This document shows positions 1 to 64,000 of a stretch of DNA of 64,000 bases, in pieces. Numbering within the stretch: position 1 is the first letter of the stretch; each line of letters starts with the position of its first letter. The DNA lies in the NCBI GenBank assembly GCA_964466035.1, contig CAYXLR010000006.1:28918-92917 (forward strand). The letters are read 5' to 3'. A model generated the notes under the pieces. The model searched no databases, was not told the DNA's origin, and saw nothing but the letters and a program-made list of their open reading frames with translations. Origin of the DNA: an uncultured Thermotogae bacterium. GTDB taxonomy: Bacteria; Bipolaricaulota; Bipolaricaulia; UBA7950; UBA9294. A program made the translations under genes and the position numbers.

Positions 1-678
1 GCGCTGACGTCCCCGCTGGCGATCGGCCTGCTGATCACCGCGGGCCTCCTCGGATTAATCGTCGAAATGCTCGTCCCCGGCTTCGGGATTCCCGGCCTCA
101 TCGGGATCACCTGCCTCGGCGTCTTCTTCTGGACGCACTTCCTCGTCGGCCTCGCCGGCTGGGAGTCGATCGCGTTTCTGCTCGGCGGGATCGTCGCCGT
201 CGTGCTCGAGATCTTCGCGTTCACCGCGGTCGACTTCGGACTGAGCGGACTGCTCGGCCTGATCCTGATCGGCCTCGGCTTCTACACCGCGATGGTCGGC
301 CCGTTCACGGCGCGCGAGCAGATCGTGCAAGCGATCGCCATCGTCTCCGGTGGGCTGATCGTCTCCGTCGCATCGGCGATCATTCTGCTGACTCGGCTTC
401 CGCGCACGCGCCTCCGCCTCGGGGGGATCATCCTCTCGTCGGCAATCACAGGGCGTTCGCACGAGAAAGCCCAGGACGCTCCCACCTCCACCAGCACTTG
501 GGTCGGTCGGCAGGGCGTCGCCGCGACCGACCTTCGTCCCGTCGGCGGCGGGATCTTCGATGAAGAGCGAATCGACGTCGTCTGCGAGGAGGGATTCCTC
601 CCGAAGGGAGCACCGATCGTCGTGATCCAGGACGACCTGTACCGCAAGGTCGTTCGACGTACGGAGAAGGAGGCTTGA
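1..678 (+). CDS. nfeD: NfeD-family membrane protein (YqeZ-like), 5' end outside window
   Basis: Frame is open from base 1; hydrophobic helices with [12 protein letters not shown] motif; C-terminal OB-like NfeD domain ([14 protein letters not shown]...[10 protein letters not shown]); directly upstream of floA. Confidence 0.9.
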
Positions 679-680
679 AC

Positions 681-1667
681 ATGACCGGTTACATCGTGTT
701 GGCAGTCGCAGTGGTACTGCTCCTGTGGTTGTTCTTCTATTTCGTCCCGATGGGGCTTTGGATCTCCGCCCTCGCCGCCGGCGTTCCGGTCGGCCCGATG
801 ACGCTGATCGGCATGCGGCTGCGAAAGGTCAATCCGCACCGCGTGATTCTCCCGATGATCGCCGCGTGGAAGGCGGGGCTGCAGCTGTCAATATCTGATC
901 TAGAAGCGCACTACCTCGCTGGGGGGAACGTCGACCGCGTCGCACGCGCCCTGATCAGTGCCGACAAGGCGAACATCGCCCTCGACTTCCAGCGGGCAGC
1001 GGCGATCGACCTCGCGGGGCGCGACGTCCTCGACGCCGTGGCGATGTCGGTTAACCCACGCGTCATCGAGACGCCGAAAGTCGGTGCCGTCGCCGCGAAC
1101 GGGATCCAGCTGTTCGCGATCGCCAAGGTGACCGTGCGAGCGAACATCGATCGGCTCGTCGGCGGCGCGACGGAAGAGACGATCATCGCCCGCGTCGGCG
1201 AGGGAATCGTTTCCGCGATCGGCTCGGCCGGATCGCACAAGGAGGTCCTCGAGAACCCGGACAAGATCTCCAAACTCGTACTGGAGAAGGGCCTCGACGC
1301 GGGGACCGCGTTCGAGCTCCTGTCGATCGACATCGCCGACGTCGACGTCGGGAAGAACATCGGTGCACAGCTGCAGACCGATCAGGCCGAGGCCGACCTG
1401 AAGGTCGCCCGCGCCAAGGCCGAGGAGCGGCGCGCGATGGCCGTCGCCCGCGAGCAGGAGATGACCGCCCTGGTCCAGGAGCGCCGCGCCGCCGTCGTCG
1501 AAGCGGAGGCCGAGATTCCGCGCGCAATGGCCGACGCGTTTCGTGAAGGGAACCTCGGGATCATGGACTACTACCGGATGAAGAACGTCCAGGCCGACAC
1601 GAAGATGCGCGAGGGATTCGCCGGCGGAGATCAACCCCCGTCGCAGGGCCGGATCGAGGGGGAGTAG
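681..1667 (+). CDS. floA: Flotillin-like protein FloA (YqfA/SPFH family)
   Basis: Characteristic motifs [67 protein letters not shown]; ATG at 681 after GGAGG. Confidence 0.95.
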
Positions 1668-1799
1668 ATGCCTGCCCCGGCCTCGCCGCTCGAACGGCTT
1701 CGAAAGCTCGTGAAGGAGGACCCGCGCTCGGCGGTTCTCCTCCACGAGATCCTCGGCCCTCCTCCGGGACTGCGGAAGCCCGGAGCCCCCGGCGACTGA
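1668..1799 (+). CDS. 43-aa small protein, YqfB-like C-terminal motif (not in supplied ORF track)
   Basis: ATG immediately follows floA stop (TAG-ATG) with GAGGGGGAG upstream; MPAPASPLERLRKLVKEDPRSAVLLHEILGPPPGLRKPGAPGD contains the A-x-x-x-x-EILGPP motif I recall from proteins encoded after floA. Confidence 0.65.
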   Translation: MPAPASPLERLRKLVKEDPRSAVLLHEILGPPPGLRKPGAPGD

Positions 1800-1857
1800 T
1801 CCCTTCGGAAGGACCGAAGGCCGCGGCGATCGCGGCGCGGAGCGATCCGCCGCTCGT

Positions 1858-1886
1858 TTGGCAGAGACGACCCGTCTCACTAGAAT
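1858..1886 (+). promoter_or_regulatory. sigma70-type promoter, near-leaderless, for CDP-alcohol phosphatidyltransferase
   Basis: TTGGCA-17 nt-TAGAAT, 9 nt before the GTG at 1896, no Shine-Dalgarno. Confidence 0.6.
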
Positions 1887-1895
1887 AGACGTCCG

Positions 1896-2414
1896 GTGAG
1901 GCTGGTGAAAAGGATCCCTGACTTCCTTACGATGTCACGAGGGTTGATCGCCGCGGCGATCTTCTCCCTCGGCTTCATCGGAGAGGGCGCTCTGGAGGCG
2001 GTCATCCTCCTGACGATGCTCGGTTGGACAACCGACATCCTCGACGGACGCCTGGCGCGCAAGTACAACAAGCCGCCGACGTGGGTCGGGGAGAAGGAAT
2101 TCGCCTTCGACATGGCGATGGTCTTCTCCGGCCTCTGCTACCTCGTCCTGTCCGGGTTCATCCCGTTCGTCCCGGCGATCGTTTACGTCATGGTCGCCGC
2201 GGCGTTCATCGCCTACTTCCGGTCGAAGATGGTGACGATGTCGTTCGCGACCCCGGCCGTCGCGCTTCCCTTGGTCGTCGCGTACTTCGAGGCGCCCCAC
2301 GCCCTGATCTGGTACGTCGTCTGGATCGTCGGAGCGCTCGTCTTCGACTGGCGACGCTTCAGCGGGGTCGTGCGGGAGTTCATCCACAACGCCAAGAACC
2401 TGTCCCAGCGCTAG
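1896..2414 (+). CDS. CDP-alcohol phosphatidyltransferase family protein
   Basis: [12 protein letters not shown] motif (D-x-x-DG-x-x-AR) in a multi-TM protein. Confidence 0.8.
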
Positions 2415-3418
2415 AACAGCCGATCCGGCCTCTCCTGTCCGAGGTAGCTCAACGCACGCTCGGTGGCGATCCGCCCTTGCGGCGTCCGCTGGATCAGCCC
2501 TTCCTGCAGGAGGAACGGCTCGACGATGTCGGTGATCGTGTCCTTCTCCTCCGACAGCGCCGCGGCGAGCGTGTCGAGGCCGACCGGCCCTCCGGCGAAC
2601 TTGTCGACCAGAGCCACCAGAACGGCCCGATCGAGCTCGTCGAGCCCCCGTTCGTCGATCCGGAGCATCTCCAGCGACCGGCGCGCGATCCCGGCGTCGA
2701 TCGCCCCTTCCCCCTCCACCTCGGCGAAGTCGCGGGTCCGGCGGAGGAGTCGATTGGCGATCCTCGGTGTGCCGCGTGCCCGCTTGGCGATCTCCTCCGC
2801 CCCGTCGTCCGACACGCCGATCCCGAGGATGCGACCGGTGCGGACGACGACCGTCTTCAGGTCCTCGACCGAGTAGAACCCAACCCGGAACTTGACCTCG
2901 AACCGGTCGCGCATCGGGGCCGAGATGAGTCCGGCTCTCGTCGTCGCGCCGACCAGGGTGAACGGGGGGAGATCGATCCGGAGCGACTGCGCGTTCGGCC
3001 CCTCGCCGAGGATGATGTCGATCTTGTAGTCCTCCATCGCCGGGTAGAGGATCTCCTCGACGTTTCGCCGGAGCCGGTGGACCTCGTCGATGAAGAAGAC
3101 GTCGTGCGGTTTGAGGTTCGTCAGGATCGCCGCCAGGTCGCCCGCCTTCTCGATCGCCGGGCCGGAGCTGATCCGGATGTCGACCCCCATCTCCGCGGCG
3201 ATGATCTGGGCGAGCGTCGTCTTCCCGAGGCCGGGTGGGCCGTGCAGCAGGACGTGATCGAGCGACTCGCCGCGTTTCTTCGCCGCGGCGATGTAGACGC
3301 GCAGCTTCTCCTTGATCTCGCGTTGGTTGATGTACTCGTCGAGCGACGACGGTCGCAGGCTGACGAGGGTGGCGTCGTCCTCCTCCAGTCGAGTCCCGGC
3401 GATCCGTTCCGACCTCAT
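2411..3418 (-). CDS. ruvB: Holliday junction branch migration helicase RuvB
   Basis: [13 protein letters not shown], Walker [52 protein letters not shown]; start set at ATG 3418. Confidence 0.97.
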
Positions 3419-3518
3419 GTCGGCGCCATTGTACCGGTCGCCTGCGCCCCGCTCCAATCCGCGGCGCCCTTCCTGTCTCGATCGACGGCGATGGTGTACC
3501 ATCCGCCGCGGGGCGCAC

Positions 3519-4454
3519 ATGACAGACGCGACGGTCGTCAGCATCGGGACGTTCGACGGGATCCACCTCGGCCATCAGGCGATCCTGGCCGAGGTCCGGC
3601 ACCAGGCCGACCGTCGCGGCGTCCCGAGCGTGGCCTACGCGTTCGGCCGGCCGCCGCGGCTGCAAGCCGGCGGCGGCGCCGGGCGAAGCCTCCTCCTCCC
3701 CGAACCGATCAAGACCCACATGCTCCTCCGGTCGGTGGACCGGGTCGTCCGCGCCTCGTTCTCCGAGATCCGCACGCTCGCCCCGGACGCGTTCGCCGAG
3801 CAGATCCTCGGCGAGCGGCTGCGCGCGACGTCCGTCGTCGTCGGCCCGTCGTTCCGGTTCGGTGCCGAGCGCGCGGGAGACCCGGCCGCCCTTCGATCCC
3901 TCGGCCGACGTCTCGGCTTTTCGGTGACCGTCGTCCCGCCGGTCCTCGTCGACGGCGAGCCGGTCAACAGCACGCGGATCCGTTCCCTCCTCTCCGAAGG
4001 CGATGTCGCCGGCGCCGCCGCGCTCCTCGGGCGGTTCCCCGTTCTCGTCGGCGACGTGGAGATCGGCGATCGGGTCGGCCGAACCCTCGGATACCCGACG
4101 GCGAACCTCGCGATTGACCCGCACGTTCTCCTCCCGGCCCACGGCGTCTACGCCGCCAGCGCGTTCGTCGGGAATCCCCCGGGTCCGATTCCCCATCCCG
4201 GCCTCCTCTACGTCGGCACGCGCCCGACGCTCGGCCTCAAGGGCGGAGCGCCGCGTTGCGAAGTGCACTTGCTCGCCGCGGCGGAGGGCGAGCTGTACGG
4301 GGAGAGGATCGAGGTCCATCTGCGCGAGCGTCTTCGGGGGGATCGAACCTTCCCGTCCCTCGAACAGCTCCGCCTTCAGATCGAGCGGGACGCCAACCGG
4401 GCAAGGGAGGTCCTCGCTCGGTTTCCCGATCCTTCCGCACCGATCGGCGGTTGA
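3519..4454 (+). CDS. ribF: Bifunctional riboflavin kinase/FAD synthetase
   Basis: [57 protein letters not shown]. Confidence 0.93.
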
Positions 4455-4479
4455 AAACGGAACTTCGCTCACCTACCAT
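4451..4479 (+). promoter_or_regulatory. sigma70-type promoter, near-leaderless, for tsaB
   Basis: TTGAAA-17 nt-TACCAT, 9 nt before ATG 4489, no SD. Confidence 0.6.
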
Positions 4480-4488
4480 CTCCCAGGC

Positions 4489-5133
4489 ATGTTGGCGCTG
4501 GGAGTCGATACATCCGAGCCGCTCGGCGGCGTCGCCCTCTACGACGGACGCGGCCTCGCCGACGAGCGCTGGATGGACGAGCCCCTACGTCATGCCGAGC
4601 GGCTGTTTCCGCTGATCGAGGGGGCCCTGAGGGGGAACGGCGTGAGCAGAGATCGAGTCGGGTCGGTGTGCGTCAACCTCGGCCCCGGATCGTTTACCGG
4701 TCTGCGGATCGGGCTCGCCGCGGCCAAGGGCTTCTGCCAGGCCGTCGGTGCCGCGCTGATCGGCGTCGACGGCGCGGACGCGTACCGAGCGCGGATCGCC
4801 GACGCGAAGCGGGTCTGCGTGATCGTGGCCAGTCGGCGCGACCTGTACTACGCGCAGTTCTTCAGCGGCGCGCGCCCGCGAGGACCGATGCGGCTGATCC
4901 GCGAATCGGAGCTTCTGGAGGCCTTGCGGGACGAGGAGCGAGAGGTGACCCTCGTCGGAAGCGGCGCCCCGAAGATCGGCGGCGCACTGCGGGGGCATCC
5001 GATGATTCGGATCGCTCCGGAGGAGGCGAATCGACCGTCTCCCCTGGCGATCGCCAAGCTGGGTTGGAACGAGGAACCGGCCGACCGGCTGTACGAGGTC
5101 GAGCCGTTATACGTAGAGCCCCTCCTCGCCTGA
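4489..5133 (+). CDS. tsaB: tRNA threonylcarbamoyladenosine biosynthesis protein TsaB
   Basis: MLALGVDTS, HAERLFPLI, GPGSFTGLRIG, EPLYV. Confidence 0.92.
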   Translation: MLALGVDTSEPLGGVALYDGRGLADERWMDEPLRHAERLFPLIEGALRGNGVSRDRVGSVCVNLGPGSFTGLRIGLAAAKGFCQAVGAALIGVDGADAYRARIADAKRVCVIVASRRDLYYAQFFSGARPRGPMRLIRESELLEALRDEEREVTLVGSGAPKIGGALRGHPMIRIAPEEANRPSPLAIAKLGWNEEPADRLYEVEPLYVEPLLA

Positions 5134-5161
5134 GGAGGCGTCTGCTGAGGTGATAAGGAAC

Positions 5162-5353
5162 ATGTCGAGAATCTGCGAAGTCTGCGGCAAGAAACCGGCC
5201 GCCGGCAACACGGTCAGCCACTCGAATCGCCGCACCCGGCGGGTGCGCGCCCCGAACATCCAGCGCGTCCACGCCATCGTCGGCGGGAAGAAGAAGTGGA
5301 TCCACGCCTGTACCCGGTGCATCAAATCGGGCCGGGTCGTCAAGGCGGCGTGA
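5162..5353 (+). CDS. rpmB: 50S ribosomal protein L28 (Zn-ribbon form)
   Basis: MSRICEVCGK..GNTVSHSNRRTRR..PNIQ..CTRCIKSG. Confidence 0.97.
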   Translation: MSRICEVCGKKPAAGNTVSHSNRRTRRVRAPNIQRVHAIVGGKKKWIHACTRCIKSGRVVKAA

Positions 5354-5847
5354 TCGATTCCGCGCCGAAGATCGGAGCGACGCATCCGACCATGCCCGAG
5401 AACGCGGTGAGCCCCACGTCGAACGAGGAACCCGAACTCGTCGGTGGCGAGATCGTCGGGATCGAGGAGAGCCGGATCCGCGTTCGCTTGGATTCGGGAA
5501 CGATCGGCTTCATCGAGCGGCCCGCGGACGGGAAGGCCGGGGAAATCCGGGTCGGGCAGCGCGCCAGCTTCCGCACCGTGACGTCCGATCCCGGCGGCCC
5601 GCCTCGCCTCGCCTTCGCCGAACGCGAGGACGCCCCGGCAGCGGAGGAGCCGTTCGACCGTGAGGTCGTCGAGCTGCACAACGCGCTGGCAAACCACCGC
5701 CCGTCGAACTCCGTCCGCCCCTTCGAGCGTGTCCATCTCGGCGAGGAGCAGATCCAAAACTGGACCGGTCGCGTCGAGGGGAGCCTTGGCCGCCTCCGGA
5801 AGAACCGGGCGAAGCGGCTGAACGAGGAGTTCTACACCGGCTCATAG
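5350..5847 (+). CDS. Hypothetical protein with degenerate S1/OB-like domain and basic helical tail (YabR/YugI-like)
   Basis: GTG overlaps rpmB stop; VGGEIVGIEESRIRVRLDSGTIGFI..EIRVGQRASF resembles an S1 domain; C-terminal EEQIQNWTGRVEGSLGRLRKNRAKR resembles the YabR/YugI tail; start codon uncertain. Confidence 0.55.
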   Translation: MIDSAPKIGATHPTMPENAVSPTSNEEPELVGGEIVGIEESRIRVRLDSGTIGFIERPADGKAGEIRVGQRASFRTVTSDPGGPPRLAFAEREDAPAAEEPFDREVVELHNALANHRPSNSVRPFERVHLGEEQIQNWTGRVEGSLGRLRKNRAKRLNEEFYTGS

Positions 5848-5859
5848 AGGGAGGTTCTC

Positions 5860-6084
5860 ATGCCGAGAGGTGCGGTCGTCGTCGACGCCGAGCGATGCAA
5901 GGGATGCGGTCTCTGCATCGCCGCCTGTCCCCAGCAGGTCCTCGCCTTTTCCGGGTCGCTGAACAAGAGCGGGTACAACGTCGTTCACGTGGAGCGCCCC
6001 GAGGCCTGTATCGGATGCGGATTCTGCGCGATGACCTGTCCCGACATCGCCATCGAGGTCTACCGGGAGAAGGTCCGAAGCTAA
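5860..6084 (+). CDS. 2-oxoacid:ferredoxin oxidoreductase delta subunit (2x[4Fe-4S] ferredoxin)
   Basis: CKGCGLCIAACP and CIGCGFCAMTCP motifs; first gene of the oxidoreductase operon. Confidence 0.9.
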   Translation: MPRGAVVVDAERCKGCGLCIAACPQQVLAFSGSLNKSGYNVVHVERPEACIGCGFCAMTCPDIAIEVYREKVRS

Positions 6085-6093
6085 GGAGGGGGA

Positions 6094-7149
6094 ATGGGTG
6101 AACGACTGTTGTTGCGCGGGAACGAGGTGATCGCCGAAGCGGCGATCCGCGCGGGGTGCCAATGCTACTTCGCGTATCCGATCACCCCGCAGGCGGAGCT
6201 CCTCGAGCACATGGCGCGCCACATGCCGCGCCTCGGCCGCACGTTCATCCAGGCCGAGAGCGAGATCGCCGCGATCAGCATGGTCTACGGAGCGGCGTCC
6301 ACCGGTGTGCGCACGTTGACCTCGTCCTCCTCGCCCGGAATCAGCCTCAAGCAGGAGGGGATCTCGTACCTCGCCGGGTCGAACCTTCCGGCGGTGATCG
6401 TCAACGTGGTGCGCGGCGGCCCCGGCCTGGGAAACATCGCGCCGTCGCAGTGCGACTACTTCCAGGCGACGCGGGGCGGCGGCCACGGGGACTACCGGAC
6501 GATCGTCCTCGGTCCGTCCACCGTCCCCGAGGCCGGCGAGCTGACGATGCTCGCGTTCGACCTCGCCGACAAGTACCGGACCCCGGTGGTGCTCCTCGCC
6601 GACGGGATGCTCGGTCAGATGATGGAGCCGGTCGAGCTGCCCGAGCCGGTCGACGTCGACGACCTCCCGGCGAAGGACTGGGCGACGACCGGCGCGGCGG
6701 GGCGCCCTCCGAACATCGTGCTCAGCTTCGACCTCGATCCGGAGAAACTGAAACAGATGAACCTCGCCCTCCAGGCGAAGTACCGGGAGATCGAGGCGAA
6801 CGAGGTCCGCTACGAGGAGAGCGACGCCGAGGACGCGGACATCGTGATCGCCGCCTACGGAACGATCGCCCGAATCGCGAAGAGCGTCGTGCGCATGGCC
6901 CGCGCCGAAGGGATCCGACTCGGCCTGTTCCGCCCGATCACGCTGTGGCCGTTTCCGTATGAACCGCTGCGAACGCTGGCCGACCGCGTCGACACCGTAC
7001 TGTCCGTCGAGATGAGCGCCGGCCAGATGTGGGAGGACGTCCGCCTGGCGGTGGCCGAGCGCGCCGCAACCCCGTTCTACGGGGAGCTCGGCGGCGTCGT
7101 CCCGACGCCGCGCGGGATCCTGAACGAGGTGAGAAAGCATGCCAGCTGA
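6094..7149 (+). CDS. 2-oxoacid:ferredoxin oxidoreductase alpha subunit (3-methyl-2-oxobutanoate dehydrogenase VorB-type)
   Basis: YFAYPITPQ, QAESEIAAISMVYGA, TSSSSPGISLKQE, RGGPGLGNI. Confidence 0.92.
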   Translation: MGERLLLRGNEVIAEAAIRAGCQCYFAYPITPQAELLEHMARHMPRLGRTFIQAESEIAAISMVYGAASTGVRTLTSSSSPGISLKQEGISYLAGSNLPAVIVNVVRGGPGLGNIAPSQCDYFQATRGGGHGDYRTIVLGPSTVPEAGELTMLAFDLADKYRTPVVLLADGMLGQMMEPVELPEPVDVDDLPAKDWATTGAAGRPPNIVLSFDLDPEKLKQMNLALQAKYREIEANEVRYEESDAEDADIVIAAYGTIARIAKSVVRMARAEGIRLGLFRPITLWPFPYEPLRTLADRVDTVLSVEMSAGQMWEDVRLAVAERAATPFYGELGGVVPTPRGILNEVRKHAS

Positions 7150-7897
7150 CATCGCGAACATGGTCAAGGTCTTCGAGAGGCCGAAGAGCCTCACGGACGC
7201 CCGATTCACCTACTGCCCGGGCTGCCATCACGGGATCATCACGCGAATCATCGGACAGGCGCTTGACGAGCTCGACATCGCCGAGCGGACGATCGGCATC
7301 GCGCCGGTCGGCTGCTCCGTCTTCGCCTACCTGTGGTACAAGTGCGACGCCCTCCAGGCCGCCCACGGGCGGGCGAGCGCGGTCGCGACCGGGGCGAAGC
7401 GGGCGCGCCCGGACCTGATCGTGTTCTCGTACCAGGGGGACGGGGATTTCGCGAGCATCGGCACCGCCGAGTCGATCCACGCCGCGAACCGCGGCGAGAA
7501 CATCACCGTCATCTTCGTGAACAACCAGATCTACGGCATGACCGGCGGGGAGCTCGCCCCGACGACGCTGGTCGGCCAGAAGACGACGACCACGCCGGAC
7601 GGCCGCGACCCGAAGCTGTTCGGGTATCCGATCCGGTTCTCGGAGATGATCGCTCAGCTCGACGCCCCGGCGTACGTCACCCGGCAGGCGCTGTACGACA
7701 CCAAACGCATCCACGACGCGACCGCGGCGATCAAGAAGGCGTTTCAGTACCAGGTGGAGGGGAAGGGGTACTCGCTCGTCGAGATGCTCTCGACCTGCCC
7801 GACGAACTGGCGGATGAGCCCGGTCCAGGCGAACGAGCACGTGGCGAACGTGGTGACCGAGGTCTTCCCGCTCGGCGACCTCATCGACAGGGGGTAG
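7139..7897 (+). CDS. 2-oxoacid:ferredoxin oxidoreductase beta subunit (TPP-binding)
   Basis: YCPGCHHG, PVGCS, HGRA, YQGDGDFASIG..NNQIYGMTGG TPP motif, CPTNW. Confidence 0.92.
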   Translation: MPADIANMVKVFERPKSLTDARFTYCPGCHHGIITRIIGQALDELDIAERTIGIAPVGCSVFAYLWYKCDALQAAHGRASAVATGAKRARPDLIVFSYQGDGDFASIGTAESIHAANRGENITVIFVNNQIYGMTGGELAPTTLVGQKTTTTPDGRDPKLFGYPIRFSEMIAQLDAPAYVTRQALYDTKRIHDATAAIKKAFQYQVEGKGYSLVEMLSTCPTNWRMSPVQANEHVANVVTEVFPLGDLIDRG

Positions 7898-7898
7898 G

Positions 7899-8435
7899 AT
7901 GGAACGTTCAGTCGTCATCGCAGGATTCGGCGGTCAGGGGGTCATCCTCGCCGGCAAGATCCTCGCCCAGGCCGGGATGGATCACGGGCTCGAAGTGACC
8001 TGGCTCCCGTCGTACGGGCCGGAGATGCGCGGCGGGACGGCGAACTGCACCGTCGTCCTGTCCGACGAGCCGGTCGGCTCCCCGATCGTCGACGATCCGT
8101 CGGCGCTCGTCGCCATGAACCGGCCGTCGCTCGACAAGTTCGAGCCGACCATCGCCGCCGGCGGCGCCGTCGTCGTCAACAGCTCGCTCGTCGATCGCAA
8201 GGCAAGCCGCGACGATCTCGACGTCCGCTATCTCCCGCTCAACGACCTCGCCGCGGAGGCGGGGAATCCGCGCACGATCAACATGGTCGCCCTGGGCGCG
8301 TACCTGAAGGCCACCGGGGTCATCCCGCTCGAGACCGCCCAACGGGCGATGGCCCGCATGCTCGAGGAGAGCGGGAAGGGACGATTCGTCGACGCGAACA
8401 ACAAGGCGCTCGAGGAGGGGTACCACGCCGCCTGA
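7899..8435 (+). CDS. 2-oxoacid:ferredoxin oxidoreductase gamma subunit
   Basis: [31 protein letters not shown]. Confidence 0.92.
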
Positions 8436-8991
8436 ACCGATCCGCGCCGTCCGCCGGGAGAACGTCTTCCACGGACGGCTCCTGGACGTCTTCGTCGACA
8501 CGCTGGAACGCCCCGACGGCTCCCGCACGGCGCGGGAGATCGTCGCCCACCCCGGAGCCGCGGCGATCGTCCCCGTTCTGGCGGACGGGAAGGTCCTCCT
8601 CGTGAGACAGTATCGGCACGCCGTCGGATCGGATCTGTGGGAGATCCCGGCGGGGAAGATCGAGCCGGGCGAGGACGCGCTCGTCTGCGCCCGGCGCGAG
8701 CTCCAGGAAGAGACCGGGTACGCCGCCGAGACGTGGACCCGCGTTCTGTCGTTCTACACCTCCCCGGGCTTCTCGGACGAGCGGATCGTCCTGTTTCGCG
8801 CGTCCCGACTCCGACCGGTCGGGACGGCCGACCACGGCGAGATCGCCGAGCGGTGCGCCCGGTCGATCGACGGGATCGAGCGGATGATCCGTGCTTCTCA
8901 GATCACCGACGCGAAAACGATCCTCGCCGTCTCGTGGGTCTTCGGTCGGGCGAAGGAGACGCCGGATGCTCGGCCGACAGCCGCGCCGTAG
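8425..8991 (+). CDS. NUDIX hydrolase (ADP-ribose pyrophosphatase NudF-like), apparent ACG start
   Basis: Nudix box GKIEPGEDALVCARRELQEETGY; NudF-like N-terminus (VFHGRLLDV..REIVAHPGAAAIVP) lies upstream of the track's start at 8602; no ATG/GTG/TTG in frame between the stop at 8305-8307 and that region; ACG at 8425 is 6 nt after GGAGG. Confidence 0.85.
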   Translation, partial: TPPEPIRAVRRENVFHGRLLDVFVDTLERPDGSRTAREIVAHPGAAAIVPVLADGKVLLVRQYRHAVGSDLWEIPAGKIEPGEDALVCARRELQEETGYAAETWTRVLSFYTSPGFSDERIVLFRASRLRPVGTADHGEIAERCARSIDGIERMIRASQITDAKTILAVSWVFGRAKETPDARPTAAP

Positions 8992-10807
8992 GCGGACGTC
9001 GCGCGCTTCGAGTTCCCGCTTCTTCCGGTTCGGCCTCGCCGCGGACGGGTCGTACCGGTTCGATCCGTTCGCGCTCCCCCCTCAGTTCCGGATGCTCGGC
9101 ACCGGCCAGCTCGGCGGCAAGGCGCGGGGGCTCCTGTTCGCGATGAAGGCGATGCACGACGGCGCCCGGCTCACCCGGTTTCAACACCTCCTTCGGTTCC
9201 CGGACTCCACCGTGTTGACATCGGAGGTGTTCGAGACGTTCATGGAGGAGAACCGGCTGCAGGACGCCGTGCGCGCCGGCTGCGAAGGGACGATCACCCT
9301 CGACGAGCTCTCCGAACGGATCGTCTCGGCAACGTTCCCGCGGGCGTGGGCCGAAGAGTTGATCCCGTTTCTCGAGCGGGAGACCCGGCCGCTCGTCGTC
9401 CGCTCTTCGTCGGTGATGGAGGACGACCCGGACCACTCCTTCGCCGGGATCTACCTGTCGGTCTTTCTGGCGAACACCGGGCCGCTCGACGCGCGCCTCA
9501 AGCGGCTGATCGATGCGATCAAGCGCGTCTACGCGTCGACGTTCGCCCCGAACGCGCGGGCGTACCGAAAGCGGCACGGGCTCGACTGGCGAAAGGAGAG
9601 GATGGCCATCCTCGTCCAGAACATGATCGGGGGCCCGTACGAACACGACCTGTTCTACCCGCTCGTCGGCGGCGTCGCGTTCTCCCGCAACTACTACCCG
9701 TGGACCGACCGCCTCACGCCGGACGACGGGGTCGTCCGGCTCGTCGTGGGCACCGGCACGAGGGCGGTCGGCCGCGAGTACGCTCGCGTGTTCTCGCCGC
9801 GGCGGCCGGGCCTCCGGCCGGAGGGGTTCGACGTCGGCACGATCGTCCGGTACTCGCAGGAGACGGTCGACGTCCTCGACATGGAGGCCGGAGAGCTCGC
9901 CCAGCGGAAGCTGTACGAGCTCGACAACCCCCTCCTCGCGACGATCTGCTCCCGGGTCGACGCCGACGGGGAACTCCGCGAGACGCCGCACGCCCCGGCC
10001 GGTCTCGGCGGCCGGCTCATCGCGTCCTTCACCAGCCTGATCGAGACGGACGCGATCATGCCGCTGACCCCGCTGATCCGAGAGCTGCTCACCGCCCTGG
10101 CCGAGCTGCTGGAGCTGCCAGTCGACGTCGAGTTCGCGATCGACTTCTCCGGACCGGAAGCGGAGGCGGCCGGGTCGCCGCTGTTCTCCATCCTGCAGGT
10201 CCGCCCGCTCGGCAGCCGCCCCGAGCACCGCCGGATCCACCTCCCGCAGGTCCGCGAGGACCGCTCGGTCCTCGAATGTCACCAAGTCCTGGGAAACGGA
10301 AGGATCGACGGAATCCGCCATCTCGTCCTCGTGTCTCCCGAGACGTATCGGTGGGACAAGGGGTACGAGATCGCCCGGTCGGTCGGTCGGATCAACCACC
10401 GTCTCTCGGAGCGCGACGAGCCGTACGTCCTGATGGGGCCCGGCCGTTGGGCGTCGACGAACCCGCAGCTCGGCGTCCCGGCGCAGTACAACGAGATCGC
10501 CGGCGCGTCGGTCATCGTCGAGATGTCGACCGGATCGTTCGCCCCCGAGCTCTCGTACGGGACCCACTTCTACGCCGACATGGTCGGAAGCGGCGTCCTC
10601 TACCTACCGTTCCGAGAGGAGGCGGGAGACCGGCTGAACCGGGATCTCCTGGCGAACCAGGAGGTGGCCTACCGGGACGAATTCGTGACCCACTACACGT
10701 TCCGGCACGGACTGAGCGTGTTCGTCGACGGGGAGCATCAGCGGGGGATCATCTTCCTTCAGCGTCCGCGCTCGGCCCGAGCACGACGACGGCGTCCCAT
10801 GGGCTGA
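8966..10807 (+). CDS. PEP/pyruvate-binding (PPDK_N, ATP-grasp) domain protein of unknown function
   Basis: LGGKARGL, PLVVRSSSVMED..SFAGIYLS, VDVEFAID, ILQVRP, GPGRWAS, SYGTHFY; ATG 8966 after AAGGAG. Confidence 0.85.
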   Translation: MLGRQPRRRRTSRASSSRFFRFGLAADGSYRFDPFALPPQFRMLGTGQLGGKARGLLFAMKAMHDGARLTRFQHLLRFPDSTVLTSEVFETFMEENRLQDAVRAGCEGTITLDELSERIVSATFPRAWAEELIPFLERETRPLVVRSSSVMEDDPDHSFAGIYLSVFLANTGPLDARLKRLIDAIKRVYASTFAPNARAYRKRHGLDWRKERMAILVQNMIGGPYEHDLFYPLVGGVAFSRNYYPWTDRLTPDDGVVRLVVGTGTRAVGREYARVFSPRRPGLRPEGFDVGTIVRYSQETVDVLDMEAGELAQRKLYELDNPLLATICSRVDADGELRETPHAPAGLGGRLIASFTSLIETDAIMPLTPLIRELLTALAELLELPVDVEFAIDFSGPEAEAAGSPLFSILQVRPLGSRPEHRRIHLPQVREDRSVLECHQVLGNGRIDGIRHLVLVSPETYRWDKGYEIARSVGRINHRLSERDEPYVLMGPGRWASTNPQLGVPAQYNEIAGASVIVEMSTGSFAPELSYGTHFYADMVGSGVLYLPFREEAGDRLNRDLLANQEVAYRDEFVTHYTFRHGLSVFVDGEHQRGIIFLQRPRSARARRRRPMG

Positions 10808-12653
10808 GCCGAAGCGCCATCCGACCGCCGGAGACGCGGTGTGCCCGCCCGCTGAGCGGATCGACATAGGCGCCGTCCGCCAGCGGGACAGCCGGGGAGG
10901 CGTCGACCGTCGTGTTTCCGCCGAACAGGCCGACAACGACGATCCGCCGGCCGTGGCTGGATCGGGCGTAGCCGACGGTGCGCTCGTTCGGTAAATCGAG
11001 AACTGACACGGTGCCCGGCGAGGGGTCCGAGACCACGTCCAGCTGTTCGGCTCGAGCGGCGAGCGCCCCGCGGATCGTCGGGACGATCCCGCCGTCTCCC
11101 TCCCAGTCCATCGCCATCGGGCTGTAAAGCGACAGCCGTTCCGCCGAGTACCGGGAGGCCTCCTCCGCGGAGAAGTCGAGACCGGTGTTGACCGGCGCGG
11201 TCTCCCCGAGCTCGAAGCCGGCGTGGAGGAACGGCGCGGCCGGCAGGAAGCAGCCGAGAATCCAGGCCAGCCTCGATCGAGACACGCCCCCGTCGCGCGC
11301 CGCGCACCGCGGGGTGTTGTGCGTCTCGGGCGCGGCGAGGAACGGGAGCGACACGCCGCGCTCGCTCAGCTCCCACAGCACGTCCCGCAGAGGGGCAGGG
11401 CGGTGGACGGACCACCAGAAGCTCCCCATGACCGCGTCGTACCCCTCGGCCTTAGCCGTCGAATCGAGGCGGAAGTCCTCGTCCCAGAACGCGAAATCCG
11501 GATCCAAGCGGCGCGTCTCGCCGATCAGCCGAGCCTTCAGCTGCCCGGGAAGCGCGTGTCCCATGTCGATCAGCGCCCCGTCGATTCCGAACTGCCTCTG
11601 GTAGTGAGGCACAATCCCGGCAATTCGCTCCCACAGCGCCTCGACCGCCTGCTGGGGACGCGCGAGCCGCGCGTCGTACATCCGAAGCGTATTGTACGCC
11701 ATGTAGTCGAAGTCGGGGTGCTCGTACATCCGAAGGTACGTGACGTCATTCCAAGGCGGCTGCGCGTCGTCGGGAGGCCAATCGGAGAACGCCCCGGGGA
11801 TCCGCGCGGACGACCCGTCCCGCAGCCGCGCGACCCAGCCGGTCCCGTCGTGCACGACACCCGTCAGCTCGTCCGGGCGCACGAACTGCTCGCGGTAGGC
11901 GGCCGACGGCGCCGGGAGATCGGTGCGCGCTCCGGCCTCGACGCGCGCCTTGATCTCTCGAAGCTCCGCCTCCGCGAACGTCGGTCGGCCGAACGCGCTG
12001 CCCTCCCGGATCCAGTAGAACCACTGCGGATGCTCCGCCGCCCAAACGCTGTCCCTCGCCGCTGTGCGGAGGACGAACTCGACGACCACGCGGAGTCCGA
12101 GACGATGCGCGGCTTCCGTGAACGCCGCGAACTCCGCCTCCGCTCCCAGCCCGAGGATCGGCTCGGCGAGCGATTCGTCCAGCCGGTACGGGTCGCGAAC
12201 CGCGTACGGCGACCCGAGACGTCCCTTTCGTCCGTCGATCCCGATCGCCGTGATCGGAAGGAGGTGGACGGTGTTGCAGCCGAGGTCCCGGACGTAGGGG
12301 AGAAGGGCGATCGCCTTGGCGAAAGTGCCCGTTTCACGAACTCCTCTCGCCGCGGAGGGACCGATCCGCCCGTCGTCGTCGTGATCGAACGCGGCTGCTG
12401 TTCGGACCAGCAGGTTGTAGACGACCGCGTTCCGCGTCCATCTGTCGCCTCGCCCGTTCTCGGCCGGCTCGAGCCGTTCGCTCAGCGCTCGCTCCACCGC
12501 GGCGCGCCACCAGCCGATCGGATCGACCGCGACCGAGCCGCCGGGAGGCCCGTCCAGCTCGACCCAGCAGGTCGGCACCCGGTAGCTCCCGCCTCGGCGC
12601 CGTTCGCGTCCCAGCGCATCGAGCCGGTTCCAGAGCCGCTCCAGAGCGCTCAT
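10749..12653 (-). CDS. GH13 maltosyltransferase-like glucanotransferase (Thermotoga MTase type)
   Basis: Collinear with my recollection of T. maritima maltosyltransferase: VVYNLLVRTAAAFDH, ETGTFAK, SPYAV, EFVLRTAARDS, HPQWFYWI, QPPWNDVTYLR, DGALIDMGHALP, ETHNTPR; start ATG 12653. Confidence 0.85.
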   Translation of the reverse strand: MSALERLWNRLDALGRERRRGGSYRVPTCWVELDGPPGGSVAVDPIGWWRAAVERALSERLEPAENGRGDRWTRNAVVYNLLVRTAAAFDHDDDGRIGPSAARGVRETGTFAKAIALLPYVRDLGCNTVHLLPITAIGIDGRKGRLGSPYAVRDPYRLDESLAEPILGLGAEAEFAAFTEAAHRLGLRVVVEFVLRTAARDSVWAAEHPQWFYWIREGSAFGRPTFAEAELREIKARVEAGARTDLPAPSAAYREQFVRPDELTGVVHDGTGWVARLRDGSSARIPGAFSDWPPDDAQPPWNDVTYLRMYEHPDFDYMAYNTLRMYDARLARPQQAVEALWERIAGIVPHYQRQFGIDGALIDMGHALPGQLKARLIGETRRLDPDFAFWDEDFRLDSTAKAEGYDAVMGSFWWSVHRPAPLRDVLWELSERGVSLPFLAAPETHNTPRCAARDGGVSRSRLAWILGCFLPAAPFLHAGFELGETAPVNTGLDFSAEEASRYSAERLSLYSPMAMDWEGDGGIVPTIRGALAARAEQLDVVSDPSPGTVSVLDLPNERTVGYARSSHGRRIVVVGLFGGNTTVDASPAVPLADGAYVDPLSGRAHRVSGGRMALRLSPWDAVVVLGPSADAEGR

Positions 12654-12774
12654 CCTCGATCCTTCCTCCCCCGCAGCCGCCGTCGCGTTGCCTCGGCCTC
12701 GACCGCTCGCATCGGCCGACTCTACGCGCGATCGGATCACAGGTCAATCCCTGTTGCATGGTCGGCTGTAACGC

Positions 12775-12803
12775 TTGACACAATGGGTTTGACGGCCTAT
12801 AGT
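12775..12803 (+). promoter_or_regulatory. sigma70-type promoter of the ROK/maltodextrin operon
   Basis: TTGACA-17 nt-TATAGT, near consensus, in an AT-richer intergenic patch. Confidence 0.8.
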
Positions 12804-12807
12804 ACGG

Positions 12808-12832
12808 TTAGTTACTTCTGTGAAGGAAGTTA
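12808..12832 (+). promoter_or_regulatory. Candidate ROK-repressor operator
   Basis: 25-bp imperfect palindrome TTAGTTACTTC-TGT-GAAGGAAGTTA overlapping the predicted TSS and RBS of the ROK gene. Confidence 0.55.
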
Positions 12833-12834
12833 GA

Positions 12835-13992
12835 GTGGAGCTGCAGAAGGGTGATCAGAACCTCGTTCGATCCCAGAACCGCGCGCTGATCATCAATCTA
12901 CTCCGCACCACCGGCCCGCTGTCGCGCACCGACGTCGCGAAGCACACCGGACTCGCTCCCTCCGCGTTGACCCGGTTAATGCGCATCCTGCTCGAAGAGG
13001 GCGTCGTGGAGGAGGTCGGGAAGGCGGACTCTAGCGGCGGCCGCCCGGCGACGTTGGTCGGACTGAATTGGCGTCACGCCTTCAGCGTCGGAGTCAAGAT
13101 CGAGCGGAGGCGCGTTCTCGCAGCGCGCGTCGATCTGGGGGGAGTTATTACTCAGCGCGCAGAATGCGCGATCGCCGATCCGCCCGAGCCCGGCGAGACG
13201 CTCGAGAGGATCGCCCGGCTCGTGGATGACCTCCTCGGCGGGAGAATCCTCGGAATCGGCGTGTGCGTTTCGGGGTTCGTCGATCCGACCACCGGAACGA
13301 ACCTCTACTCCCCGATCCTCCGATGGGAGAACGTGCGAATCCTCGACGTGCTCACGCCCCGGTTCGACGTTCCGATCCACGTCGAGAACGACGTCAATGC
13401 GCTCGCCCTGGCGGAGTCCTGGTACGGCGCGGGCATCGACTATCAGCACTTCATTTGCGTCACCGTTGGAGAAGGGATCGGCGCCGGGGTCGTGATCGGC
13501 GGCAAGCTGTACCGAGGGGCCTTCGGTGGCGCTGGTGAGCTGGGCCACATCACGATCGACCCGAACGGACCGGTCTGCCGCTGCCGCGAGCGCGGGTGCC
13601 TCGAGGTCTACGCGTCGGATCGGTTCCTAGAAGAAGAGGCCGAGCGGCTCGGCTTCGAGGGGATCGATGGACTCGTCGCCGCCGCCCGTGACGGATCGGC
13701 CGAGGCAACCGCCGCCTTTACACGAATGGGGACCAACCTCGGCATCGGGGCGAAGAACCTGGTCAACCTGTTGAATCCCGAGGCGATCATCCTCGGAGGC
13801 GAGCGGATGAACGAAGGTGACTTGTTCTTCACCGCGTTCGAGGAGGAGGTCTGCCGCCACTCGTTCCCCGCCGAGGCGGCGCAGCTGCGGATCGTCCCCG
13901 CCCAGCTCGGGCCGGACGGCTTCTTGATCGGCGCCGCGACGCTCGCCGCGGCCGAATTCTTCCGGCTCCCGGCACAGGTGGTCGCGCCATGA
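12835..13992 (+). CDS. ROK-family transcriptional repressor (NagC/XylR-like)
   Basis: N-terminal HTH (QNRALIINLLR..LSRTDVAKHTGL), SSGGRPA, VENDVNALALAE, GELGHIT, CRCRERGCLE; GTG 12835 has SD AAGGA (the track's 12820 has none). Confidence 0.93.
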   Translation: MELQKGDQNLVRSQNRALIINLLRTTGPLSRTDVAKHTGLAPSALTRLMRILLEEGVVEEVGKADSSGGRPATLVGLNWRHAFSVGVKIERRRVLAARVDLGGVITQRAECAIADPPEPGETLERIARLVDDLLGGRILGIGVCVSGFVDPTTGTNLYSPILRWENVRILDVLTPRFDVPIHVENDVNALALAESWYGAGIDYQHFICVTVGEGIGAGVVIGGKLYRGAFGGAGELGHITIDPNGPVCRCRERGCLEVYASDRFLEEEAERLGFEGIDGLVAAARDGSAEATAAFTRMGTNLGIGAKNLVNLLNPEAIILGGERMNEGDLFFTAFEEEVCRHSFPAEAAQLRIVPAQLGPDGFLIGAATLAAAEFFRLPAQVVAP

Positions 13993-16100
13993 GGGCCGGA
14001 TTGGGCATCGACGCGCACGGACTGCCGAGGATCGAACTCGACGGAGAGACGGTCGTCGACGCGATACGCACCGCCGTTCCGGCATGGGAGGCACGCAACG
14101 CCGAGTACGTCTCGACGCCTTGGGAGCCGATCGAAGGGAACGACGCACTCGGTCCGTTCACCGGGCTGCGAAGCGTCCTCGTGCACGAGAGGGAGCGCAT
14201 GATCGAGCAGACGCTCCGCGACCACGGTTCGGCAATCGTCTTCACCGCACGATTCCTGCGGACCGTCGACGGAACGGGCCGAGCCGATTCGTTCGAGCAG
14301 CCGTCGCTGCACGCCCCGCGGTTCGACCTTCCCGATCGATCGCGCGTCTGCCTGGCGACCCACGGTCTCGGTGCGTCCGACGATCCGTTCGGCGGCTACT
14401 GGCCGACGGCCCATGTCTGCGACGGGGACGCGCTGCCGTCCGAGGCGTTCGCGCCGATGGTCGTCTTCCGCGACGCCGGCGCGCTGGCGATCGCCCCGTT
14501 CAGCCACTTCCTGACCGGCTGTCTCGTCGCGACCCCGGGCGGGGCCGCCCGAGGGACGCACGGTTCGATCGATCGATTCGCCGCGGAGGCGGAGATCGCG
14601 ACGCTGTTCGTGCCGGGGCGAGACGTCGCCGAGGCGCTGATGGCGCTCGGCGACGTCCTCCTGCAACGCGGAGGAAAGCAGCGGCCGAGCCCGTCAACCC
14701 ATCCGCTGTCCGCCGCCATCGGATGGTGGAACGCGTACGGCGGGTACTACACCGAGCCGATCCACCCGCTGACCGCTCCACAGTTGAAGGAGGTCATCGA
14801 GTCGATCCGCGGCCGCGGTCTCCCGATCCGCTACCTCGGGCTCGACCTGTGGTATCCGTACCGCCAGATCGGGCAAGCGATCGAGTTTGCGCCCGATCCG
14901 GAGAAGTACCCCGACGGGATCGCAGACCTGGTGCGGCCCGCCTCGCTTCCGACCGTTCTCCACGTCTCGGCGCTCGCGCAACCGAACGCGTACGGCTCCG
15001 ACGGAGGCGACGGCTCAGTGTACGAGACGATCGGTGACGAGATCCGCCGGCAGGAGGGGTTCGCCGTCTGGCACGATTGGATGCGGACGCAGCAGCATTT
15101 GACGCCCCGTCTGAGGAACTCGCCAGACGCTGCGGAGTCGTGGTACCGAAGAATGACCGGTGCGTTCGCCGACCGAGGGCTCGACGTCCTGCAGTGCATG
15201 CAGACGATGGGGATGGCGTTGGCCTCGACGCAGGCGCCGAACGTCCGCTCCGCCAGGACCTACATCGACTACCTGTTCGCCTTGCCCGAGGCGATCGAGT
15301 CGCTCGCCGAACTCGGCCAGGACGAATTCCGACGCGAGGCGCTCCGTCCGGTCGACCTAAACCGCCAGAACCTGTTGATGGGGACGTTCCTGTACGCGCT
15401 CGGGCTGCTCCCGTTCCACGACCTGTTCCTCTCCGCTTTCCATCCGGGCCTCGGAGGCGCCCATCCCGAAGAAGACGCGGTCCTCCGAGCGCTGTCGTGC
15501 GGGCCGGTCGGAATCGGCGACGCGCCCGACCGAAGCGACGAGCGACTCCTCTCTCGCCTGATCCTGCCGGACGGCCGGCTCCTCCAGCCGGACCGGCCGC
15601 CGTTCCCCGTTTCGAGCAGCCTTGGCGCGGCGGTCGAGACGTACTGGACGCTCCACCGCGCCGGCGACCACGCATGGATCTACGTCGTCGTGCTCAACCT
15701 GTCGTCGCAGGCCGCCCGGTACGACGTCGAGCCCCCGCTGCCTGGTGACTACACGATCCGCAACGGGATCGACGGATCGACCGTGGCACGGATGTCCGGA
15801 GAGCTCGCCGCAGGGCGGACGGCGTACTACGTCCTGTCGCCGCTTCTCGATGGGATCTGCCCGCTCGGGCTGGCCGGGAAGTTCGTTCCTGCCCCCGCCG
15901 ATCGGTTCGTCGCGCTCGACCGTCGTCGCGGCGGGATCGACCTGACCGTCGACCGCGTGGAAGGGACGATCGACTTCCTCTCCCGGGAGCCGATCGAGGT
16001 CCGCGCGAGCGGACGGTCGCTCGACGTTCGTCGTGACGAAGAGCTGACGTCCGTCGACGTCTCCCTCGATCAGACCACGCTGCTCGTTCGCAGGAGGTGA
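13989..16100 (+). CDS. Divergent clan GH-D glycoside hydrolase (Sip1/raffinose-synthase-like)
   Basis: WWNAYG, GLDLWY, VWHDW, ARTYIDY, FHDLFLS, RALSCGPVGIGDAP..LLSRLILPDGRLLQPDRP parallel the Sip1/GH36 motifs WCTWDAF, IDDGW, VKVD, RASDDF, DWDMFQS, RAISGGP..SD.PG..LL..LVLPDG. Confidence 0.6.
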   Translation: MRAGLGIDAHGLPRIELDGETVVDAIRTAVPAWEARNAEYVSTPWEPIEGNDALGPFTGLRSVLVHERERMIEQTLRDHGSAIVFTARFLRTVDGTGRADSFEQPSLHAPRFDLPDRSRVCLATHGLGASDDPFGGYWPTAHVCDGDALPSEAFAPMVVFRDAGALAIAPFSHFLTGCLVATPGGAARGTHGSIDRFAAEAEIATLFVPGRDVAEALMALGDVLLQRGGKQRPSPSTHPLSAAIGWWNAYGGYYTEPIHPLTAPQLKEVIESIRGRGLPIRYLGLDLWYPYRQIGQAIEFAPDPEKYPDGIADLVRPASLPTVLHVSALAQPNAYGSDGGDGSVYETIGDEIRRQEGFAVWHDWMRTQQHLTPRLRNSPDAAESWYRRMTGAFADRGLDVLQCMQTMGMALASTQAPNVRSARTYIDYLFALPEAIESLAELGQDEFRREALRPVDLNRQNLLMGTFLYALGLLPFHDLFLSAFHPGLGGAHPEEDAVLRALSCGPVGIGDAPDRSDERLLSRLILPDGRLLQPDRPPFPVSSSLGAAVETYWTLHRAGDHAWIYVVVLNLSSQAARYDVEPPLPGDYTIRNGIDGSTVARMSGELAAGRTAYYVLSPLLDGICPLGLAGKFVPAPADRFVALDRRRGGIDLTVDRVEGTIDFLSREPIEVRASGRSLDVRRDEELTSVDVSLDQTTLLVRRR

Positions 16101-19021
16101 ACGTGCTGCTACGACGAATCGGGATGGTGATCGGCCTGAGCGCGTGGGTCTGCCTCACCGCGTGGGGCGAGAAGGCACCGCTCAACCTCGCGCTGATCTG
16201 GCATCAGCATCAGCCGCTGTACTGGAACCGCCTGACGGCCGAGTACGAACTCCCGTGGGTCCGCGTCCACGCCGTTCAGGAATACATCGATTCGCCGCGC
16301 ATCTCCGCCGAGCACCCCGACGTCCACACCACGTTCAACCTCCAGCCGAGTCTCCTCTGGCAGCTGATGGACTACGCCACGATCACGCCGGAGGAGTCCG
16401 CGCTCGGCGGCCTGTACCAACACATCGGCGCCATCGACAACCACCTCAAGTGGATCTGGGCGCTGGCGACCGACCCCTCGTCGCTCGGCGCCGCCGACCG
16501 CGCCGCCCTCCAGGAGCAGGCGTTCTGGATCAACGGGTACATGTTCGACGACGACGGGAACGACCCGTACTACGACCCCCGGTACGCCGAGCTGAACATG
16601 CTGGCGGCCGGGCGCCCGCTCACCGATCGGCAGCTCCTCGACGCGGCCGCGCTGTTCCTGCTGTGGCAGATCTCGCCGGAGCTTCACGAGGATCTCGGCA
16701 TCGCGCGGTACCGGGGGCACTCCGGCTTCACGGCGGACGACCTCGTCGCGCTGATCCGGGCGCAGATGTCGGTGATTCAGGACGTGGTGCCCGCGTACCG
16801 CGACGTCGCGGCGCTCGGCAGCGAGCTGATCACCGGCCCGTTCTACCATCCGATCCTGCCGCTCCTCGTCGAGCACGGCTGGGAGCGCGACGTGACGGCC
16901 CAGCTGAACGCCGCGCAGACGCAGCACGAACGCCTGTTCGGCGTCCGGCCCTCCGGCGTTTGGCCGCCGGAGCAGGCCGTCTCCGAGATCGCCGTCTCCC
17001 TTCTCGGCAAAGCGGGGTTCGTCTGGTCGACGACCGACGAGGGGATCCTGGCGCAGGCGCTCGGCCACACGCCGAGCCTCGCCGAGCTGACGACGCTGTA
17101 CGCGTGGACCGGCGTCACGCTGTTCTTCCGCGACACCGAGCTGTCGAACCGAATCAGCTTCTCCTACGGAAACAAGGATCCGCAGGCCGCGGTCGCCGAC
17201 TTCCTCGGTGAGCTCGAGCGGGTTTGGGAAGGCCTCGACGCCCCGGCCGGACACGTCCTCACGGTCGCGATGGACGGAGAGAACTGGATGTTCATGGCCG
17301 GCTACCCGAACAACGGACGGACGCTCCTCCACGCCCTGTACGAGGCGCTCGCCGACGCCGATTGGGTACGGACGGTGACCCCGACCGAGTGGATCGAGGA
17401 CGGGGTCGGGCCGACGCCGCTCGATCGCCTCCCGACCGGGTCGTGGGCCGGCGATCTGTCGACGTGGAGCGGCGAGCCGGACGAGGACGAAGCGTGGGAA
17501 CGGCTGGCCGAGGCCCGAGAGGTCGTGTCCGACGCCGGCGATCCCACCGACGCCGTGGACGCGATCCACGCCGCGCAGGGATCGGACTGGTTCTGGTGGT
17601 ACGGAACGGACCAGGACTCCGGGACCGACGATCTGTTCGACTGGCTGTTCAAGGCCCATCTGACCGGCGCGTACTCGGCGGCCGGCGCGGAAAGCGTCCC
17701 GGAGATCCTCGGCCTTCGCTTGATCCCACCGACAGCGGAGAGCCTCGGCGAGCTCGACCCGACCGTCGACGGGGTACCGAGCGACGGTGAGAGATGGGAC
17801 GAGGCCGTGACGATCGCCGGAGACGGAGAGCTGAAGGAGGTTCGAGTCGGCTACAGGGAGTCGAACCTGTACCTGCTCGTCGAGACCGCGTTCGACCCCA
17901 AGACGAGGATCGGCGAGGAGGAGCTCTACCTCGTCCTCTACGCGTCCGGCCCCCCCGGGATACCGGTGAACGTCGTCACGCGCCACGGCGGCGAGGCGCT
18001 CGGCTTCGGGCTCGCGTCGGCGATCCAGGTCCGATTCGACAAGCTGGACGCTGACGGCTCCGGCGTGGTGTCGAAGTACGCCACGGACGGAAGCGGCGGG
18101 TGGCGGTACGCGTCCTCGATCGGCACCGCGAGCGCTCGGGCCGTCCGGATCGGAGAGCGCATCGAGTTCTCGGTCCCGTTCTCCGAGCTCGGCGTCGAGC
18201 CGGGCAAGTCGATCACGCTCGCCCTCGTCCTCGAGCGGCCGGGGGAGACGATCGACCGGCTGCCCGATCGACCGCTGTTGGCCGGGATCCCGATGCTGAT
18301 CCAGGGAGAGGAGCGGTTCGCGATCGACGATCCGGCAGGCGACGATCACGGGACCGGGGCCTACGTCTACCCGCTGAACGATGTCTTCCGCGTCGAGGGG
18401 CTGTTCGACCTTGTCGCCTATCGCGTCTACGACGCCAATACCAAATGGCAACTGGCGTTCGACTTCGCGACGTTGACGAACCCGTGGGGTGGCTCCCAGG
18501 GGTTCAGCCATCCGATCCTCTACCTCTACTTCGACGTCGCTGACGGAGGATCGGTCGCCTCGTTCGAGGAGGGCGAGGCGGCCCACGCCGCGTTCGCGCC
18601 CGAACACCCTTGGGACGTGTTCATTCGGGTCGCCGGCTGGCCGGCCTACGGCCGACACCTATGGACGGCCGACGGCACCGGCCCCACACTCGTCGAAGTC
18701 GCGTCGGATCCGAAGCGCGGCCGGATCATCGTCACCATCCCGAAGACAGTCATGCCGGAGATCGAAGGGTGGCACTACGTGCTCGTCGGATCCCAGGACG
18801 GCTACGGAGCCAACTACCTGCGACCGATCGGCGCGTCGCCCGGTGAGTGGACCGGCGGCGGAATCCCGGACCCGTTCTGGGCACCTCAGTTCTACGATTA
18901 CTTGGCCCCCGCGGGGACAACCCAGGAAGAAATCCTCTCCACGTTTAGTCACGACCAAGGGCTCTACGCAACCCTCATCCCCGTCCACGTTCGATTCGAC
19001 ACATCCACCCAAGGGAGGTGA
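16097..19021 (+). CDS. apu: Secreted GH57 amylopullulanase with C-terminal glucodextranase-like domains
   Basis: Signal peptide; LIWHQHQP, PFYHPILP, WPPEQAVS (nucleophile Glu), MDGENW (acid/base Asp), AQGSDWFWW; DPAGDDHGTGAYVYP and NPWG..GFSH domain. Confidence 0.9.
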   Translation: MNVLLRRIGMVIGLSAWVCLTAWGEKAPLNLALIWHQHQPLYWNRLTAEYELPWVRVHAVQEYIDSPRISAEHPDVHTTFNLQPSLLWQLMDYATITPEESALGGLYQHIGAIDNHLKWIWALATDPSSLGAADRAALQEQAFWINGYMFDDDGNDPYYDPRYAELNMLAAGRPLTDRQLLDAAALFLLWQISPELHEDLGIARYRGHSGFTADDLVALIRAQMSVIQDVVPAYRDVAALGSELITGPFYHPILPLLVEHGWERDVTAQLNAAQTQHERLFGVRPSGVWPPEQAVSEIAVSLLGKAGFVWSTTDEGILAQALGHTPSLAELTTLYAWTGVTLFFRDTELSNRISFSYGNKDPQAAVADFLGELERVWEGLDAPAGHVLTVAMDGENWMFMAGYPNNGRTLLHALYEALADADWVRTVTPTEWIEDGVGPTPLDRLPTGSWAGDLSTWSGEPDEDEAWERLAEAREVVSDAGDPTDAVDAIHAAQGSDWFWWYGTDQDSGTDDLFDWLFKAHLTGAYSAAGAESVPEILGLRLIPPTAESLGELDPTVDGVPSDGERWDEAVTIAGDGELKEVRVGYRESNLYLLVETAFDPKTRIGEEELYLVLYASGPPGIPVNVVTRHGGEALGFGLASAIQVRFDKLDADGSGVVSKYATDGSGGWRYASSIGTASARAVRIGERIEFSVPFSELGVEPGKSITLALVLERPGETIDRLPDRPLLAGIPMLIQGEERFAIDDPAGDDHGTGAYVYPLNDVFRVEGLFDLVAYRVYDANTKWQLAFDFATLTNPWGGSQGFSHPILYLYFDVADGGSVASFEEGEAAHAAFAPEHPWDVFIRVAGWPAYGRHLWTADGTGPTLVEVASDPKRGRIIVTIPKTVMPEIEGWHYVLVGSQDGYGANYLRPIGASPGEWTGGGIPDPFWAPQFYDYLAPAGTTQEEILSTFSHDQGLYATLIPVHVRFDTSTQGR

Positions 19022-19107
19022 TGGCAAACCAGGACAACCGCTGAGCAGCACTTGGAGGGAACAAGGAGGCAATGCAAAAGATGCAACTTCTCAAGGAGGA
19101 GTCAACC

Positions 19108-20304
19108 ATGAAGCGAGTTGTGATTTCACTACTCGGGCTGATGCTTTTTGCCGGGCTTACCGCGACGGCAAGCGAGGCGGGCAAGCTCTTGATCTGGGCC
19201 GACGATTCGCGCGCCCCCATCCTGGTAGAAGTCGCAAAAGACTTCACGGCGGTCTATGGCGTCGAGGCGATCGTCCAAGAAGTCAGTTTCGGTGACATCA
19301 AAAGCCAGTTGGCAACAGCCGGCCCGGCCGGCGAAGGACCGGACATCCTGCTCGGCCCCCACGACTGGCTCGGCGAACTAATCCTCAACGGCTTACTCGA
19401 GCCGATCGTCCTCACCCCGGCACAGGTTGAGGAGTTCGACCCCGTGGCCGTCGACGCGTTCAGCTGGGGCAATCTGCTCTACGGCGTCCCGTACGCCACC
19501 GAGAACGTCGCGCTCATCCGCAACACGGATCTCGTTCCTGAGGTTCCGGCGACGTTCGAGGAGCTGTTGACGATTGCCAAGGGACTGACGGACCTTGAAG
19601 CCGGCAAGTACGGATTCCTGATCCAGCAGCCCGATCCGTACCACACGTTCGCGCTGTATTCCGCCGGCGGAGGCTACATCTTTGGCGAGGACGAGGACGG
19701 CGTGCTCAACCCGTGCGACATCGGTCTGGACAACGAAGGATCGATCGCCGGTGCGACCATCCTCGACCAGATGGTCAAGGACGGGATCGAGATCGCCGGC
19801 GCCGGCTACGGCGAAGTGGTCGGGGCCTTCAGCGCCGGGAACCTTGCGATGATGATCGGCGGTCCGTGGACGCTGGCCGATGTGAAGGCCGGCGGCATCA
19901 ACTACGCCGTCTCCGCCATCCCGCCGATCGGCGGCAACGCTCCCGGCGTGTTCGTCGGCGTGCAGGGGTTCATGGTCAGCGCGTTCAGCGAGAACAAGGT
20001 CCTCGCGAACCTGCTCATCAAGGACTTCCTAATCTCTTCTGACGTCATGCTCGGCCTGTACATTCAGGGCGACCGGCCGCCGGCGTACCTGCCGGCGCTC
20101 GGCTTCCTGGCCGGCAATCCGGACATTCAGGGATTCGCCGCCGCCGCGGCAACGGCCATTCCGATGCCCAAGATTCCTGAAATGACGTCGGTATGGAACG
20201 CTTGGTCCGATGCGCTCGAGCTGATCGTCAACCAGGAGCAAGACCCAACGACGGCGATGCAGGATGCCGCGAACGAGATTCGCGCCCTGCTCGGTTGCGA
20301 CTAG
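19108..20304 (+). CDS. malE: Maltose/maltodextrin ABC transporter substrate-binding protein
   Basis: GEGPDILLGPHDWLG, YGVPYATENVALIRN, MMIGGPW, FVGVQGFMV, PMPKIPEMTSVW; signal peptide without a lipobox Cys. Confidence 0.93.
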   Translation: MKRVVISLLGLMLFAGLTATASEAGKLLIWADDSRAPILVEVAKDFTAVYGVEAIVQEVSFGDIKSQLATAGPAGEGPDILLGPHDWLGELILNGLLEPIVLTPAQVEEFDPVAVDAFSWGNLLYGVPYATENVALIRNTDLVPEVPATFEELLTIAKGLTDLEAGKYGFLIQQPDPYHTFALYSAGGGYIFGEDEDGVLNPCDIGLDNEGSIAGATILDQMVKDGIEIAGAGYGEVVGAFSAGNLAMMIGGPWTLADVKAGGINYAVSAIPPIGGNAPGVFVGVQGFMVSAFSENKVLANLLIKDFLISSDVMLGLYIQGDRPPAYLPALGFLAGNPDIQGFAAAAATAIPMPKIPEMTSVWNAWSDALELIVNQEQDPTTAMQDAANEIRALLGCD

Positions 20305-20312
20305 GTAAAAGT

Positions 20313-20340
20313 GGGGCCGCCCGACGGGCGGCCCCTTTAT
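20313..20340 (+). terminator. Stem-loop after malE (partial terminator or mRNA stabiliser)
   Basis: GGGGCCGCCC-GAC-GGGCGGCCCC perfect 10-bp stem followed by TTTAT. Confidence 0.7.
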
Positions 20341-20346
20341 CCTTAC

Positions 20347-21903
20347 ATGATCTGGAGATATGTAGCCAAACACACGGCGAAGATCATTCTATTGGGAACG
20401 TTGGTGGGGGCCTCCATCTACGTCTCCGTCTTCCTGTTGACCAAAGGCATGTATATCCCGGCGGTCATGCCATTGATCGGCTCTGGCTTCATCAGTTATA
20501 TCTTCTTGTCCCAGAAGCGCTACCCGCTCCGTTGGCTCGTCCCCGGTGTGATCTTTCTGACAGTCATGGTCGTGTACCCGATCGGCTACACGTTCGTTTC
20601 CTCGTTCACCAACGTGGGCACCGGACACATGCTGTCGAAGGAGCAGACGATCCGACAGCTTCTTGACCGCTGCTATGTGCCTGACGCCGCGGTTGTGTAC
20701 TCATACGTCGCGTTCGCAAACGATGATGGGAATCTCGCCCTGCTGCTAGAGAGCGAATCCGCGACGATCCTATACGTTGACGGCAACGCCGAGGAACTAT
20801 CGCTTCCGGACGCGCGTTTGATCGATGAAGACGGCGATGGCGAGATCGATCGATACGAGGACTACGCTCGTCTATCGTTCATGCAACTCGCACAGCGCGT
20901 TTCGGAGATCGAGGATTTCCGAATCGAGTACGGTGGCACGACCATCAGCTTGGTGAACCTCCATGAGTTCCGCACGCGGTCTCCCCTTTACGCCTACGAC
21001 GAGGAAGCGGAAACGATGACCGATCAGCAGACGGGCGTCGCGTACACCGCGGTCGACGGGATCTTCACTTCGGAATCCGGCGAAGAGATCTACCCGGGCT
21101 ACAAAGTATGGACTGGACTGTCCAACTACCTCGATCTATTGCGAAACCCCGCCGTGTCTAGGCCATTCGGGAAGGTCTTCCTCTGGACGATCGTCTTTGC
21201 CACGCTCACACTGCTCCTCAACTTCGCGCTCGGGCTGGCAACCGCCGTCCTGCTGAACGATCCGTTCCTGAGATTCCGCACGCTTTATCGTGTACTGATG
21301 ATCATTCCGTATGCTCTGCCAGCGTTTGTGACGATTCTGATCTGGCGAGGCTTGCTCAACACCGGATTCGGGACGATCAATCAGGTGCTCGTCAGTCTAT
21401 TCGGCGCCGGCGCAAGAGTGCCTTGGCTCTCCAACCCTTGGCTGGCCAAGCTTTCCGTTCTTCTGGTGAACCTCTGGCTCGGGTATCCGTACATGATGAT
21501 CATCTCCCTCGGTGCACTGCAGTCCATCCCAAGTACGCTGTATGAGGCGGCCCGCGTCGACGGCGCCAGCTGGTGGCAACGATTCAGCAGAATCACACTT
21601 CCCCTCCTGCTCATCCCACTTGGCCCCTTGTTGGTCGGATCGTTTGCGTTTAACTTCAACAACTTCACCCTCATCTGGCTGCTGACGGAGGGTCGACCTC
21701 CCATGCTCGGAACCCTCACACCGGCTGGCGAGACGGATATCCTCATCAGCTATACCTATCGGCTGGCGTTCGAGGGACAACGCGGCAACCAGCTGGGACT
21801 GGCAGCCGCCGTTGCCGTCGTGATCTTCATCATCATCGCCACGATCAGCGCGATCAACTTCCGGATGACCGGCGCCCTTGAGGAGTTGAGCAAGAATGTA
21901 TGA
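20347..21903 (+). CDS. malF: Maltose ABC transporter permease MalF
   Basis: YPIGYTF..SFTN, large periplasmic P2 loop, NLWLGYPYMM, LYEAARVDGAS, FAFNFNNF, TDILISYTY; start taken as ATG 20347 (uncertain). Confidence 0.92.
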   Translation: MIWRYVAKHTAKIILLGTLVGASIYVSVFLLTKGMYIPAVMPLIGSGFISYIFLSQKRYPLRWLVPGVIFLTVMVVYPIGYTFVSSFTNVGTGHMLSKEQTIRQLLDRCYVPDAAVVYSYVAFANDDGNLALLLESESATILYVDGNAEELSLPDARLIDEDGDGEIDRYEDYARLSFMQLAQRVSEIEDFRIEYGGTTISLVNLHEFRTRSPLYAYDEEAETMTDQQTGVAYTAVDGIFTSESGEEIYPGYKVWTGLSNYLDLLRNPAVSRPFGKVFLWTIVFATLTLLLNFALGLATAVLLNDPFLRFRTLYRVLMIIPYALPAFVTILIWRGLLNTGFGTINQVLVSLFGAGARVPWLSNPWLAKLSVLLVNLWLGYPYMMIISLGALQSIPSTLYEAARVDGASWWQRFSRITLPLLLIPLGPLLVGSFAFNFNNFTLIWLLTEGRPPMLGTLTPAGETDILISYTYRLAFEGQRGNQLGLAAAVAVVIFIIIATISAINFRMTGALEELSKNV

Positions 21904-22753
21904 CAAGCACACATTCTTTGGGAGTGTTTGGAGGCACGGGATCATCCTTGTTCTCATCGTCTTTGCCGTGTTTCCGGTTCTCTGGGTTGTCTCTGGCTCG
22001 TTCAACGCGACGAACAACATCCAGATGCAGAAGCTGATTCCTCCGCATGCGACGCTCGAGCACTACAAATCCCTGTTCACGACACCGCAGTATCCGTTCG
22101 GAATCTGGCTCTGGAACAGCCTCAAAATCGCTTTGATCACTTCCTTGCTGACTGTCGTGCTCGCCGGACTCGGGGCGTACGCGTTCTCGCGGTTCCGATT
22201 CAAGGGGCGCCGCGTCGGGCTGCTCGGGCTGCTGCTGATCCAGATGTTTCCCCAGGTGCTGGCAATGGTCGCAATCTTTCTCCTCGTCTTGGCACTGGGC
22301 GACATCTTCCCATGGGCCGGGCTGAACACCCACACCGGCCTAGTCTTGGTCTACCTCGGCGGCGCGATGGGCTTCAACACGTGGCTGATGAAGGGGTACT
22401 TCGACACCATCCCTAGGTCGCTCGAGGAGTCGGCGAAAGTTGACGGCGCCACGCCGTTCCAGGCCTTCACCAAGATCATCCTCCCGCTTGCCCGTCCGAT
22501 CCTGGCGACCATCTTCGTTCTTACGTTCATTTCAACCTACTCAGAGGTCATCCTGGCAACGATTCTGCTTCGCAGCAGCGATACGTTCACCCTACCCGTT
22601 GGGATGGCACTGCTCATTTCCGACCAGTATGGGCGTCGCTGGGGGATGTTTGCAGCGGGTTCAATCCTCGCAATGATTCCGTTCTTGGTTATCTTCCTCC
22701 TGTCGCAGCGCTCGCTCGTCTCCGGCCTCACACGGGGAGCCGTGAAGGAATGA
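21896..22753 (+). CDS. malG: Maltose ABC transporter permease MalG
   Basis: YAFSRFRFKGR, IQMFP, KGYFDTIPRSLEESAKVDGA, GLTRGAVK. Confidence 0.93.
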   Translation: MYDKHTFFGSVWRHGIILVLIVFAVFPVLWVVSGSFNATNNIQMQKLIPPHATLEHYKSLFTTPQYPFGIWLWNSLKIALITSLLTVVLAGLGAYAFSRFRFKGRRVGLLGLLLIQMFPQVLAMVAIFLLVLALGDIFPWAGLNTHTGLVLVYLGGAMGFNTWLMKGYFDTIPRSLEESAKVDGATPFQAFTKIILPLARPILATIFVLTFISTYSEVILATILLRSSDTFTLPVGMALLISDQYGRRWGMFAAGSILAMIPFLVIFLLSQRSLVSGLTRGAVKE

Positions 22754-22866
22754 TGCACACCGTCCGACTGCCGGGAAGGCGTCTTCTCCTCGTCGCACTG
22801 AGGTGCCGGCCTGCTCCGGTTGCGCTCGCCCCCCGGTGCGTGCGCCTCGCGGAAGGGAGCTGACCA

Positions 22867-24213
22867 ATGACCCGACGTGTTCCCGAGTGGGTCCCCGACG
22901 CCATCTTCTATCAGATCTTCCCGGATCGGTTTCGCCGCGGAGACAAGACGTGGGACGTCGATCCGAAGCGACCGGCCGATCGCACCCCGCGCGGCGGAAA
23001 CCTCGCCGGGATCCGCACGTCGATCCCGTACCTCGAACAGCTCGGGATCAACGCGCTTTACCTGACGCCGGTCTTCCGCGCTCGCTCGTACCACAAGTAT
23101 GACACGATCGACTACTTCTCGATCGACCCGGCGTTCGGAAACAACGAGGAGCTGCGCAACCTCGTCGCGGCACTTCACGACCGAGGCATCCGGATCGTCC
23201 TCGATGGTGTGTTCAATCATTGCAGCGACCACCACCCGTTCTTCCTCGACGCGATCGAGAAGGGGCCTGAATCGGAGTACTGGAACTGGTTCACGGTCGA
23301 GGGGAAACGGATCATCCAGGACCCGGAGCCGAACTATGCTCGCTGGGCCGGGTTAAAGACGATGCCCGAGTGGAACCACCAGAATCCGGCCGTCGTCGAG
23401 TATCTGCTGTCGGTCGTGCGGTACTGGATCGAGGAATTCCGAATCGACGGCTGGCGTCTCGACACGACCGAGTACCTCCCGCCCGACTTCGTTCGCGAGA
23501 TCTACCGGACGGCTCGCGAGATCTCACCGGAGGTCTACGTGCTCGGTGAGGTCATCGGGCTCGGCACGCCGTGGTTCAAGCACGACGCGCTCGACGGGGT
23601 CATGCACTACAAGCTTTGGGAGGCGTTGACCGCGTTCCTCGTCGACGAGCGCTGGGACGCGCCGTCCTTCGTGCACTCCGTGCGTGCCCATTGGCACAGT
23701 TATCCGAAGGACGCAAACTACGGATCGTACACGCTGCTGTCGAGCCATGACAGACCCCGCTTTTTGACCGAGTGTGAAGGCGACGTTCGTCGGCTGATGC
23801 TCGCGCTCGCTTTCCAGTTCACGTTTCCTGGAGCTCCTGCGATCTACTACGGCGACGAGGTCGGCCTTCTCGGTGGCGACGACCCGGACAACCGACGGTG
23901 CTTCCCGTGGGACGAGGAGGGATGGAATCGGCCGCTCTTGGACGAGGTTCGACGACTCGTCCGCCTCCGGCGGAGTGAACCCGTCCTTCGCCGCGGTTCC
24001 ATCGTGATCCGGGAGGCCGTGGAGAGATTCCTCAGCTACGAACGAGAGAGAGAGAACGAGCGGTTCCTCGTCGGGATCAACGCATCCCGTACCGAGGGCT
24101 CCGTTTGGACCCTCCCGGACGGAATCTGGGTCGATGCGTTCTCGGGAGAACAGGAGCGAGGAGACACGAAGATCCCCTCGCTCTCCTACCGGATCCTGAA
24201 GCGGGTCGGCTAA
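22867..24213 (+). CDS. GH13 neopullulanase/cyclomaltodextrinase-like enzyme lacking the N-terminal domain
   Basis: PEWVPDAIFYQIFPDRF, YHKYDT, DGVFNH, GWRLD, GEV, SSHDRPR, GAPAIYYGDE, DPDNRRC. Confidence 0.9.
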   Translation: MTRRVPEWVPDAIFYQIFPDRFRRGDKTWDVDPKRPADRTPRGGNLAGIRTSIPYLEQLGINALYLTPVFRARSYHKYDTIDYFSIDPAFGNNEELRNLVAALHDRGIRIVLDGVFNHCSDHHPFFLDAIEKGPESEYWNWFTVEGKRIIQDPEPNYARWAGLKTMPEWNHQNPAVVEYLLSVVRYWIEEFRIDGWRLDTTEYLPPDFVREIYRTAREISPEVYVLGEVIGLGTPWFKHDALDGVMHYKLWEALTAFLVDERWDAPSFVHSVRAHWHSYPKDANYGSYTLLSSHDRPRFLTECEGDVRRLMLALAFQFTFPGAPAIYYGDEVGLLGGDDPDNRRCFPWDEEGWNRPLLDEVRRLVRLRRSEPVLRRGSIVIREAVERFLSYERERENERFLVGINASRTEGSVWTLPDGIWVDAFSGEQERGDTKIPSLSYRILKRVG

Positions 24214-25634
24214 CCCAGCTCCTCGTCGTACAACTTTCGATACGCGTCGGCCGACGCGTCCCACGACAGATCCTTCCGCATCCCTCTCTGCTGAAGCCGC
24301 TTCCACGCCGCCGGATCGCTCCGGAACACTCCCACGGCCCGCTCCACCGCCTCGAGGAAGGCATCCGGCGTGCGGTCCTCGAACAGGAAGCCGGTTCCGG
24401 CGTCGGCCGGCCCGTCGAACTCCTCGACCGTGTCCACCAGCCCTCCGGTCGCGCGGACGACCGGCACGGTCCCGTACCGGAGCGAGTACTGCTGGTTCAG
24501 CCCACACGGTTCGTAGTGCGACGGCATCAGGAAGATGTCGGCCGACGCCTCGATCCGGTGTGCCCACGCCTCGGAGAACGTGATCATCGAGGCGACTTCG
24601 CCCGGATATCGCTCGTCCGCCGCCCGGAAGAACGTTTCGTACTCGGCCGCTCCTGTCCCGAGGAGGACGAACTGGACACCGAGATCCAGCATCCGGTCGA
24701 AGCCGGACATGATCAGGTCGAACCCCTTCTGCTCGGCCAGCCGTGAGATAACCCCGAGGAGCGGGACGGTGGGGTCGACGGAGAGTCCAAGCTCCCGCTG
24801 AAGTCGAGCCTTGTTCTCCGCCTTGCCCGTGAGATCGTCGACGCCGTAGTTCGCCCACAGGTGCGGGTCCGTCGCCGGATTCCAGACCTCGACGTCGACC
24901 CCGTTGACCACGCCGTGAAGCACGTCGCGACGCGACCGAAGCTCCGCTTCGAGTCCCGCTCCGTCCACCAGAATCTCCTCCGCGTACGTCGGGGAGACGG
25001 TGTTGATCAGGTCGACCGAGAGGATTCCGCCCTTGAGCAAGTTGATCGTCCCGTTCCGCAGGTACGGCCGGAGCGCCCCGTCCGACAGACCGGTCGCCGC
25101 CGCCTGCTCGACCGGGAAGCACCCTTGGTATCCGAGGTTATGAATCGTCAGCATCGTCCTGACGCCGTCGAGCCGCCGCACGGCCCGACCGGCGACGAAC
25201 CCCGGAATCAGCGCGGCATGCCAGTCGTTCGTATGGATCAGATCCGGCGTCCAGTCGAGCGCCTCGCACAGCGCGAGCGCCCCTCGCGACAGGAACGTGA
25301 ACCGTTCGAGGGCGTCCGGATACTCCGATCCCTCGCCGTAGATCTCGGCGCGGTCGTAGTACGGATCGTGCCCGAGGAAGTAGATCGGCACAGTGCTCGC
25401 GGGCAGGTCGGCGCAAAACGCGGTGCACGGCTTCTCGGCGCCGCCGACCGGGACGGCGAAATGCGCCGCCTCCGCGAGCTCCGCCCGCTCGTCCACGCCG
25501 CGGTACTTGGGCATCGCAACGCGGATCTCCACGCCCTTCTTCGCTAGCGCGCACGGCAACGCTAGCGCAACGTCGGCCAACCCGCCCGTCTTCGCGAACG
25601 GCGACACTTCCGCCGAGACGAACAGCACGCGCAT
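24210..25634 (-). CDS. glgA: Glycogen synthase (ADP-glucose, GT5)
   Basis: AEVSPFAKTGGLADV, HTNDWH, TIHNLGYQG, ISRLAEQKG, PSHYEPCGLNQ, VRATGGLVDTV. Confidence 0.95.
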   Translation of the reverse strand: MRVLFVSAEVSPFAKTGGLADVALALPCALAKKGVEIRVAMPKYRGVDERAELAEAAHFAVPVGGAEKPCTAFCADLPASTVPIYFLGHDPYYDRAEIYGEGSEYPDALERFTFLSRGALALCEALDWTPDLIHTNDWHAALIPGFVAGRAVRRLDGVRTMLTIHNLGYQGCFPVEQAAATGLSDGALRPYLRNGTINLLKGGILSVDLINTVSPTYAEEILVDGAGLEAELRSRRDVLHGVVNGVDVEVWNPATDPHLWANYGVDDLTGKAENKARLQRELGLSVDPTVPLLGVISRLAEQKGFDLIMSGFDRMLDLGVQFVLLGTGAAEYETFFRAADERYPGEVASMITFSEAWAHRIEASADIFLMPSHYEPCGLNQQYSLRYGTVPVVRATGGLVDTVEEFDGPADAGTGFLFEDRTPDAFLEAVERAVGVFRSDPAAWKRLQQRGMRKDLSWDASADAYRKLYDEELG

Positions 25635-25816
25635 CCTTCACCTCCCAAAGGAAGTATCCGCCGCTCGCCAGGGCGGGTCAACCTCGCGCGAGGAGTCGAT
25701 CCCGGTTCAGGTCGGCACATCGCATCGAGCGACCGCAGGTTTAGCGGTACCAGCCTCCACGTCCATCCGATACAATCGGCGCCGAAGTCGCGGAAGTTAC
25801 TGCGAAGGGAGAAGGA

Positions 25817-26845
25817 ATGCCCGAGCTGAGGCGAGGACCGACGAGCGGGCGATGGGTGATCGTTGCGCCCGAGCGCGCGAAGCGGCCGTCCGATTTCGAG
25901 AAGCGAGATTCAGACCCGATTGATGAAGGTCCGGAGAACTGCCCGTTCTGCGCCGGGAACGAGGCGATGACGCCCCCCGAGATCTACCGGGTTCCGGCAC
26001 CGACTGGCTGGCACGTCCGCGTGGTCCCGAACAAGTTCGCCGCCCTGGAGGAGTACGCGGAGCTGGGGCGGGAGGCGATCGAGGGGTTCTACGACCGGAT
26101 GGACGGCGTGGGCACGCATGAAGTCGTCATCGAGTCCCCCGAGCACTCCGTCGCGATCCCCGACCTTCCCGAGGAGCAAGTGAAGCGGATCGTCGACACG
26201 TACGTCGCCCGACTTCAGGCCTTGATGCGGAATCCGTGGTTCCGGTACGTCCTGTTGTTCAAGAACCACGGGAAGGAAGCGGGGGCGTCGTTGCTGCACC
26301 CCCATTCGCAGATCATCGCCACGCCGATCGTCCCCCAGGAGGTCCGCGCCTCCCTCGACATCGCGAAGGCGTATTACGAACGCAAGGAACGGTGTTTGTT
26401 CTGCGACCTCATGTTCGCGGAGATCCGCAGTGGAGATCGCGTCGTCGAGGAGAACGACGGGTACGTCGTCTGGGCCCCTTACGCCTCGCGGTTCCCGTTC
26501 GAGCTCGTGGTCTATCCGAAGGCCCATTCGCACGACTTCACCACGCTTGATGACGACCAGCGCCGCGGCCTGGCTCGGACGCTCCAGCGGACACTGAAGC
26601 GGCTGACTACCCTCCTCGGAGACGTCCCGTACAACTTCGTGCTCAAGACGACGCCGAATCCGGTCCCCCGGCCGGGCAAGCCCGGGCACTGGACGACGCT
26701 CCCGCATGATTACCACTGGCGGATCGCGATCCTGCCCCGGCTGACGCACGTCGCCGGCTTCGAGTGGGGGACAGGCTTCTACATCAATCCGATGCCGCCG
26801 GAGCAGGCCGCCGGCTACCTGCGGGACGTCCGACTCCCCGGCTAG
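25817..26845 (+). CDS. galT: GalT-family nucleotidyltransferase (galactose-1-phosphate uridylyltransferase-like)
   Basis: MPELR..RWVIVAPERAKRP, CPFC.GNE, RVVPNKF, GTHEVVIE, HPHSQ catalytic motif, AGFEWGTG. Confidence 0.88.
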   Translation: MPELRRGPTSGRWVIVAPERAKRPSDFEKRDSDPIDEGPENCPFCAGNEAMTPPEIYRVPAPTGWHVRVVPNKFAALEEYAELGREAIEGFYDRMDGVGTHEVVIESPEHSVAIPDLPEEQVKRIVDTYVARLQALMRNPWFRYVLLFKNHGKEAGASLLHPHSQIIATPIVPQEVRASLDIAKAYYERKERCLFCDLMFAEIRSGDRVVEENDGYVVWAPYASRFPFELVVYPKAHSHDFTTLDDDQRRGLARTLQRTLKRLTTLLGDVPYNFVLKTTPNPVPRPGKPGHWTTLPHDYHWRIAILPRLTHVAGFEWGTGFYINPMPPEQAAGYLRDVRLPG

Positions 26846-26906
26846 CCGGGCGCCAGAGACAGGACCGGGGCAGCCGGCCGCCGCGTCCCTCGCCGAACGG
26901 TTCCGG

Positions 26907-27932
26907 CTACTCGAACAGGTCGACCAGATAGAGGAGCCCTTCGTCGACCGGCCGGGGGTTCGCCAGCGCTTCGCCGAGCGGAACCGGCACGATCTCCGTT
27001 CCGTGGATCGCCGTCATCACGTCGAATTGACCGCCGAGCGCGAACTCGATCGACGCGGCGCCAAACCGCGTCGCGAGGATCCGGTCGAACGGCGACGGGC
27101 TCCCGCCGCGCTGCAGGTACGCCAGATCGGTGACGCGGACCGGAATCTGCATCCGCTCGGACAGTTGGTTGGCCACGTACTGCCCGACCCCGCCGAGCCG
27201 CGCGTGGCCGAACGCGTCGACCTCCGCCTCCTCGACGACCTGTCCTCCCATTCCCTCGGGCTCGGCCCCTTCCGCGACGATGACGATGGAGAACCGCTTC
27301 TTCAGATGCTCCCTCCGCTTGATCTTCCGGAAGATCGAATCGACGTTGAACTTCTGCTCCGGAATGAGGATGACGTCCGCCCCGCCGGCGACGCCTCCCA
27401 TCAGGCTCAACCATCCGGCGTCGCGGCCCATCACCTCGAGGATCAACACGCGGTGGTGGGACGCGGCCGTCGTGTGCAGCCGGTCGAGCGCGTCCGTGAT
27501 GGCGCCCAACGCCGACGAGAAGCCGAGCGTGTAGTCGGTCATCCCGATGTCGTTGTCGATCGTCTGCGGAATCCCGATCGCCTTCACGCCGTACTCGGCC
27601 AGTCGATGGGCGACGCCGAGCGTGTCGTCTCCCCCGATGGCGATCAGGAAGTCGACCGCGTTGACCGCCAGCGTCTCGACGACCCTCTCCGGGCCGCCGT
27701 CGATCCGGAACGGATTCGTCCGGGAGCTGCTCAGGATCGTCCCTCCGATGTGCAGGATGCCGGAGACGTCGACCGGCGTCAGCGGTCGGACGAGGTTCTC
27801 GACCGGCCCCTGCCATCCCTCCTCGAACCCGACGACGTCGACCCCGTGCTTGTTCCCGAAGCGGACGATCGAGCGAAGGGCGGCGTTGATCCCGGGGGAA
27901 TCCCCTCCGCCCGTCAGCACCCCGCCTCGCAT
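26907..27932 (-). CDS. pfkA: 6-phosphofructokinase (PfkA family, group III-like)
   Basis: LTGGGDSPG, GGTILSSSR, GGDDT, PQTIDND, EVMGRDAG, QRGG; start ATG 27932 overlapping the fba stop. Confidence 0.93.
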   Translation of the reverse strand: MRGGVLTGGGDSPGINAALRSIVRFGNKHGVDVVGFEEGWQGPVENLVRPLTPVDVSGILHIGGTILSSSRTNPFRIDGGPERVVETLAVNAVDFLIAIGGDDTLGVAHRLAEYGVKAIGIPQTIDNDIGMTDYTLGFSSALGAITDALDRLHTTAASHHRVLILEVMGRDAGWLSLMGGVAGGADVILIPEQKFNVDSIFRKIKRREHLKKRFSIVIVAEGAEPEGMGGQVVEEAEVDAFGHARLGGVGQYVANQLSERMQIPVRVTDLAYLQRGGSPSPFDRILATRFGAASIEFALGGQFDVMTAIHGTEIVPVPLGEALANPRPVDEGLLYLVDLFE

Positions 27933-28939
27933 CACTCGCCCTCCTCCCCTGCCTTCAGCGTCCTCCCCCCGCTTCCGGCCTGCTCGATCAGCACGAGCGC
28001 GATCTCGCGCACCTTCGCCTGGATCTCCCTCCCGACCGCGCGCGGATCGAACACCTTCTTGTCCGGGCTCCAATCGCCCTTCGCGAACAGGTTGACGACG
28101 TCGTCCTCCACGCCGTCGGGCGGGACGATCCCTTCGGCGTGCGCGGCGTAGAACTCGGCCGCCGTCCGCCCGTAGACGTACTGGTAGTGCGTGTCCTTGT
28201 TGAGCTTGCAGACGCCGTAGCCGATCATCTCCCGCACCTGCTCCGGGAGGAGGCCCGACGTCCCGTGCAGCACGAGCGGCGCGTCGAGTCCGTTCTCCGC
28301 GAGTCGATCGCGGATCCTCGCCGCGAGGTCGACCCGCAGCTCGAGATCCCTTCCCTTGGAGACGCCGTGTTGGGTCCCGACGGAGATTGCCAGCAGATCC
28401 GTCCCGGTCCGTTTCACGAACTCGACCGCCTCGTCCGGATCGGTGTACAGCCCCTCGTCGGACGAGACCTCGTCCTCGACGCCCTTGATCTTCCCGAGCT
28501 CCGCCTCGATGAGGATTCCGGTCCCCTCGGCCTTCTCCGTGACGGCCCGGCTGATCCGGACGTTCTCCTCGAACACCTCCAGCGAGGCGTCGATCATGAT
28601 CGACGAAACGAGGCGATCGTCGATCGCCTCCTCGATCAAGTCCATTTCGCCGGACGTGAAGTGATCGAGGTTGATGAAGACGCAGATCGGGTACGGATCG
28701 GCGAGCTCGCGGATCAGCGCCGACAGCCCCCTCAGGCCGGCCCGCTTGTCGCCGCCCCCGGCGAACTTCGCCGCGCCGGGACTGATCTGAACCAGCAGGT
28801 CCGAGCGCGCTTCGGCGTACGCTTCGAGCAGGCCGATCAGCACGTTCGGCTCGGCGACGTTGTTCGCCATGAACGCGAAGCGCTCGGCCTGCGCCCTCCG
28901 ATACGCTTCTTGCAGTCTCACCCCGTCACAGAATGGCAT
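27932..28939 (-). CDS. fba: Class II fructose-bisphosphate aldolase family protein
   Basis: LDH, SIMIDAS, EAELG, GTQHG, VLHGTSG, KLNKDT; ATG 28939 after AAGGAGGAG. Confidence 0.88.
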   Translation of the reverse strand: MPFCDGVRLQEAYRRAQAERFAFMANNVAEPNVLIGLLEAYAEARSDLLVQISPGAAKFAGGGDKRAGLRGLSALIRELADPYPICVFINLDHFTSGEMDLIEEAIDDRLVSSIMIDASLEVFEENVRISRAVTEKAEGTGILIEAELGKIKGVEDEVSSDEGLYTDPDEAVEFVKRTGTDLLAISVGTQHGVSKGRDLELRVDLAARIRDRLAENGLDAPLVLHGTSGLLPEQVREMIGYGVCKLNKDTHYQYVYGRTAAEFYAAHAEGIVPPDGVEDDVVNLFAKGDWSPDKKVFDPRAVGREIQAKVREIALVLIEQAGSGGRTLKAGEEGE

Positions 28940-29058
28940 GGTCGTCTCCTCCTTCGACCGGGACGCCGATCCGCTCGCAGTCCCGGCGGTTCCCCGATGC
29001 GTGATTTCGCGGTCCACGGAGGCCGGACCGACGCCCCGCGACCGGATTCGGCCGCGCC

Positions 29059-29087
29059 ATTGTCGCGGCTTCCCGAGGCCGGCTCAA
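29059..29087 (-). promoter_or_regulatory. Candidate promoter for fba-pfkA
   Basis: Minus strand TTGAGC-17 nt-GACAAT about 110 nt upstream of fba. Confidence 0.4.
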
Positions 29088-29572
29088 GGGGCCGTTCCCG
29101 TGCGCTCGGCGGCCGCGCCGGCCTCGAGGAACCGGACCGACGCGATGCCTCTTCGGCCGCCGGCCGCGAGCGCCTCGGCCAATCGGTCCACCGCGCGTCC
29201 CACTTCGGTCGACAGCCCCTCGCCGAGCGACAGGTCGGCCGGCTCGATCCCGAGAAGCACGACCTCGTTCGCGACCGACGCCAGTCGATCGAGAAAGAAC
29301 TTGAGCGGAAGGCCGTGCGTCGTGGCGAGCATCCGGTCGACCGAGGGACGCGGAAGACGCCGGACCGCGCCCGGCCTCAGCCCCATCCGGGCCGCGTCCG
29401 CGATCACGAGCAGACCGGGTCGCTCGCGAGCGACGACGCCCCCGACGTTCTCCAGCGACGTCCCGCAGTCGATCGCCGTCCAATCGGACCCCGCGAGCCG
29501 TTCGGCGAGGACCGGCCCGGCGCCGTCGTCGCGCGACAGGCGGTTCCCGACGCCGAGGAGCATCCGCTTCAT
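29084..29572 (-). CDS. Hydrogenase maturation protease (HycI-like)
   Basis: LLGVGNRLSRDDGAG, IADAARMGLRPG, TTHGLPL, LGIEP..GEGLS. Confidence 0.85.
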   Translation of the reverse strand: MKRMLLGVGNRLSRDDGAGPVLAERLAGSDWTAIDCGTSLENVGGVVARERPGLLVIADAARMGLRPGAVRRLPRPSVDRMLATTHGLPLKFFLDRLASVANEVVLLGIEPADLSLGEGLSTEVGRAVDRLAEALAAGGRRGIASVRFLEAGAAAERTGTAP

Positions 29573-30528
29573 TCGCCTTCGGAGGACGCGTCGCGGTACC
29601 GTCCGACCTCCCGGTAGCGCCGGTACCGCGCCTCGACCAGCTTCTCCGGCTCCAGCTTCGTCAACCCGCCGATCTGCCGGACGAGCTCCGCTTTCAGGGC
29701 CGCCGCGGTCCGATCGAAGTCCTTGTGCGCGCCGCCGAGCGGCTCGGGGATCACGCCGTCGATCAGCCCCAGGTCGTGTAGCTGCTCCGCGGTCAGACGG
29801 AGCGCCTCGGCCGCCTCCTTCATCCGCTCCTTCTCCTTCCAGAGGATCACGGCGGCGCTCTCCGGACTGATCACCGTGTAGATCGCGTTCTCGAGCATCA
29901 GGACGCGATCGGCGAGCCCGATCGCCAGCGCCCCACCCGAGCCGCCCTCCCCGATGACGACCGCGACGATCGGGACGCGAAGCCCGGTCATCGCGAGGAG
30001 GTTCTCGGCGATCGCGCCGCCGATGTTCGCCTCCTCCGACTCGAGCCCCGGATACGCCCCCGGCGTGTCGATCAGCGCGATCACCGGGAATCCGAATCGC
30101 TCGGCCAGCTGCATCGCCCGGCGCGCCTTCCGGTACCCCTGCGGACGCGTCATCCCGAAGAACCGCTCCTTGTTCTCCTCGGTCGAGCGCCCCTTCTGCT
30201 GTCCGAGGACGACGACCGACCTTCCTTCGAGCCGGGCGAGCCCGGCCACCAGGGCCCTGTCGTCGCTGTCGATCCGATCGCCGTGGAGCTCGTAGAAGTC
30301 GGCGAAGACCGCGCCGATGTAATCGAGGGCGTACGGTCGCTTCGGATGCCGGGCGAGCCGCACCCGCTCCCAATCGCTCAGGTTCGCGTACCGCTCCTCC
30401 CGGAGCTCCTCGAGCTTCGCCTCGAGCCGCTCGATCTCCTTCGACAGGTCGATCCCGTCGGCGGCGTCCAGGTGCCTCAGCTCCTCGATCTTCGCCTCGA
30501 GGAGGTCGAGCGTTCGCTCGTCGCTCAC
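29569..30528 (-). CDS. accA: Acetyl-CoA carboxylase carboxyltransferase alpha subunit
   Basis: ARHPKRPYALDYI, LHGDR, GQQKGRST, DTPGAYPG, GEGGSGGALA, YTVISPE; GTG 30528. Confidence 0.95.
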   Translation of the reverse strand: MSDERTLDLLEAKIEELRHLDAADGIDLSKEIERLEAKLEELREERYANLSDWERVRLARHPKRPYALDYIGAVFADFYELHGDRIDSDDRALVAGLARLEGRSVVVLGQQKGRSTEENKERFFGMTRPQGYRKARRAMQLAERFGFPVIALIDTPGAYPGLESEEANIGGAIAENLLAMTGLRVPIVAVVIGEGGSGGALAIGLADRVLMLENAIYTVISPESAAVILWKEKERMKEAAEALRLTAEQLHDLGLIDGVIPEPLGGAHKDFDRTAAALKAELVRQIGGLTKLEPEKLVEARYRRYREVGRYRDASSEGE

Positions 30529-31367
30529 GGCGCCTCCACGAAGAACCCGAGAAGCGAGGAGAGCTCGTCCCGCATCCCCTCGCGGGCGACGACGCGGTCG
30601 ATCGCGCCGTGCTCGAACGCGAACGCGTCCGACTGGAAGTCCGACGGGAGCTCCTGCGCTATCGCGTTCTGGATCACCCGGCGTCCCGCGAATCCGATCA
30701 ACGTGCCGCGCTCGGCGACGATGACGTCCCCGAGGCTCGCGATCGACGCCTGCACGCCGCCCGACGTCGGGTAAGTCATCACCGAGACGAACGGGAGCCC
30801 CGCCTCGGCCAGCTTGGCCCGGACGGCGACCGTTTTCGCCATCTGCAAGAGGGAGAAGAGCCCCTCTTGCAGCCGCGCCCCCCCGGACGACGACACGAGC
30901 ACGAACGGGCGCCGCTCCTCGATCGCCGTCTCGATCCCGTGACAGATCTGCTCGCCGACGACCGACCCCATGCTCCCGCCGACGAACCGGAAGTCCATCA
31001 CGCCGATCACGACCGGGAATCCGGTGATCGTCGCCCGCCCGATCACGATCGCGTCGCGCAGGCCCGTCACCGCCTGCGCCTCCTGGATCCGCTCCGGATA
31101 CGGCTTCCGGTCGGCGAACTCGAGCGGGTCGGCGGCGACGATCGGCAGGGTCGCGTCCTCGAAGCTCCCCTCGTCGACCAGGAGCCCGATCCGCTCGACC
31201 GCGGTGAGGAAGAAGTACTCCCCGCAGCTCGGACAGATGTTGTTGTTCTCGCGAACGCGCCGCTTGAAGACGAGCTCGCCGCAGGACTTGCACTTCATCC
31301 AAAGGCTCTCGTCCGGCTCCCGGTCGAGGTCGACGCGTAGATAGTCCTTCTCCTTGAAAATGGGCAT
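30525..31367 (-). CDS. accD: Acetyl-CoA carboxylase carboxyltransferase beta subunit
   Basis: Zn finger LWMKCKSC..CPSC, FVGGSMGSVVGE, SGGARLQEG, PTSGGVQAS, GFAGRRVI. Confidence 0.95.
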   Translation of the reverse strand: MPIFKEKDYLRVDLDREPDESLWMKCKSCGELVFKRRVRENNNICPSCGEYFFLTAVERIGLLVDEGSFEDATLPIVAADPLEFADRKPYPERIQEAQAVTGLRDAIVIGRATITGFPVVIGVMDFRFVGGSMGSVVGEQICHGIETAIEERRPFVLVSSSGGARLQEGLFSLLQMAKTVAVRAKLAEAGLPFVSVMTYPTSGGVQASIASLGDVIVAERGTLIGFAGRRVIQNAIAQELPSDFQSDAFAFEHGAIDRVVAREGMRDELSSLLGFFVEAP

Positions 31368-31371
31368 CCGA

Positions 31372-32067
31372 TCACTTCTCCGTGCGCTTGCGGAACGGGG
31401 AGAACCTGGGCCGTTTCGCCGCTTCCCTCTCCTTCACGGCGGCCTCCTTGAGGCTGTCGGGAAGGACCGAGCCGCTCGAGACGACCATCGAAAGGGCGTC
31501 CTCGACCGGCATGTCGATGTAGGTCACGAGCCGCTCCGGGATGATCAGCATGTATCCGGACAGCGGGTTCGGCGCCGTCGGCGCGTAGACGAGGAGACAC
31601 TTCTCTCCCGTGATGTCGCGGATGATGCCCAGATCCTCGTTCGTCACCAGGCCGAGGACGTTGATCCCGTCCTTCGGGTACTCGAACATGACGACCTTCT
31701 TGAACGACGTCGTCGATTCTCGGTTGAGCAGCGCGCCGGTGAACTGCTTCAGCGTCCCGTACATCTTCCGAACGCCGGGGAACGAGAAGAAGATCCGCTC
31801 GAAGTAGTAGTGCAGCGTCCGGCCGACGAAGCTCCGGACGATGACCCCGATGACGAAGACGAGCAGAATCGTGATGATGATCCCGAGCCCGGGAATCCAC
31901 CGTCCGAGGACCCGCTCGATCACCATCCCGAACGCCGTGTTCCTTCCGACCTGGCCGTCGATCAGATTGTAGAGGGCCCAGATGATGAAAACGGTAGCGC
32001 CGACGGGGAGGATCGCGAGCAGTCCGCTGACGAACGTCGTCCGTAGCCAAACAAGGAATCTTTTCAT
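31372..32067 (-). CDS. DUF502 family membrane protein
   Basis: FVSGLLAILPVGAT, P.VRKMYGTLKQ, VMFEYPK, VYAPTAPNPLSGY. Confidence 0.85.
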   Translation of the reverse strand: MKRFLVWLRTTFVSGLLAILPVGATVFIIWALYNLIDGQVGRNTAFGMVIERVLGRWIPGLGIIITILLVFVIGVIVRSFVGRTLHYYFERIFFSFPGVRKMYGTLKQFTGALLNRESTTSFKKVVMFEYPKDGINVLGLVTNEDLGIIRDITGEKCLLVYAPTAPNPLSGYMLIIPERLVTYIDMPVEDALSMVVSSGSVLPDSLKEAAVKEREAAKRPRFSPFRKRTEK

Positions 32068-32140
32068 CGCCCCTCGTTCATTGCGTATGTGAATGGCTGC
32101 TTGACCGAATTATAGAGGATTCGGCGTATGATAGAAGATC

Positions 32141-32701
32141 ATGCGACGATTCGCACCGTGGCGCGTCCGCGCCGGTCTGGTCCTCCTCGCCCTTCTCGCC
32201 GCCTACGCCGTGCTCGTCGGCCTCCGCATCCTCTACCCGATCGATCACACCGAGCGCCTCGCCGGCTTCGCGCGCCGGAACGGGATCGACCCGGCGCTGG
32301 TCGCTTCGGTCGTCCGGTGCGAGAGTCGGTTCGAGGCGACGGTCGTTTCCTCGCGCGGCGCGATCGGGCTGATGCAGATCGCGCCCGAAACGGGCGGGTG
32401 GATCGCGGAACAGCTCGGCGTTCCCGACTTCACGACCGACAGCCTTTACGATCCCGACTTCAACCTCCGCTTCGGCTCGTGGTACTTGCGCTACCTCCTC
32501 GACCGATTCGGAGACCGGGACGAGGCGCTGATGGCCTACAACGCCGGCCCGAGTCGCGTCGATGGGTGGCTCGCGGGTGTCGGAGACGTCTTCCCGGAGA
32601 CCCGCGCGTACGTCGAGCGCGTCGTGCGGGGTCTCCCGGTCTATCGGCTCTACTTCGCGTTCCCCTGGCTCCTTCGCATCACCCCATCCCTCCTGATTTA
32701 G
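32141..32701 (+). CDS. Lytic transglycosylase (SLT domain)
   Basis: VVRCESRF, GAIGLMQI, NLRFGSWYL, AYNAGP, ETRAYVERV; N-terminal TM anchor. Confidence 0.9.
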   Translation: MRRFAPWRVRAGLVLLALLAAYAVLVGLRILYPIDHTERLAGFARRNGIDPALVASVVRCESRFEATVVSSRGAIGLMQIAPETGGWIAEQLGVPDFTTDSLYDPDFNLRFGSWYLRYLLDRFGDRDEALMAYNAGPSRVDGWLAGVGDVFPETRAYVERVVRGLPVYRLYFAFPWLLRITPSLLI

Positions 32702-32703
32702 CG

Positions 32704-32732
32704 TTGCACCGAGACGTGCCATGGGCTAGACT
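32704..32732 (+). promoter_or_regulatory. Candidate promoter for acs-satP
   Basis: TTGCAC-17 nt-TAGACT, with SD AGGAGG before GTG 32778. Confidence 0.5.
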
Positions 32733-32777
32733 TCGGCGCATTTTCTGACGCTACTGAACTGACATAGGAGGTTTCAC

Positions 32778-34727
32778 GTGTCTGACGGGATTCGGTGGGT
32801 AGAGAAGGATCCGACCGAGGAGAACGTCTACTGGCCGACGCGGGCGCTGAAGGAACGCGCGTGGGTCGCCGACGAGTCGATCTACGAGGAGGCGAAGGCC
32901 GATCCGGTCGCGTTCTGGGCCGCACAGGCCGAGGAGCTCCACTGGTTCAAGCGGTGGGAGACGCCGTACGAATACGCACCCCACAACTTCAAGTGGTTCG
33001 TGGGCGGGAAGCTCAACCTCTCGTACAACTCGCTCGATCGCCACATCGAGGCGGGACATGGAGACCGCATCGCGCTGATCTGGGAGCCGGAACCGATCGA
33101 AGAGGACGCCGTTCGGCTCACCTACAAGCAGCTCCACGAGCTGGTGTCGAAGTTCGCCAACGTCCTGAAGGGGCTCGGTGTCGAGAAAGGGGACGCCGTG
33201 GGGATCTACCTGCCGATGATCCCCGAGGCGGTCGTCGCGATGCAGGCGTGCGCCCGCATCGGTGCGCCGCATTCGGTCGTCTTCTCGGCGTTCAGCGCGG
33301 ATTCGCTTCGCGATCGGATGGTCGACTGCGGCGCGAAGGTGGTCATCACCGCCGACGGCTACTTCCGACGCGGGAAGACGATCAACCTGAAGCGGAACGC
33401 CGACGCCGGCATCGCGAACACCGCGGTCGAGAAGCTGATCGTCGTCCGCCGAGCCGGCGACGACGTCGAGATGCAGGACGGGCGGGACCTGTGGTACCAC
33501 GAGCTCATCGCGGACGCCACCGCCGACTGCCCGGCGGAGGAGATGGATTCCGAGGATCTCGCCTTCCTCCTCTACACGTCCGGAACGACCGGCAAGCCGA
33601 AGGGGATCATGCACACGACCGGCGGATACGCCGTTCAATCCCACTGCACGGGGAAATGGAACTTCGATCTGCACGACGGCGACGTCTACTGGTGCACCGC
33701 CGACGTCGGATGGATCACCGGCCACACCTACATCAACTACAGCCCGCTGATGAACGGGGTGACCTCGCTGATGTACGAGGGATCGCCCGACACGCCGGAC
33801 AACGGACGGTTCTGGGCGATCATCGAGAAGCACAAGGTGACCCAGCTGTACACGGCGCCGACCGCCATCCGGATGTTCGTCAAATGGGGCAACGAGTGGC
33901 CGAAAAAGTACGATCTCTCTTCGCTTCGGCTGCTCGGAACGGTCGGCGAGCCGATCAACGTGGACGCGTGGCTCTGGTACCACGAGGTGATCGGCGGCGG
34001 CCGCTGCCCGATCATCGATACCTGGTGGCAGACCGAGACCGGCGCGAACATGGTCAACAACCTCCCTGGCATCGGACCGTTCATCCCCACGGTGGCCGGC
34101 CGGCCGTTCCCGGGCGTCGTCGCCGACATCCTCGATTCCGGCGGTCAGTCGGTCGCGCCGGGGGACGGAGGGTACCTCTCGATCCTCAATCCGTTCCCGC
34201 CGGCGCTCACCCGCGGGATCTACGGCGACATGGACCGATACAAGGTCCAGTACTTCGCCGAATACGGACCGGAGCGGTACTTCACCAGTGACGGCGCGCG
34301 AAAGGACGAAGGCGGCAACGTCCGGATTACCGGCCGCGTCGACGACGTCATGAACGTCGCCGGTCACCGTCTCGCCACCGCCGAGGTGGAGAGCGCCCTG
34401 GCGCAGAACGACAAGGTCAGCGAGGTCGCCGTCGTCTCCAGGCCGCACGAGATGAAGGGCGAGGTCCCCGTTGCGTTTGTCCTGTTGCGGAAAGGCATCG
34501 AGCCCTCGGACGAGATCCGCAAGGAGCTGATCGCGACCGTCAACCAGGTGATCGGGCCGACGGGGCGGCCGGACCAGATCATCTTCGCCGCGGACGTGCC
34601 CAAGACCCGCAGCGGCAAGATCATGCGCCGGGTGTTGAAGGCGCTGGTTCGTCACGAGCCCGCCGGCGACCTCACCACACTTCAGAACCCCGAAAGCGTC
34701 GATCGGCTCAAAGAGCTGGTCGGCTGA
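32778..34727 (+). CDS. acs: Acetyl-CoA synthetase (AMP-forming)
   Basis: YTSGTTGKPKG, YWCTADVGWITGH, TVGEPIN, DTWWQTETG, GRVDDVMNVAGHR, PKTRSGKIMRR. Confidence 0.96.
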   Translation: MSDGIRWVEKDPTEENVYWPTRALKERAWVADESIYEEAKADPVAFWAAQAEELHWFKRWETPYEYAPHNFKWFVGGKLNLSYNSLDRHIEAGHGDRIALIWEPEPIEEDAVRLTYKQLHELVSKFANVLKGLGVEKGDAVGIYLPMIPEAVVAMQACARIGAPHSVVFSAFSADSLRDRMVDCGAKVVITADGYFRRGKTINLKRNADAGIANTAVEKLIVVRRAGDDVEMQDGRDLWYHELIADATADCPAEEMDSEDLAFLLYTSGTTGKPKGIMHTTGGYAVQSHCTGKWNFDLHDGDVYWCTADVGWITGHTYINYSPLMNGVTSLMYEGSPDTPDNGRFWAIIEKHKVTQLYTAPTAIRMFVKWGNEWPKKYDLSSLRLLGTVGEPINVDAWLWYHEVIGGGRCPIIDTWWQTETGANMVNNLPGIGPFIPTVAGRPFPGVVADILDSGGQSVAPGDGGYLSILNPFPPALTRGIYGDMDRYKVQYFAEYGPERYFTSDGARKDEGGNVRITGRVDDVMNVAGHRLATAEVESALAQNDKVSEVAVVSRPHEMKGEVPVAFVLLRKGIEPSDEIRKELIATVNQVIGPTGRPDQIIFAADVPKTRSGKIMRRVLKALVRHEPAGDLTTLQNPESVDRLKELVG

Positions 34728-34742
34728 CGCGGAAAGGCACGA

Positions 34743-35321
34743 ATGAGCGCACAGAACAACACGCTGGCGAACGTTGGAGCTTTGGGTTTGGGCGGCTTCG
34801 CTCTCTCGACGTTCGTCTTGAACATCGTGAACGCGGGTCTGGTCGATTCGGCGACCCTCGGAATCGTCATGCCGGTCGCGATGTTCTACGGCGGCCTGGC
34901 CCAGTTCGCGGCCGGAATGTGGGACGTCCGGCGGGGCGACACGTTCGGAGCGACCTGTTTCTCGTCGTTCGGCGCGTTCTGGATGGGGCTCGCCGCTTTC
35001 TTCTTCCTGCGACTGGCCGGGGTCCAGGGGTTCGCCGACGTCACGCCCGCCGGCATCGCGGTCGTCCTGGTCGCGTGGGGGCTGTTCACCGGCTACGCGA
35101 CGGTCGCGTCGCTGAGGAAGCCCCGCGCGATCACGTGGATCTTCATCACCCTGACGATCCTCTTCTTCCTCCTCGCGATCGGCGAGTTCGTCCCGATCGT
35201 CCACACGATCGCCGGCTACGAGGGGATCGTCTGCTCCCTGATCGCCTGGTACTGCTCCGCGGCGATCCTGATCAACGAAACGCACGGCCGAACGATCCTT
35301 CCCCTCGGCGAGCGCACCTAG
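34743..35321 (+). CDS. satP: Acetate uptake transporter (SatP/YaaH/GPR1-FUN34 family)
   Basis: LANVGALGLGGFA, FYGGLAQF.AG, FGATCFSSFGAFW; cotranscribed with acs. Confidence 0.9.
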   Translation: MSAQNNTLANVGALGLGGFALSTFVLNIVNAGLVDSATLGIVMPVAMFYGGLAQFAAGMWDVRRGDTFGATCFSSFGAFWMGLAAFFFLRLAGVQGFADVTPAGIAVVLVAWGLFTGYATVASLRKPRAITWIFITLTILFFLLAIGEFVPIVHTIAGYEGIVCSLIAWYCSAAILINETHGRTILPLGERT

Positions 35322-35460
35322 TCAAACCGACCCTCGCGGAGCCGGCTCCATCGGCCGGCTCCGCCGTTCCCCTTCCACGGGTCCGGCGCTTTCTCGTTCC
35401 GCTTCCTGGCCTTCGTCGCGAAAGCGCGGTATCCTCGATCTCATCAGGGAAAGGAGTGCC

Positions 35461-36012
35461 ATGGCGAAGGATCCGCACGCGCTCGTCTGGCTCGATCTCG
35501 AGACGACCGGTCTCGATGACAGGACGTGCACCATCCTCGAGATCGCCACGATCGTGACCGACAAGGAGCTGAACGTCGTCGCGGAGGGCCCGAACCTCGT
35601 CATCCACCAGCCGGACGAGGTGTTGACGGCGATGGATCCGTGGTGCGTCGAGCAGCACGGGGCCTCTGGACTTACGGAGGCCTCGAGGCGATCGAACGTC
35701 TCGATGGGGGAGGCGGAGGAAAGGACCCTGGCGTTCGTACGGGCGCACTGCCTGCGAGATCGCGCTCCGCTCTGCGGAAGCTCGATCGGGTTCGACCGTC
35801 GCTTCATCTTCCACCACATGCCGCGGCTCAACACCTACCTCAACTATCGGAACGTCGACGTCAGCACGCTGAAGGAGCTCGTCGCGCGTTGGTACCCGGC
35901 CGTCATCGGGAAACTGGAGAAGGAATCGACGCACCGGGCGCTCGACGACATCCGGGAGTCGATCGAAGAACTGAGGCTGTATCGGGCCGCCGTGTTCAAG
36001 AGCCCCGCATGA
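35461..36012 (+). CDS. orn: Oligoribonuclease
   Basis: LVWLDLETTGL, EIATIVTD, QHGASGL, CGSSIGFDRRF, YRNVDVSTLKEL, HRALDDIRES. Confidence 0.93.
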   Translation: MAKDPHALVWLDLETTGLDDRTCTILEIATIVTDKELNVVAEGPNLVIHQPDEVLTAMDPWCVEQHGASGLTEASRRSNVSMGEAEERTLAFVRAHCLRDRAPLCGSSIGFDRRFIFHHMPRLNTYLNYRNVDVSTLKELVARWYPAVIGKLEKESTHRALDDIRESIEELRLYRAAVFKSPA

Positions 36013-36983
36013 GCCTCGTCACGTGGGACGACGTCGCGAACGCTCGAGAGCGGATCGCTCCGTTCGTCCATCGCACGCCGGTGCTCACCTCCGCGACGAT
36101 CGATCGGATGAGCGGGGCGCAGGTCCTCTTCAAGTGCGAGAACCTCCAGAGGACCGGATCGTTCAAGTTCCGCGGCGCCTGCAACGCCGTCGCGAGCCTG
36201 GCGGCACAGGAGCGCGCCCGGGGCGTCTACGCCCATTCGAGCGGAAACCACGCCCAGGCGCTCGCCCTCGCCGCGCGATTGCACGGAACCTCGGCGTACC
36301 TCGTGATGCCGGAGGACGCGCCGGAGATCAAGCGGCAGGCCGTGGCCGACTACGGCGGGCGGATCACGTTGTGTCCGCCGACCCATCGCGGGCGGGTCGA
36401 GACCGCCGAGCGGATCGCCGAGGAGACCGGGGCGCGCTTCGTCAGCGCGCACAACGATCCGCAGGTCATCGCCGGTCAGGGGACGGCCCTGTGCGAGCTG
36501 ATCGAGGACGCGGGAGATCTCGACCTGATCCTCGCGCCGGTCGGCGGCGGCGGGCTGCTTTCGGGAACGGTGATCGCCGCGAGGCACCTCTCGCCGGACG
36601 CGCGGGTGATCGGCTGCGAGCCGGCGGGCGCCGACGACGCGTACCGCTCGATCCGGGGGGGACGACGGATCACCGACTTCACCCCGAAAACGATCGCCGA
36701 CGGCCTACGGACCCCGCTCGGCGAGAACACGTTCGAGATCCTCCGCGCGCACCTCGACGAGATCGTCCTCGTCTCCGAAGCGCAGATCCTCACCGCGATG
36801 CGAACGGTCTGGGAGCGGATGAAGATCGTGATCGAGCCGTCGAGCGCCGTCGCCGTCGCGCCGCTTCTGGACAGGAAGGTCAACGCGGAGGGGAAGCGCG
36901 TCGGCGTGGTCCTGAGCGGCGGGAACGTCGACCTGTCGGCGTTCTTCACCGACCTCGGAGGGCGGATCTCGGCCGCGCCTTGA
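36009..36983 (+). CDS. PLP-dependent threonine/serine dehydratase (serine racemase-like, no ACT domain)
   Basis: FKCENLQRTGSFKFRGA, SSGNHAQA, PVGGGGLLSG, TIADGL, EPSSA, LSGGNVD. Confidence 0.9.
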   Translation: MSLVTWDDVANARERIAPFVHRTPVLTSATIDRMSGAQVLFKCENLQRTGSFKFRGACNAVASLAAQERARGVYAHSSGNHAQALALAARLHGTSAYLVMPEDAPEIKRQAVADYGGRITLCPPTHRGRVETAERIAEETGARFVSAHNDPQVIAGQGTALCELIEDAGDLDLILAPVGGGGLLSGTVIAARHLSPDARVIGCEPAGADDAYRSIRGGRRITDFTPKTIADGLRTPLGENTFEILRAHLDEIVLVSEAQILTAMRTVWERMKIVIEPSSAVAVAPLLDRKVNAEGKRVGVVLSGGNVDLSAFFTDLGGRISAAP

Positions 36984-37008
36984 TGCGCGATCGGCCAAGG
37001 ACTATAAC
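36980..37008 (+). promoter_or_regulatory. Leaderless promoter for DUF3786-cooC
   Basis: TTGATG-17 nt-TATAAC, 6 nt before ATG 37015, no SD. Confidence 0.65.
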
Positions 37009-37014
37009 AGCCCC

Positions 37015-37635
37015 ATGCCTAAGGAAGCGTGGCGCGAATCGCTCCGCCCGCGGATCGAGGCGGCGCGCCGTCAGCTGGCCGCCTGCGACGCCGCCGAGGT
37101 CGCTCGACGGGCCGGGCTGACGGTCCGGAACGGCCGTCTCGATCTACCGCTCCTCGACAGCGGCTACCACATCGCCTGGCCGGACCTGTCGATCACGTTC
37201 CGCGACGGGTCCGACTGTCCGGAGGATCTCGTTATTCTCGTCCTCGACTACCTCGTGCGCGCCGACGGATCGGCTCCGACCGGCGAGTGGATCGGCTTTC
37301 AGGAGCTTCCGGACGGAGCGTTCTACCGGCGCGCGTTTCAGGGGTACTCGGGCGACCGGCTCGTCAGGGACCTGGCCGCGGACGTCGATCGCTTCCGTCA
37401 GGCGGCCCGGGCGCTCGACGGAGAGCCGCTCCCGATGGGCGACACAGCGTTCGCGTTCCGCGTCCTGCCGCACGTCCCTCTCGCCGTCGTCTGGTGGGAC
37501 GAGGACGACGAGTTCCCGGCGAACGCGACCGTCCTCTTCGACCGGGTCGCCGACGTGTACCTCCCCACGGACGGTCTGGCGATCCTCGGGCGGATGCTCT
37601 GTCGGGCGCTCGTCAAGGCGGCCGGTTCGCGATGA
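37015..37635 (+). CDS. DUF3786 domain protein
   Basis: ILVLDYL, WIGFQELPDGAFY..AFQ, FRVLPHVPL.VVWWDEDDEFPANATVLFD, YLPTDGLA. Confidence 0.8.
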   Translation: MPKEAWRESLRPRIEAARRQLAACDAAEVARRAGLTVRNGRLDLPLLDSGYHIAWPDLSITFRDGSDCPEDLVILVLDYLVRADGSAPTGEWIGFQELPDGAFYRRAFQGYSGDRLVRDLAADVDRFRQAARALDGEPLPMGDTAFAFRVLPHVPLAVVWWDEDDEFPANATVLFDRVADVYLPTDGLAILGRMLCRALVKAAGSR

Positions 37636-38378
37636 AGCTCGCGGTGGCGGGAAAGGGCGGCGTCGGGAAGACGACGCTGGTGGCGCTTCTCGCGCGGGAG
37701 GCGGTCGCGCGCGGATATCGGGTTCTCGTCGTCGACGCCGACTCCGACCCGAACCTGGCGACGACGCTCGGCATCACCGACCCCGTCGTCCCCCTCGCCA
37801 ACGAGGAGGAGCTCGTCGCCGAGCGGGCCGGGACCGGCGGGTTCATCCGCCTGAACCCGACCGTCGACGACATCCCGGCGCGGTACACCATCGAGCGTGA
37901 CGGGATCCGCCTCCTCGTCCTCGGCGGGATCCGCGGCGCCGGAGCCGGCTGCGCCTGCCCCGCAAACGCACTCCTCAAGGCGCTCCTCGCCCACCTCCTC
38001 GTGGCGGAGAAGGACGTCGTCCTCCTCGACATGGAGGCGGGGATCGAGCACCTCGGCCGCGGGACGGTTCGCAACGTCGACGCGCTGCTCGTCGTGGTCG
38101 ACTCCGATCGGAAGACGCTCGAGACGGCCGAGCGGTCGGTCTCGTTGGCGCGCGATCTCGGCATCGCCCGCGTCCTCGCCGTCGGCAACCGCGTCTACGA
38201 CGGCGACGACACGGCGGAAATCCGCGCCGGCCTTCCCGACGGTGTCCCCCTCGTCGCATCGATTCCGTACCTCGACGCGTTCCGGATCGCCGGGCGGCGC
38301 GGGCCGCTCCCCGACGGGCTGACGCACCCCGTCGTCTCCGACCTGCTCGCGGATCTGGAGCGCCGCACCGCGGGATGA
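37632..38378 (+). CDS. cooC: CO dehydrogenase nickel-insertion ATPase CooC (paralog 1)
   Basis: MKLAVAGKGGVGKTT, DADSDPNL, GCACPAN, DMEAGIEHLGRGT. Confidence 0.93.
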   Translation: MKLAVAGKGGVGKTTLVALLAREAVARGYRVLVVDADSDPNLATTLGITDPVVPLANEEELVAERAGTGGFIRLNPTVDDIPARYTIERDGIRLLVLGGIRGAGAGCACPANALLKALLAHLLVAEKDVVLLDMEAGIEHLGRGTVRNVDALLVVVDSDRKTLETAERSVSLARDLGIARVLAVGNRVYDGDDTAEIRAGLPDGVPLVASIPYLDAFRIAGRRGPLPDGLTHPVVSDLLADLERRTAG

Positions 38379-38430
38379 CGGACGTTCGCCGCCGAAGCGC
38401 ACTGTCATTCGACAGATTTCCGCCTGTCAC

Positions 38431-38460
38431 TTGCCGAACCGCCGCCGCCCGTGGTAATCT
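38431..38460 (+). promoter_or_regulatory. Candidate promoter of the acsBCV-cooC-acsDE-cooS-fhs-fdh operon
   Basis: TTGCCG-18 nt-TAATCT with an extended -10 (TGgTAATCT); palindrome CTGTC-ATTC-GACAG at 38402-38415 upstream. Confidence 0.55.
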
Positions 38461-38568
38461 GAGGGTACGAGCGACGCGACAACGAACACTCCTCGACATC
38501 GGTGCACGCAACACCTTCGCTCGCGTCTTCATGTGGAGACATTGGGTTCGCACTGAGGAGGTGGACGG

Positions 38569-40788
38569 ATGTCGAGAATCATCGCCACGGCGGCGATCCG
38601 CGGGGCCCACGCGTACGTCGAGCAAGCGCGGTCCCAGCTTCTCGAGGCGGTCGAGACGCGCGGCCCCGACACGAAGGTCGAGTTTCCGGACACGGCGTAC
38701 TTCCTGCCCCTCACGCTGGCGCTGACGGGCCAGGAGGTCGATACCCTCGCCAAGGCGCAGGCCGCCCTCGACCGGGCGACCTCTCTCTTGCCCCCGATCC
38801 CTGGTGAGCAGAACTGGCTTCCGTACCTCGGCCACGCGCTCGACGCCGGCGTCGCGACGCTGCTCGCCGAGGAGATCATCGAGGCGCTCAAGTACGTCAA
38901 CGGCCAGGAGCCGGAGGAGCCGTGGCTCGGCTTCACGGGCGATTCCACGTTGCGGCTGCAGGGGATCAAGCTCGTCGACGGCCGGATGCCCGGATTCGCC
39001 GCCTGCGTCGGCGCCCTCCCGACCAACGAGGAGGCCGTCGAGCTCGCCCGCTCTCTCCAGGAGCGGTCCATCCTCGTGTTCATGGCCTCGAACTCCAACG
39101 GCGTCTCGATGGCCGAACAGCTCGCCGAGGAGGGCGTCGAGATGAACTGGGACACGTTCCTCGTCCCGTACGGGAAGGACACGTCCGCCGCTGTCCTCGC
39201 GCTGAACTTCGCCGCGCGCGCCGCGATGACGTTCGGCGGGGTCAAGCCGGGCGACCTCGACGCGGCCCGGAAGATCCTCCTGTACAACAAGGAGCGCGTC
39301 TTCGCGTTCGTCCTCGCCCTCGGATCGGATGACGCCGCCGCGCAGAACGGGAACCAGCTCCTCACCGACGAGAAGTACGCCACCGCGGCCGGGGCGATCA
39401 ACTTCGGCTTCCCGGTCATCTCGGACGTCGAGATCCCGCAGATCCTCCCGCGCGGCATCTGCACGTACGAGCACGTCGTCTCCGGCGTCCCGCGCGACCG
39501 GATCGTCAACAAGGCGGTCGAGGTCCGGGGGCTGAAGCTGAAGACGAGCGAGATCCCGATCCCGGTCCCGTACGGAGCCGGCTTCGAGGGGGAGCGGGTC
39601 CGCAAGGAGCAGATGCACGTCCAGTTCGGCGGGAAGTACACCGAGGCGTTCGAGCTCGTCCGCGGCCGCCCGATGAACGCCATCCAGGACGGAAACATCG
39701 AGCTCGTCGGCCCGGACATCGACGAGGTCGAGGTCGGCGGCGCCCTTCCGCTCGGCGTCGTCGTCGAGGTCGCCGGCCGCAACTTCAAGGAGGACTTCGA
39801 GACCGTCGTTGAGCGGCGGATCCACGAGTTCGCGTCGTGGGCGCTCGGCGTCTTCCACATGGGGCAGCGGGCCATCGTCTGGGCGCGGATCAGCAAGGAC
39901 GCCTACGAGAAAGGATTCCGCCTGAACCACTACGGCGAGATGCTGGTCGCCAAGCTCCGCGAGGAGTTCTCCGCGATCATCGACAAGATCCAGGTCACCA
40001 TCTACACCGACGAGGAGAAGATGGCCGACTCGCTCGAAGAGGCGCGGGCCGTCTACCACCAGCGCGACGATCGGATCAAAGGGATGGTCGATGAAGACGT
40101 CGATACGTACTACTCGTGCATCCTGTGCCAGTCGTACGCGCCGGATCACGTCTGCGTCGTCACCCCGGAGCGGCTCGGGCTCTGCGGGGCGTACACCTGG
40201 CTCGACTGCGCCGCGAGCTACGAGATGAACCCTCGCGGGCCGAACCAGCCGATCGTCAAGGGGGAGACCCTCGACGCGGTGAAGGGACAGTGGCGGGGCG
40301 TCAACGAGTACCTCGAGGTCGCGTCGAACGGGAACCTCGCGCGGTTCAACGCCTACTCGATGATGGAGGACCCGATGACCAGCTGCGGCTGCTTCGAGTG
40401 CGTCACGGCGATCCTTCCGGAAACGAACGGCGTGATGATCGTCAACCGCGAGTTCGAGGGGATGACGCCGGTCGGCATGACGTTCTCGACGATGGCCGGC
40501 CAGATCGGCGGGGGCATCCAGACCCCCGGCTTCATCGGGATGGGCAAGCTGTACATCACGAGCAAGAAGTTCATCTCCGCTGACGGAGGGATCGAACGCG
40601 TCGTCTGGATGCCGAGCATCCTCAAGGAGGAGATCCGCGAGCGCCTCGAAGAGCGGCTCTCCGATCTCGGGAAGCCCGAGCTTCTCGACAAGATCGCCAC
40701 GGAGGAGGGCGCGACGACAAGCGAAGAGCTCCTGGCGTACCTGGAAAAGGTCAACCATCCGGTTCTCGCGATGGAACCAATGATGTAA
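38569..40788 (+). CDS. acsB: Acetyl-CoA synthase (CO-methylating), bacterial type
   Basis: FPDTAYFLP, LVDGRMPG, YSCILCQSYAPDHVC, LGLCGA, PMTSCGCFEC A-cluster ligands. Confidence 0.97.
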   Translation: MSRIIATAAIRGAHAYVEQARSQLLEAVETRGPDTKVEFPDTAYFLPLTLALTGQEVDTLAKAQAALDRATSLLPPIPGEQNWLPYLGHALDAGVATLLAEEIIEALKYVNGQEPEEPWLGFTGDSTLRLQGIKLVDGRMPGFAACVGALPTNEEAVELARSLQERSILVFMASNSNGVSMAEQLAEEGVEMNWDTFLVPYGKDTSAAVLALNFAARAAMTFGGVKPGDLDAARKILLYNKERVFAFVLALGSDDAAAQNGNQLLTDEKYATAAGAINFGFPVISDVEIPQILPRGICTYEHVVSGVPRDRIVNKAVEVRGLKLKTSEIPIPVPYGAGFEGERVRKEQMHVQFGGKYTEAFELVRGRPMNAIQDGNIELVGPDIDEVEVGGALPLGVVVEVAGRNFKEDFETVVERRIHEFASWALGVFHMGQRAIVWARISKDAYEKGFRLNHYGEMLVAKLREEFSAIIDKIQVTIYTDEEKMADSLEEARAVYHQRDDRIKGMVDEDVDTYYSCILCQSYAPDHVCVVTPERLGLCGAYTWLDCAASYEMNPRGPNQPIVKGETLDAVKGQWRGVNEYLEVASNGNLARFNAYSMMEDPMTSCGCFECVTAILPETNGVMIVNREFEGMTPVGMTFSTMAGQIGGGIQTPGFIGMGKLYITSKKFISADGGIERVVWMPSILKEEIRERLEERLSDLGKPELLDKIATEEGATTSEELLAYLEKVNHPVLAMEPMM

Positions 40789-40805
40789 GGAGGAACGGGG
40801 AGACC

Positions 40806-42149
40806 ATGGCGAAGGTCACCGGTATCGATATCTACAAGCTGCTCCCGAAGACGAACTGCGGCGACTGCAACTTCCCGACGTGCATGGCGTTCGCGATGCA
40901 GGTCGCGGCGAAAAAGGCGGCGCTCGATCAGTGCCCCCACGTATCGGAGGAGGCGCAGACCGCCCTCGGCGACGCGCAGGCCCCGCCGATGCGAACCGTG
41001 AAGATCGGCGCCGGAGAGAAGGAGCTCGCGATCGGCGGGGAAACCGTGCTCTTCCGCCACGAGGAGAAGTTCCATCGTCCGACCGGGGTCGCCGTCCGCA
41101 TTCCCGCTGCCTCGGACGACGCGGAGATCAACGCGCGGCTCGAGGCGATCTCGAGGCTCCACTTCGTGCGCGTCGGAGAGGAGATCGGCGTGGACCTCAT
41201 CGCCATCGACGGCGAGGGGACCGACGCCGATCGCTTCGGCGCGGCCCTCGAGCGGATTCACAGCGGATCCGATCTCCCGTTGATCCTTCTATGTGAGGAC
41301 GCCGAGATCCTCCGCTCGACGCTCGACGGCGTCGCCGCGGACCGGCCGTTGATCGGTCCGGCGACGGACGGGACCTGGGAGCGATTCGCGGAGGTGGCCG
41401 CGGAGAGGAAACTCCCGGTTCTCGTTCGATCCGAGTCCCTCGAGGGGCTCGCGACCCTGACGGAGAACCTCAAGGGCAAGGGGGTCGAGGATCTCGTTCT
41501 GGAGCCGACGGCCGATGACTGGGTCGGAGCCCTCACGCAGCTGACCCTCCTCCGTCGCCTGTCCCTCGAGAAGGTCTTCCGGCCGCTCGGATACCCGACC
41601 TGCACCACCGCGAGCGGGGAGACACTGGCCGACCAGTCGCTCGCCGCGGGGGCGGCCGTCTGCCGGTACGCCGGGATCGTGATCACGGACGCCGCGGCGC
41701 CGGAGGAGATCCTCCCGATCCTAACGGTCCGACAGAACATCTACACCGACCCGACCGTGCCGAACGCGATCGAGGCGAAGCTGTACGAGATCGGCAATCC
41801 GGGGCCGGACGCGCCGGTGATCTTCACGACGAACTTCGCGTTGACGTACTTCACCGTCGCCGGCGAAGTCGAGAACAGCAAGGTCCCGACCTTCATCAGC
41901 GTGTTCGATACCGAGGGGCTCGGCGTGCTGAACGCGTACGCCGACGACAAGCTAGTCGCCGAGGGGATCGTCAAGTCGGTGACGGAACAGGGCGTCATGG
42001 ACCGCGTGAACCACAACAAGCTGATCATCCCGGGCCTCGTCGCCGTGTTGCGGATGGAGATCGAAGAGGAGTCCGGATGGGAGGTGATCGTCGGTCCGGA
42101 GGACGCCGCCGGCATTCCTCACTTCCTCAAGACCGAGTGGGGCGGCTAA
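40806..42149 (+). CDS. acsC: Corrinoid iron-sulfur protein large subunit
   Basis: LLPKTNCGDCNFPTCMAFA..CP, GGETVLFRHE, QNIYTDP, TTNFALTY, KLIIPG, VGPEDA. Confidence 0.96.
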   Translation: MAKVTGIDIYKLLPKTNCGDCNFPTCMAFAMQVAAKKAALDQCPHVSEEAQTALGDAQAPPMRTVKIGAGEKELAIGGETVLFRHEEKFHRPTGVAVRIPAASDDAEINARLEAISRLHFVRVGEEIGVDLIAIDGEGTDADRFGAALERIHSGSDLPLILLCEDAEILRSTLDGVAADRPLIGPATDGTWERFAEVAAERKLPVLVRSESLEGLATLTENLKGKGVEDLVLEPTADDWVGALTQLTLLRRLSLEKVFRPLGYPTCTTASGETLADQSLAAGAAVCRYAGIVITDAAAPEEILPILTVRQNIYTDPTVPNAIEAKLYEIGNPGPDAPVIFTTNFALTYFTVAGEVENSKVPTFISVFDTEGLGVLNAYADDKLVAEGIVKSVTEQGVMDRVNHNKLIIPGLVAVLRMEIEEESGWEVIVGPEDAAGIPHFLKTEWGG

Positions 42150-42159
42150 CGGACGGCCT

Positions 42160-44109
42160 ATGGAGACGGGAACGGCCCGCGTCAGATTCCAACCGGAAGG
42201 GAAGACCGTCGAGGTGCGGCGAGGAACATCGCTCCTCGACGCGGCGCGCTCGGCCGGGGTGTTCGTCGCGTCGATCTGCGGCGGCGACGGGATCTGCGGA
42301 CGCTGTCGGGTGCAGATCCTCTCCGGCAAGGTCGACGCGGAACCGACCGCCCTGCTCACCCGTGAGGAGATCCGTGCGGGGTTCGTCCTCGCCTGCCAGA
42401 CGCGGGTCACGGAGGACGTGGACGTCACCGTGCCCCCGGAGTCTCGGGGCGACGGGGCTCAGATCCTCGTCGACGAGGACACCGATCGATTCCGCGCGCT
42501 GACCCCCGGGCTCGGGGCCGCCGAGGAGTACCCGTACGCCCCGGTCGTGTCGAAGCTGTGCGTGGAGCTCACGCCGCCGACGCTGCAGGACTACCTCGGC
42601 TGTCAGGAGCGGCTGTACCGGGAGATCCGGCGGCGCGTCGACGCGCCGAGGATGCAGATGGGGCTCAAGGTCCTCCAGTCGCTGCCGAAGCAGCATCGGG
42701 ACGGAGCCTGGCGGATCACCGCGACGCTCGGGGTCCGGGGGGACACGATCGAGGTGATCCAGATCGAGGAGGGGGACCGAACCGACGCCTCCTACGGGAT
42801 CGTCGTCGACGTCGGAACGTCGACGATCGTCGCCCATCTCGTCGACCTGCTCAGCTCGAAGACGCTCGACGCGGAGGCGTGCTACAACTCCCAGATTCCC
42901 TACGGCGCGGAAGTCACGCGCCGGATCATCCACGCCGAGCGGGAAGGCGCCGGGCCGCTGCGAGACGCCGTCGTCGGAGACATCAACAACCTGATCAACA
43001 CCCTTGCCACGCGGTGCAACGTCGAACTCCAAGACGTCATCGCCTGTTTCGCGTCCGGGAACACGACGATGCTGCATTTCCTGCTCGGGCTCGACGCGTC
43101 GCACATCCGGAAGTCGCCGTACGTTCCGACGACGACGAACCCGCCCCCCGTTCGCGCCGCGGAGGTGGGGATTCGGATCAACCCCCGCGGTATCCTGTAC
43201 ACGATGCCGGCGATCGGCGGCTGGGTCGGCGGCGATATCACCGCCGGGATCCTCGCCACCGGGCTGGCGGACGGGTCCCGTCTGACGATGCTGATCGACG
43301 TCGGCACGAACGGCGAGATCGTGCTCGGGAACGATGACTGGATGCTGGCGTGCGCCACGTCGGCCGGTCCGGCGTTCGAAGGAACCGGCGTCAAGTCGGG
43401 GATGCGGGCGTCCCGCGGGGCGATCGAGCGCGTCGCGTTCTCCGGCGGCGAATCGATCCACCTCGAGACCATCGGCAACGCACCCCCCCGCGGCATCTGC
43501 GGCTCGGGGTTGATCGACGCGATCGCCGGGCTGTTCGAGGTCGGAATCATCGATCGATCCGGACATCTCCTGATCGATCGCTCTTCCCGGGTCCGCGAGG
43601 TCGGCGGGCAGCTGGAGTTCGTCCTCGTGGCCGCCGGCGAGAGCGCCAACGGCGCGGACATCGTGATCACCCAACCGGACATCGAGAACGTCCTCCGGGC
43701 CAAGGCGGCGATCTACGCCGGGGCGAAGATCCTGCTTGAGTCGACCGATCACCGGTTCGAGGACATCGACCAACTGCTGATCGCCGGAGGATTCGGCAAC
43801 TACCTCGACGGCCGCAAGGCGGTGCTGCTCGGGATGATCCCCGACATCCCGGTCGAGCGGATTCACTTCGTCGGGAACACCTCGGTCGTCGGGGCGAAGA
43901 TGGCCTTGTTGTCCATTGACGCCCTGCGTCGCAGCGACGAGATCGCCGGGAGCGCTACGTACTACGACCTCATCACCTACCCTGACTACTACGAGGAATT
44001 CATGTCGGCGAAGTTCCTTCCGCACACCCACCTGGGGTTGTTCCCGTCGGTCGCGGACGTCCTCGCCACATCGACCCCCGCAGAGGATCGGACGAACCGA
44101 TGGGCCTGA
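42160..44109 (+). CDS. acsV: Corrinoid reductive activator (RACo/AcsV; [2Fe-2S] plus ASKHA DUF4445)
   Basis: CGGDGICGRC..LACQ, DVGTSTIV, SGNTTM, IDVGTNGEI, SAGPAFEG, GICGSG, AKAAI, AGGFG. Confidence 0.93.
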   Translation: METGTARVRFQPEGKTVEVRRGTSLLDAARSAGVFVASICGGDGICGRCRVQILSGKVDAEPTALLTREEIRAGFVLACQTRVTEDVDVTVPPESRGDGAQILVDEDTDRFRALTPGLGAAEEYPYAPVVSKLCVELTPPTLQDYLGCQERLYREIRRRVDAPRMQMGLKVLQSLPKQHRDGAWRITATLGVRGDTIEVIQIEEGDRTDASYGIVVDVGTSTIVAHLVDLLSSKTLDAEACYNSQIPYGAEVTRRIIHAEREGAGPLRDAVVGDINNLINTLATRCNVELQDVIACFASGNTTMLHFLLGLDASHIRKSPYVPTTTNPPPVRAAEVGIRINPRGILYTMPAIGGWVGGDITAGILATGLADGSRLTMLIDVGTNGEIVLGNDDWMLACATSAGPAFEGTGVKSGMRASRGAIERVAFSGGESIHLETIGNAPPRGICGSGLIDAIAGLFEVGIIDRSGHLLIDRSSRVREVGGQLEFVLVAAGESANGADIVITQPDIENVLRAKAAIYAGAKILLESTDHRFEDIDQLLIAGGFGNYLDGRKAVLLGMIPDIPVERIHFVGNTSVVGAKMALLSIDALRRSDEIAGSATYYDLITYPDYYEEFMSAKFLPHTHLGLFPSVADVLATSTPAEDRTNRWA

Positions 44110-44870
44110 CGATCGCGGTGGCCGGGAAGGGCGGGACGGGGAAGACGACCCTCTCCGCCTTGCTGATCCGCGGCCTGTGCGAGCGCGGGGTGACGCCCCT
44201 GTTGGCGGTCGACGCCGACCCGAACGCGAACCTCGGCGAGGCCCTCGGCCTGACGACCGATGTGTCGATCGGCCGCCTCCAAGCCGAGACGCTGAAGCGG
44301 ATTCACAGCCTCCCGGCCGGCGTCCCGCTCAGCCGGCATCTGGAGTACGAGCTCCATCAGGCGATCGCCGAAGGCGAGGGCGTCGACCTCCTGGTGATGG
44401 GACACGGCGAGGGACCCGGCTGTTACTGCGCCGTCAACCACATCCTGCGGTGCTACATCGAGTCGCTACGCTCGTCGTACCGCTGCACGATCCTCGACAA
44501 CGAGGCCGGGATGGAGCACCTGTCCCGGCGTGTCTCGCACGGGATCGATCTCCTGCTCGTCGTCTCCGACGCCAGCCCGACAGCTCTCCGTTCCGCTGGC
44601 CGGATCGCGGGCATCGCCGACGACCTCGAGCTGGAGATCGGCCAACGCTTCCTGGTGTTGACCAACCTGCGCGACGAGCTGAGCGACCGGGCGCGCGAGG
44701 AGATCGAGCGGATCGACCTGGAGATCCTCGGGAAGATCCCGTTCGACGAGGAGATGTACGAGCTGGCCCTCGCCGGCCGCCCAATCGCGGAGCTGTCCCC
44801 GGAGGCCGTTTCGCTCACCGAAGTGTCCGAGATGCTCGATACGCTGCTGCAGAAGGAGGCAATCGCGTGA
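44100..44870 (+). CDS. cooC: CooC/AcsF nickel-insertion ATPase (paralog 2)
   Basis: IAVAGKGGTGKTT, DADPNANL, EGPGCYC, DNEAGMEHLSR. Confidence 0.93.
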   Translation: MGLTIAVAGKGGTGKTTLSALLIRGLCERGVTPLLAVDADPNANLGEALGLTTDVSIGRLQAETLKRIHSLPAGVPLSRHLEYELHQAIAEGEGVDLLVMGHGEGPGCYCAVNHILRCYIESLRSSYRCTILDNEAGMEHLSRRVSHGIDLLLVVSDASPTALRSAGRIAGIADDLELEIGQRFLVLTNLRDELSDRAREEIERIDLEILGKIPFDEEMYELALAGRPIAELSPEAVSLTEVSEMLDTLLQKEAIA

Positions 44871-45847
44871 CCGTTGAGATTCCCGACGTCAAGAAGAGCT
44901 GGCCGCATGCGATCAACGCCGTGACGATCGGCGCCACGTCCGCCGACGGAGGGACGCGGACATCGACCGTCACCATCGGGGGCGAGACGACGCTTCCCTT
45001 CTACCTTTTCGAAGGGGCGATGCCCAACCGCCCGGTCGTGGCGATGGAGGTCTGGGACGTCCCGGCCGGGGATTGGCCCGACGCCGTCCGGGAGCCGTTC
45101 GACGACGTCCTCGCCGATCCCGCCGCGTGGGCGAAGAAGTGCGTCGACGAGTTCGGCGCCGAGACGATCTGCCTCCGCTTGCAAGGGTGCGACCCGAACG
45201 GCGCGAACCGGTCCCCCGAGGAGGCCGCCGCGGCGGCGAAGGCGGTCGCCGAGGCCGTCGGCGTCCCGTTGATCGTTTGGGGGTGCGGAAGCGACGAGAA
45301 GGACAACGAAGTCTTCCCGCTCGTCGCCGAGGCCCTCTCCGGGGAGAACTGCCTCCTCGGGACGATCACCGAGGACAACTACAAGACCCTCACCGCGCTC
45401 GGCACGGCGTACGGGCACAAGCTGATCGCGGAGTCGCCGGTCGACATCAACATGGCGAAGCAGATCAACATCCTCGCGCTTGACGTCGGCTTTCTGGCCG
45501 AGAACCTCGTGATCTTCCCGAGCACCGGCGCCCTCGGCTACGGGCTCGAGTACGTCTACTCGATCATGGAGCGGCTCCGGATCGCCGGACTGAAGGGCGA
45601 CAAGGTCGTGGCGATGCCGATGCTCTGCGACATCGGGCTGGAGGTATGGGGCGCCAAGGAGGCCCGGGCGCCGGAAAGCGAGGTCCCCGGCTGGGGCGAC
45701 GTGACGTCTCGCGGCCCCCTGTGGGAGGCGGCGACGGCGACCGTCTACCTGCTCGCCGGGGCCGATCTGTTGATCCTTCGCCATCCCGAGGCGGTGCGGC
45801 TCACCCAAGGGACGATCGCACGGCTGATGGGAGGTGAGGCCGGGTGA
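44867..45847 (+). CDS. acsD: Corrinoid iron-sulfur protein small subunit
   Basis: IGGETTLPFYLFEG, AMEVWD, SPVDINMAKQ, ALGYGLEY, MERLR, WEAATA; GTG 44867. Confidence 0.95.
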   Translation: MTVEIPDVKKSWPHAINAVTIGATSADGGTRTSTVTIGGETTLPFYLFEGAMPNRPVVAMEVWDVPAGDWPDAVREPFDDVLADPAAWAKKCVDEFGAETICLRLQGCDPNGANRSPEEAAAAAKAVAEAVGVPLIVWGCGSDEKDNEVFPLVAEALSGENCLLGTITEDNYKTLTALGTAYGHKLIAESPVDINMAKQINILALDVGFLAENLVIFPSTGALGYGLEYVYSIMERLRIAGLKGDKVVAMPMLCDIGLEVWGAKEARAPESEVPGWGDVTSRGPLWEAATATVYLLAGADLLILRHPEAVRLTQGTIARLMGGEAG

Positions 45848-46635
45848 TCCTCATCGGGGAGCGGATCAACGCCGGGTTCAAGGACATCGCGAACGCCATC
45901 CGGACCAAGGATCCGACCGCGGTGGAGAAGTGGGCGGTGGCGCAGACCGAGGCCGGCGCGACCTACCTCGACGTCAACATCGGGGCGGCGTCGCGCGATC
46001 CGGCGGACATGGCGTGGCTCGTCGATGTCGTCCAAAAGGCCGTGCCGACGAAGATCTCGGTCGACTCGACGAAGATCGAGACGATCGAGGCCGGTCTCGA
46101 CGCGATCGACGGCCGCGGCGTCCTGATCAACTCCACGACCGCCGATCCGGGGAAGCTGGAGCGGATCGTGCCGCTCGCGGTCGAGCACAACGCGGCGCTG
46201 CTCGGCCTCGCGATGGACGACCGCGGCAGCCCGCAGAACGTCGATCGTCGAGTGGAGAACGGGGCGATGGTGTTCATGGCGGCGATGGAGGCCGGACTCG
46301 ACCCGGACCGGATCGTCCTCGATCCGATCCTCATGCCGCTCAAGTTCATGCAGGAGCAGGCGGGGTTCGTTCTCGAGGCGATCGAGCAGTACACCCACCT
46401 CTCCGATCCGCCGCCGCACATCTCCGTCGGGCTGTCCAACATCGGGTCGAAGGCGACCGAGCGGAGGCGGATCGTCCGCACGTTCCTCGTCATGGCGATG
46501 GCCCGCGGACTGGACGTGGCGATCTGCAACGTCTGCGACGAAGAGCTGATCGCCGCGGTGGCGACGGCCGAACTGGTCCTGAACAAGGAGATCTACTCCG
46601 ATTCGTACGTGCGCGCCTTCCAGGTGCGGCAGTAA
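45844..46635 (+). CDS. acsE: Methyltetrahydrofolate:corrinoid methyltransferase
   Basis: LIGERIN, YLDVNIG, LINSTT, LDP, GLSNI; pterin-binding TIM barrel. Confidence 0.92.
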   Translation: MILIGERINAGFKDIANAIRTKDPTAVEKWAVAQTEAGATYLDVNIGAASRDPADMAWLVDVVQKAVPTKISVDSTKIETIEAGLDAIDGRGVLINSTTADPGKLERIVPLAVEHNAALLGLAMDDRGSPQNVDRRVENGAMVFMAAMEAGLDPDRIVLDPILMPLKFMQEQAGFVLEAIEQYTHLSDPPPHISVGLSNIGSKATERRRIVRTFLVMAMARGLDVAICNVCDEELIAAVATAELVLNKEIYSDSYVRAFQVRQ

Positions 46636-46656
46636 CGGCAGGAAGGAGGAGGAACC

Positions 46657-48552
46657 GTGGCGAACGAGAAACCGCGCAGCATCGACAGGGCGTCGCTCGA
46701 GGTCCTCGAGGCGGACGAGGGCGCACACGAGACCGCATGGGATCGCTTGGACGCGATGCAGCCCCAGTGCACCTTCGGAGCGCAGGGGGTCTGCTGCCGG
46801 ATCTGCAGCATGGGGCCGTGTCGGATCATCCCCGGGAAGACCGACCGCGGCGTCTGCGGCGCCAACGTCGACACGATCGCCGCGCGGAACCTGGTCCGAA
46901 TGATCGCCGGCGGCGCGGCCGCCCACTCCGATCACGGTCGCGACGTCGCCCACGCGCTCCTCCTCGCGGCGCGAGACGAGTCGTGCGACTACGGGATCAA
47001 CGATCCAGTGAAGCTCCGGCAGGTCGCGGCAGCCTACGGGATCGGCCAGAACGGCGCGTCGGACCGAGAGATCGCGGTCGCCGTCGCCGAGCGGGCGCTC
47101 GCCGACTTCGGCCAGCAGGAGGGGGAGCTCGAGCTCGCGTTCCGCGCGCCGGAGAAGCGGGTCAAGCGGTGGAAGGCCGCCGGCGTCGTCCCCCGCGGCG
47201 TCGATCGCGAGATCGTCGAGATCATGCACCGCACCCACATGGGCGTCGACGCCGACTACAAGAACCTCATGCAGCAGGGGATCCGCTGCTCGCTCTCCGA
47301 CGGATGGGGCGGCTCGATGATCGCCACCGAGCTGCAGGACGTCCTGTTCGGGACGCCCTCCCCGATCCGGGGGAAGGTCAACCTCGGTGTGCTCGACGAG
47401 AAGCAGGTCAACTTCGTCGTGCACGGTCACGAGCCGGTCCTCTCCGAGATGGCCGTCGCGGCGGCGCAGGATCCCGAACTCCTCAAGCTCGCCGCCGAAG
47501 CCGGGGCGACCGGGATCAACGTCTCGGGCATGTGCTGCACAGCCAACGAGATCCTGATGCGACACGGCGTGCCGATCGCCGGGAACTTCCTCCAGCAGGA
47601 GCTCGCGATCATGACCGGGGCGGTCGATCTGATGATGGTCGACGTGCAGTGCATCATGCCCGCCCTTGCCGACCTCGTGAATCACTATCACACGAAGCTC
47701 ATCACGACCTCGCCGAAGGCGAAGTTCCCGGGGGTCGAGCACGTCGAGTTCCACGAGGAGAGGGCGCTGGAGATCGCCAAGACGATCGTTCGCATGGCGA
47801 TCGAGAACTACGGCCGTCGGGACCGAAAGCCGTTCATCCCCGACGAGACGATGGATCTGATCGGAGGGTTCACCGCCGAGTCCGTGTTCTCCTTCCTCGG
47901 AGGGACCTATCGATCGACGTACCGCCCGCTCAACGACGCGATCATCGACGGCCGGCTCCGCGGAGCGGCCGGGGTCGTCGGCTGCAACAACCCGAAGATC
48001 ACCCACGACTGGGCCCACGTCGAGATGGCGAAGGAGCTGATCCGAAACGACGTGTTGGTCGTCACGACCGGCTGCTCGGCGATCGCCGACGCCAAGCAAG
48101 GTCTGATGCGCCCGGAGATCGCGTTCGAGCTGGCTGGCGACGGTCTGAAGGAGATCTGTGAAACGGTCGGCATTCCGCCGGTCCTGCACGTCGGCTCGTG
48201 CGTCGACAACGCGCGGATCCTCATGGTGCTGACGAACATGGTCCACGAAGGCGGGCTGGGCGAGGACATCTCCGATCTCCCGGTCGCCGGTGCGGCGCCG
48301 GAATGGATGAGCGAGAAGGCGGTTTCGATCGGCTTCTACTTCGTCTCGTCCGGCGTGTTCACGACGCTCGGGATGCCGTTCCCGATCGAGGGATCGGAGA
48401 ACCTGACGCGGTACGTCACCGACGAGATCGAGGCGGACGTCGGAGGCAAGTTCGCCTTCGAGCCGGACCCGATCGCGGCCGCGCGCCTGATGATCGACCA
48501 CATCGACGCGAAGCGGGCGGCGCTCAAGCTGAAGGAGGTCATGTACGCCTGA
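46657..48552 (+). CDS. cooS: Anaerobic Ni-dependent carbon monoxide dehydrogenase catalytic subunit
   Basis: CTFG..GVCCRICSMGPC, AHSDH, HGHEP, GMCCTANE, DVQC, VGCNNP, TGC, GSCVDN, EWMSEKA: all B, C and D cluster ligands visible. Confidence 0.97.
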   Translation: MANEKPRSIDRASLEVLEADEGAHETAWDRLDAMQPQCTFGAQGVCCRICSMGPCRIIPGKTDRGVCGANVDTIAARNLVRMIAGGAAAHSDHGRDVAHALLLAARDESCDYGINDPVKLRQVAAAYGIGQNGASDREIAVAVAERALADFGQQEGELELAFRAPEKRVKRWKAAGVVPRGVDREIVEIMHRTHMGVDADYKNLMQQGIRCSLSDGWGGSMIATELQDVLFGTPSPIRGKVNLGVLDEKQVNFVVHGHEPVLSEMAVAAAQDPELLKLAAEAGATGINVSGMCCTANEILMRHGVPIAGNFLQQELAIMTGAVDLMMVDVQCIMPALADLVNHYHTKLITTSPKAKFPGVEHVEFHEERALEIAKTIVRMAIENYGRRDRKPFIPDETMDLIGGFTAESVFSFLGGTYRSTYRPLNDAIIDGRLRGAAGVVGCNNPKITHDWAHVEMAKELIRNDVLVVTTGCSAIADAKQGLMRPEIAFELAGDGLKEICETVGIPPVLHVGSCVDNARILMVLTNMVHEGGLGEDISDLPVAGAAPEWMSEKAVSIGFYFVSSGVFTTLGMPFPIEGSENLTRYVTDEIEADVGGKFAFEPDPIAAARLMIDHIDAKRAALKLKEVMYA

Positions 48553-48611
48553 AGCCCGGCGGAGGCCGAGGACGGAAACAACCACCGATTACGAGGGAGT
48601 AAGGAGGCAGT

Positions 48612-50381
48612 GTGGCAGGGAGTGTCCCATCCGATCTTGACATCGCACAGGCGGCAAAGCCGAAGCCGATCACGCAGATCGCGGAGAACCTCGGCATCCT
48701 CGAGGACGAGCTCGACCCGCACGGCAAGCTGAAGGCGAAGGTGAAGCTGTCGATCCTCGACCGGCTCGCCGATCGACCGAACGCCAAGTACATCGACGTC
48801 ACCGCGATCACGCCGACGCCGCTCGGCGAGGGAAAGTCGACGACGATGGTCGGGCTGACGCAGGCGCTCGGCAGCGTGCTCGGCAAGAACGTCATGTGCT
48901 GCATCCGCCAGCCGAGCATGGGGCCGACGTTCAACATCAAGGGCGGCGCCGCCGGCGGCGGCTACTCCCAGGTCGTCCCGATGGAGGACTTCAACCTCCA
49001 CCTGACCGGCGACATCCACGCGATCTCCGTCGCGCACAACCTCGTCGCCGCGGCGCTCGACACCCGGATGTTCCACGAGTCACGTCAGAGCGACGAGGCG
49101 CTCGCCAAGCGCGGCGTGAAGCGGCTCGACATCGACCCGGAGACGATTACGTGGCGCCGGGTCGTCGACATCTGCGACCGCTCCCTGCGCGAGATCCAGG
49201 TCGGGTTCAACGACGACAAGCTGAAGGACGGCTCGCCGAGCCCGGTGTTCCCCCGGGTGACCGGCTTCGACATCACCGTTTCCTCCGAGATCATGGCGAT
49301 CCTCGCCCTCGCGACCTCGCTCGCGGACATGCGGGAGCGGTTCGGCCGGATGGTCGTCGGCCTCGACAGGAAGGGGAATCCGGTCCACGTCGAGCAGCTC
49401 GGCGCCGCGGGCGCGGTGACGGTCCTGATGAAGGAAGCCCTCATGCCGACGCTGATGCAGACGCTCGAGGGTCAGCCGGCGTTCGTCCACGCCGGGCCGT
49501 TCGCCAACATCGCCCACGGGAACAGCTCGATCGTCGCCGACAAGATCGCCGTGAAGCTCGCCGACTACGTCGTGACGGAAAGCGGGTTCGGCGCCGACAT
49601 CGGGATGGAGAAGTTCTTCGACATCAAGTGCCGCACCTCCGGGCTGATCCCGAACGCCGTCGTCCTCGTCGCGACCGTCCGCGCCCTCAAGATGCACGGC
49701 GGCGGGCCGGCCGTGAAGCCGGGCGCGCCGCTCGACGAGGCGTACACGCAGGAGAACCTGCCGCTGCTCGAGAAGGGGCTGTGCAACCTCGGCGCGCACA
49801 TCCAAAACGCGCTCAAGTTCGGCATCCCGGTCGTCGTCGCCGTCAACGCGTTCCACACCGACACGCCGGCCGAGCTGGAGAGGATCCGCGAGTACTCGGT
49901 CGCCCAGGGCGCCGAGGACTCGGTCGTCACGACCCACTGGGCCGACGGCGGAAAGGGCGCCGGGAAGCTCGCCGAGGCGGTCGTCGCCGCCTGCGAGAAG
50001 CCGTCGAACTTCGACTTCCTGTACCCGCTCGATTGGTCGATCAAGGAGAAGATCGAGAAGATCTCGACCGACATCTACGGCGCGGACGGCGTCTCGTACG
50101 AGCCGCTCGCCGAGAAGCAGATCGCCGACTACGAGCGCGCCGGCTTCGGGAACCTGCCGATCTGCATGGCGAAGACCCACCTCTCCCTGTCGCACGACCC
50201 GAACCTGAAGGGCCAGCCGACCGGCTTCACCGTGCCGGTCCGCGAGGTCCGCGCCTCGGTCGGCGCCGGCTTCATCTACCCGTTGATCGGAACGATGAGC
50301 ACGATGCCCGGGCTCGCCACCCACCCCGCGTTCATGAGCATCGACATCGACGAGAACGGCGAGATCACCGGCCTGTTCTAG
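48612..50381 (+). CDS. fhs: Formate--tetrahydrofolate ligase
   Basis: [60 protein letters not shown]. Confidence 0.97.
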
Positions 50382-50407
50382 GTGGCGAGCGGGAGAAGGG
50401 AGCGTCG

Positions 50408-50881
50408 GTGTCGGAGCAATGGCCGCGTGTGCTGCGTGAGGAGATCGAGGAGGCCGCAGGACGGCCCGAGCGACTGATCCATGTCCTGCGGCGCGTCCAG
50501 GAGACCGTCGGCTTCATCTCTCCCGAGTCGGAGGCCATCGTCGCCGAGCGGCTCGGCGTGAAGATCGCTCGCGTTCACGGTGTCGTGACGTTCTACCATC
50601 TGTTCTACACCTCACCGCGCGGTCGGCACACGGTTCGCGTCTGCCAAGGCACGGCGTGCCACGTTGGCGGCGGCGACCGGATCCTCCGGGCGATCGAGGA
50701 CCGACTCGGCGTCACGCCCGGAGAGACGACCGACGATCTTGCCGTCACCCTAGAGACGGTCGCCTGCCTCGGCGCCTGTGCGCTGGCTCCGGTGATGGTC
50801 GTCGACGACGTCTACCACGGCCTGTTGACGCCGGATGAAGCCGTGGCGATCGTCGATCAAACGCTCGAGGAGGACGGATGA
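50408..50881 (+). CDS. NuoE/HydC-like [2Fe-2S] subunit of the formate dehydrogenase complex
   Basis: LIHVL..VQE..GFI, VHGVVTFY, VCQGTACH..CLGACALAP; GTG 50408. Confidence 0.92.
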   Translation: MSEQWPRVLREEIEEAAGRPERLIHVLRRVQETVGFISPESEAIVAERLGVKIARVHGVVTFYHLFYTSPRGRHTVRVCQGTACHVGGGDRILRAIEDRLGVTPGETTDDLAVTLETVACLGACALAPVMVVDDVYHGLLTPDEAVAIVDQTLEEDG

Positions 50882-52749
50882 CCGGGCGGATCACGACCCG
50901 CGAGCAACTCGACGCGCTCAAAGCGTACAACCTCAAGCGGCTCGCCTCCGTTGAGCAGCGGATCGCTGTTTGCAACGGCACCGGCTGTCGGGCGTGCGGG
51001 GGAGTCGAGGTGAAGGACGCCTTGGTCGCCGCCGTTGCATCGCACGGGCTCTCCGACCGGGTCGCGGTGATGCCGACTGGCTGTCAGGGGTACTGCCAGC
51101 GCGGTCCGCTCGTCACCGTGGAGCCGGCCGGGATCTTCTACCACGGCGTCAAGCCTGCCGATGCCGAGCGAATCGTCGCCGCAACGATCGAGCGAGGAGA
51201 ACTCGTCGACGACCTGCTTCTCGCCGATCCGGTCACCGGCGAGCGGATCCCGCGCCGCGACGAGGTCCGCTTCTACACCGGGCAGCAGCGAATCGTCTTC
51301 GCGCTGAACGGGAAGATCGACCCGGTGTCCATCGGAGACTACATCGCCCACGACGGCTACCAGGCCCTGGCGAAGGCGCTTCTCGACATGGGTCCGGAAT
51401 CGATCGTCGACGAGGTCCTTCGGGCCGGGCTGCGCGGACGCGGCGGTGCCGGGTTCCCGACCGGCCGCAAGTGGAAGTTCACTCGGGACGCGCCGGGCGA
51501 CGTCAAGGTCGTCGTCTGCAATGCCGATGAGGGCGATCCGGGCGCGTTCATGGACCGCTCGCTGATCGAGGCGACACCCCACGCCGTGCTCGAAGGGATG
51601 TTAATCGCCGCCCACGCGATCGGCGCGAGCCAAGGCTACGTCTACGTCCGTGCCGAGTACCCGCTCGCCGTCAAACACATCCGCAAGGCGATCGACGACG
51701 CTCGCTCCCTCGGCCTTATCGGGAAAGGCATCTTCGGCACCGACTTCTCGATCGACATCCATGTCATGGAAGGGGCGGGCGCGTTCGTCTGCGGCGAGGA
51801 GACGGCCCTGCTCCAATCGATCGAGGGCAAGCGCGGCATGCCGCGACCCCGACCGCCGTTTCCGGCCCAGTCCGGCCTGTGGGGCCGGCCGACGAACCTC
51901 AACAACGTGGAGACGTACGCCAACGTCCCGCCGATCATTCTCCGCGGTGCCGAGTGGTACGCGGGAATCGGAACAGAGACGAGCAAGGGGACCAAGATCT
52001 TCTCCCTCACGGGGAAGGTAGCGAACAATGGGCTCGTCGAGGTGCCGATGGGGACGACGCTGCGGCACATCATCTACGAAGTCGGCGGCGGGATGCGCGA
52101 CGGCCGGGAGTTTAAAGCGGCGCAGCTCGGGGGGCCGTCCGGCGGCTGTCTGCCAGCCGATCTCCTCGACGTACCGATCGACTACGAGTCACTCGGCGAG
52201 CACGGAGCGATCATGGGGTCGGGCGGGGTGATCGTCCTCGACGACACCGCGTGCATGGTCAGCATCGCCCGCTTCTTCCTCGACTTCACCGCGAGCGAGT
52301 CGTGCGGGAAGTGCGTTCCGTGTCGCGTCGGGATCCCGACGATGCGCGACATCCTCGTCCGGATCACCGAGGGGGAGGGGGAACCGGAGGACCTCGACCG
52401 GCTGCGGGAGCTGGCCGAACTCGTGAAGTCGTCGGCGCTGTGCGGCCTCGGCCAGACGGCGCCGAACCCGGTCCTGTCGACCCTCCGCTACTTCGAGGAC
52501 GAGTATCGGGCGCACATCGAGGATCGGATCTGCCCGTCCGGCGTCTGCGAGGCGCTTGCCCCACCGTACCGGATCGATCCGGAGGCGTGCAAGGCGTGCG
52601 ACCAGTGCGCCAAGGTCTGTCCGACCGGTGCGGCGCGCGGCACGCCGGGCGAGCCGCCGTACGAGATCGACGAGCAGCTGTGCATCCGATGCGGCGCCTG
52701 CTACAAGGCCTGCCCGTTCGACGCCGTGACGAGGGGGGCCCGATCATGA
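50878..52749 (+). CDS. NuoF/HydB-like FMN/NAD-binding subunit with extra Fe-S domains
   Basis: N-terminal Trx-like [2Fe-2S] (CNGTGC..CQGYC), GLRGRGGAGFP, NADEGDPGAFMDR, GAFVCGEETAL, ESCGKCVPCR, LCGLG, C-terminal 2x[4Fe-4S]. Confidence 0.93.
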   Translation: MTGRITTREQLDALKAYNLKRLASVEQRIAVCNGTGCRACGGVEVKDALVAAVASHGLSDRVAVMPTGCQGYCQRGPLVTVEPAGIFYHGVKPADAERIVAATIERGELVDDLLLADPVTGERIPRRDEVRFYTGQQRIVFALNGKIDPVSIGDYIAHDGYQALAKALLDMGPESIVDEVLRAGLRGRGGAGFPTGRKWKFTRDAPGDVKVVVCNADEGDPGAFMDRSLIEATPHAVLEGMLIAAHAIGASQGYVYVRAEYPLAVKHIRKAIDDARSLGLIGKGIFGTDFSIDIHVMEGAGAFVCGEETALLQSIEGKRGMPRPRPPFPAQSGLWGRPTNLNNVETYANVPPIILRGAEWYAGIGTETSKGTKIFSLTGKVANNGLVEVPMGTTLRHIIYEVGGGMRDGREFKAAQLGGPSGGCLPADLLDVPIDYESLGEHGAIMGSGGVIVLDDTACMVSIARFFLDFTASESCGKCVPCRVGIPTMRDILVRITEGEGEPEDLDRLRELAELVKSSALCGLGQTAPNPVLSTLRYFEDEYRAHIEDRICPSGVCEALAPPYRIDPEACKACDQCAKVCPTGAARGTPGEPPYEIDEQLCIRCGACYKACPFDAVTRGARS

Positions 52750-55442
52750 CCGAAGGCGTTTCGATCACGATCGACGGCCGGCCCGTCGAGGCGCGGGCCG
52801 GGGAGACCGTCCTCGCCGTCGCCCGGCGGCACGGCATCGACATCCCCGGTCTCTGCTACCATCCGCGGCTGACGCCGACCGGCGGCTGCCGGCTCTGCCT
52901 CGTGAAGATCGACGGTCGGCCCGGGACGACGACCGCGTGCACGCTCGAGGCGACGGAGGGGCTGTCGATCACCGCGTTCGACGACGAGCTCGAGGCCGAG
53001 CGGCGCGGGCTGATCGAGCTCCTGCTCGCCGAGCACAACTGCGATTGCGTCGTCTGCGAGTCGGCCGGCCGCTGTGAGCTCCAGGACCTCGCCTACCGCT
53101 ACGGCCTCGACCAGCGAACGCGCCGATACCGGTTCCCGCCGCGCGATCTCCCCGACGAGGACGCCTCCTCGCCGGTCCTCGTGTACGACCCGAGCAAGTG
53201 CATCCTCTGCGAGCGGTGCGTCAAGGCGTGCGACGAGATCCAGGGGAAGGCGATCCTCTCCTACGCCTTCCGAGGACTCGACGCCGTCGTCACCGCCGGC
53301 CCGGGCGGCTGGGGCGCCTCCGATTGCGACGGCTGCGGCGAGTGCGTCCAGCTCTGCCCGACCGGGGCGATCCGCGAGAAGCTCGACGTCCGACCGCCGC
53401 GGCACTGGGAGCTGAGGCCGGTGCACACGACCTGCTCGTACTGCGGCGTCGGCTGCCGGCTCGACCTGTGGGTCCACGACGGACGGATCGTCAACGTCAC
53501 CGGCGCGGACGCGGTCCCCAACTTCGGCTCGACCTGCGTCAAGGGGCGGTTCGGCCACACGTACGTCCAGGCCGAGGACCGTCTGACCCGGCCGCTGATC
53601 CGGCGGGACGGCGCGCTCGTCGAGGCGACGTGGGACGAGGCGCTCGACGAGGTCGCCCGGCGGCTGAACGAGATCGTGGCCGAGCACGGACCCGACGCGA
53701 TCGGCGGCTTGTCTTCGGCGACGTGCACCAACGAGGAGAACTACCTGTTCCAGAAGCTCCTGCGCGCCTGCGTCGGGACGAACAACGTCGATCACTGCGC
53801 CCGCCTCTGCCACGCGTCGACCGTCGCCGGGCTCGCCGCCGCGTTCGGCTCCGGCGCGATGACGAACTCGATCGCCGAGCTAGAGTTCGCCGACTGCCTC
53901 CTCGTCACCGGCTCGAACACGACCGAGACCCACCCGGTCATCGCCAACCTGATCGTGCGGGCCGTCCGGTACCACAGCGCGAAGCTGATCGTCGTCGACC
54001 CCCGGCGGATCGACCTCGTCAAGCACGCGGCCCTCTGGCTGCGACAACGCAACGGCACCGACGTCGCCTGGATCAACGGGATGATGTCCGTCATCCTGTC
54101 GGAGGGGCTGCACGACGAAGCGTTCGTCGCCGAGCGCACCGAGGCGTTCGACGCGCTCCGCGCCGTTCTCGATCGCTTCACCGTCGACGACGCGGCGCGG
54201 ATCTCCGGCATCCCGTCCGAACAGCTCGCCGCGGCCGCCCGCATGTACGCCGGCGCCGAACGCGCTGCGATCGTCTACGCGATGGGGATCACCCAGCACA
54301 CGCACGGGACGGACAACGTCCTCTCGCTCGCCAACCTGGCGATGCTCACCGGGTCCGTCGGGAAACCATCGTCCGGCGTCAATCCGCTGCGCGGTCAGAA
54401 CAACGTGCAGGGCGCGTGCGACCTCGGCGCCCTCCCGAACGTCTACCCCGGGTACCAGCCGGTCACCGACCCCGACGTCCGGGCGAAGTTCGAGTCGGCG
54501 TGGGGCGTCGGCCTCCCGCCGGACGTAGGTCTCACGGTCGTCGAGATGATGCACGCGGCGGCCGATGGGCGCGTCAAAGGCATGATCATCATGGGCGAGA
54601 ACCCGATGATCTCCGACCCGAACCTGAACCACGTCGAGGAGGCTCTGAGGGCGCTCGACTTCCTCGTCGTGCAGGACGTCTTCCTCACCGAGACGGCGCA
54701 GCTCGCCGACGTCGTCCTCCCCGCCGCGTCGTTCGCCGAGACGAACGGGACGTTCACCAACACCGAGCGGCGCGTGCTGCCCGTCCGCCGGGCGATCGAC
54801 CCGCCCGGCGAGGCGCGGCCGGACTGGGAGATCCTGTGCGACCTGTCGACCCGCATGGGCTACCCGATGCGCTATCCCGACGCCGCGGCGATCATGGACG
54901 AGATCGCGTCGGTCTCGCCGATCTACGGCGGGATCCATCACCGCAGGCTCGAGCCGGCCGGCCTGCAATGGCCGTGCCCGTCCGACGACCACCCCGGAAC
55001 CGTCTTCCTCCACGAGGGGACGTTCCGCCGCGGGCTCGGCCGGTTCCACGCCGTCGAGTACACCCCGTCGGCCGAGCTCCCCGACGACGAGTACCCGTTC
55101 GTCCTGTCGACCGGCCGGATCCTCCAGCACTTCCACACCGGCTCGATGAGCCGCCGGTCCGGCGCGTTGAACGCCTACGGGAACGAGCCGTACGCCGAGA
55201 TCCATCCGGACGACCTCGCAACGCTCGGCGTCGAGGACGGGGGGAAGGTCCGCGTCGCGACGCGCCGCGGCGAGATCGTCACGAACGCCCGCGCGGCGGA
55301 GCGCGTCGCCCCCGGTTCGGTGTTCATCCCGTTTCACTTCGTCGAAGCCGCAGCGAACCGGTTGACCAACGACGCCCTCGACCCGAAGGCGAAGATCCCC
55401 GAGCTGAAGGTCGCCGCCTGCCGGATCGAACGGGTAGATTGA
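52746..55442 (+). CDS. fdhF: Mo/W formate dehydrogenase alpha subunit, Cys form, fused to HydA-like Fe-S domains
   Basis: [2Fe-2S], H-ligated and 2x[4Fe-4S] modules, then TCSYCGVGC..CVKG, DHCARLCHAST (Cys, not Sec), PLRGQNNVQG, IPELKVAAC; ATG 52746. Confidence 0.94.
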   Translation: MTEGVSITIDGRPVEARAGETVLAVARRHGIDIPGLCYHPRLTPTGGCRLCLVKIDGRPGTTTACTLEATEGLSITAFDDELEAERRGLIELLLAEHNCDCVVCESAGRCELQDLAYRYGLDQRTRRYRFPPRDLPDEDASSPVLVYDPSKCILCERCVKACDEIQGKAILSYAFRGLDAVVTAGPGGWGASDCDGCGECVQLCPTGAIREKLDVRPPRHWELRPVHTTCSYCGVGCRLDLWVHDGRIVNVTGADAVPNFGSTCVKGRFGHTYVQAEDRLTRPLIRRDGALVEATWDEALDEVARRLNEIVAEHGPDAIGGLSSATCTNEENYLFQKLLRACVGTNNVDHCARLCHASTVAGLAAAFGSGAMTNSIAELEFADCLLVTGSNTTETHPVIANLIVRAVRYHSAKLIVVDPRRIDLVKHAALWLRQRNGTDVAWINGMMSVILSEGLHDEAFVAERTEAFDALRAVLDRFTVDDAARISGIPSEQLAAAARMYAGAERAAIVYAMGITQHTHGTDNVLSLANLAMLTGSVGKPSSGVNPLRGQNNVQGACDLGALPNVYPGYQPVTDPDVRAKFESAWGVGLPPDVGLTVVEMMHAAADGRVKGMIIMGENPMISDPNLNHVEEALRALDFLVVQDVFLTETAQLADVVLPAASFAETNGTFTNTERRVLPVRRAIDPPGEARPDWEILCDLSTRMGYPMRYPDAAAIMDEIASVSPIYGGIHHRRLEPAGLQWPCPSDDHPGTVFLHEGTFRRGLGRFHAVEYTPSAELPDDEYPFVLSTGRILQHFHTGSMSRRSGALNAYGNEPYAEIHPDDLATLGVEDGGKVRVATRRGEIVTNARAAERVAPGSVFIPFHFVEAAANRLTNDALDPKAKIPELKVAACRIERVD

Positions 55443-55455
55443 CTCCCACAAGCAT

Positions 55456-55703
55456 TCACCGCAGAGGACGCAGAGAGACGCAGAGAGAAGCCCTGGGAAG
55501 AGGATCACCATGAAGGACATGAAGGGGAGAACCACACCCATCCTCTCGCAGAGGCGCGGAGAACGCTGAGAAAAGCTCAGGAGGGTTCTTCCCTCTCCCC
55601 TAGCGGGAGAGGGTCAGGGTGAGGAGGTCTGGCGACCTTCGGCGGCGAGTCATCATCTTCTATCCTCTTGTACGGTCAGATGCTGACTCTGCGCTCTCCG
55701 CGG
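55456..55703. repeat. Composite REP-like repeat, copy A (left boundary of the island)
   Basis: Modules CCGCAGAGGACGCAGAG, CACCATGAAGGACATGAAG, CGCAGAGGCGCGGAGAACGCTGAG, hairpin CCCTCTCCC-N5-GGGAGAGGG-TCAGGGTGAGG, and inverted arm CTCTGCGCTCTCCGCGG; collinear with copy B at offset 2629-2630. Confidence 0.9.
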
Positions 55704-55918
55704 ACATGCCGTTGCGTTATTCGCTCTCCATCGGCAGGATGGAAAGGGCGCAAGTCCGCAGTGCCGAGGGGATGAGTCGAGCGAGGGCACACGATCGGCA
55801 GCATTCGGTGGATGGGTCTCCAGCAGGGTAACCGACTGGCAGTGCGAGAACTTCTCTCTCCAGTAGCCACGGACTGTCCCTGGGAGCCGCAGACGAGCCG
55901 CGGCACGCTGTACTCCCC

Positions 55919-55947
55919 TTGACATAGAGGTTTTCTTCAGGTATTAT
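55919..55947 (+). promoter_or_regulatory. Strong sigma70-type promoter of the peptide/C39 cassette
   Basis: TTGACA-17 nt-TATTAT. Confidence 0.75.
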
Positions 55948-55973
55948 ACGATATCTCATGCAGCAAGGGGGTA

Positions 55974-56348
55974 GTGATGCTCCGACTGCGGTTCATCCTT
56001 GTGTGTCTGTTGGTTTGTGCCTGTGCGATTCCGCTCAGGGTAGCCGCAACTTCTGATCCCGTCCTCGCGGGCGAGCCCTTCTCTGTGCCGCTGCCGGCCG
56101 GACGAGAGCTCGCCGACGATGAACTTCTCGAAGTCGAGGGAGAGCTCGTCTGGTTCGTCGGACTTCTCATCATCGCTGTCGCATCAGGAGTGGGTGCCGG
56201 AGGCGGTATGGCCGTCCATGAGAACTGGTTCGATGAGGACTACGGCATCGACGGCGACGATTGGGGAAACATAGGACTGGTTGCGGGCTGCACCTTCGGC
56301 GGAGTCTTGACTGGTGGCATTGCCACACACTACGTCGGGCCGATGTAG
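55974..56348 (+). CDS. Secreted peptide precursor: signal peptide, double-glycine-like leader and Gly-rich hydrophobic core
   Basis: MLRLRFILVCLLVCACAIPLRVAA signal; ELADDELLEVEG(E) leader-like motif; core with GxxxG helices flanking an Asp-rich loop. Confidence 0.7.
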   Translation: MMLRLRFILVCLLVCACAIPLRVAATSDPVLAGEPFSVPLPAGRELADDELLEVEGELVWFVGLLIIAVASGVGAGGGMAVHENWFDEDYGIDGDDWGNIGLVAGCTFGGVLTGGIATHYVGPM

Positions 56349-56376
56349 GCTGCCGCTGCTCCTACCTTCAGACACC

Positions 56377-56610
56377 ATGGCTGATAGGAGAACACGCTTC
56401 CAACCAGGGCTGACTTCCATCTTCTCATTCGTGATCGTGGCATTCGTTTTGCCCGGAGTGTACGGTGCAATCACTGGCTCTGCTCCGCCCGCTCCGTGGC
56501 AGATGGGATCATGGGCAATCTGGATTGCATTCTGCGTGGGAGTCTTTCTGTTCGGATACGCCGTGACCAAGGTAGTACTGCGCTTGCTGGAGCGGAGGGA
56601 GCACCGATAG
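56377..56610 (+). CDS. Small two-TM membrane protein (77 aa), possible immunity or accessory factor
   Basis: Two hydrophobic segments with basic termini; lies between the precursor and the peptidase in the same orientation. Confidence 0.55.
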   Translation: MADRRTRFQPGLTSIFSFVIVAFVLPGVYGAITGSAPPAPWQMGSWAIWIAFCVGVFLFGYAVTKVVLRLLERREHR

Positions 56611-56644
56611 GTACACACCCCAGAGCGGCAATTGCTAGATAGAG

Positions 56645-57328
56645 ATGACAGCCGGAATGCGGCGGATCGCCGAGAAGGCGCAGTGGTTTCTCTGTCTTGC
56701 TGTTGTCGGTTTTGCCGGCTGCATACTACAGCATCCACAGGCTTCGGGGTCGAATGCCGCAGTGTCATTCCGCGACTTGAGGTATCAAGGCGCTATCGCG
56801 CAAACCAGCGACTACTCCTGCGGAGCGGCGGCCACGGCTTGCCTCCTCGACACGTACTATGGGATCCCCACAACGGAGGCCGAGATTCTTGAGCTGGCAG
56901 AGCGGCAGATGTCTGCTCGCGGCGAGGAGTCAGGGCTTGCGCATGGTCTCACGGCCTACGATCTGAAGACCGCATCCGAAGCTCTGGGCCTCGACATGGC
57001 AGGATACGAGCTCACACACGCTCAGCTACAGGACTACTTCGAGCGAGGCGGTCTACCCTTGATCGCACACGTGACCCAGCCGCGAGCACACTACCTTGTC
57101 GTAGTTGGGATGACCACTCAGCATGTCCTGCTATCGGATCCCGCATGGGGGCGCTACGTCGCGCCTGCACGTGAGCTCGCTGATGCCCGTGGCATGAGTG
57201 GCGTGTTCCTTGTTCCCCTGCCGACCATGGAGGAGGCTCTACACGCGCGGGGGATCCAGGCATCTGCTCTGGAATGGATGCGAAATCGAGTCCTCCAGTT
57301 GTCGGATCTACGCGAGGCCATGCTGTGA
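56645..57328 (+). CDS. Stand-alone secreted C39 cysteine peptidase (FapD-like)
   Basis: Hydrophobic N-terminal signal; SFRDLRYQGAIAQTSDYSCGAAA (Q, C), PLIAHV..AHYLVV (H), LLSDPAWG (D); no ABC or TM domains. Confidence 0.88.
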   Translation: MTAGMRRIAEKAQWFLCLAVVGFAGCILQHPQASGSNAAVSFRDLRYQGAIAQTSDYSCGAAATACLLDTYYGIPTTEAEILELAERQMSARGEESGLAHGLTAYDLKTASEALGLDMAGYELTHAQLQDYFERGGLPLIAHVTQPRAHYLVVVGMTTQHVLLSDPAWGRYVAPARELADARGMSGVFLVPLPTMEEALHARGIQASALEWMRNRVLQLSDLREAML

Positions 57329-58107
57329 GAGCCGCCGTCCTTCTCCTCCTGATAGGTCTGTCTTGGTTCGTGGTGGGAGGTGCTCAGACGCCAGCATTCG
57401 ATCCCCTCCGCCTCGCAGAAGACACCAACGAAGCACAGATCTCGTGGGACGTATCGCTGGCGTACCACCCACAAGGAAGCACCGGGGCTGGGTATGATGA
57501 CCTCGGTCAGTTCTACACGTTTGTGAGATTCATTGATCAATGGCAGTCGAGCGTTTCGATGTCCTGGTCCTTCAGCCCGTGCCACAAGCTGGGAACGGCT
57601 CTGACCCAGAGCACTACCACCCTCTACGAACGACGCCTGTACGAGTCATCCGAGTCGGAGGAAACGTATACCAGCAGAGACTTCTCGTACTCAAGCTACT
57701 ACGAGTATCGCATCGCCCCGGACAGCCCGCTCGATCCTCGTCTCCGCCTGTCATATCGATCCCCTTCGTGGTTTGGACTTGCTGCATCCGTCAGCCGGAT
57801 ACTTGATCCTGTGGTTCTGACGGCAATGGTCGGGTTTTTGCACAAGCATCAAAGACCACTCAACTGGGTCGACCTCTCGCTGAGTGCAGGATTGGTTGCA
57901 AACTCCAGAGTGACCTTCACTGTGTCCAGTGGAATGGCCGTTCCAGTACAGGATGCCGGTCTGCCGTCTGCATCGGTCGGTCTCTGCGCTCGCTACTCGC
58001 GCAATCCAAGTGGAGGTCTCCAGCTCTCTGTGCAGGCCACCCTGCACATGCAAGGGCAGTCCTCCTGGATCGCTCCGTCATTGTCGATCCGAGGGCGGCA
58101 TCCCTAG
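57325..58107 (+). CDS. Putative outer-membrane beta-barrel transporter (FapF-like)
   Basis: GTG overlaps the peptidase stop; signal peptide; alternating amphipathic strands rich in S/T/Y/W; SRILDPVVL..VGF and LSAGLVANSRVTF resemble FapF DPxVL and G-x-x-N strand motifs. Confidence 0.55.
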   Translation: MRAAVLLLLIGLSWFVVGGAQTPAFDPLRLAEDTNEAQISWDVSLAYHPQGSTGAGYDDLGQFYTFVRFIDQWQSSVSMSWSFSPCHKLGTALTQSTTTLYERRLYESSESEETYTSRDFSYSSYYEYRIAPDSPLDPRLRLSYRSPSWFGLAASVSRILDPVVLTAMVGFLHKHQRPLNWVDLSLSAGLVANSRVTFTVSSGMAVPVQDAGLPSASVGLCARYSRNPSGGLQLSVQATLHMQGQSSWIAPSLSIRGRHP

Positions 58108-58125
58108 AGAGGAACTCAGAGACCT

Positions 58126-58332
58126 CCACCATGAAGACCATCAAGGTCACGAAGAGGAAGACCAACCCCATTCTCGCGCAGAGGCGCGGAGAACGCTGAG
58201 AAAAGCTCAGAACGGTTCTGCCCTCTCCCCTGGTGGGAGAGGGTCAGGGTGAGGGGAGGAATCCTTCGACATCGAGGTGGCTTTCCCCGTATTCTCTTGT
58301 ACAGTCAGATGCTGACTCCGTGCTCTCTGTGG
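58126..58332. repeat. Composite REP-like repeat, copy B (right boundary of the island)
   Basis: 58177-58210 is identical to 55547-55580 (34 nt); 58294-58318 matches 55665-55689 at 24/25; same CCCTCTCCC/GGGAGAGGG hairpin. Confidence 0.9.
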
Positions 58333-58371
58333 CCCAGCGAGAGAAAGGACTTCGGCGTCTGGGAGGCTGAG

Positions 58372-59076
58372 GTGGAAACAACCGAGCGGGTACCGATCCA
58401 GCGTGTAGAAGGCGGGAACGTCGAGGCGGTCGACGACACGCTCGTCGCGGAGGCGAGCGTCGCGATCGCGCTCCGCGGCGACGAGCTGATCCGCGCTGTC
58501 TGCTCGCCCGGTCATCTGCGGGAATGGGCGATCGGGTACCTGTTCTCCGAGGGGTACATCACACGGCCGGACGATGTCGAAGAGATCCGTGAGAGCGACG
58601 GCGTCCTCACGATCGACCTGGTGCCCTCGGCGCCCGCGGAGCCCGCGGCGCTTCTCCCGGTGGAGAGCGACCGCTGCGCGACGCCCGAGCGGATCCTCGC
58701 CGTCGCACGCGAGGCAGTCGACAAGGCGGAGGTCTTCAAGCAGACCGGCGGGACCCACGCGGCGGCGATCGCTGACGAGTCGGGCATCGTCGCCTTCGTC
58801 GAGGACATCAGCCGCGCCTGCGCGCTCGAGAAGGCAATCGGGACCGCGCTGGAACAGCGCGCAGACTTCAGCCGCTCGCTCGCTTTCCTCTCGTCTCGCG
58901 TCCCGTCCCGGATGCTCGCGAAGCTCGCGCGGAGTGGCGTCCCGATCGTCGCCGCCGTGTCCGCTCCGACGATCGACGCCGTTCGGCTCGCCGAGGCGCT
59001 GAACGTCTGCCTCTGCGGCTTCGTCCGCGGAGAGCGACTGAACTTCTACGCCCACGGATGGAGGGTTGGGCTGTGA
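58372..59076 (+). CDS. fdhD: Formate dehydrogenase accessory sulfurtransferase FdhD
   Basis: SPGHLREWAIGYLFSEG, FKQTGGTHAAA, SAPT, CGFVRG; GTG 58372 after GGAGG. Confidence 0.88.
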   Translation: METTERVPIQRVEGGNVEAVDDTLVAEASVAIALRGDELIRAVCSPGHLREWAIGYLFSEGYITRPDDVEEIRESDGVLTIDLVPSAPAEPAALLPVESDRCATPERILAVAREAVDKAEVFKQTGGTHAAAIADESGIVAFVEDISRACALEKAIGTALEQRADFSRSLAFLSSRVPSRMLAKLARSGVPIVAAVSAPTIDAVRLAEALNVCLCGFVRGERLNFYAHGWRVGL

Positions 59077-59657
59077 ACCGCGAACCGGCGACGCTGATCG
59101 TCCTCGCCGGCGGTGAGGCGAAGCGGTTGGGCTTCCCGAAGCACCGGCTCACGGTCGCCGGGGAGCGTGTCATCGACCGGCTGTGCCGGCGCCTCGGTCC
59201 CCTGTTCGCCGAGACGATCGTCGTGGGGTGTGACCTCGACGGACTCCCGCCGGGCGTCCGCACGACCGAGGATCGATTCCTGGTCCGCAGCCCGCTCGTC
59301 GGGATCCACGCCGGCCTCGCCGCCTCGCGGACCGACCTTGCCCTTGTCACCGCCTGCGACATGCCGCACGTCGAACCCGCACTTGTGGAGTTCCTTCTCA
59401 CCCAAGCCGAAGGCGTCGACGCCGTCGTTCCCGTCGTCCGCGGCTACCACGAACCGCTCTGCGCCGTCTATCGGAGGTCCTGCATCGCTCCCATTGAGGA
59501 TCTCATCGAACGTGGCGTCCTGAAGGTCTCCACGCTGTATGATGGCGTACGTCTCCGAGAGATCGGCGAGCTGGAGGTCTGCACACATGATCCCGAGCTC
59601 CAGTCGTTTGTGAATCTGAACGTCCCAGTAGCCATTAGGCGACCTCAGAGTTCCTAG
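59073..59657 (+). CDS. mobA: Molybdenum cofactor guanylyltransferase
   Basis: LAGGEAKRLG.K, SPLVGIHAGL, ACDMP, EPLCAVY, FVNLN. Confidence 0.9.
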   Translation: MNREPATLIVLAGGEAKRLGFPKHRLTVAGERVIDRLCRRLGPLFAETIVVGCDLDGLPPGVRTTEDRFLVRSPLVGIHAGLAASRTDLALVTACDMPHVEPALVEFLLTQAEGVDAVVPVVRGYHEPLCAVYRRSCIAPIEDLIERGVLKVSTLYDGVRLREIGELEVCTHDPELQSFVNLNVPVAIRRPQSS

Positions 59658-59897
59658 GAGTAGCCTATACACAAGCGCGAACCAGAGGCCTACTCTGCCT
59701 GTTTGAAAACCTAGAATGCTTTTGAACGCCGGTGTGCAAGAAGCTTTGTGTGTGGAAACCTGAAGCTTATTGAACGGTCCGCCGTGTCGACCGTGCTCTG
59801 GTGCAGACGGGCCTTGTACTGCAGACCGAGTACATAGGCTTATGTGTCTTCGCGCTAATTCCTCCGTATAAGCCAAGAGAAGGGAAGAATCGAAGAC

Positions 59898-60308
59898 GTG
59901 GCCAGGAAGAAGGCCGAGAACGCAACCCCTTACGCAAGTGTGCGAATCGACGGTGAGCAGTACACCTGTTGGGATAACGCTCTCATCTCGAAGCTCGAAT
60001 CCGGATAAGAGGTTGACTACCAGCGGGAGCAGTCGCGCAAGTTCAAGAAGATCATCGACATCGAGCCGGCACTCGACGACTCTCACCTGTCTTCGAAGGA
60101 TCTCTGCGTCGTTCGGATGAGCGCCTTGCGATCCGCGTCGTACTCGGAGATAGGCCTGGACCTCCCCCATCGAGTAAAAACGCCGTACGGCGTTGGAGAC
60201 ACCACGGGCCTTCGGAGAACACGTCTTGTGGCCCAATCCATCTGTGTCGTGCGATTGCTGTCCATTGGGCGTTGTCCAGCTCTCTACGGGGGAGAACGCA
60301 GCCCGTAG
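59898..60308 (+). pseudogene. Probable pseudogene of a small OB-fold-like protein, in-frame TAA at 60006-60008
   Basis: GTG after AAGGGA; MARKKAENATPYASVRIDGEQYTCWDNALISKLESG*EVDYQREQSRKFKKIIDIE reads as continuous protein-like sequence across a single stop; low-GC patch. Confidence 0.45.
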
Positions 60309-60454
60309 GCCGCCGGGACCGGAGACTGTGGGACACACGCGCAGGCCCGGACGGCACGGCTCGCCAGCTTGTTCTGCCCTCGATGCATCCCTACGTGGGG
60401 CACCCGAGAACGAACAGCGAGCTCTCAGTTACGGCTGGTGCTGCCGGCATCCCA

Positions 60455-60475
60455 GTTCGAATCCCCCAGGCTCCA
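60455..60475 (+). other. tRNA-Ala/tmRNA-like 3' fragment (possible att-site scar)
   Basis: GTTCGAATCCCCCAGGCTCCA matches a T-loop, 3' T-stem and Ala-type acceptor strand, with no matching 5' T-stem upstream. Confidence 0.4.
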
Positions 60476-60718
60476 ATGCCGCCATGGGAGCAGCCAGTCA
60501 CGACTTCAGTGTGATCAAACGCGCGTCGCTCGTGCGTTCACCGTGAGGCCATCACGTACCGCTAGGCACCTTCCAGGCCCCAAAAGGCATGCCATCAGGA
60601 GCTATGCCGGTTGTCGCTCTGACCTTGCCTCCGGGCTCGAAAGAAGTGAGAATGGGCGTGGCATCCCCAAAGTGTTAAGTAATACTGAAGAAGGTCCGAC
60701 GGGAAGGCAAGGAGGACG

Positions 60719-61204
60719 ATGGAACTCCGACTAACACTGAACGGCGAACCCGTAGCTGTCGAAGTGGATCCATGCACGCGGCTGATCGACCTTCTCCGCG
60801 ACAAGCTCAACGCGAAGAGCGTCAAGGAGGGCTGCGGAGAGGGCGAGTGCGGGGCCTGTACCGTCCTTCTCGACGGCGAGCCGGCCTACGCGTGTCTGGT
60901 CCTCGCGGCCCAAGCGGACGGTTCGCGGATCACGACCGTGGAGGGCCTGTCGAAGGATGGCGAACTCCACCCCGTGCAACGTGCGTTCGCCGAGACCGGG
61001 GCCGTGCAGTGCGGGTTTTGCACGCCCGGATTCATCATCGCGACCGTCGCCCTCCTCGACAGGAATCCGCGTCCAAGCAACGACGAGATCAGAGACGCTC
61101 TCGCGGGACACCTGTGTCGCTGCACTGGGTATCGAAAGATCATGGACGCCGTCCACCGAGCGGCCGATCTGACGGCGTCGCCAAGCGTGGGAGCGGGGCG
61201 ATGA
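60719..61204 (+). CDS. Xanthine dehydrogenase/CoxS-family [2Fe-2S] small subunit
   Basis: GCGEGECGACTV..CLV, QCGFCTPG, HLCRCTGY. Confidence 0.93.
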   Translation: MELRLTLNGEPVAVEVDPCTRLIDLLRDKLNAKSVKEGCGEGECGACTVLLDGEPAYACLVLAAQADGSRITTVEGLSKDGELHPVQRAFAETGAVQCGFCTPGFIIATVALLDRNPRPSNDEIRDALAGHLCRCTGYRKIMDAVHRAADLTASPSVGAGR

Positions 61205-62046
61205 ACTACGTTCGCCCGAAGACGATCGCCAAGCTCCTCTCCGCGTTGCAGGAAGACGGCGCAGCAATCCTCTGTGGCGGGACGGACATCCTCGTCAAGA
61301 TGCGTCGCGGCTTCCTCTCGCCGCGGACGCTGGTCGACGTTTCGCGCCTCGAGGAGCTGCACGGGATCAAGGCGGTCGAAGGCGAGATCCACATCGGTGC
61401 AGCGGTTAGCGAGAACGCGATCCTGAAAAGCCCGCTCGTCGTCGAGCGGCTTCCCCTACTCGTGGAGGTGCTGAAGCGACTCGCCGCGGTCGAGATCCGA
61501 AGCCGCGGGTCACTCGGGGGAAACCTGGTCAACGCCTCGCCGGCCGCGGACAGCGCAGTTCCGCTCTTGCTCTACGAGGCACGATTGCGCCTCGTTGGAC
61601 GGGCAGGCGAGCGGTGGGCCCCCGTCCGTGAGTTCTTCGTCGGACCAGGGAGGACGGCTCTCGCGAAGGGCGAGTTCATTCGGACAATCGCCATCCCCGA
61701 TCCCCCCGCGGGAGTCCGCTCCTTCTTCCACAAGATCGGACGCCGCCGCGCCCTGAACATCTCGATCGCTTCACTCGGCGTGCTGATCCGGCTCGCCGGG
61801 GAGTCGGTCGACCTCATCCGGGTCGCAGCCGGCTCGGTCGCCCCGACGCCGCTTCGGCTCGACGAGGCAGAGCGGATCCTGCTTGGTGGGCGGTTCGACG
61901 AGGGGCGGATCCGCGAGGCGGTGCAGGCCGCCGCGCGCTCCGTCTCTCCGATCGATGACGTCCGCGCCACCGCGAGCTACCGCCGACAGGTGGTTGCAGA
62001 CCTTCTCGAGCGGTTCCTGCGGCAGGCGCAAAACGAATGGAAGTGA
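61201..62046 (+). CDS. Xanthine dehydrogenase/CoxM-family FAD-binding subunit
   Basis: LCGGTDIL, IRSRGSLGGNLVNASPAAD, KIGRRRALNIS, GSVAPTP, PIDDVRATASYR; ATG 61201. Confidence 0.92.
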   Translation: MNYVRPKTIAKLLSALQEDGAAILCGGTDILVKMRRGFLSPRTLVDVSRLEELHGIKAVEGEIHIGAAVSENAILKSPLVVERLPLLVEVLKRLAAVEIRSRGSLGGNLVNASPAADSAVPLLLYEARLRLVGRAGERWAPVREFFVGPGRTALAKGEFIRTIAIPDPPAGVRSFFHKIGRRRALNISIASLGVLIRLAGESVDLIRVAAGSVAPTPLRLDEAERILLGGRFDEGRIREAVQAAARSVSPIDDVRATASYRRQVVADLLERFLRQAQNEWK

Positions 62047-62056
62047 GGAATCGACG

Positions 62057-62446
62057 ATGGCTGTGTGGTGCGATGAGCTGGCAAAGGCGTGGGATCAGCG
62101 GAAGGGGCCGGTCGTGTTTGCGACCGCCGATGCCGACAGGCTGCCGAACGCGGTCTACGTGACATGGATCAAGCGGTTCGGCAATGCCCTCCTGCTTGCC
62201 GACAACTACTTCGACAAAACGAAAGCGAACATCTCCTCCGGGAGCCGCGGGGCGGTCGTGTTTCTGACCGCGGAGGGCACCTCGTACCAGGTGAAGGGGC
62301 CGATCGAGTACGAGACAAGCGGTCCCGCATTCGACGAGATGAAGCGGTGGCTCCCCGATCCCGAGCGGTTCCCCGGGCACGCAGCCGCCCTTCTCCACGT
62401 CGAGGAGGCATACAGCAACCGCTACGGATCGAAGCGGATTCAGTGA
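62057..62446 (+). CDS. Pyridoxamine 5'-phosphate oxidase family FMN-binding protein
   Basis: VVFATAD..PNAVY, ADNYFDKTKANI, SYQVKG. Confidence 0.85.
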   Translation: MAVWCDELAKAWDQRKGPVVFATADADRLPNAVYVTWIKRFGNALLLADNYFDKTKANISSGSRGAVVFLTAEGTSYQVKGPIEYETSGPAFDEMKRWLPDPERFPGHAAALLHVEEAYSNRYGSKRIQ

Positions 62447-62455
62447 TGCCGACGC

Positions 62456-63070
62456 CTATCGTTCGATCGCCTCGGCGAGCCGAGTTCCGAGCTCCCGAGC
62501 CCTCTCGAGAAGGTCTTTCGACTTCGCTGCCTCGTCCGGCTCGAAGAGGCCGGTGACGAGGAACTCGTCCCACGGCGTGATCTCGTACGCTCGAAAGAGT
62601 GCGTCGACCGTCTGCTTCAGCCCGGAGAACTTCGGCGTCGGATCGGCGGCGACGGCCACAAGGAGGCCGAGCGCTGTTTCCCCCGCCGGGCGGAGCGACA
62701 CGCCTTGGTCCCGAGCGAGCGCCCTCCGAGCGCCGGTCGACTGGTTCCGATCGATGAATGCCTTCGCTGTCGAAGGCACGTTCCAGAAGTAGACGGGGGT
62801 GGCGAAAACGACTGCGTTCGCCTCAAGGAGACGGCGGCTGACCGTCTGGAAGTCGTCGATGAGGACGCACTCGCCGGTCGCCCTGCAGCGCTGACACCCG
62901 ATGCAGGCGGCGACGTTCAGTTCGGAGAGGGCAATCGTCTCGGTCTCCGCTCCGGCCCGATCCGCCCCCCGAAGGATCTCGCGAAGGAGCGTATCGGAGT
63001 TCCCGCCGCGCCGCGTGCTCGCGGCTAGCCCGAGGATTAGGGATCCAGCGTCGTGGGAGCGGTCGTTCAC
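62456..63070 (-). CDS. Flavodoxin-like iron-sulfur flavoprotein (NADPH-dependent FMN reductase family)
   Basis: ASTRRGGNSDTL, CIGCQRC..GEC..DDF, FATPVYFWNV..KAFIDR. Confidence 0.88.
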   Translation of the reverse strand: MNDRSHDAGSLILGLAASTRRGGNSDTLLREILRGADRAGAETETIALSELNVAACIGCQRCRATGECVLIDDFQTVSRRLLEANAVVFATPVYFWNVPSTAKAFIDRNQSTGARRALARDQGVSLRPAGETALGLLVAVAADPTPKFSGLKQTVDALFRAYEITPWDEFLVTGLFEPDEAAKSKDLLERARELGTRLAEAIER

Positions 63071-63105
63071 GGCTCCTCCTTCAGCGCTTCCTGCATCGCA
63101 GCGGG

Positions 63106-63468
63106 CTAGGTCGACAGCCCGATCCGGTTTCCCACGTCGTCCTCGACGAGCGCGAAGTGGCCTTCGCTCGGATCGTCGAGAGACTTCGGCGTCTTCGGCA
63201 TGATCACCCTTCCCCCCGCCGCCTCCACCCGCCGAAGGGTCGCGTCGATATCAGAGGCACAGACATGGACGATCGGCCCGAGCGGCGCAATCGCTTCGGG
63301 TTTCAGCTTGAACATCCCGCCGATCCCCTCTGGCCCCTCGAAGAACAGAAACGCTTCCCACCCTTCGCGCGCGTGAAACCGCCAGCCGAACGCTTGCTCG
63401 TAAAATCGTCGGCTCCGCGAGAGGTCGGTCGTGAAAAACTCGACGTAGCAGATCGCCCCGTCACGCAC
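63106..63468 (-). CDS. VOC/glyoxalase family protein
   Basis: ICYVEFFTTDL..FYEQAFGW, GIGGM, DIDATL..VEAAGG, FALVED..GNRIGL. Confidence 0.88.
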   Translation of the reverse strand: MRDGAICYVEFFTTDLSRSRRFYEQAFGWRFHAREGWEAFLFFEGPEGIGGMFKLKPEAIAPLGPIVHVCASDIDATLRRVEAAGGRVIMPKTPKSLDDPSEGHFALVEDDVGNRIGLST

Positions 63469-63625
63469 TCAAGCCTCCTGTTCGTCAAGCCGGGATTCGA
63501 TTCGCCTCGCGCCTGTACAGTATGATGCACAGTGCGTTAAGCTACACTTTACAACAATGGGAGGTCGAAGACCAAGGTGTCGCTCTGGACCTTCCCGTGA
63601 CGTCAGTGCGAAAGGAGAGACAACC

Positions 63626-64000
63626 ATGCCGTACGGGTACCGAGGGAACATCCTCCACGTCGACTTGACAAGAGGGGAGATCGACATCGAGCACCCAGAC
63701 GACTCTTTCTACCGTCGATACCTGGGCGGAAGCGCGATGGGCACCCACTACCTCCTCGCCCGAACACCACCGGGAGCCGATCCACTCGGCCCGGAGAACA
63801 CGCTCTCTCTGATGATCGGCGTCATCACCGGTGCCCCGTTCCCCGGGCAGTCTCGCGTGACGGTGGTGGCAAAGTCCCCGGTGACCGGCCTGGTAGGCGA
63901 TTCCCAGTGCGGAGGGTTCTGGCCGGCCGAGCTGAAGTTCGCTGGGTTCGACGGGATCGTGATCATCGGCAGGTCGGCCGAACCGGTCTACCTCTGGGTC
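63626..64000 (+). CDS. aor: Aldehyde:ferredoxin oxidoreductase family (tungstopterin), 3' end outside window
   Basis: MPYGYRGNILHVDLT, YLGG, DPLGPEN, KSPVTG..GDSQCGGFWPAELKFAGFDGIVIIG; SD AAAGGAG; not in the supplied track. Confidence 0.93.
   Translation, partial: MPYGYRGNILHVDLTRGEIDIEHPDDSFYRRYLGGSAMGTHYLLARTPPGADPLGPENTLSLMIGVITGAPFPGQSRVTVVAKSPVTGLVGDSQCGGFWPAELKFAGFDGIVIIGRSAEPVYLWV

Follow-up and report, generated by a model that had tools for sequence, protein, structure and literature searches.

The locus under study lies within a window of 64 kb, the whole stretch of DNA that was analysed, and its genes, promoters and repeat copies are all read on the + strand. The left conserved flank is fdhF (52746–55442), which encodes the catalytic subunit of formate dehydrogenase with NuoG-like N-terminal Fe-S modules; Pfam assigns to it the domains Molybdopterin (2.7e-87), Molydop_binding, Fer2_4 and NADH-G_4Fe-4S_3, and it is called as an 898-aa gene in contigs of the same population. 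The right conserved flank is fdhD (58372–59076), the gene for the formate dehydrogenase sulfurtransferase (FdhD-NarQ, 1.1e-50), whose homologues in Bipolaricaulota carry the FdhD name. By exact look-up, a 255-aa version of FdhD was matched, and the version starting at 58372 and a 275-aa version were unmatched. It is followed by mobA (59073–59657), encoding the molybdenum cofactor guanylyltransferase (NTP_transf_3, 7.7e-31), such that the placement of fdhF on one side of the enclosed DNA and of fdhD-mobA on the other is borne out by Pfam. Beyond mobA, a stretch of approximately 1 kb (59658–60718) is low in GC (0.51–0.57) and apparently non-coding, with no gene called in the population contigs; it occupies the position where relatives hold the cassette or other cargo. 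This decayed patch also contains a fragment resembling the 3′ end of a tRNA.

The DNA between these flanks is a self-contained operon of four genes, which begins with a promoter of its own and ends at the last stop codon. The promoter, TTGACA-17-TATTAT at 55919–55947, matches the consensus at 11 of 12 positions, and conservation among all five cassette lineages starts with its −35 box. The first gene, g1 (55977–56348), encodes a 123-aa protein with a signal peptide and no Pfam match; its conserved motif PLPxGRELxDDELLxVEGE resembles a double-glycine leader and is followed by a hydrophobic segment and the sequence HENWFDEDYGIDxDDW. The g1 protein is probably the substrate of the peptidase encoded downstream. 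By its appearance, g2 (56377–56610; 77 aa) is a membrane protein with two transmembrane segments, and it is also called in L004, L006 and relatives. The third gene (56657–57328, with an alternative start at 56645) encodes a C39, or double-glycine, peptidase of 223 aa (PF03412, 1e-17) with a signal- or lipobox-like N terminus, and this domain is all that Pfam recognizes in the four enclosed ORFs. Its 35 homologues are all environmental sequences; when aligned with genome contigs, the matches listed include only distant relatives (≤50% identity), and none of those listed has a Bipolaricaulota context. The GTG start of g4 (57325–58107) overlaps the stop of the peptidase gene, and its product is an all-beta protein of 260 aa with a signal peptide, without homologues in plasmid and phage collections.

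The AlphaFold model of g4 (pLDDT 61.6) consists entirely of strands, and its best matches in the PDB are FapF (E 2e-5, TM 0.35–0.42); judging by this model, g4 is probably a FapF-like outer-membrane barrel. In the functional-amyloid export system of Pseudomonas, a C39-like peptidase, FapD, occurs together with the FapF barrel (PDB 5O65), and the cassette similarly pairs a C39 peptidase with a barrel-like protein. However, the structural match is weak, at that TM range and a model pLDDT of 62, and the cassette possesses neither FapB/C-like repeat subunits nor FapA/E, being instead a four-gene operon with environmental homologues only.

As originally noticed, the enclosed DNA is lower in GC, at 0.589 overall versus 0.667 for the remaining window, with values inside the cassette of 0.55–0.62 against 0.69–0.72 in fdhF and fdhD. 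In every lineage the cassette has a GC3 of 0.60–0.71 regardless of its host flanks, where the GC3 of fdhF is 0.82–0.94.

The cassette is bracketed by direct repeats. A repeat search of the window found one pair of segments at 55507–55624 and 58137–58254 (118 nt, 87%, offset 2630) and a second at 55661–55703 and 58290–58332 (43 nt, 86%, offset 2629), which BLASTN merges into a single match of 194 nt at 80.4% identity. The longest identical block spans 34 nt (55547–55580 = 58177–58210), and its 33-nt core has two exact occurrences in the 64-kb window where shuffled sequences lead one to expect none. Both copies also contain the hairpin CCCTCTCCCC-N5-GGGAGAGGG followed by TCAGGGTGAGG, as well as the block TCTTGTACRGTCAGATGCTGACTC. 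These results confirm the single diagonal of the original prediction, with its 34-nt block, hairpin and short block.

The left copy occupies 55496–55703, with BLAST support from 55507, and comprises a CATGAAG unit, the core (55547–55580), the hairpin (55591–55613) with TCAGGGTGAGG, a tail, and arm2 (55687–55703). The right copy (58108–58332) is truncated at its 5′ end, its first base lying directly 3′ of the g4 stop codon (58105–58107), and comprises the core (58177–58210), the hairpin (58221–58243), the tail and arm2′ (58316–58332). The left copy had been predicted to begin at 55456; the direct repeat is real, but its first 40–50 nt or so (55456 to approximately 55500), which contain a GCAGAG-type arm, have no right-hand partner. 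This arm, arm1 (55459–55490; CACCGCAGAGGACGCAGAGAGACGCAGAGAGAAG), is a REP-like module that opens the spacer element and is absent from the right copy; in the RNA fold it is base-paired to arm2, and it is also found 3′ of fdhF in L075, L011, L066 and L009. The left copy is separated from the promoter of the cassette by 215 nt of unique non-coding DNA, termed X (55704–55918), for which comparisons with mobA, with fdhD and with the upstream regions of relatives gave no significant similarity. A 10-nt sequence at the start of X, ACATGCCGTT, matches the point at which mobA is broken in L017 and L081, and was set aside as too short to count. The right copy is followed by the fdhD leader (58333–58371), which carries the Shine-Dalgarno sequence GGGAGG at 58359–58364 and is 86% identical to that of L011 and L066.

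Measured on metagenome contigs, the full repeat is not abundant. In metagenomes where the organism reaches a depth of approximately 34×, matches longer than 70 nt at 80% likeness come from these two copies only, and the repeat tail has a depth of 67.6, precisely what the two copies add up to (34.1 + 33.5). The individual modules are widespread: the 25-nt core has exact matches in 19 unrelated metagenome contigs (GC 41–62%), where it frequently forms one half of a long palindrome, and arm1 and the hairpin match many other, unrelated contigs in the same metagenomes. These matches would suit a coincidence in which a dispersed REP- or MITE-like element colonised both sides of the cassette independently. 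Yet outside the locus the matches are to single modules of 25–40 nt only, the five modules occur together and in the same order over approximately 195 nt nowhere but in the window's two copies and the orthologous L011 and L066 spacers, and the depth of tail and arm2 corresponds to exactly two copies, all of which makes such a coincidence barely credible. The full composite repeat is a two-copy duplication rather than a high-copy family. REP and BIME sequences are extragenic palindromic elements of E. coli and other bacteria, and the spacer resembles them in consisting of short palindromic modules, rich in GC, which are seen again 3′ of genes across many unrelated bacteria; unlike them, the duplicated unit is a 195-nt composite confined to this locus. 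The modules probably act as hairpins at RNA ends. The folds of the two copies barely exceed those of shuffled sequences (z −1.9 and −1.5), and we make no claim of a structured RNA; in Rfam searches of 54.0–60.5 kb, no RNA family was found, apart from one chance lncRNA match (E 0.46).

Comparison with relatives reveals the origin of the repeat. In six Bipolaricaulota lineages (L011, L017, L066, L075, L077 and L081), fdhF adjoins fdhD with no cassette between them, and the empty site that had been predicted, namely fdhF, one copy of the spacer and fdhD, is found in four of these (L011, L066, L075 and L077). In L011 the order is fdhF, arm1-u1-u2-core-hairpin-tail-arm2, fdhD, in which u1 and u2 form a partial tandem duplication with a 90-nt period; L066, L075 and L077 have single spacers with arm1 and arm2 at their ends, and the spacer of L017 is only 17 nt. 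L075 is an empty-site lineage from the same salt-marsh sample (3300031650) as the window. The left flank of the window aligns to the L011 spacer up to 55567, and arm1-u1 follows on from fdhF without a break, as it does in L011 and L075. On the right, the alignment resumes from 58108 (87.6% over 58108–58243) and from 58247 runs into fdhD as in L011 and L066, with arm2, leader and fdhD likewise continuous. Both outer junctions in the window are ancestral, and the repeat is the local fdhF–fdhD spacer, made of REP-like palindromic modules, and not a dispersed mobile element. The proposal that the cassette entered by recombination at a repeat element thus stands insofar as the arrangement is a derived insertion or rearrangement made without an integrase, but the element is not portable, being the local spacer. 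Nor does the repeat belong to the cassette, which in L011 resides elsewhere without the spacer. Furthermore, L009, a more distant relative, carries the cassette at the same fdhF|fdhD site without clear long repeats, retaining only an arm1-like module after g4, an arrangement that the original prediction itself had held to speak against it. The duplication is therefore not required for residence at this site, and may have a history separate from that of the cassette.

Altogether, the cassette is found in four contexts: between fdhF and fdhD (the window and L009), between mobA and nuoB (L011 and L081), after nuoBCD-Fer4 (L017) and after MatE (L019). Among the five lineages aligned, conservation of the cassette sets in at the −35 box and does not extend past the stop codon of g4; the upstream and downstream alignments of these five contain no flanking sites common to the cassette copies, and no short core is common to the left and right junctions. 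Duplications of local DNA of 150–290 bp flank the cassette in four of six lineages. In addition to the spacer in the window, L081 has a duplication of 153 nt (82%) in which a segment of mobA is recopied from 7 nt before the g4 stop, L017 one of 279 nt (98.6%) in which fragments of mobA lie to either side of the cassette, and L019 one of 185 nt (94.6%) derived from the 3′ part of a neighbouring gene, gene Y. The flanking repeats therefore differ in sequence by lineage, and the second copy in L019 and L081 is only fragmentary. Only seven repeat pairs of at least 60 nt were found in 159 kb of cassette loci, four of which flank the cassette; in L011, at mobA|nuoB, it has no flanking repeats. In both the window and L081, the right joint coincides exactly with the stop codon of g4 and shows weak microhomology. 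Since the same cassette is scarred by duplicated neighbouring DNA in other lineages, ordinary recombination, with no integrase, appears to have moved it, and duplicative, integrase-free rearrangement is a recurrent feature of its surroundings. A further island, of 8 kb with radical-SAM, M16 and ABC genes, lies in L066 between copies of the fdhD 3′ and mobA 5′ ends.

In agreement with the original prediction, Pfam detects no integrase or transposase in the four cassette ORFs, nor in the flanking genes, and precomputed Pfam assignments show no recombinase among the genes of the population contigs from approximately 10 kb upstream to beyond the window end downstream. With no recombinase gene and no conserved att core at both ends, the cassette was rejected as an integrase-dependent island or integrative element. 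An IS element, composite transposon or MITE was similarly dismissed, there being no transposase and no terminal inverted repeats around the cassette, and the short target duplications of 2–14 bp that IS elements and MITEs leave do not compare with duplications of 150–290 bp. Alternatively, a recombinase encoded elsewhere might act in trans, moving the cassette between att-like sites within the repeats. The tRNA-3′-end-like fragment in the decayed patch after mobA could be cited in its favour, yet there is no tRNA gene near the cassette, the only one in the window being at 30.6 kb. Moreover, the flanking repeats differ between lineages (spacer, mobA or gene Y) and nothing outside the promoter-to-stop unit is conserved among cassette copies. 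Site-specific recombination in trans is thus very unlikely.

The original prediction further proposed that the cassette could be excised by recombination between the repeats, as an integrase-free mobile unit or a locus of variable copy number. Every contig from the salt-marsh population, wherever it reaches them, carries the cassette and both repeats, and in the two cleanest runs unitig depth on the cassette equals that on the fdhD side (34.1 versus 33.5 and 9.82 versus 9.84). No joint skipping the 2.6 kb was seen in eight runs, which is weak evidence because k=31 Logan contigs break inside the identical 34-nt core, and depth is the better argument against excision. In addition, the copies are 20% diverged, which makes the event an old one and would render recombination between them inefficient. 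The cassette is fixed in this population with no sign of present excision, and neither the mobile unit nor the variable copy number is supported by these data; excision via the copies is possible in principle and was not observed. A more specific version holds that the cassette and one copy leave as a circle of approximately 2.63 kb through RecA and reinsert at homologous sequence, leaving the locus polymorphic or copy-variable today. The window has exactly the topology of a single-crossover insertion with ancestral outer junctions, and the 34-nt core could be the crossover site. In L017, the mobA fragments are 98.6% identical inside weaker homology, suggesting ongoing gene conversion, and those beside the cassette are no closer to that lineage's own mobA than to other lineages', as if they had travelled with it. 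However, in the window the copies are only 80% identical, and the contigs, depths and missing joint (albeit one that k=31 unitigs cannot resolve within the core) argue otherwise, as do the cassettes without repeats in L011 and L009. Furthermore, the intact gene Y of L019 keeps its ancestral C-terminal tail beside the right copy, which contradicts a simple single-crossover or target-duplication model in that lineage. A unit still active today is accordingly unlikely.

We consider it somewhat more likely than not that the operon has been shuffled around the fdh-mobA-nuo region by host recombination, the flanking repeats being a spacer duplication that arose from the rearrangement. The cassette would thus move around this region in Bipolaricaulota by means of the host's recombination and not of an integrase or transposase, and the event that placed it in the fdhF–fdhD spacer would here also have duplicated approximately 200 bp of that spacer. 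In one possible route, a tandem-duplication junction of a cassette-containing unit would have been followed by loss of the redundant parts; in a second, topologically equivalent route, a circular copy with a spacer homologue would have entered by a single RecA-type crossover. Either route would have the new joint arising through microhomology at the stop codon of g4. Duplication and loss predicts relics of fdhD-mobA or of a second cassette, and none was found: BLASTN, TBLASTX and Smith-Waterman comparisons with shuffles gave nothing significant for a deleted fdhD or mobA copy in X (55704–55918) or for a second cassette at 59.66–60.72 kb.

Conversely, the spacer might first have been duplicated head to tail, an unrelated cassette insertion later splitting the tandem pair, in which case the repeats would be neither product nor vehicle. 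The partial u1-u2 duplication of L011 offers a precedent, and the outer junctions would likewise stay ancestral. Yet no relative has a tandem pair of the full unit of approximately 200 nt, and the duplicated coding segments beside the cassette in L081, L017 and L019 are left unexplained, as is the exact start of the right copy at the g4 stop here and in L081. A split tandem pair is therefore quite unlikely.

Returning to shuffling by host recombination, similarity to relatives is discordant between parts of the locus. The nearest relatives of fdhF are L075 and L011 (96% and 90%), whereas that of the cassette is L009 (78.7% versus 70.7% to L011); identity to L011 is mosaic along the locus, falling from 96% to 40–75% and returning to 86–96%, and that to L075, 96% over the fdhF 3′ end up to position 55489, steps abruptly to 88.5% at the spacer, although these comparisons rest on short contigs and have no genome-wide baseline. 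The similarity of the two copies to L011 and L066 was also used to date the duplication; the asymmetry in similarity to L011 (93% versus 85% and 71% versus 64%) has the direction that fits a foreign spacer copy, but is not significant.

Single-crossover, or Campbell-type, integration of a circle and microhomology-mediated tandem duplication both leave an insert between direct repeats whose length is that of the shared segment, with ancestral outer junctions, repeat spacing equal to the unit length and no dedicated recombinase. The window conforms to this pattern in its direct target copies, ancestral outer junctions and repeat spacing of 2630 nt, the unit length. It differs in that no circle or tandem intermediate was observed and the copies are 20% diverged; in L019 and L081, the fragmentary second copy requires that extra deletions be assumed, and in L019 the gene Y tail departs from the Campbell-type pattern. 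In homology-facilitated illegitimate recombination, homology secures foreign DNA at one end, and the other end is joined illegitimately (PMC3240628). The right joint at the g4 stop in the window and L081, with its weak microhomology, is similar, but this process alone does not duplicate the target. The minimal mobile elements of Neisseria (Saunders & Snyder 2002; Snyder et al. 2007) are, as described in PMC3787668, whole-gene cassettes free of mobility genes which lie between the same conserved flanking genes and vary among close relatives, their exchange being attributed to homologous recombination in the flanks. Similarly, the fdhF|fdhD site is occupied in two lineages and empty in six, the cargo at mobA|nuoB varies by lineage (the cassette, an IS3 element, AbiE genes or other cargo), and identity to L075 drops at the spacer. 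In contrast to the present case, with its long duplications in four of six lineages, long direct repeats in the flanks are no part of the definition of those elements.

A broader and rather doubtful extension is that Bipolaricaulota harbour integrase-free "hitch-hiking operons", promoter-to-stop units that would move as circles or tandem units with a 150–300-bp copy of a former neighbour and re-enter by host homologous recombination, each move leaving a long local duplication; its members would be the C39/FapF-like cassette, with four contexts and three different flanking duplications, and the 8-kb island of L066. The cassette provides a multi-lineage example of an operon relocated within and between genomes of an uncultured phylum without a dedicated mobility gene, its moves leaving long duplications of neighbouring DNA as scars. 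Should the pattern be general, such scars could serve to detect, in metagenome-assembled genomes, cassettes driven by recombination that escape integrase-based island finders. In this genome, the placement of the cassette also accounts for the separation of fdhD-mobA from fdhF. Each part keeps promoter-like signals, namely the strong consensus promoter at 55919 and, inside the right copy upstream of fdhD, a weaker TCGACA-18-TATTCT at 58266–58295 (9 of 12 matches), so that formate dehydrogenase maturation need not be disturbed.

The original prediction placed between fdhF and the fdhD-mobA pair an island bracketed by direct repeats of about 200 bp, and this arrangement was confirmed by repeat search, BLASTN and Pfam, which also verified the identities of fdhF, fdhD and mobA. 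The repeat search of the window paired 55507-55624 with 58137-58254 (118 nt, 87%, offset 2630) and 55661-55703 with 58290-58332 (43 nt, 86%, offset 2629), and BLASTN merged both segments into a single 194-nt match of 80.4%. The longest identical stretch between the copies is 34 nt (55547-55580); its 33-nt core has exactly two occurrences in the window, where chance would give none. Common to both copies are a hairpin, CCCTCTCCCC-N5-GGGAGAGGG, with TCAGGGTGAGG directly after it, as well as the mini-hairpin GTCAGATGCTGAC. While the two direct copies are real, the left one had been drawn too long: its first 40-50 nt or so, a GCAGAG-type arm (arm1, 55459-55490), have no right-hand partner. The right copy starts immediately 3' of the stop codon (58105-58107) of the last cassette gene, g4.

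The enclosed DNA is indeed lower in GC, at 0.55-0.62 as against about 0.70 in fdhF and fdhD, and in every lineage the GC3 of the cassette (0.60-0.71) lies below that of fdhF (0.82-0.94). Four closely packed genes follow a near-consensus promoter, TTGACA-17-TATTAT (55919-55947). In the product of g1 (55977-56348), a signal peptide is accompanied by an acidic HENWFDEDYGID block and by a conserved motif, ELxDDELLxVEGE, that is reminiscent of a double-glycine leader; g2 (56377-56610) encodes 77 amino acids, apparently a membrane protein with two TM segments; the third gene (56657-57328) encodes a C39 peptidase (Pfam 1e-17), the only domain that Pfam detects in the island, where, in agreement with the original prediction, it finds no integrase, transposase or other recombinase; and the product of g4 (57325-58107) is all-beta and carries a signal peptide. 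The best match to the structural model of g4 (pLDDT 61.6) is the FapF amyloid-secretion barrel (E 2e-5), at a TM score of only 0.35-0.42. The cargo is predicted, with moderate confidence, to be a Fap-like operon for peptide processing and export. No homologue of g4 was found in plasmid or phage collections. Position 57890 within g4 coincides with an assembly break in two independent samples (the JGI contig pair L005/L073 and Logan run X3), a possible sign of a strain variant or of lower coverage at this point.

In the metagenomes of the window population, the only matches to the left copy longer than 70 nt at 80% likeness are the two copies themselves, and the depth over the repeat tail is exactly the sum of both. 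The composite repeat unit is therefore a two-copy duplication and not a member of a dispersed family, and the same result rules out, for the composite, that a dispersed element landed twice by chance. Its short modules, in contrast, are common: exact copies of a 25-nt core, GCAGAGGCGCGGAGAACGCTGAGAA, turn up in 19 metagenome contigs that are unrelated (GC 41-62%), mostly as an arm of a long palindrome of GCAGAG type lying 3' of a gene, and many further contigs, whose flanks are unrelated, match the hairpin and arm1. The identity of the core between the copies can be put down to this conservation across taxa instead of recent gene conversion. Written as (A/C)CGCAGAGGCGCGGAGAACGCTGAGAA (window 55547-55580; loci L052-L070), the non-coding 25-mer is conserved exactly in contigs of very different organisms, its palindrome having a GCAGAG period and usually lying just after a gene.

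Eight further lineages were found through the genomic contexts of C39 and FdhD homologues; the NCBI names of FdhD homologues agree with an assignment of the organism to Bipolaricaulota. The empty site predicted for relatives, with fdhF adjoining fdhD, exists in six of them (metagenome loci L011, L066, L075, L077, L017 and L081). The spacer of L011 runs arm1-u1-u2-core-hairpin-tail-arm2-leader, and the window aligns to it with its left flank up to 55567 and with its right flank from 58108 on; in L066, L075 and L077 the spacers are shorter with the same arm1 and arm2 as bounds, and in L017 the genes lie 17 nt apart. On this evidence, the "repeat" is the fdhF-fdhD spacer itself. The original interpretation is partly supported: the proposed link between the repeats and the insertion event stands, but they are duplicated local spacer and not a portable element. 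The outer junctions of the window, fdhF-arm1-u1 and arm2-leader-fdhD, are both ancestral, a layout that has the topology of a target duplication. The duplication event is old, as the copies are 20% diverged.

That the cassette might be excised or vary in copy number, as had been suggested, was not borne out in the window's own population. The population contigs (L001-L008 and L071-L074) come from seven JGI metagenomes and three Logan runs; all those read are 99.8-100% identical to the window, and every one that reaches the repeats carries the cassette with both. In the two cleanest runs, the cassette unitig (2656 nt) is as deep as the unitig on the fdhD side (34.1 versus 33.5, and 9.82 versus 9.84). 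No joint skipping the cassette was seen in the Logan contigs, whose unitig graph breaks inside the identical core, and neither amplification nor an empty-site fraction was detectable at Logan unitig resolution. At this resolution, therefore, the cassette is fixed.

The most interesting result, and one that merits a phylum-wide survey, is that long duplications recur around this one operon in several lineages. In three more, L081, L017 and L019, long direct repeats again enclose the cassette, but they derive from other DNA of the neighbourhood. A 153-nt mobA segment (82%) is recopied in L081 from 7 nt before the g4 stop; mobA fragments lie on both sides in L017 (279 nt, 98.6%), embedded in weaker homology, which suggests gene conversion between them; and in L019 the 3' part of a convergent neighbour gene is duplicated (185 nt, 94.6%). 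The repeat spacing is one unit length each time, at 2747, 2886 and 2644 nt respectively, compared with 2630 nt in the window. Only seven repeat pairs of at least 60 nt occur in 159 kb of these loci, and four flank the cassette. The same kind of scar surrounds different cargo in L066, where an island of about 8 kb after mobA, in which no integrase was found, encodes an ABC ATPase, a ketosynthase, a radical-SAM enzyme and a 900-aa M16-like peptidase; its flanks (L066:1208-1378 and L066:9202-9372) are direct copies of fdhD-3'/mobA-5' (85%) of at least 171 nt, the repeat running into the locus end.

With no recombinase gene and an empty site in relatives, the predicted integrase-free insertion holds. 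Conservation of the cassette across five lineages begins at the -35 box and ends at the g4 stop, and flank alignments of these lineages revealed no end sites common to its copies. Movement by a site-specific recombinase is unlikely, as such a gene is absent, the ends are not conserved and the repeats differ between lineages. The rearrangement was probably duplicative and recombinase-free. The window topology fits the insertion, by a single crossover, of a circle with a homologue of the spacer on it, and fits equally a resolved tandem duplication whose new joint arose at the g4 stop. For the neighbour gene in L019, every homologue ends in ...LRW(T/I)G(A/V)L(G/R/S), and this is exactly the tail that lies beside the right copy; it follows that the left copy there is an ectopic fragment and that simple single-crossover insertion does not account for L019. 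The arrangements in L019, L081 and L017 fit a tandem duplication that later lost part of its length, or else a templated patch. For the window, a 4.4-kb duplication of [spacer-fdhD-mobA-P-cassette] with subsequent losses would also account for the position upstream of fdhD of a cassette that was ancestrally linked to mobA, but no relics of the lost parts were found.

Cassette and flanks have discordant nearest relatives, namely L009 for the cassette and L075, L077 and L011 for fdhF and fdhD. In L009 the cassette occupies the same fdhF|fdhD site (fdhF 83%, cassette 78.7% identical to the window), with no long repeats around it and an arm1-like module after g4 only. There (L009:8440-8502), the last cassette gene lacks the ancestral stop codon and runs for 18 extra codons into the arm1-like GCAGAG module. 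For L075, from the same sample as the window population, identity is 96% over the last kilobase of fdhF, as far as 55489, and drops to 88.5% in fdhD-mobA. Identity to L011 along the locus is a mosaic whose sharpness suggests recombination tracts. Between L011:300-1900 and window 50300-52100, identity falls from 96% where the FTHFS gene ends to 40-75% in the genes for NuoE-like and NuoF-like proteins, returning to 86-96% from 52.1 kb through fdhF; the NuoF-like protein has 595 aa in L011 and 623 aa in the window. Discordance and mosaic together suggest that alleles were exchanged through homologous recombination in flanking DNA, in the manner of the minimal mobile elements of Neisseria (PMC3787668).

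Elsewhere, the cassette lies after mobA (L011, L081), after nuoBCD-Fer4 (L017) or after a MatE gene (L019). The interval after mobA is a hot spot whose cargo varies among relatives and is in part defence-like: between mobA and nuoB, L077 carries an SLFN/AlbA_2 protein and an IS3-family transposase (L077:6380-10548), and L075 carries DUF4145 with an AbiEi/AbiEii pair (L075:2797-6846). In the window, mobA is followed by about 1 kb of apparently gene-free DNA of low GC (59658-60718; 0.51-0.57), in which ARAGORN called no tRNA and a stretch at about 60443-60478 (...CAGTTCGAATCCCCCAGGCTCCA...) resembles a tRNA T-arm and 3' end. Because variable cargo sits at this position in relatives, the region may be a decayed island.

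Follow-up and report, generated by a model that had tools for sequence, protein, structure and literature searches.

A mobile four-gene cassette from Bipolaricaulota that pairs a stand-alone C39 peptidase with a FapF-like barrel and most likely secretes a bacteriocin-like peptide without an ABC pump

Introduction

How might a bacteriocin-like peptide be secreted without the usual ABC pump? The question is raised by four genes in a 64,000-nt stretch of DNA, here termed the window, from a member of the Bipolaricaulota, a phylum of atypical diderms. A leader-bearing precursor and a small membrane protein are encoded together with a C39 peptidase and a predicted outer-membrane barrel, and the cassette most likely performs such secretion. 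Two known systems bear on the question. In the Fap system, the periplasmic peptidase FapD is indispensable for export through FapF, whose only characterised cargo is amyloid subunits, and what FapD and other periplasmic C39 peptidases cut has yet to be established (PMC5557850). The nap island of Neisseria gonorrhoeae encodes the GG-motif peptides NapABC, NapI, a stand-alone C39 peptidase, NapP, and a FapF homologue, NapF; the peptides are cationic, 16-36 aa in length, carry GG motifs and have no Sec signal described, and a holin has been proposed for their passage across the inner membrane, the route of which is unknown (PMC11798529). A literature search for peptide export combining Sec, a periplasmic C39 and a FapF-like channel in general recovered only Fap and Nap, and a search for FilB gave nothing of use. 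The export idea is less new than the first-pass annotation of this locus assumed, because the nap island already combines GG-motif peptides, a stand-alone C39 and a FapF homologue (PMC11798529).

The cassette is the simplest version found so far, consisting of one precursor, a peptidase, a barrel and a small membrane protein; its precursor offers an obvious conserved recognition motif and a relative contains a natural peptidase-barrel fusion. Three questions are therefore directly testable in a four-gene construct: the target of the peptidase, the coupling of cleavage to translocation and the driving force for export without ATP. The cassette would also take FapF-type export outside the Proteobacteria, into phyla whose outer membranes are unusual, and it contributes a candidate family of peptide toxins from Bipolaricaulota.

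Results

A mobile four-gene cassette

The first-pass annotation described four co-oriented genes behind a TTGACA-17-TATTAT promoter. Both elements were located on the plus strand at 55919-58107, the four ORFs occupying 55974-58107, and the gene set is directly established. The features of the locus are as follows.

55490..55705, no strand: left direct-repeat copy, ~215 nt, fdhA-fdhD intergenic, with a hairpin at 55591-55613
55919-55947, plus strand: sigma-70-type promoter, TTGACA-17-TATTAT (11/12 consensus positions)
55974-56348, plus strand: g1, precursor of 124 aa (ORF, conserved leader, dN/dS)
56377-56610, plus strand: g2, predicted two-TM inner-membrane protein of 77 aa with basic termini (TM prediction, homologues)
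56645-57328, plus strand: g3, stand-alone C39 cysteine peptidase, FapD-like, 227 aa (Pfam, AF2 model, catalytic residues)
57325-58107, plus strand: g4, modelled 12-strand outer-membrane beta-barrel, 260 aa (model, FapF fold and profile match)
58120..58335, no strand: right direct-repeat copy, ~215 nt, with a hairpin at 58221-58243, followed by fdhD from about 58357

All four ORFs are under purifying selection, dN/dS ranging from 0.13 to 0.57 across g1-g4, and are therefore real genes. Two promoter-type sites were found against 0.5 expected from shuffles, and the position of the promoter is kept in four other cassettes, with TTGACAT and the -10 element conserved in L004, L097 and L014. Apart from the promoter, alignment of the left ends of five cassettes revealed no conserved terminus. 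An Rfam scan of the window returned no matches. The best matches of FdhA, at 63% identity, were spread over several phyla and did not place the host, which RuvB assigned to the Bipolaricaulota. The reported absence of an ABC transporter was borne out, as no ABC exporter adjoins the cassette in any locus examined and no PCAT or ABC exporter domain was detected among the large ORFs of the window.

The cassette is horizontally mobile, as observed directly from its presence/absence polymorphism, low GC and varied insertion sites: it is missing at the equivalent fdhA-fdhD site in a relative with a 96% identical FdhA, and in other relatives it is inserted at different sites. No cassette matches were obtained in plasmids and viral contigs. 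The bracketing repeats are about 79-87% identical and are the only two copies within the window, and cassettes at other loci are often flanked by long locus-specific direct repeats. A role for these sequences as element-borne terminal repeats was rejected because the repeats of three loci share no sequence.

A C39 peptidase with a signal-like helix and a FapF-like barrel

The g3 product (227 aa, or 223 aa from an alternative start at 56657) matches Pfam Peptidase_C39 (PF03412) with an E value of 1e-17 (64.7 bits against a cutoff of 22) and contains no transporter or other domain besides C39. Gln53, Cys59, His149 and Asp165 are invariant in 28 homologues, confirming the intact Q-C-H-D set without transporter domains that had been read from the sequence, and the His/Asp region aligns with LahT150 (6mpz). 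The AF2 model (pLDDT 92) adopts a papain-like fold which superposes on the peptidase domains of PCAT1, ComA and LahT150, the top PDB matches (TM 0.78-0.86 on target, rmsd about 2 A), and which ends in a long C-terminal helix (residues 195-226). Fold and catalytic residues are directly established. The N-terminus opens with a hydrophobic signal- or anchor-like helix (residues 3-32) and continues as a disordered linker, and a signal-like N-terminus is conserved in kind across the homologues, in agreement with the proposal that g3 is signal-bearing. A lipoprotein reading of g3 was rejected because the Cys of the N-terminal helix is not positionally conserved among homologues. The best NCBIfam match is FapD (NF058616), at 41.7 bits, far below the equivalog cutoff of 330.

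The GTG start of g4 overlaps the g3 stop as GTGA. Its product, taken in the first-pass annotation for a signal-bearing beta-barrel, is predicted to carry a signal peptide at about residues 1-20 and is modelled as a 12-strand beta-barrel (pLDDT 82, pTM 0.70) whose top PDB fold matches are all FapF (5o65/5o67/5o68; E 7.6e-10, TM 0.67), consistent with that description. A narrow barrel profile (A2) gave no sequence match to FapF; a broadened barrel-family profile (A6) matches the FapF sequence with an E value of 3.9e-9, the motifs DPVVL.G and GFVAN.R being aligned. One member of the barrel family matches the NCBIfam FapF model, which g4 itself does not. Judged from the model and the profile match, g4 and the FapF barrel are homologous, but only remotely. 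A conserved N-terminal motif, FDPLRLAED, precedes strand 1, from which the predicted signal peptide is separated by only about 17 residues, with no N-terminal periplasmic coiled-coil; cyanobacterial relatives possess a C-terminal coiled-coil instead.

The precursor, its core and the small membrane protein

The g1 precursor begins with a predicted Sec-type signal (about residues 1-25, with cleavage between VAA and TSD), and its pro-region bears the leader motif PLPAGRELADDELLEVEGE, extending up to residue 57 (nt 56144). Across homologues the motif reads ...PLPxGRELxDxELLxVEGE and ends in an invariant Gly-Glu, or Gly-Asp in one lineage. It matches the double-glycine pattern at L(-12), E(-8), L(-7), V(-4) and G(-2), but position -1 is Glu or Asp instead of the Gly, Ala or Ser after which C39 peptidases cut. 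The claim that g1 encodes a double-glycine-leader precursor consequently holds for the consensus pattern but not for the Gly-Gly itself, and cleavage after G-E or G-D is not known from any characterised C39. The leader motif is kept in 11 precursors from two phyla, whereas the cores differ between clades, being either acidic (pI about 4) or basic (pI about 10).

The g1 core consists of 67 aa (nt 56145-56345) and is acidic (pI 4.05), glycine-rich and hydrophobic, a hydrophobic helix being followed by the acidic loop HENWFDEDYGIDGDDW and a Gly-rich tail. Its first 24 residues, directly after the cleavage motif, are hydrophobic enough for a TM segment (KD 2.2), and a free periplasmic intermediate is therefore less certain. 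That the VEGE site abuts this segment would also suit an arrangement in which g1 is a resident inner-membrane protein and C39 releases a short periplasmic N-terminal pro-peptide that is itself exported, for example as a signalling peptide; C39 peptidases also mature signalling peptides, as does ComA, which is among the best fold matches of g3. Between the signal peptide and the leader motif, however, conservation is poor and the length ranges from about 15 to about 95 residues, while it is the core that is well conserved and under purifying selection, and we consider export of the pro-peptide very improbable.

The dimensions of the core suit a microcin-like peptide, as precursor cores across loci are 66-75 aa in length with 14-24% Gly, within the size range of class II microcins. 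With respect to the features of that class, the g1 core is about 7 kDa and Gly-rich, is preceded by a leader-like motif and is followed by a 2-TM gene, with no family match: neither g1 nor g2 matched any Pfam or NCBIfam family, those of bacteriocins and immunity proteins included. The conservation of the acidic loop HENWFDEDYGID, which is above that usual in diversifying toxins, would better suit a structural protein. The cassette could also be a minimal Fap-like matrix or fibre system, its core a small functional-amyloid or surface-coat subunit exported by the C39-barrel pair and assembling outside, and g2 an assembly or regulatory factor. Gly/Ala-rich hydrophobic segments are typical of amyloid-forming peptides, and the core segment GLLIIAVASGVGAGGGMAV is of this composition; amyloid subunits are, in addition, the characterised FapF cargo, and a distant C39-barrel pair adjoins exopolysaccharide genes (BY-kinase, Wzz). 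Against a fibre subunit, g1 and g2 contain no repeats and imperfect-repeat proteins like FapB/C/E are missing; indeed, as had been noted, there are no FapA/B/C/E-like genes at the locus, only g1 and g2 accompanying the C39-barrel pair. Furthermore, the cassette is mobile, strain-variable and missing in a close relative, the cores are radically different between clades while the leader is kept, and one locus (L009) contains tandem pairs of a core and a 2-TM gene. A fibre system is thus unlikely, though it is the least improbable of the alternatives weighed here.

The second gene is listed as an ORF from 56314, and the ATG at 56377 agrees with the homologues. It is the fastest-diverging gene of the cassette, with 26-41% identity where C39 retains 52-65%, and its dN/dS is the highest of the four. 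This divergence resembles that of immunity proteins, making g2 a candidate immunity or accessory protein. In L009 and L010, repeated pairs of a core-domain gene and a g2-like (2-TM) gene were found, arranged in tandem in L009, and by analogy these pairs resemble polymorphic toxin-immunity loci.

Relatives of the cassette

At least ten metagenomic loci have the four genes in this order, among them L001-L004, L007/8, L014, L097, L100 and L102, and cyanobacteria possess a three-gene version composed of C39, barrel and leader-bearing precursor. Gene-order conservation is directly established, and the expectation that homologues co-occur in other genomes was upheld. So, too, is a natural C39-barrel fusion directly established: in P0327 a single signal peptide is followed by the C39 and then by the barrel. 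A barrel-alignment scan of one genome per GTDB species found no relative. Two groups of loci depart from the four-gene pattern and speak against the proposed peptide-export reading, namely the cyanobacterial loci, which have no annotated g2 equivalent, and the distant C39-barrel pair beside the exopolysaccharide genes, which has no visible precursor.

The cyanobacterial loci adjoin a STAND-type NTPase (HTH_VMAP-M9/NB-ARC) among toxin-antitoxin genes, a setting that would be in line with a membrane toxin directed at the producing cell itself in programmed death, autolysis or phage defence. The pro-peptide would then be held inactive in the inner membrane by its leader and g2 until a C39 cut frees a depolarising hairpin, the barrel serving in release or sensing. 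The TM-grade first helix of the core, directly after the cleavage motif, is compatible with such a toxin, and the nap island promotes autolysis rather than the killing of competitors (PMC11798529). On the other hand, PADLOC defence models gave no matches to the cassette, the Bipolaricaulota version contains no sensor or regulator and the close association of C39 with an outer-membrane barrel, to the point of natural fusion, favours export over activation in the inner membrane. We regard a self-directed toxin as improbable, more so than a fibre subunit and somewhat less so than an exported pro-peptide.

Discussion

We infer Sec export, the cleavage site, translocation through g4, toxicity of the core and an immunity role for g2 as parts of a single pathway. 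In the proposed mechanism, one promoter would drive g1-g4, Sec would carry the g1 precursor across the inner membrane and the signal peptide would then be removed. Periplasmic g3 would recognise the amphipathic leader and cut at or next to VEGE, a step coupled to movement of the 67-residue core across the outer membrane by way of the FapF-like g4, the g3-g4 arrangement representing an outer-membrane analogue of PCAT with the peptidase sitting on its transporter. The exported core would most likely be a bacteriocin- or microcin-like membrane-active peptide, against which two-TM g2, in an immunity role, would shield the inner membrane of the producer. That the cassette is a self-contained, horizontally mobile peptide-export unit of FapD/FapF (Nap-like) type working in this manner is, in our estimation, about evenly poised between right and wrong. 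The TM-grade segment of the core might be retained by the inner membrane as Sec moves the precursor and never reach the outer membrane, which tells against export; against a toxin stand the unusually conserved acidic loop and the lack of a bacteriocin or immunity family match for g1 and g2. The hybrid route of the first-pass annotation, in which a double-glycine-leader peptide crosses by Sec, is trimmed by C39 and leaves through a FapF-like channel, is supported: each of three outcomes named beforehand as refuting it was absent, g4 modelling as a barrel, g3 having a signal-like N-terminus and the homologues co-occurring, but the leader ends in G-E, not G-G, and cleavage and secretion are proposals.

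The cassette resembles Fap in combining a stand-alone C39, which would likewise be exported by Sec, with a 12-strand outer-membrane barrel, no ABC transporter being present in either system. [quoted passage not shown] As described in the paper on it, the nap island is also small, low in GC, horizontally acquired and devoid of an ABC exporter, and it likewise encodes leader-bearing short peptides, a small immunity-like protein, a stand-alone C39 and a FapF-related channel; the same mechanism, periplasmic cleavage leading to export through the barrel, has been proposed (PMC11798529). In contrast to nap, the cassette is compact, with four genes in one operon, its precursor places a predicted Sec signal ahead of a G-E leader and its core is anionic, hydrophobic and 67 aa in length, compared with the cationic Nap peptides of 16-36 aa. 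Class II microcin and bacteriocin PCAT systems (CvaB, PCAT1, ComA, LahT) share with it the C39 fold and catalytic set, a leader hydrophobic at -4/-7/-12 with Gly at -2, a Gly-rich core of <10 kDa and an adjacent small membrane immunity-like gene. Unlike these systems, g3 is unfused to an ABC transporter and presumably faces the periplasm, g1 has a predicted Sec signal and Glu/Asp at position -1, and a barrel would take the place of the MFP/TolC conduit in export.

A broader generalisation, which we put forward tentatively and consider rather doubtful, is that C39 and a FapF-like barrel constitute a general ATP-independent pathway of outer-membrane peptide secretion, a "PCAT of the outer membrane". 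It would be cleavage-coupled, have its own Gly-Glu/Asp leader code behind a Sec signal, be used by atypical diderms (Bipolaricaulota, cyanobacteria) and have spread as a recombinase-less cassette by insertion leaving long diverged target duplications. Of these hosts, Bipolaricaulota is a phylum with a toga-like outer membrane, for which a literature search found one reported pure culture.

Gene organization of the cassette

The cassette occupies the interval between fdhA and fdhD; its interior has a GC content of 0.57-0.62, against about 0.70 in the flanks. As proposed in the first-pass annotation, it consists of four co-oriented genes (g1-g4, 55974-58107) behind a TTGACA-17-TATTAT promoter, the position of which is kept in four related cassettes:

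52746-55442, fdhA (formate dehydrogenase), left neighbour
55490-55705, left direct repeat
55919-55947, promoter TTGACA-17-TATTAT, upstream of g1
55974-56348, g1, precursor
56377-56610, g2, 2-TM protein
56645-57328, g3, stand-alone C39 peptidase
57325-58107, g4, FapF-like barrel; its GTG start overlaps the g3 stop
58120-58335, right direct repeat
from about 58357, fdhD, right neighbour

In pairwise comparisons with three to four related cassettes, dN/dS is 0.13-0.57 in each gene, indicating that all four are protein-coding and under selection; g2, a 2-TM hairpin with basic ends, evolves the fastest.

The g1 precursor

The g1 product begins with a Sec-type signal (candidate cleavage between VAA and TSD), followed by a variable stretch, the leader motif PLPAGRELADDELLEVEGE, a hydrophobic segment of 24 residues, the acidic loop HENWFDEDYGIDGDDW, which is invariant, and a Gly-rich tail. 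The motif (V/I)PLPxG(R/Q/S)(E/Q)(L/M)xDxELLxVEG(E/D) is kept in eleven precursors from two phyla. Its cyanobacterial form, LSTQELEKVEGE, reads as the double-glycine leader LSxxELxxIxGG (PMC5557850; also general knowledge) with the last Gly replaced by Glu. Of the double-glycine leader originally assigned to g1, the C39-type pattern stands and the terminal residue does not, being Glu or Asp rather than Gly. The cyanobacterial precursor also carries a signal peptide, given the correct upstream ATG. The cores that follow VEG(E/D) are 66-67 aa with a pI of about 4.05 in Bipolaricaulota and 73-75 aa with a pI of about 10 and two Cys in cyanobacteria. In bacteriocin and RiPP precursors the leader is conserved and the core changes, and the g1 family resembles them in both respects. 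That the exported product is instead the N-terminal fragment of g1 is very improbable.

In a variant form of the locus (L009 2885-5591 and L010 1-1928), a longer, leader-bearing precursor is followed by two paralogous core-domain genes, each succeeded by a g2-like 2-TM gene, repeated pairs whose layout is shared with toxin-immunity arrays. In L009 the C39 gene is cut down to a C-terminal fragment (4426-4695) and the barrel is intact.

The g3 peptidase and g4 barrel

A C39 peptidase with an intact Q-C-H-D set and no transporter domains had been predicted, and Peptidase_C39 is indeed the sole domain of g3 (Pfam, E 1e-17), with Gln53, Cys59, His149 and Asp165 invariant in 28 homologues. The best NCBIfam matches, FapD, NHLP-type PCAT and FilB, are weak and all far under their cutoffs. 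In the AF2 model (pLDDT 92), an N-terminal hydrophobic helix (residues 3-32) and a short disordered linker precede a papain-like core, which overlays the peptidase domains of PCAT1, ComA and LahT150 to about 2 A, and a long conserved C-terminal helix (195-226). The signal peptide claimed for g3 is matched by signal-like features in g3 and all homologues (basic n-region, hydrophobic h-region and small-residue cleavage candidates), signal-peptide calls on the cassette proteins being a crude analysis of these elements. A periplasmic orientation of the catalytic domain would follow whether the N-terminal helix is cleaved or serves as an anchor.

No Pfam or NCBIfam family matched g4, which has only 31 relatives in a 5.8-billion-protein set and for which exhaustive profile searching yielded 118 representative clusters; an OMP_b-brl domain is present in distant family members. 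Its AF2 model comprises 12 strands and a signal helix (pLDDT 82, pTM 0.70), and the best twelve PDB fold matches are exclusively FapF chains (best E 7.6e-10, TM 0.67/0.59), with autotransporter, FadL and OmpG barrels ranking well behind. By sequence, FapF escaped a profile built from 27 close relatives and was detected by one of 78 diverse members (E 3.9e-9), aligning the most conserved motifs of the family, DPVVL.G and G.GFVAN.R, with FDPAVLFGS and GVAFALNER of FapF. One family member also matches the NCBIfam FapF model. On these grounds g4, first described as a signal-bearing, FapF-like barrel, is remotely homologous to the FapF barrel. The cyanobacterial relatives have a low-complexity and coiled-coil C-terminal extension; in the L005 and L012 barrels the C-terminus carries an Asn/Ser-rich linker and a coiled-coil.

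Co-occurrence in other loci

The recurrence of precursor, C39 and barrel without an ABC gene, set as a check at the outset, was observed repeatedly. All four genes, in unchanged order, occupy the fdhA-fdhD site in L001-L003 and L102, as in the window, and also follow an FTHFS gene (L004), mobA (L100) and a MatE gene (L097), adjoin an IS200-type transposase (L007/L008) and lie in another context in L014. The IS200/IS605-type Y1 transposase gene (L007 2212-3075), directly downstream of the cassette, is confined to one lineage. Precursor, C39 and barrel occur without an annotated g2 in two cyanobacterial MAGs (L005 4900-9080, L012 3460-7128) among toxin-antitoxin genes, beside a STAND-type NTPase (HTH_VMAP-M9 / NB-ARC) that is transcribed divergently. 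No ABC exporter lies next to the cassette in any locus or among the large ORFs of the window, in which the sole ABC system is a maltose-type importer.

P0327, a 493-aa protein from the representative search, joins one signal peptide, a C39 domain (residues 53-195) and a barrel (256-486) without a second signal. As a Rosetta-stone fusion it locates the peptidase at the periplasmic face of the channel and supports physical coupling of cleavage to outer-membrane passage. The conserved gene order and this fusion together rule out chance adjacency of the cassette genes.

On a 668-kb contig (L095 5657-9742), a BY-kinase and a Wzz/GNVR co-polymerase are directly followed by a distantly related C39 (P0065) and a member of the barrel family (hhalign probability 99.8%), and no precursor is evident beside the pair. 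This suggests further use of the same export pair next to exopolysaccharide genes.

Comparison with known systems and proposed mechanism

The cassette resembles in its working both the Pseudomonas Fap system, in which export by way of FapF requires periplasmic FapD (PMC5557850), and, by its published description, the Neisseria nap island, with GG-peptides, immunity-like NapI, stand-alone C39 NapP and FapF homologue NapF (PMC11798529). [quoted passage not shown] A minimal amyloid or surface-coat system is unlikely. Less likely again is a toxin directed at the cell itself, for lysis or defence, as has been reported for Nap. The new elements are the tandem of Sec signal and C39-type leader, the invariant Gly-Glu/Asp leader end, the compact, mobile four-gene format, the natural peptidase-barrel fusion and the occurrence in Bipolaricaulota and cyanobacteria.

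In the reading that we favour, to which as a whole we give an even chance, the g1 precursor would leave the cytoplasm by Sec, g3 would cut its leader in the periplasm, the bacteriocin-like core would pass out through g4 and g2 would serve as the immunity protein. Its main weakness is that the first helix of the core is TM-grade and might stall in the inner membrane.

Mobility and bracketing repeats

At one site, some close relatives carry the cassette and others lack it. Empty sites are found at L099 1001-1205 and L104 866-1116; in a relative with 96% identical FdhA (C-terminal 299 residues), the fdhA-fdhD site is empty, and synteny with the window is lost at 55486 and regained at 58383. Direct repeats of 185-420 nt bracket the cassette at three unrelated insertion sites, in the window, L004 (2294-2714 / 5140-5434) and L097 (6939-7123 / 9583-9767), and are locus-specific, with 79-95% identity inside each pair. 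The right copy in L004 is a truncated FTHFS 3' end. No recombinase gene lies inside the cassette, and it has no match among plasmids or viral sequences. This repeat pattern would be expected if circular DNA from a diverged donor, with the cassette and a homologous flank, had integrated by a Campbell-type single crossover.

Each window repeat contains a hairpin (55591-55613 and 58221-58243) that forms a perfect stem of 9 bp, CCCTCTCCC-loop-GGGAGAGGG, and has no T-run; it is probably the fdhA terminator, reused downstream of g4. The surrounding intergenic DNA contains many GCAGAG-type inverted repeats.

Host and remainder of the window

The window RuvB shares 79-81% identity with proteins that bear the name Candidatus Bipolaricaulota, a phylum reported to consist of atypical diderms with a toga-like outer membrane and without LPS genes (PMC6092417; bioRxiv 10.1101/2025.11.21.689855). 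The maltose-binding protein is, as noted originally, not a lipoprotein; its predicted signal peptide lacks Cys, which fits with a periplasm. Two large ORFs of 663 and 703 aa (10749-12740, minus strand; 13989-16100, plus strand) have coding-like GC3 and no Pfam family at E 1e-5. The Wood-Ljungdahl/formate block (38569-55442) appears complete, comprising ACS/CODH beta, CdhD, RACo, CooS, FTHFS, a NuoF-like subunit and FdhA, followed by FdhD/MobA. Cassette insertions after FTHFS, fdhA and mobA in relatives all lie inside this block.

Follow-up and report, generated by a model that had tools for sequence, protein, structure and literature searches.

A conserved precursor with a Sec-type signal and a double-glycine-type leader, encoded in a four-gene cassette with a C39 peptidase and a FapF-like barrel

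What kind of product is made from the small open reading frame at positions 55974..56348 (+ strand) of the analyzed window, a 64-kb stretch of DNA (64,000 nucleotides) from an uncultured Thermotogae bacterium, and how might this product leave the cell? The initial annotation had proposed a precursor in which a Sec signal is followed by a GG-type leader. The reading frame is present in the sequence as described (124 amino acids counted from GTG), the tandem layout is found in it and is conserved in the homologues, and the gene is genuine and conserved. Its database copy (P0001) has 123 amino acids, is 100% identical and starts from ATG 55977; all homologues begin at the same codon after GTG, and this ATG is probably the true start. 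The gene has the following features, with residues counted from GTG:

55919..55947, + strand: near-consensus sigma-70-type promoter (TTGACA, 17 nt, TATTAT), putative, upstream of the precursor
55965-55971, 5' side of the precursor reading frame: Shine-Dalgarno-like AAGGGGG, read from the sequence
55974..56048, + strand: predicted Sec-type signal peptide, residues 1-25 (MMLRLRFILVCLLVCACAIPLRVAA), with a basic N-terminus, a hydrophobic stretch and V-A-A
56049..56144, + strand: pro-region with the double-glycine-type leader, residues 26-57 (TSDPVLAGEPFSVPLPAGRELADDELLEVEGE), predicted cut after G56-E57
56145..56216, + strand: core helix 1, residues 58-81 (LVWFVGLLIIAVASGVGAGGGMAV), with a sequence that differs among homologues
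56217..56264, + strand: acidic-aromatic turn, residues 82-97 (HENWFDEDYGIDGDDW), conserved
56265..56348, + strand: core helix 2, residues 98-124 (GNIGLVAGCTFGGVLTGGIATHYVGPM), and the stop codon; variable, with three GxxxG motifs

The promoter is a consensus match only (11/12 consensus matches vs 0.8 expected in shuffles). An N-terminal signal-like segment was found in all members of the precursor family, and most of these segments end in AxA; in the window precursor this region is modeled by AF2 as a helix (residues 2-25), and cleavage by signal peptidase is predicted at its end. A lipoprotein reading of the precursor (VCAC) was dismissed, since distant members have not retained the Cys residues and have AxA-type sites at the end instead. 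The precursor matched no bacteriocin or toxin model of Pfam or NCBIfam, and a fold search with its AF2 model found nothing at E up to 0.001; helical hairpins are uninformative in such searches.

The acidic pro-region of 32 residues ends in LADDELLEVEG-E, and the leader motif (ELADDELLEVEG-E) occupies residues 45-57. The double-glycine leader consensus is LSxxELxxIxGG (PMC1538908), and the precursor fits it at L46 (P12), A47 (P11), E50 (P8), L51 (P7), V54 (P4) and G56 (P2). The 60 unique leaders of the family fit the same positions (P12 L/M, P11 S/G/A/T, P8 E, P7 L, P4 V, P2 G); the proposal of an ELSxxELxxVxGG-like leader ending in G-E is thus borne out in register, with P1 as the exception. 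The most frequent residues in these 60 leaders are Pro at P17 (57), Gly at P15 (57), Leu/Met at P12 (56), Asp at P10 (55), Glu at P8 (55), Leu at P7 (59) and Gly at P2 (59). P1 is Glu in 53 of them, Asp in 4, Gln or Lys in 3, and never Gly, Ala or Ser; relatives from Thermus aquaticus and Acinetobacter have the canonical G-A at the same register. Glu at P1 is not known to be accepted by any characterized C39 peptidase, and for this reason the exact cut site is uncertain.

Among 26 close homologues, D48, E50, L51 and G56 never vary, and conservation reaches at least 90% at L52, V54 and E55. The EL..EL..VEG motif is kept in this set, and the lack of conservation that would have refuted the proposed leader is not seen. 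It is kept as well in 63 short family members drawn from 1.84 billion representative proteins; four long matches from the same search (P0066, P0071, P0074 and P0086) were kept out of the family set by length, and two others (P0063 and P0075), when read, turned out to be unrelated repeat proteins. Across distant members, the leader is the only region with columns conserved to at least 90%. A leader-only profile yielded a single match among all six-frame reading frames of the 64-kb window (E 9e-11), and the motif in the precursor is therefore above chance.

Analysis of the neighborhood revealed that the precursor is the first gene of a four-gene cassette, flanked by a direct repeat:

55507..55703, no strand: left copy of a direct repeat of ~200 nt; native fdhA-fdhD intergenic sequence
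56377..56610, + strand: two-helix membrane protein of 77 amino acids in the immunity position, 3' of the precursor in every close cassette
56645..57328, + strand: signal-peptide-bearing C39 cysteine peptidase (database call begins at 56657)
57325..58107, + strand: signal-peptide-bearing 12-strand beta-barrel of 260 amino acids (AF2 pLDDT 77)
58137..58332, no strand: right copy of the direct repeat, overlapping the 5' end of fdhD (58249..59076)

The order of precursor, small protein, C39 peptidase and barrel is kept in 13 loci; an Anaerolineae-labelled MAG has the cassette genes in reshuffled order, and orphan pairs of a precursor and a small two-helix protein occur without peptidase or barrel. 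No ABC transporter was found in the cassettes. The C39 peptidase, two genes downstream of the precursor, was absent from the initial annotation and strengthens its leader reading. It matches Pfam Peptidase_C39 at 1e-17 (64.7 bits vs a cutoff of 22), and its best NCBIfam matches, FapD (41.7 bits, cutoff 330) and FilB (37.4 bits), are both far below the cutoffs. The catalytic set Q53, C59, H149 and D165 is invariant among 13 homologues. The peptidase is a separate protein of 223-227 amino acids with its own signal segment, possibly a lipid-anchored lipoprotein (FAGC). The precursor is likely to be processed twice, by signal peptidase and then by C39.

The C39 stop and the GTG start of the barrel gene lie in a 4-nt overlap. 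In a Foldseek search of PDB, its top 17 matches are all FapF (E 1e-9, TM 0.54-0.64); residues 15-30 of the model have pLDDT below 50, and neither a plug helix nor a coiled coil is modeled. The barrel sequence has no match in PDB sequences (profile search), NCBIfam, Pfam, or plasmids searched by tblastn; its Deinococcus homologue exceeds the Pfam OMP_b-brl cutoff. The 77-aa protein has no family match in Pfam or NCBIfam. None of the four cassette proteins matched the PADLOC defense models, and no relative was found in viral contigs.

The two repeat copies are 86-87% identical, lie 2630 nt apart and are the only ones in the window; the left part of the left copy also occurs in the spacer between fdhA and fdhD at locus L001. 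A functional tie of the cassette to formate dehydrogenase was rejected, because in relatives it sits on either side of fdhD-mobA and elsewhere in unrelated contexts. Repeats and cassette were also searched against Rfam; nothing reached the gathering score, and the only match with E<1 was a chance lncRNA.

The predicted core after the leader has 67 residues with 0 Lys/Arg, 7 Asp/Glu, 2 His and 24% Gly, a pI of about 4.05 and a net charge of about -7. The first hydrophobic segment has GxxxG motifs at G72 and G74, and the second has them at G101, G105 and G110; composition and positions agree with the proposed acidic core, in which GxxxG-rich segments surround an Asp-rich loop. Helix 1 falls within the AF2 helix 48-86 (pLDDT above 90), has a mean pairwise identity of 0.45 and a crude membrane-insertion energy of about 0 kcal/mol, and equals in hydrophobicity the membrane helices of the neighboring small protein (-0.16 kcal/mol for the membrane helix of the 77-aa protein). 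Helix 2 (AF2 helix 94-121, identity 0.40) is weakly hydrophobic at +2.9 kcal/mol. The turn between them (AF2 loop 87-93) has the highest identity in the core, 0.85: W85 and E88 are invariant, and N84, F86, D87, D89-D93 and D95-W97 are at least 90% conserved among the 26 close homologues. The turn is missing from distant family members. Judged by eye, the core fits none of the Ca-binding patterns DxDxDG, EF-hand and RTX.

The acidic core had been regarded as an oddity, since class II bacteriocins are usually cationic. This contrast rests on the Gram-positive class II bacteriocins and does not hold for diderm microcins: most class II microcins of diderm bacteria have either no net charge or a negative one, and are hydrophobic and rich in Gly (PMC10233263). 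The core resembles microcins in composition, and its charge varies across the precursor family from -7 to +11. Only one subfamily has the acidic core, and among microcins such a core is nothing unusual.

Comparison of the related loci, which carry the labels Thermotogae, Anaerolineae and Deinococcota and share their layout with cassettes on cultured Thermus, Deinococcus and Acinetobacter plasmids, revealed a modular organization. Cultured carriers include Thermus aquaticus Y51MC23 (pTA16), T. thermophilus SNM1-7 and Deinococcus sp. NW-56 and D7000. Leader identity tracks that of C39 (rho 0.81) and of the barrel (rho 0.74), and the core helices do not follow (rho -0.26 to 0.07). The identity of the 77-aa protein is uncoupled from C39 (rho 0.04) and weakly correlated with the core helices (rho 0.26-0.30, from nine non-independent cassettes). 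The cores are mosaic, P0008 being one example. The core and the small protein vary in modular fashion, and the leader, the peptidase and the barrel stay constant.

One such case comes from two Deinococcus strains. The cargo of Deinococcus sp. NW-56 consists of a signal peptide, ...LSDAELDEVKGE, a helix and an Ntox33 domain (82 bits), and is followed by DUF4279, C39 and the barrel. In the same locus of Deinococcus sp. D7000, the same leader stands on a Gly-rich hairpin, followed by a two-helix protein of 63 amino acids. The C39 peptidases of the two strains are 76% and the barrels 66% identical, and the homology of the cargos stops exactly at G-E. The immunity slot is always filled downstream of the cargo, by five unrelated gene types: a two-helix protein of 63-97 amino acids, a membrane protein of ~150 amino acids, CPBP, DUF4279 and a protein of 117 amino acids. 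In Thermus the slot holds a CPBP/Abi-type protein; this family has been implicated in immunity to bacteriocins. Among 35 family members, the distant member P0082 reaches 24.6 bits with the NCBIfam class IIb bacteriocin model TIGR03949 (cutoff 21.5), four others match below the cutoff, and one member matches PF10439 (Bacteriocin_IIc) at 4e-4.

Our preferred reading, held with slightly better than even confidence, is that the precursor is a bacteriocin-like or polymorphic toxin cargo that passes through Sec, a periplasmic C39 peptidase and a FapF-like barrel, and that it is encoded with an immunity gene. The proposed pathway would comprise the following steps: (i) a strong promoter would drive transcription of the cassette operon, (ii) the signal peptide would direct the precursor through Sec and be removed by signal peptidase, (iii) the exposed 32-residue pro-region would offer a recognition helix, L-x-D-x-E-L-L-x-V-E-G-E, to the adjacent periplasmic and possibly lipid-anchored C39, which would bind it and cut after Gly56-Glu57, (iv) the adjacent FapF-like 12-strand barrel would carry the cargo over the putative outer membrane, (v) the released Gly-rich helical hairpin of 6.8 kDa would act as a membrane-active antibacterial peptide against neighboring cells, and (vi) the 77-aa two-helix protein would shield the producer. 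We infer where the two cuts fall, whether processing precedes export, the passage through the barrel, and the killing and immunity activities.

The core had been given three possible roles: an anionic pore-former, a Ca-binding hairpin, and a self-assembling fibre or envelope subunit. A membrane-active antibacterial peptide fits best: the gene after each precursor, for a small membrane protein, appears to change with the core, and in Deinococcus the same leader carries a recognized toxin domain. Several observations speak against our preferred reading: the acidic turn varies less than a simple pore-former would lead one to expect, the likeness of the barrel to FapF is limited to the fold, the window precursor matches no bacteriocin or toxin model, P1 is Glu, helix 1 could stop transfer, and the small protein is weakly correlated with the core helices.

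Because of the likeness of the peptidase to FapD and of the barrel to FapF, some probability stays with the third role, in which the hairpin is a surface or matrix subunit that is exported by Fap-like machinery and, like FapB/FapC, assembles outside the cell into fibres or an envelope layer instead of killing neighboring cells. FapD is the best NCBIfam match and FapF the best fold match, both from a system exporting amyloid subunits (PMC5557850), and in a Croceicoccus locus a similar C39 peptidase is coupled to a D/N/S-repeat protein. Gly/Ala-rich hydrophobic stretches are also aggregation-prone. We nevertheless consider this role unlikely: the core lacks imperfect Q/N-rich repeats and is a confident helical hairpin in AF2, the hypervariability and mosaic make-up of the cores would be unusual in a structural subunit, each core is paired with its own membrane protein, the Deinococcus leader carries Ntox33, and the cassette has no equivalents of FapA, FapB or FapE. 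Killing and fibre formation can coexist, since the class II microcins include at least one that combines the two, its fibres being amyloid (PMC13188072).

Helix 1, which equals the membrane helices of the neighboring small protein in hydrophobicity, could stop transfer in the inner membrane of the producer. The hairpin might reside there, with C39 trimming only the periplasmic pro-piece, the turn binding either a partner protein or ligand such as a cation, the 77-aa protein serving as a subunit, and the barrel serving another purpose. The insertion energy of about 0 kcal/mol, near that of the neighbor, the cut site abutting helix 1, the possible lipid anchor of the peptidase (FAGC) and the conservation of the turn HENWFDEDYGIDGDDW (0.85) are consistent with such a resident, which we rate as improbable, a shade below the subunit role; it leaves unexplained why a barrel translationally coupled with the peptidase is an obligatory partner, as well as the hypervariable helices, the orphan pairs and the Deinococcus Ntox33 with its cytoplasmic-type partner, and distant family members lack the acidic turn. 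Double-glycine leaders mark peptide pheromones too, and a divergent histidine kinase and response regulator adjoin the cassette in both Deinococcus loci (NW-56 and D7000), but a secreted pheromone (cf. ComC, BlpC) sensed by such a two-component system is very improbable, as known pheromones do not resemble a hydrophobic hairpin of 67 residues, the surroundings of the window cassette and most metagenomic loci contain no kinase or regulator, and the Ntox33 cargo and immunity-slot genes point to antagonism.

Returning to the antibacterial cargo, we suggest more tentatively, at somewhat less than even confidence, that the cassette represents a so far unrecognized two-step toxin secretion route composed of Sec, a periplasmic C39 and a FapF-like barrel. 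With similar reserve, this route may extend over Deinococcota, some Proteobacteria and uncultured lineages labelled Thermotogae or Anaerolineae, with Gly at P2 and tolerance of Glu, Asp, Gln, Lys or Ala at P1. No description of such an export arrangement was found in the open-access full-text literature. In the textbook view, double-glycine leaders and C39 peptidases belong to cytoplasmic export coupled to ABC transporters. A periplasmic C39 beside a cargo with a clear, conserved leader behind a Sec signal provides a testable substrate rule (P2 Gly, charged P1), in a module that is carried by the genetically tractable Thermus and Deinococcus. If the reading is true, this compact four-gene module could move small hydrophobic peptides or toxin domains over two membranes without ATP-driven transporters, and bacteriocin-like warfare genes occur in deep-branching, uncultured acetogen-type bacteria.

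Three known systems come closest to the cassette. The Pseudomonas Fap system (PMC5557850) has in common with it Sec signal peptides on all components, a stand-alone periplasmic C39 with an intact active site next to a 12-strand barrel, and substrates thought to be cut N-terminally at Gly-containing sites; FapD is the sole characterized periplasmic C39 peptidase in the searched literature (PMC5557850). The cassette C39, however, is not a FapD equivalog (41.7 bits vs the cutoff of 330), and the barrel has neither a sequence match to FapF nor a modeled coiled-coil or plug region. The cassette has four genes and no amyloid-repeat subunits (FapB/FapC), FapA or FapE; its cargo is repeat-free and predicted to be helical, and is either a short hairpin of hypervariable sequence or a toxin domain, accompanied by an immunity-position gene. 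The leader is evident in the cassette, whereas the searched literature names no FapD substrate (PMC5557850); if the two-step route is true, it also predicts the type of site cut by FapD-type periplasmic C39 peptidases, a question dating from 2017.

Class II microcins and class IIb bacteriocins share with the cassette the leader register, a C39 peptidase, a Gly-rich, hydrophobic and anionic core of <10 kDa, an adjoining small membrane gene of immunity type, and the combination of a conserved leader with a variable core. In the cassette, the leader lies behind a 25-residue Sec signal rather than at the extreme N-terminus, and P1 is Glu, Asp, Gln or Lys rather than Gly, Ala or Ser. Double-glycine systems further differ in their PCAT-type ABC transporter with a fused C39 domain and in their membrane-fusion protein, both missing here; the cassette C39 is a separate, exported protein, and a barrel stands instead of TolC. 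The window precursor itself has no match to PF10439 or TIGR03949 at E up to 1.

Polymorphic toxin systems (PMC3482391) resemble the cassette in having a constant N-terminal trafficking region, exchangeable C-terminal modules, a gene 3' of each module, putatively protective in the cassette, and orphan cassettes. In the NW-56/D7000 pair, only the cargo and immunity pair differs within the same locus, and one cargo is Ntox33, a domain that Zhang et al. 2012 assigned to T2SS (Sec) without a protease or immunity (PMC3482391); the window precursor has no recognized toxin domain at its C-terminus. The combination of signal peptide, leader and hydrophobic helix with C39 and a barrel is absent from the trafficking modes in PMC3482391, and the cassette reading would add such a mode to these systems.

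The precursor is followed on the same strand by three genes, which together with it form a cassette.

55919-55947: near-consensus promoter (TTGACA, 17 nt, TATTAT) upstream of the precursor
55974-56348, + strand: precursor ORF, 124 codons, GTG start
56377-56610, + strand: small protein, 77 aa, two hydrophobic helices and basic ends
56645-57328, + strand: C39 peptidase (Pfam, 1e-17), N-terminal signal or lipobox-like segment
57325-58107, + strand: barrel protein, 260 aa, signal peptide; 4-nt overlap between its GTG start and the peptidase stop

The precursor gene is preceded by an AAGGGGG ribosome-binding site; its database copy (P0001, 123 aa) and every homologue start one codon later, at ATG 55977. 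Re-reading of the ORF established the protein anatomy and bore out the initial annotation, which had described a Sec signal, a leader ending in G-E and a GxxxG core without Lys or Arg.

Residues 1-25: signal-peptide-like N-terminus with V-A-A at its end
Residues 26-57: acidic pro-region of 32 residues with the C-terminal end PLPAGRELADDELLEVEGE
67 residues after G56-E57: Gly-rich core

The core has no Lys/Arg, 7 Asp/Glu and 24% Gly (pI ~4.05, charge ~-7), with GxxxG motifs at G72 and G74 and then at G101, G105 and G110. Its acidity had been taken for an oddity; an anionic core is ordinary among class II microcins of diderm bacteria (PMC10233263) and thus not anomalous for such organisms. The AlphaFold2 model built on the family alignment (pLDDT 83) consists of a signal helix (2-25), a disordered stretch (26-47), a single long helix (48-86) that starts in the leader and takes in the first hydrophobic segment, and then another helix (94-121), set off by a turn at 87-93. 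The turn between the two helices suggests that the core folds as a helical hairpin; no informative PDB fold match was found for the model. On a crude biological hydrophobicity scale, core helix 1 scores ~0 kcal/mol, near the value for a membrane helix of the 77-aa neighbour, and core helix 2 scores +2.9 kcal/mol.

A word-indexed search returned 26 precursor homologues, all metagenomic and 40-100% identical. The EL..EL..VEG motif on which the initial annotation had based the leader is conserved among them: D48, E50, L51 and G56 are invariant in their alignment, as are P41, W85 and E88. Among 1.84 billion representative proteins, a profile search found 45 matches at E up to 0.001; several of these are long, and all the long ones were dropped from the family set by length, the two that were inspected being unrelated repeat proteins. 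The leader profile aligns with 63/63 short family members. Counted back from the predicted cut (P2 = Gly56, P1 = Glu57), the 60 unique leaders have Pro at P17 and Gly at P15 (57 each), Leu/Met at P12 (56), Asp at P10 and Glu at P8 (55 each), Leu at P7 (59), Val at P4 (42, the others Thr/Ala/Ile), and Gly at P2 (59). P1 is Glu in 53, Asp in 4, and Gln or Lys in the others, with Gly, Ala or Ser in none of the 60. The register is established: with Gly56 set as P2, the leader matches the classical double-glycine consensus LSxxELxxIxGG (PMC1538908) at P12, P11, P8, P7, P4 and P2. Glu57 was assigned to P1 because of this register and of relatives with G-A at that point, a cut directly behind Gly56 being a possible alternative.

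In distant family members, columns with at least 90% conservation are confined to the leader. The cores behind it vary in sequence and in charge (-7 to +11), and the acidic turn HENWFDEDYGIDGDDW is limited to one subfamily. One distant member, P0082, scores above the cutoff of the NCBIfam class IIb bacteriocin model in a match spanning the leader and early core, and four other members match this model below the cutoff.

No family match was found for the 77-aa small protein in Pfam or NCBIfam. The top NCBIfam matches of the C39 peptidase are the periplasmic FapD and FilB, both far under the cutoffs; its active site is intact, Gln53, Cys59, His149 and Asp165 being invariant among 13 homologues. 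These peptidases also have in common a conserved ~30-residue C-terminal helix, Q..L.WM..RL.QL..LRE, past the C39 domain (57230-57325, residues ~195-227), which may contact the barrel or cargo. The barrel fold of the 260-aa protein is established in the predicted structure (12 strands, pLDDT 77), whose best 17 PDB fold matches are all FapF (E 1e-9, TM 0.54-0.64), the amyloid exporter of Pseudomonas (PMC5557850); no sequence-level relative was found in PDB, Pfam or NCBIfam.

Gene linkage is likewise established. HMM scans of 28 loci and the window showed the four genes lined up as precursor, small protein, C39 and barrel in 13 of them (loci L029-L031 were scanned later than this set), and in the close family the peptidase gene is always immediately 5' of the barrel gene. 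Two loci (L007, L009) contain orphan precursor and small-protein pairs without machinery genes. Additional precursors occur 3' of the barrel in L012, with a small protein next, and in L028, where the contig ends before the small-protein position. An Anaerolineae-labelled MAG has the cassette genes in reshuffled order. At L030 (4968-6742), a C39-like and a barrel-like protein (barrel profile 3e-11) adjoin Wzz/GNVR and a ParA-type tyrosine kinase. Since a cargo with the leader was not detected at this locus, the peptidase and barrel may together handle cargos of other kinds.

Among nine distinct cassettes, a small and non-independent sample, leader identity tracks the peptidase (Spearman 0.81) and barrel (0.74), whereas core-helix identity tracks neither of these two proteins (-0.26 to 0.07) and tracks the small protein only weakly (0.26-0.30). 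Mean pairwise identity in the nine is 0.69 for the leader, 0.85 for the turn, 0.45 and 0.40 for the helices, 0.40 for the small protein, 0.61 for C39, and 0.48 for the barrel. Mosaic cores are present in the homologue alignment A1: P0008 has the P0003 sequence up to and including the acidic turn and the P0025 sequence thereafter, which implies recombination at the conserved turn.

The top plasmid relatives of the C39 peptidase (tblastn, 34-40% identity) belong to Deinococcus and Thermus. In Deinococcus sp. NW-56 (L033), the gene order is 'polymorphic toxin type 33', DUF4279, C39, 'outer membrane beta-barrel protein'. The cargo matches Pfam Ntox33 (82 bits) and is laid out as a signal peptide, ...NLPQALSDAELDEVKGE, a hydrophobic helix, and Ntox33; a recognised toxin domain is thus established as one cargo of the leader. 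Deinococcus sp. D7000 (L034) has the same flanking genes, a 76% identical C39 and a 66% identical barrel; its cargo combines a signal peptide, ...NLPQVLSDEELDGVTGE, and a Gly-rich hairpin, and the next gene encodes a two-helix protein of 63 aa. Up to G-E the cargos of the two strains share 52% identity, and past it they are unrelated, which places the boundary between leader and cargo modules. At each of the two loci, a histidine kinase and a response regulator lie upstream in divergent orientation, and three hypothetical genes and an S41 peptidase are shared downstream; these may be regulators or extra system parts absent from the window.

This cassette layout recurs on three other plasmids. 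In Thermus aquaticus pTA16 (L032), a 99-aa ORF with a signal peptide, ...ITADELAETHGA and a hydrophobic core is followed by genes for a CPBP/Abi-type intramembrane protease, C39, and the barrel; in T. oshimai JL-2, C39 and barrel proteins identical to those of pTA16 are encoded 3' of a CPBP gene. On the T. thermophilus SNM1-7 plasmid (L035), the cargo (signal peptide, ...LSEEALAEYEGK, core) precedes a membrane protein of 151 aa, and C39 and the barrel come next. The leader-bearing cargo genes of pTA16 (L032 2920-3219) and SNM1-7 (L035 3057-3446) are unannotated in public records, and both lie directly 5' of the annotated CPBP/membrane protein, C39 and barrel genes. An Acinetobacter sp. SAAs474 plasmid (L037 1023-4103) carries a gammaproteobacterial version of the cassette: a barrel, two cargos with a signal peptide and LELSRQEMKDTQGA, of which one is Gly-rich and the other ends in a His-rich domain, a 117-aa gene separating the two, and a signal-bearing C39. 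On a Croceicoccus marinus plasmid (L036 1890-6154), the neighbours of a lipoprotein-type C39 are a secreted protein with D/N/S repeats, a 414-aa barrel 'transporter', and two small proteins in which a signal peptide occurs with LSEEVLARQRGG / SEDALQATAGR motifs. This cargo has a more Fap-like appearance, and the internal-leader principle is apparently unchanged.

The cassette (55500-58250) has a GC of ~0.58-0.60 vs ~0.70 in the flanks and a GC3 of ~0.66 vs 0.85-0.95 in flanking genes, a compositional island consistent with horizontal acquisition. It is located between fdhA and fdhD, with fdhD and then mobA 3' of it.

38569-55442: Wood-Ljungdahl gene set
38569-40788: ACS/CODH beta
42160-44109: RACo
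46657-48552: CODH/prismane
48612-50381: formate-THF ligase
50878-52749: Nuo51-type subunit
Ending at 55442: formate dehydrogenase alpha
55507-55703 and 58137-58332: direct repeats of ~200 nt, 86-87% identical, either side of the cassette

The repeats represent the native fdhA-fdhD intergenic region, with the hairpin CCCTCTCCCC..GGGAGAGGG within, and the right copy overlaps the fdhD start; this bracketing suggests insertion or duplication at the fdhA-fdhD site. In relatives, the cassette follows fdhD-mobA or occurs in unrelated contexts; a link with formate metabolism is therefore not implied. Judging by its Wood-Ljungdahl genes, the host resembles an uncultured bacterium of the acetogen type. 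Its GH57 glycoside hydrolase fused to an SLH-like glucodextranase C-terminal module (16097-19021), a cell-surface-anchored enzyme, may be relevant to the envelope type. Between mobA and a CoxS-like gene lies ~1.1 kb of lower-GC sequence (59660-60720, GC 0.52-0.62) without a convincing ORF or an Rfam match.

The cassette most likely exports a hairpin that acts on neighbours and provides an immunity protein: (i) Sec would export the precursor, and signal peptidase would take off residues 1-25, (ii) the periplasmic C39 peptidase would recognize the pro-region helix and cleave after G56-E57, (iii) the barrel would carry the cargo over the outer membrane, (iv) the 6.8-kDa hairpin would act on adjacent cells, and (v) the small membrane protein would shield the producer. 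All functional readings of the cassette, including both cleavages, transport via the barrel, toxicity and immunity, are drawn by comparison. The resemblance of the peptidase and barrel to FapD and FapF suggests instead a fibre or matrix subunit, and both roles can coexist, since one microcin kills and forms amyloid (PMC13188072); however, such a subunit is a poor match for the hypervariable cores, the genes in the immunity slot and the Ntox33 cargo. A hairpin resident in the inner membrane, its turn binding a cation, would also agree with how hydrophobic helix 1 is and how strongly the turn is conserved, but the coupled barrel and the polymorphism are then left unexplained. A pheromone is unlikely for a hairpin of 67 residues.

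No description of this arrangement was found in full-text searches of the open-access literature, where the phrase 'periplasmic C39' occurs in the FapF paper alone, which states that the target of FapD is unknown (PMC5557850). The exported hairpin with its immunity protein would work like the double-glycine-leader bacteriocins and microcins; that family, however, requires Gly, Ala or Ser at P1 and has an ABC exporter, whereas the cassette precursor differs at P1, its leader is placed behind a Sec signal, and no such exporter is present. The cassette also appears to behave like polymorphic toxin loci, although the 2012 survey of these does not list its trafficking mode and gives Ntox33 as Sec-exported with no protease (PMC3482391). 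Finally, although it lacks the Fap cargo type, the accessory genes and any sequence membership, the cassette would work like the Fap hybrid secretion system.
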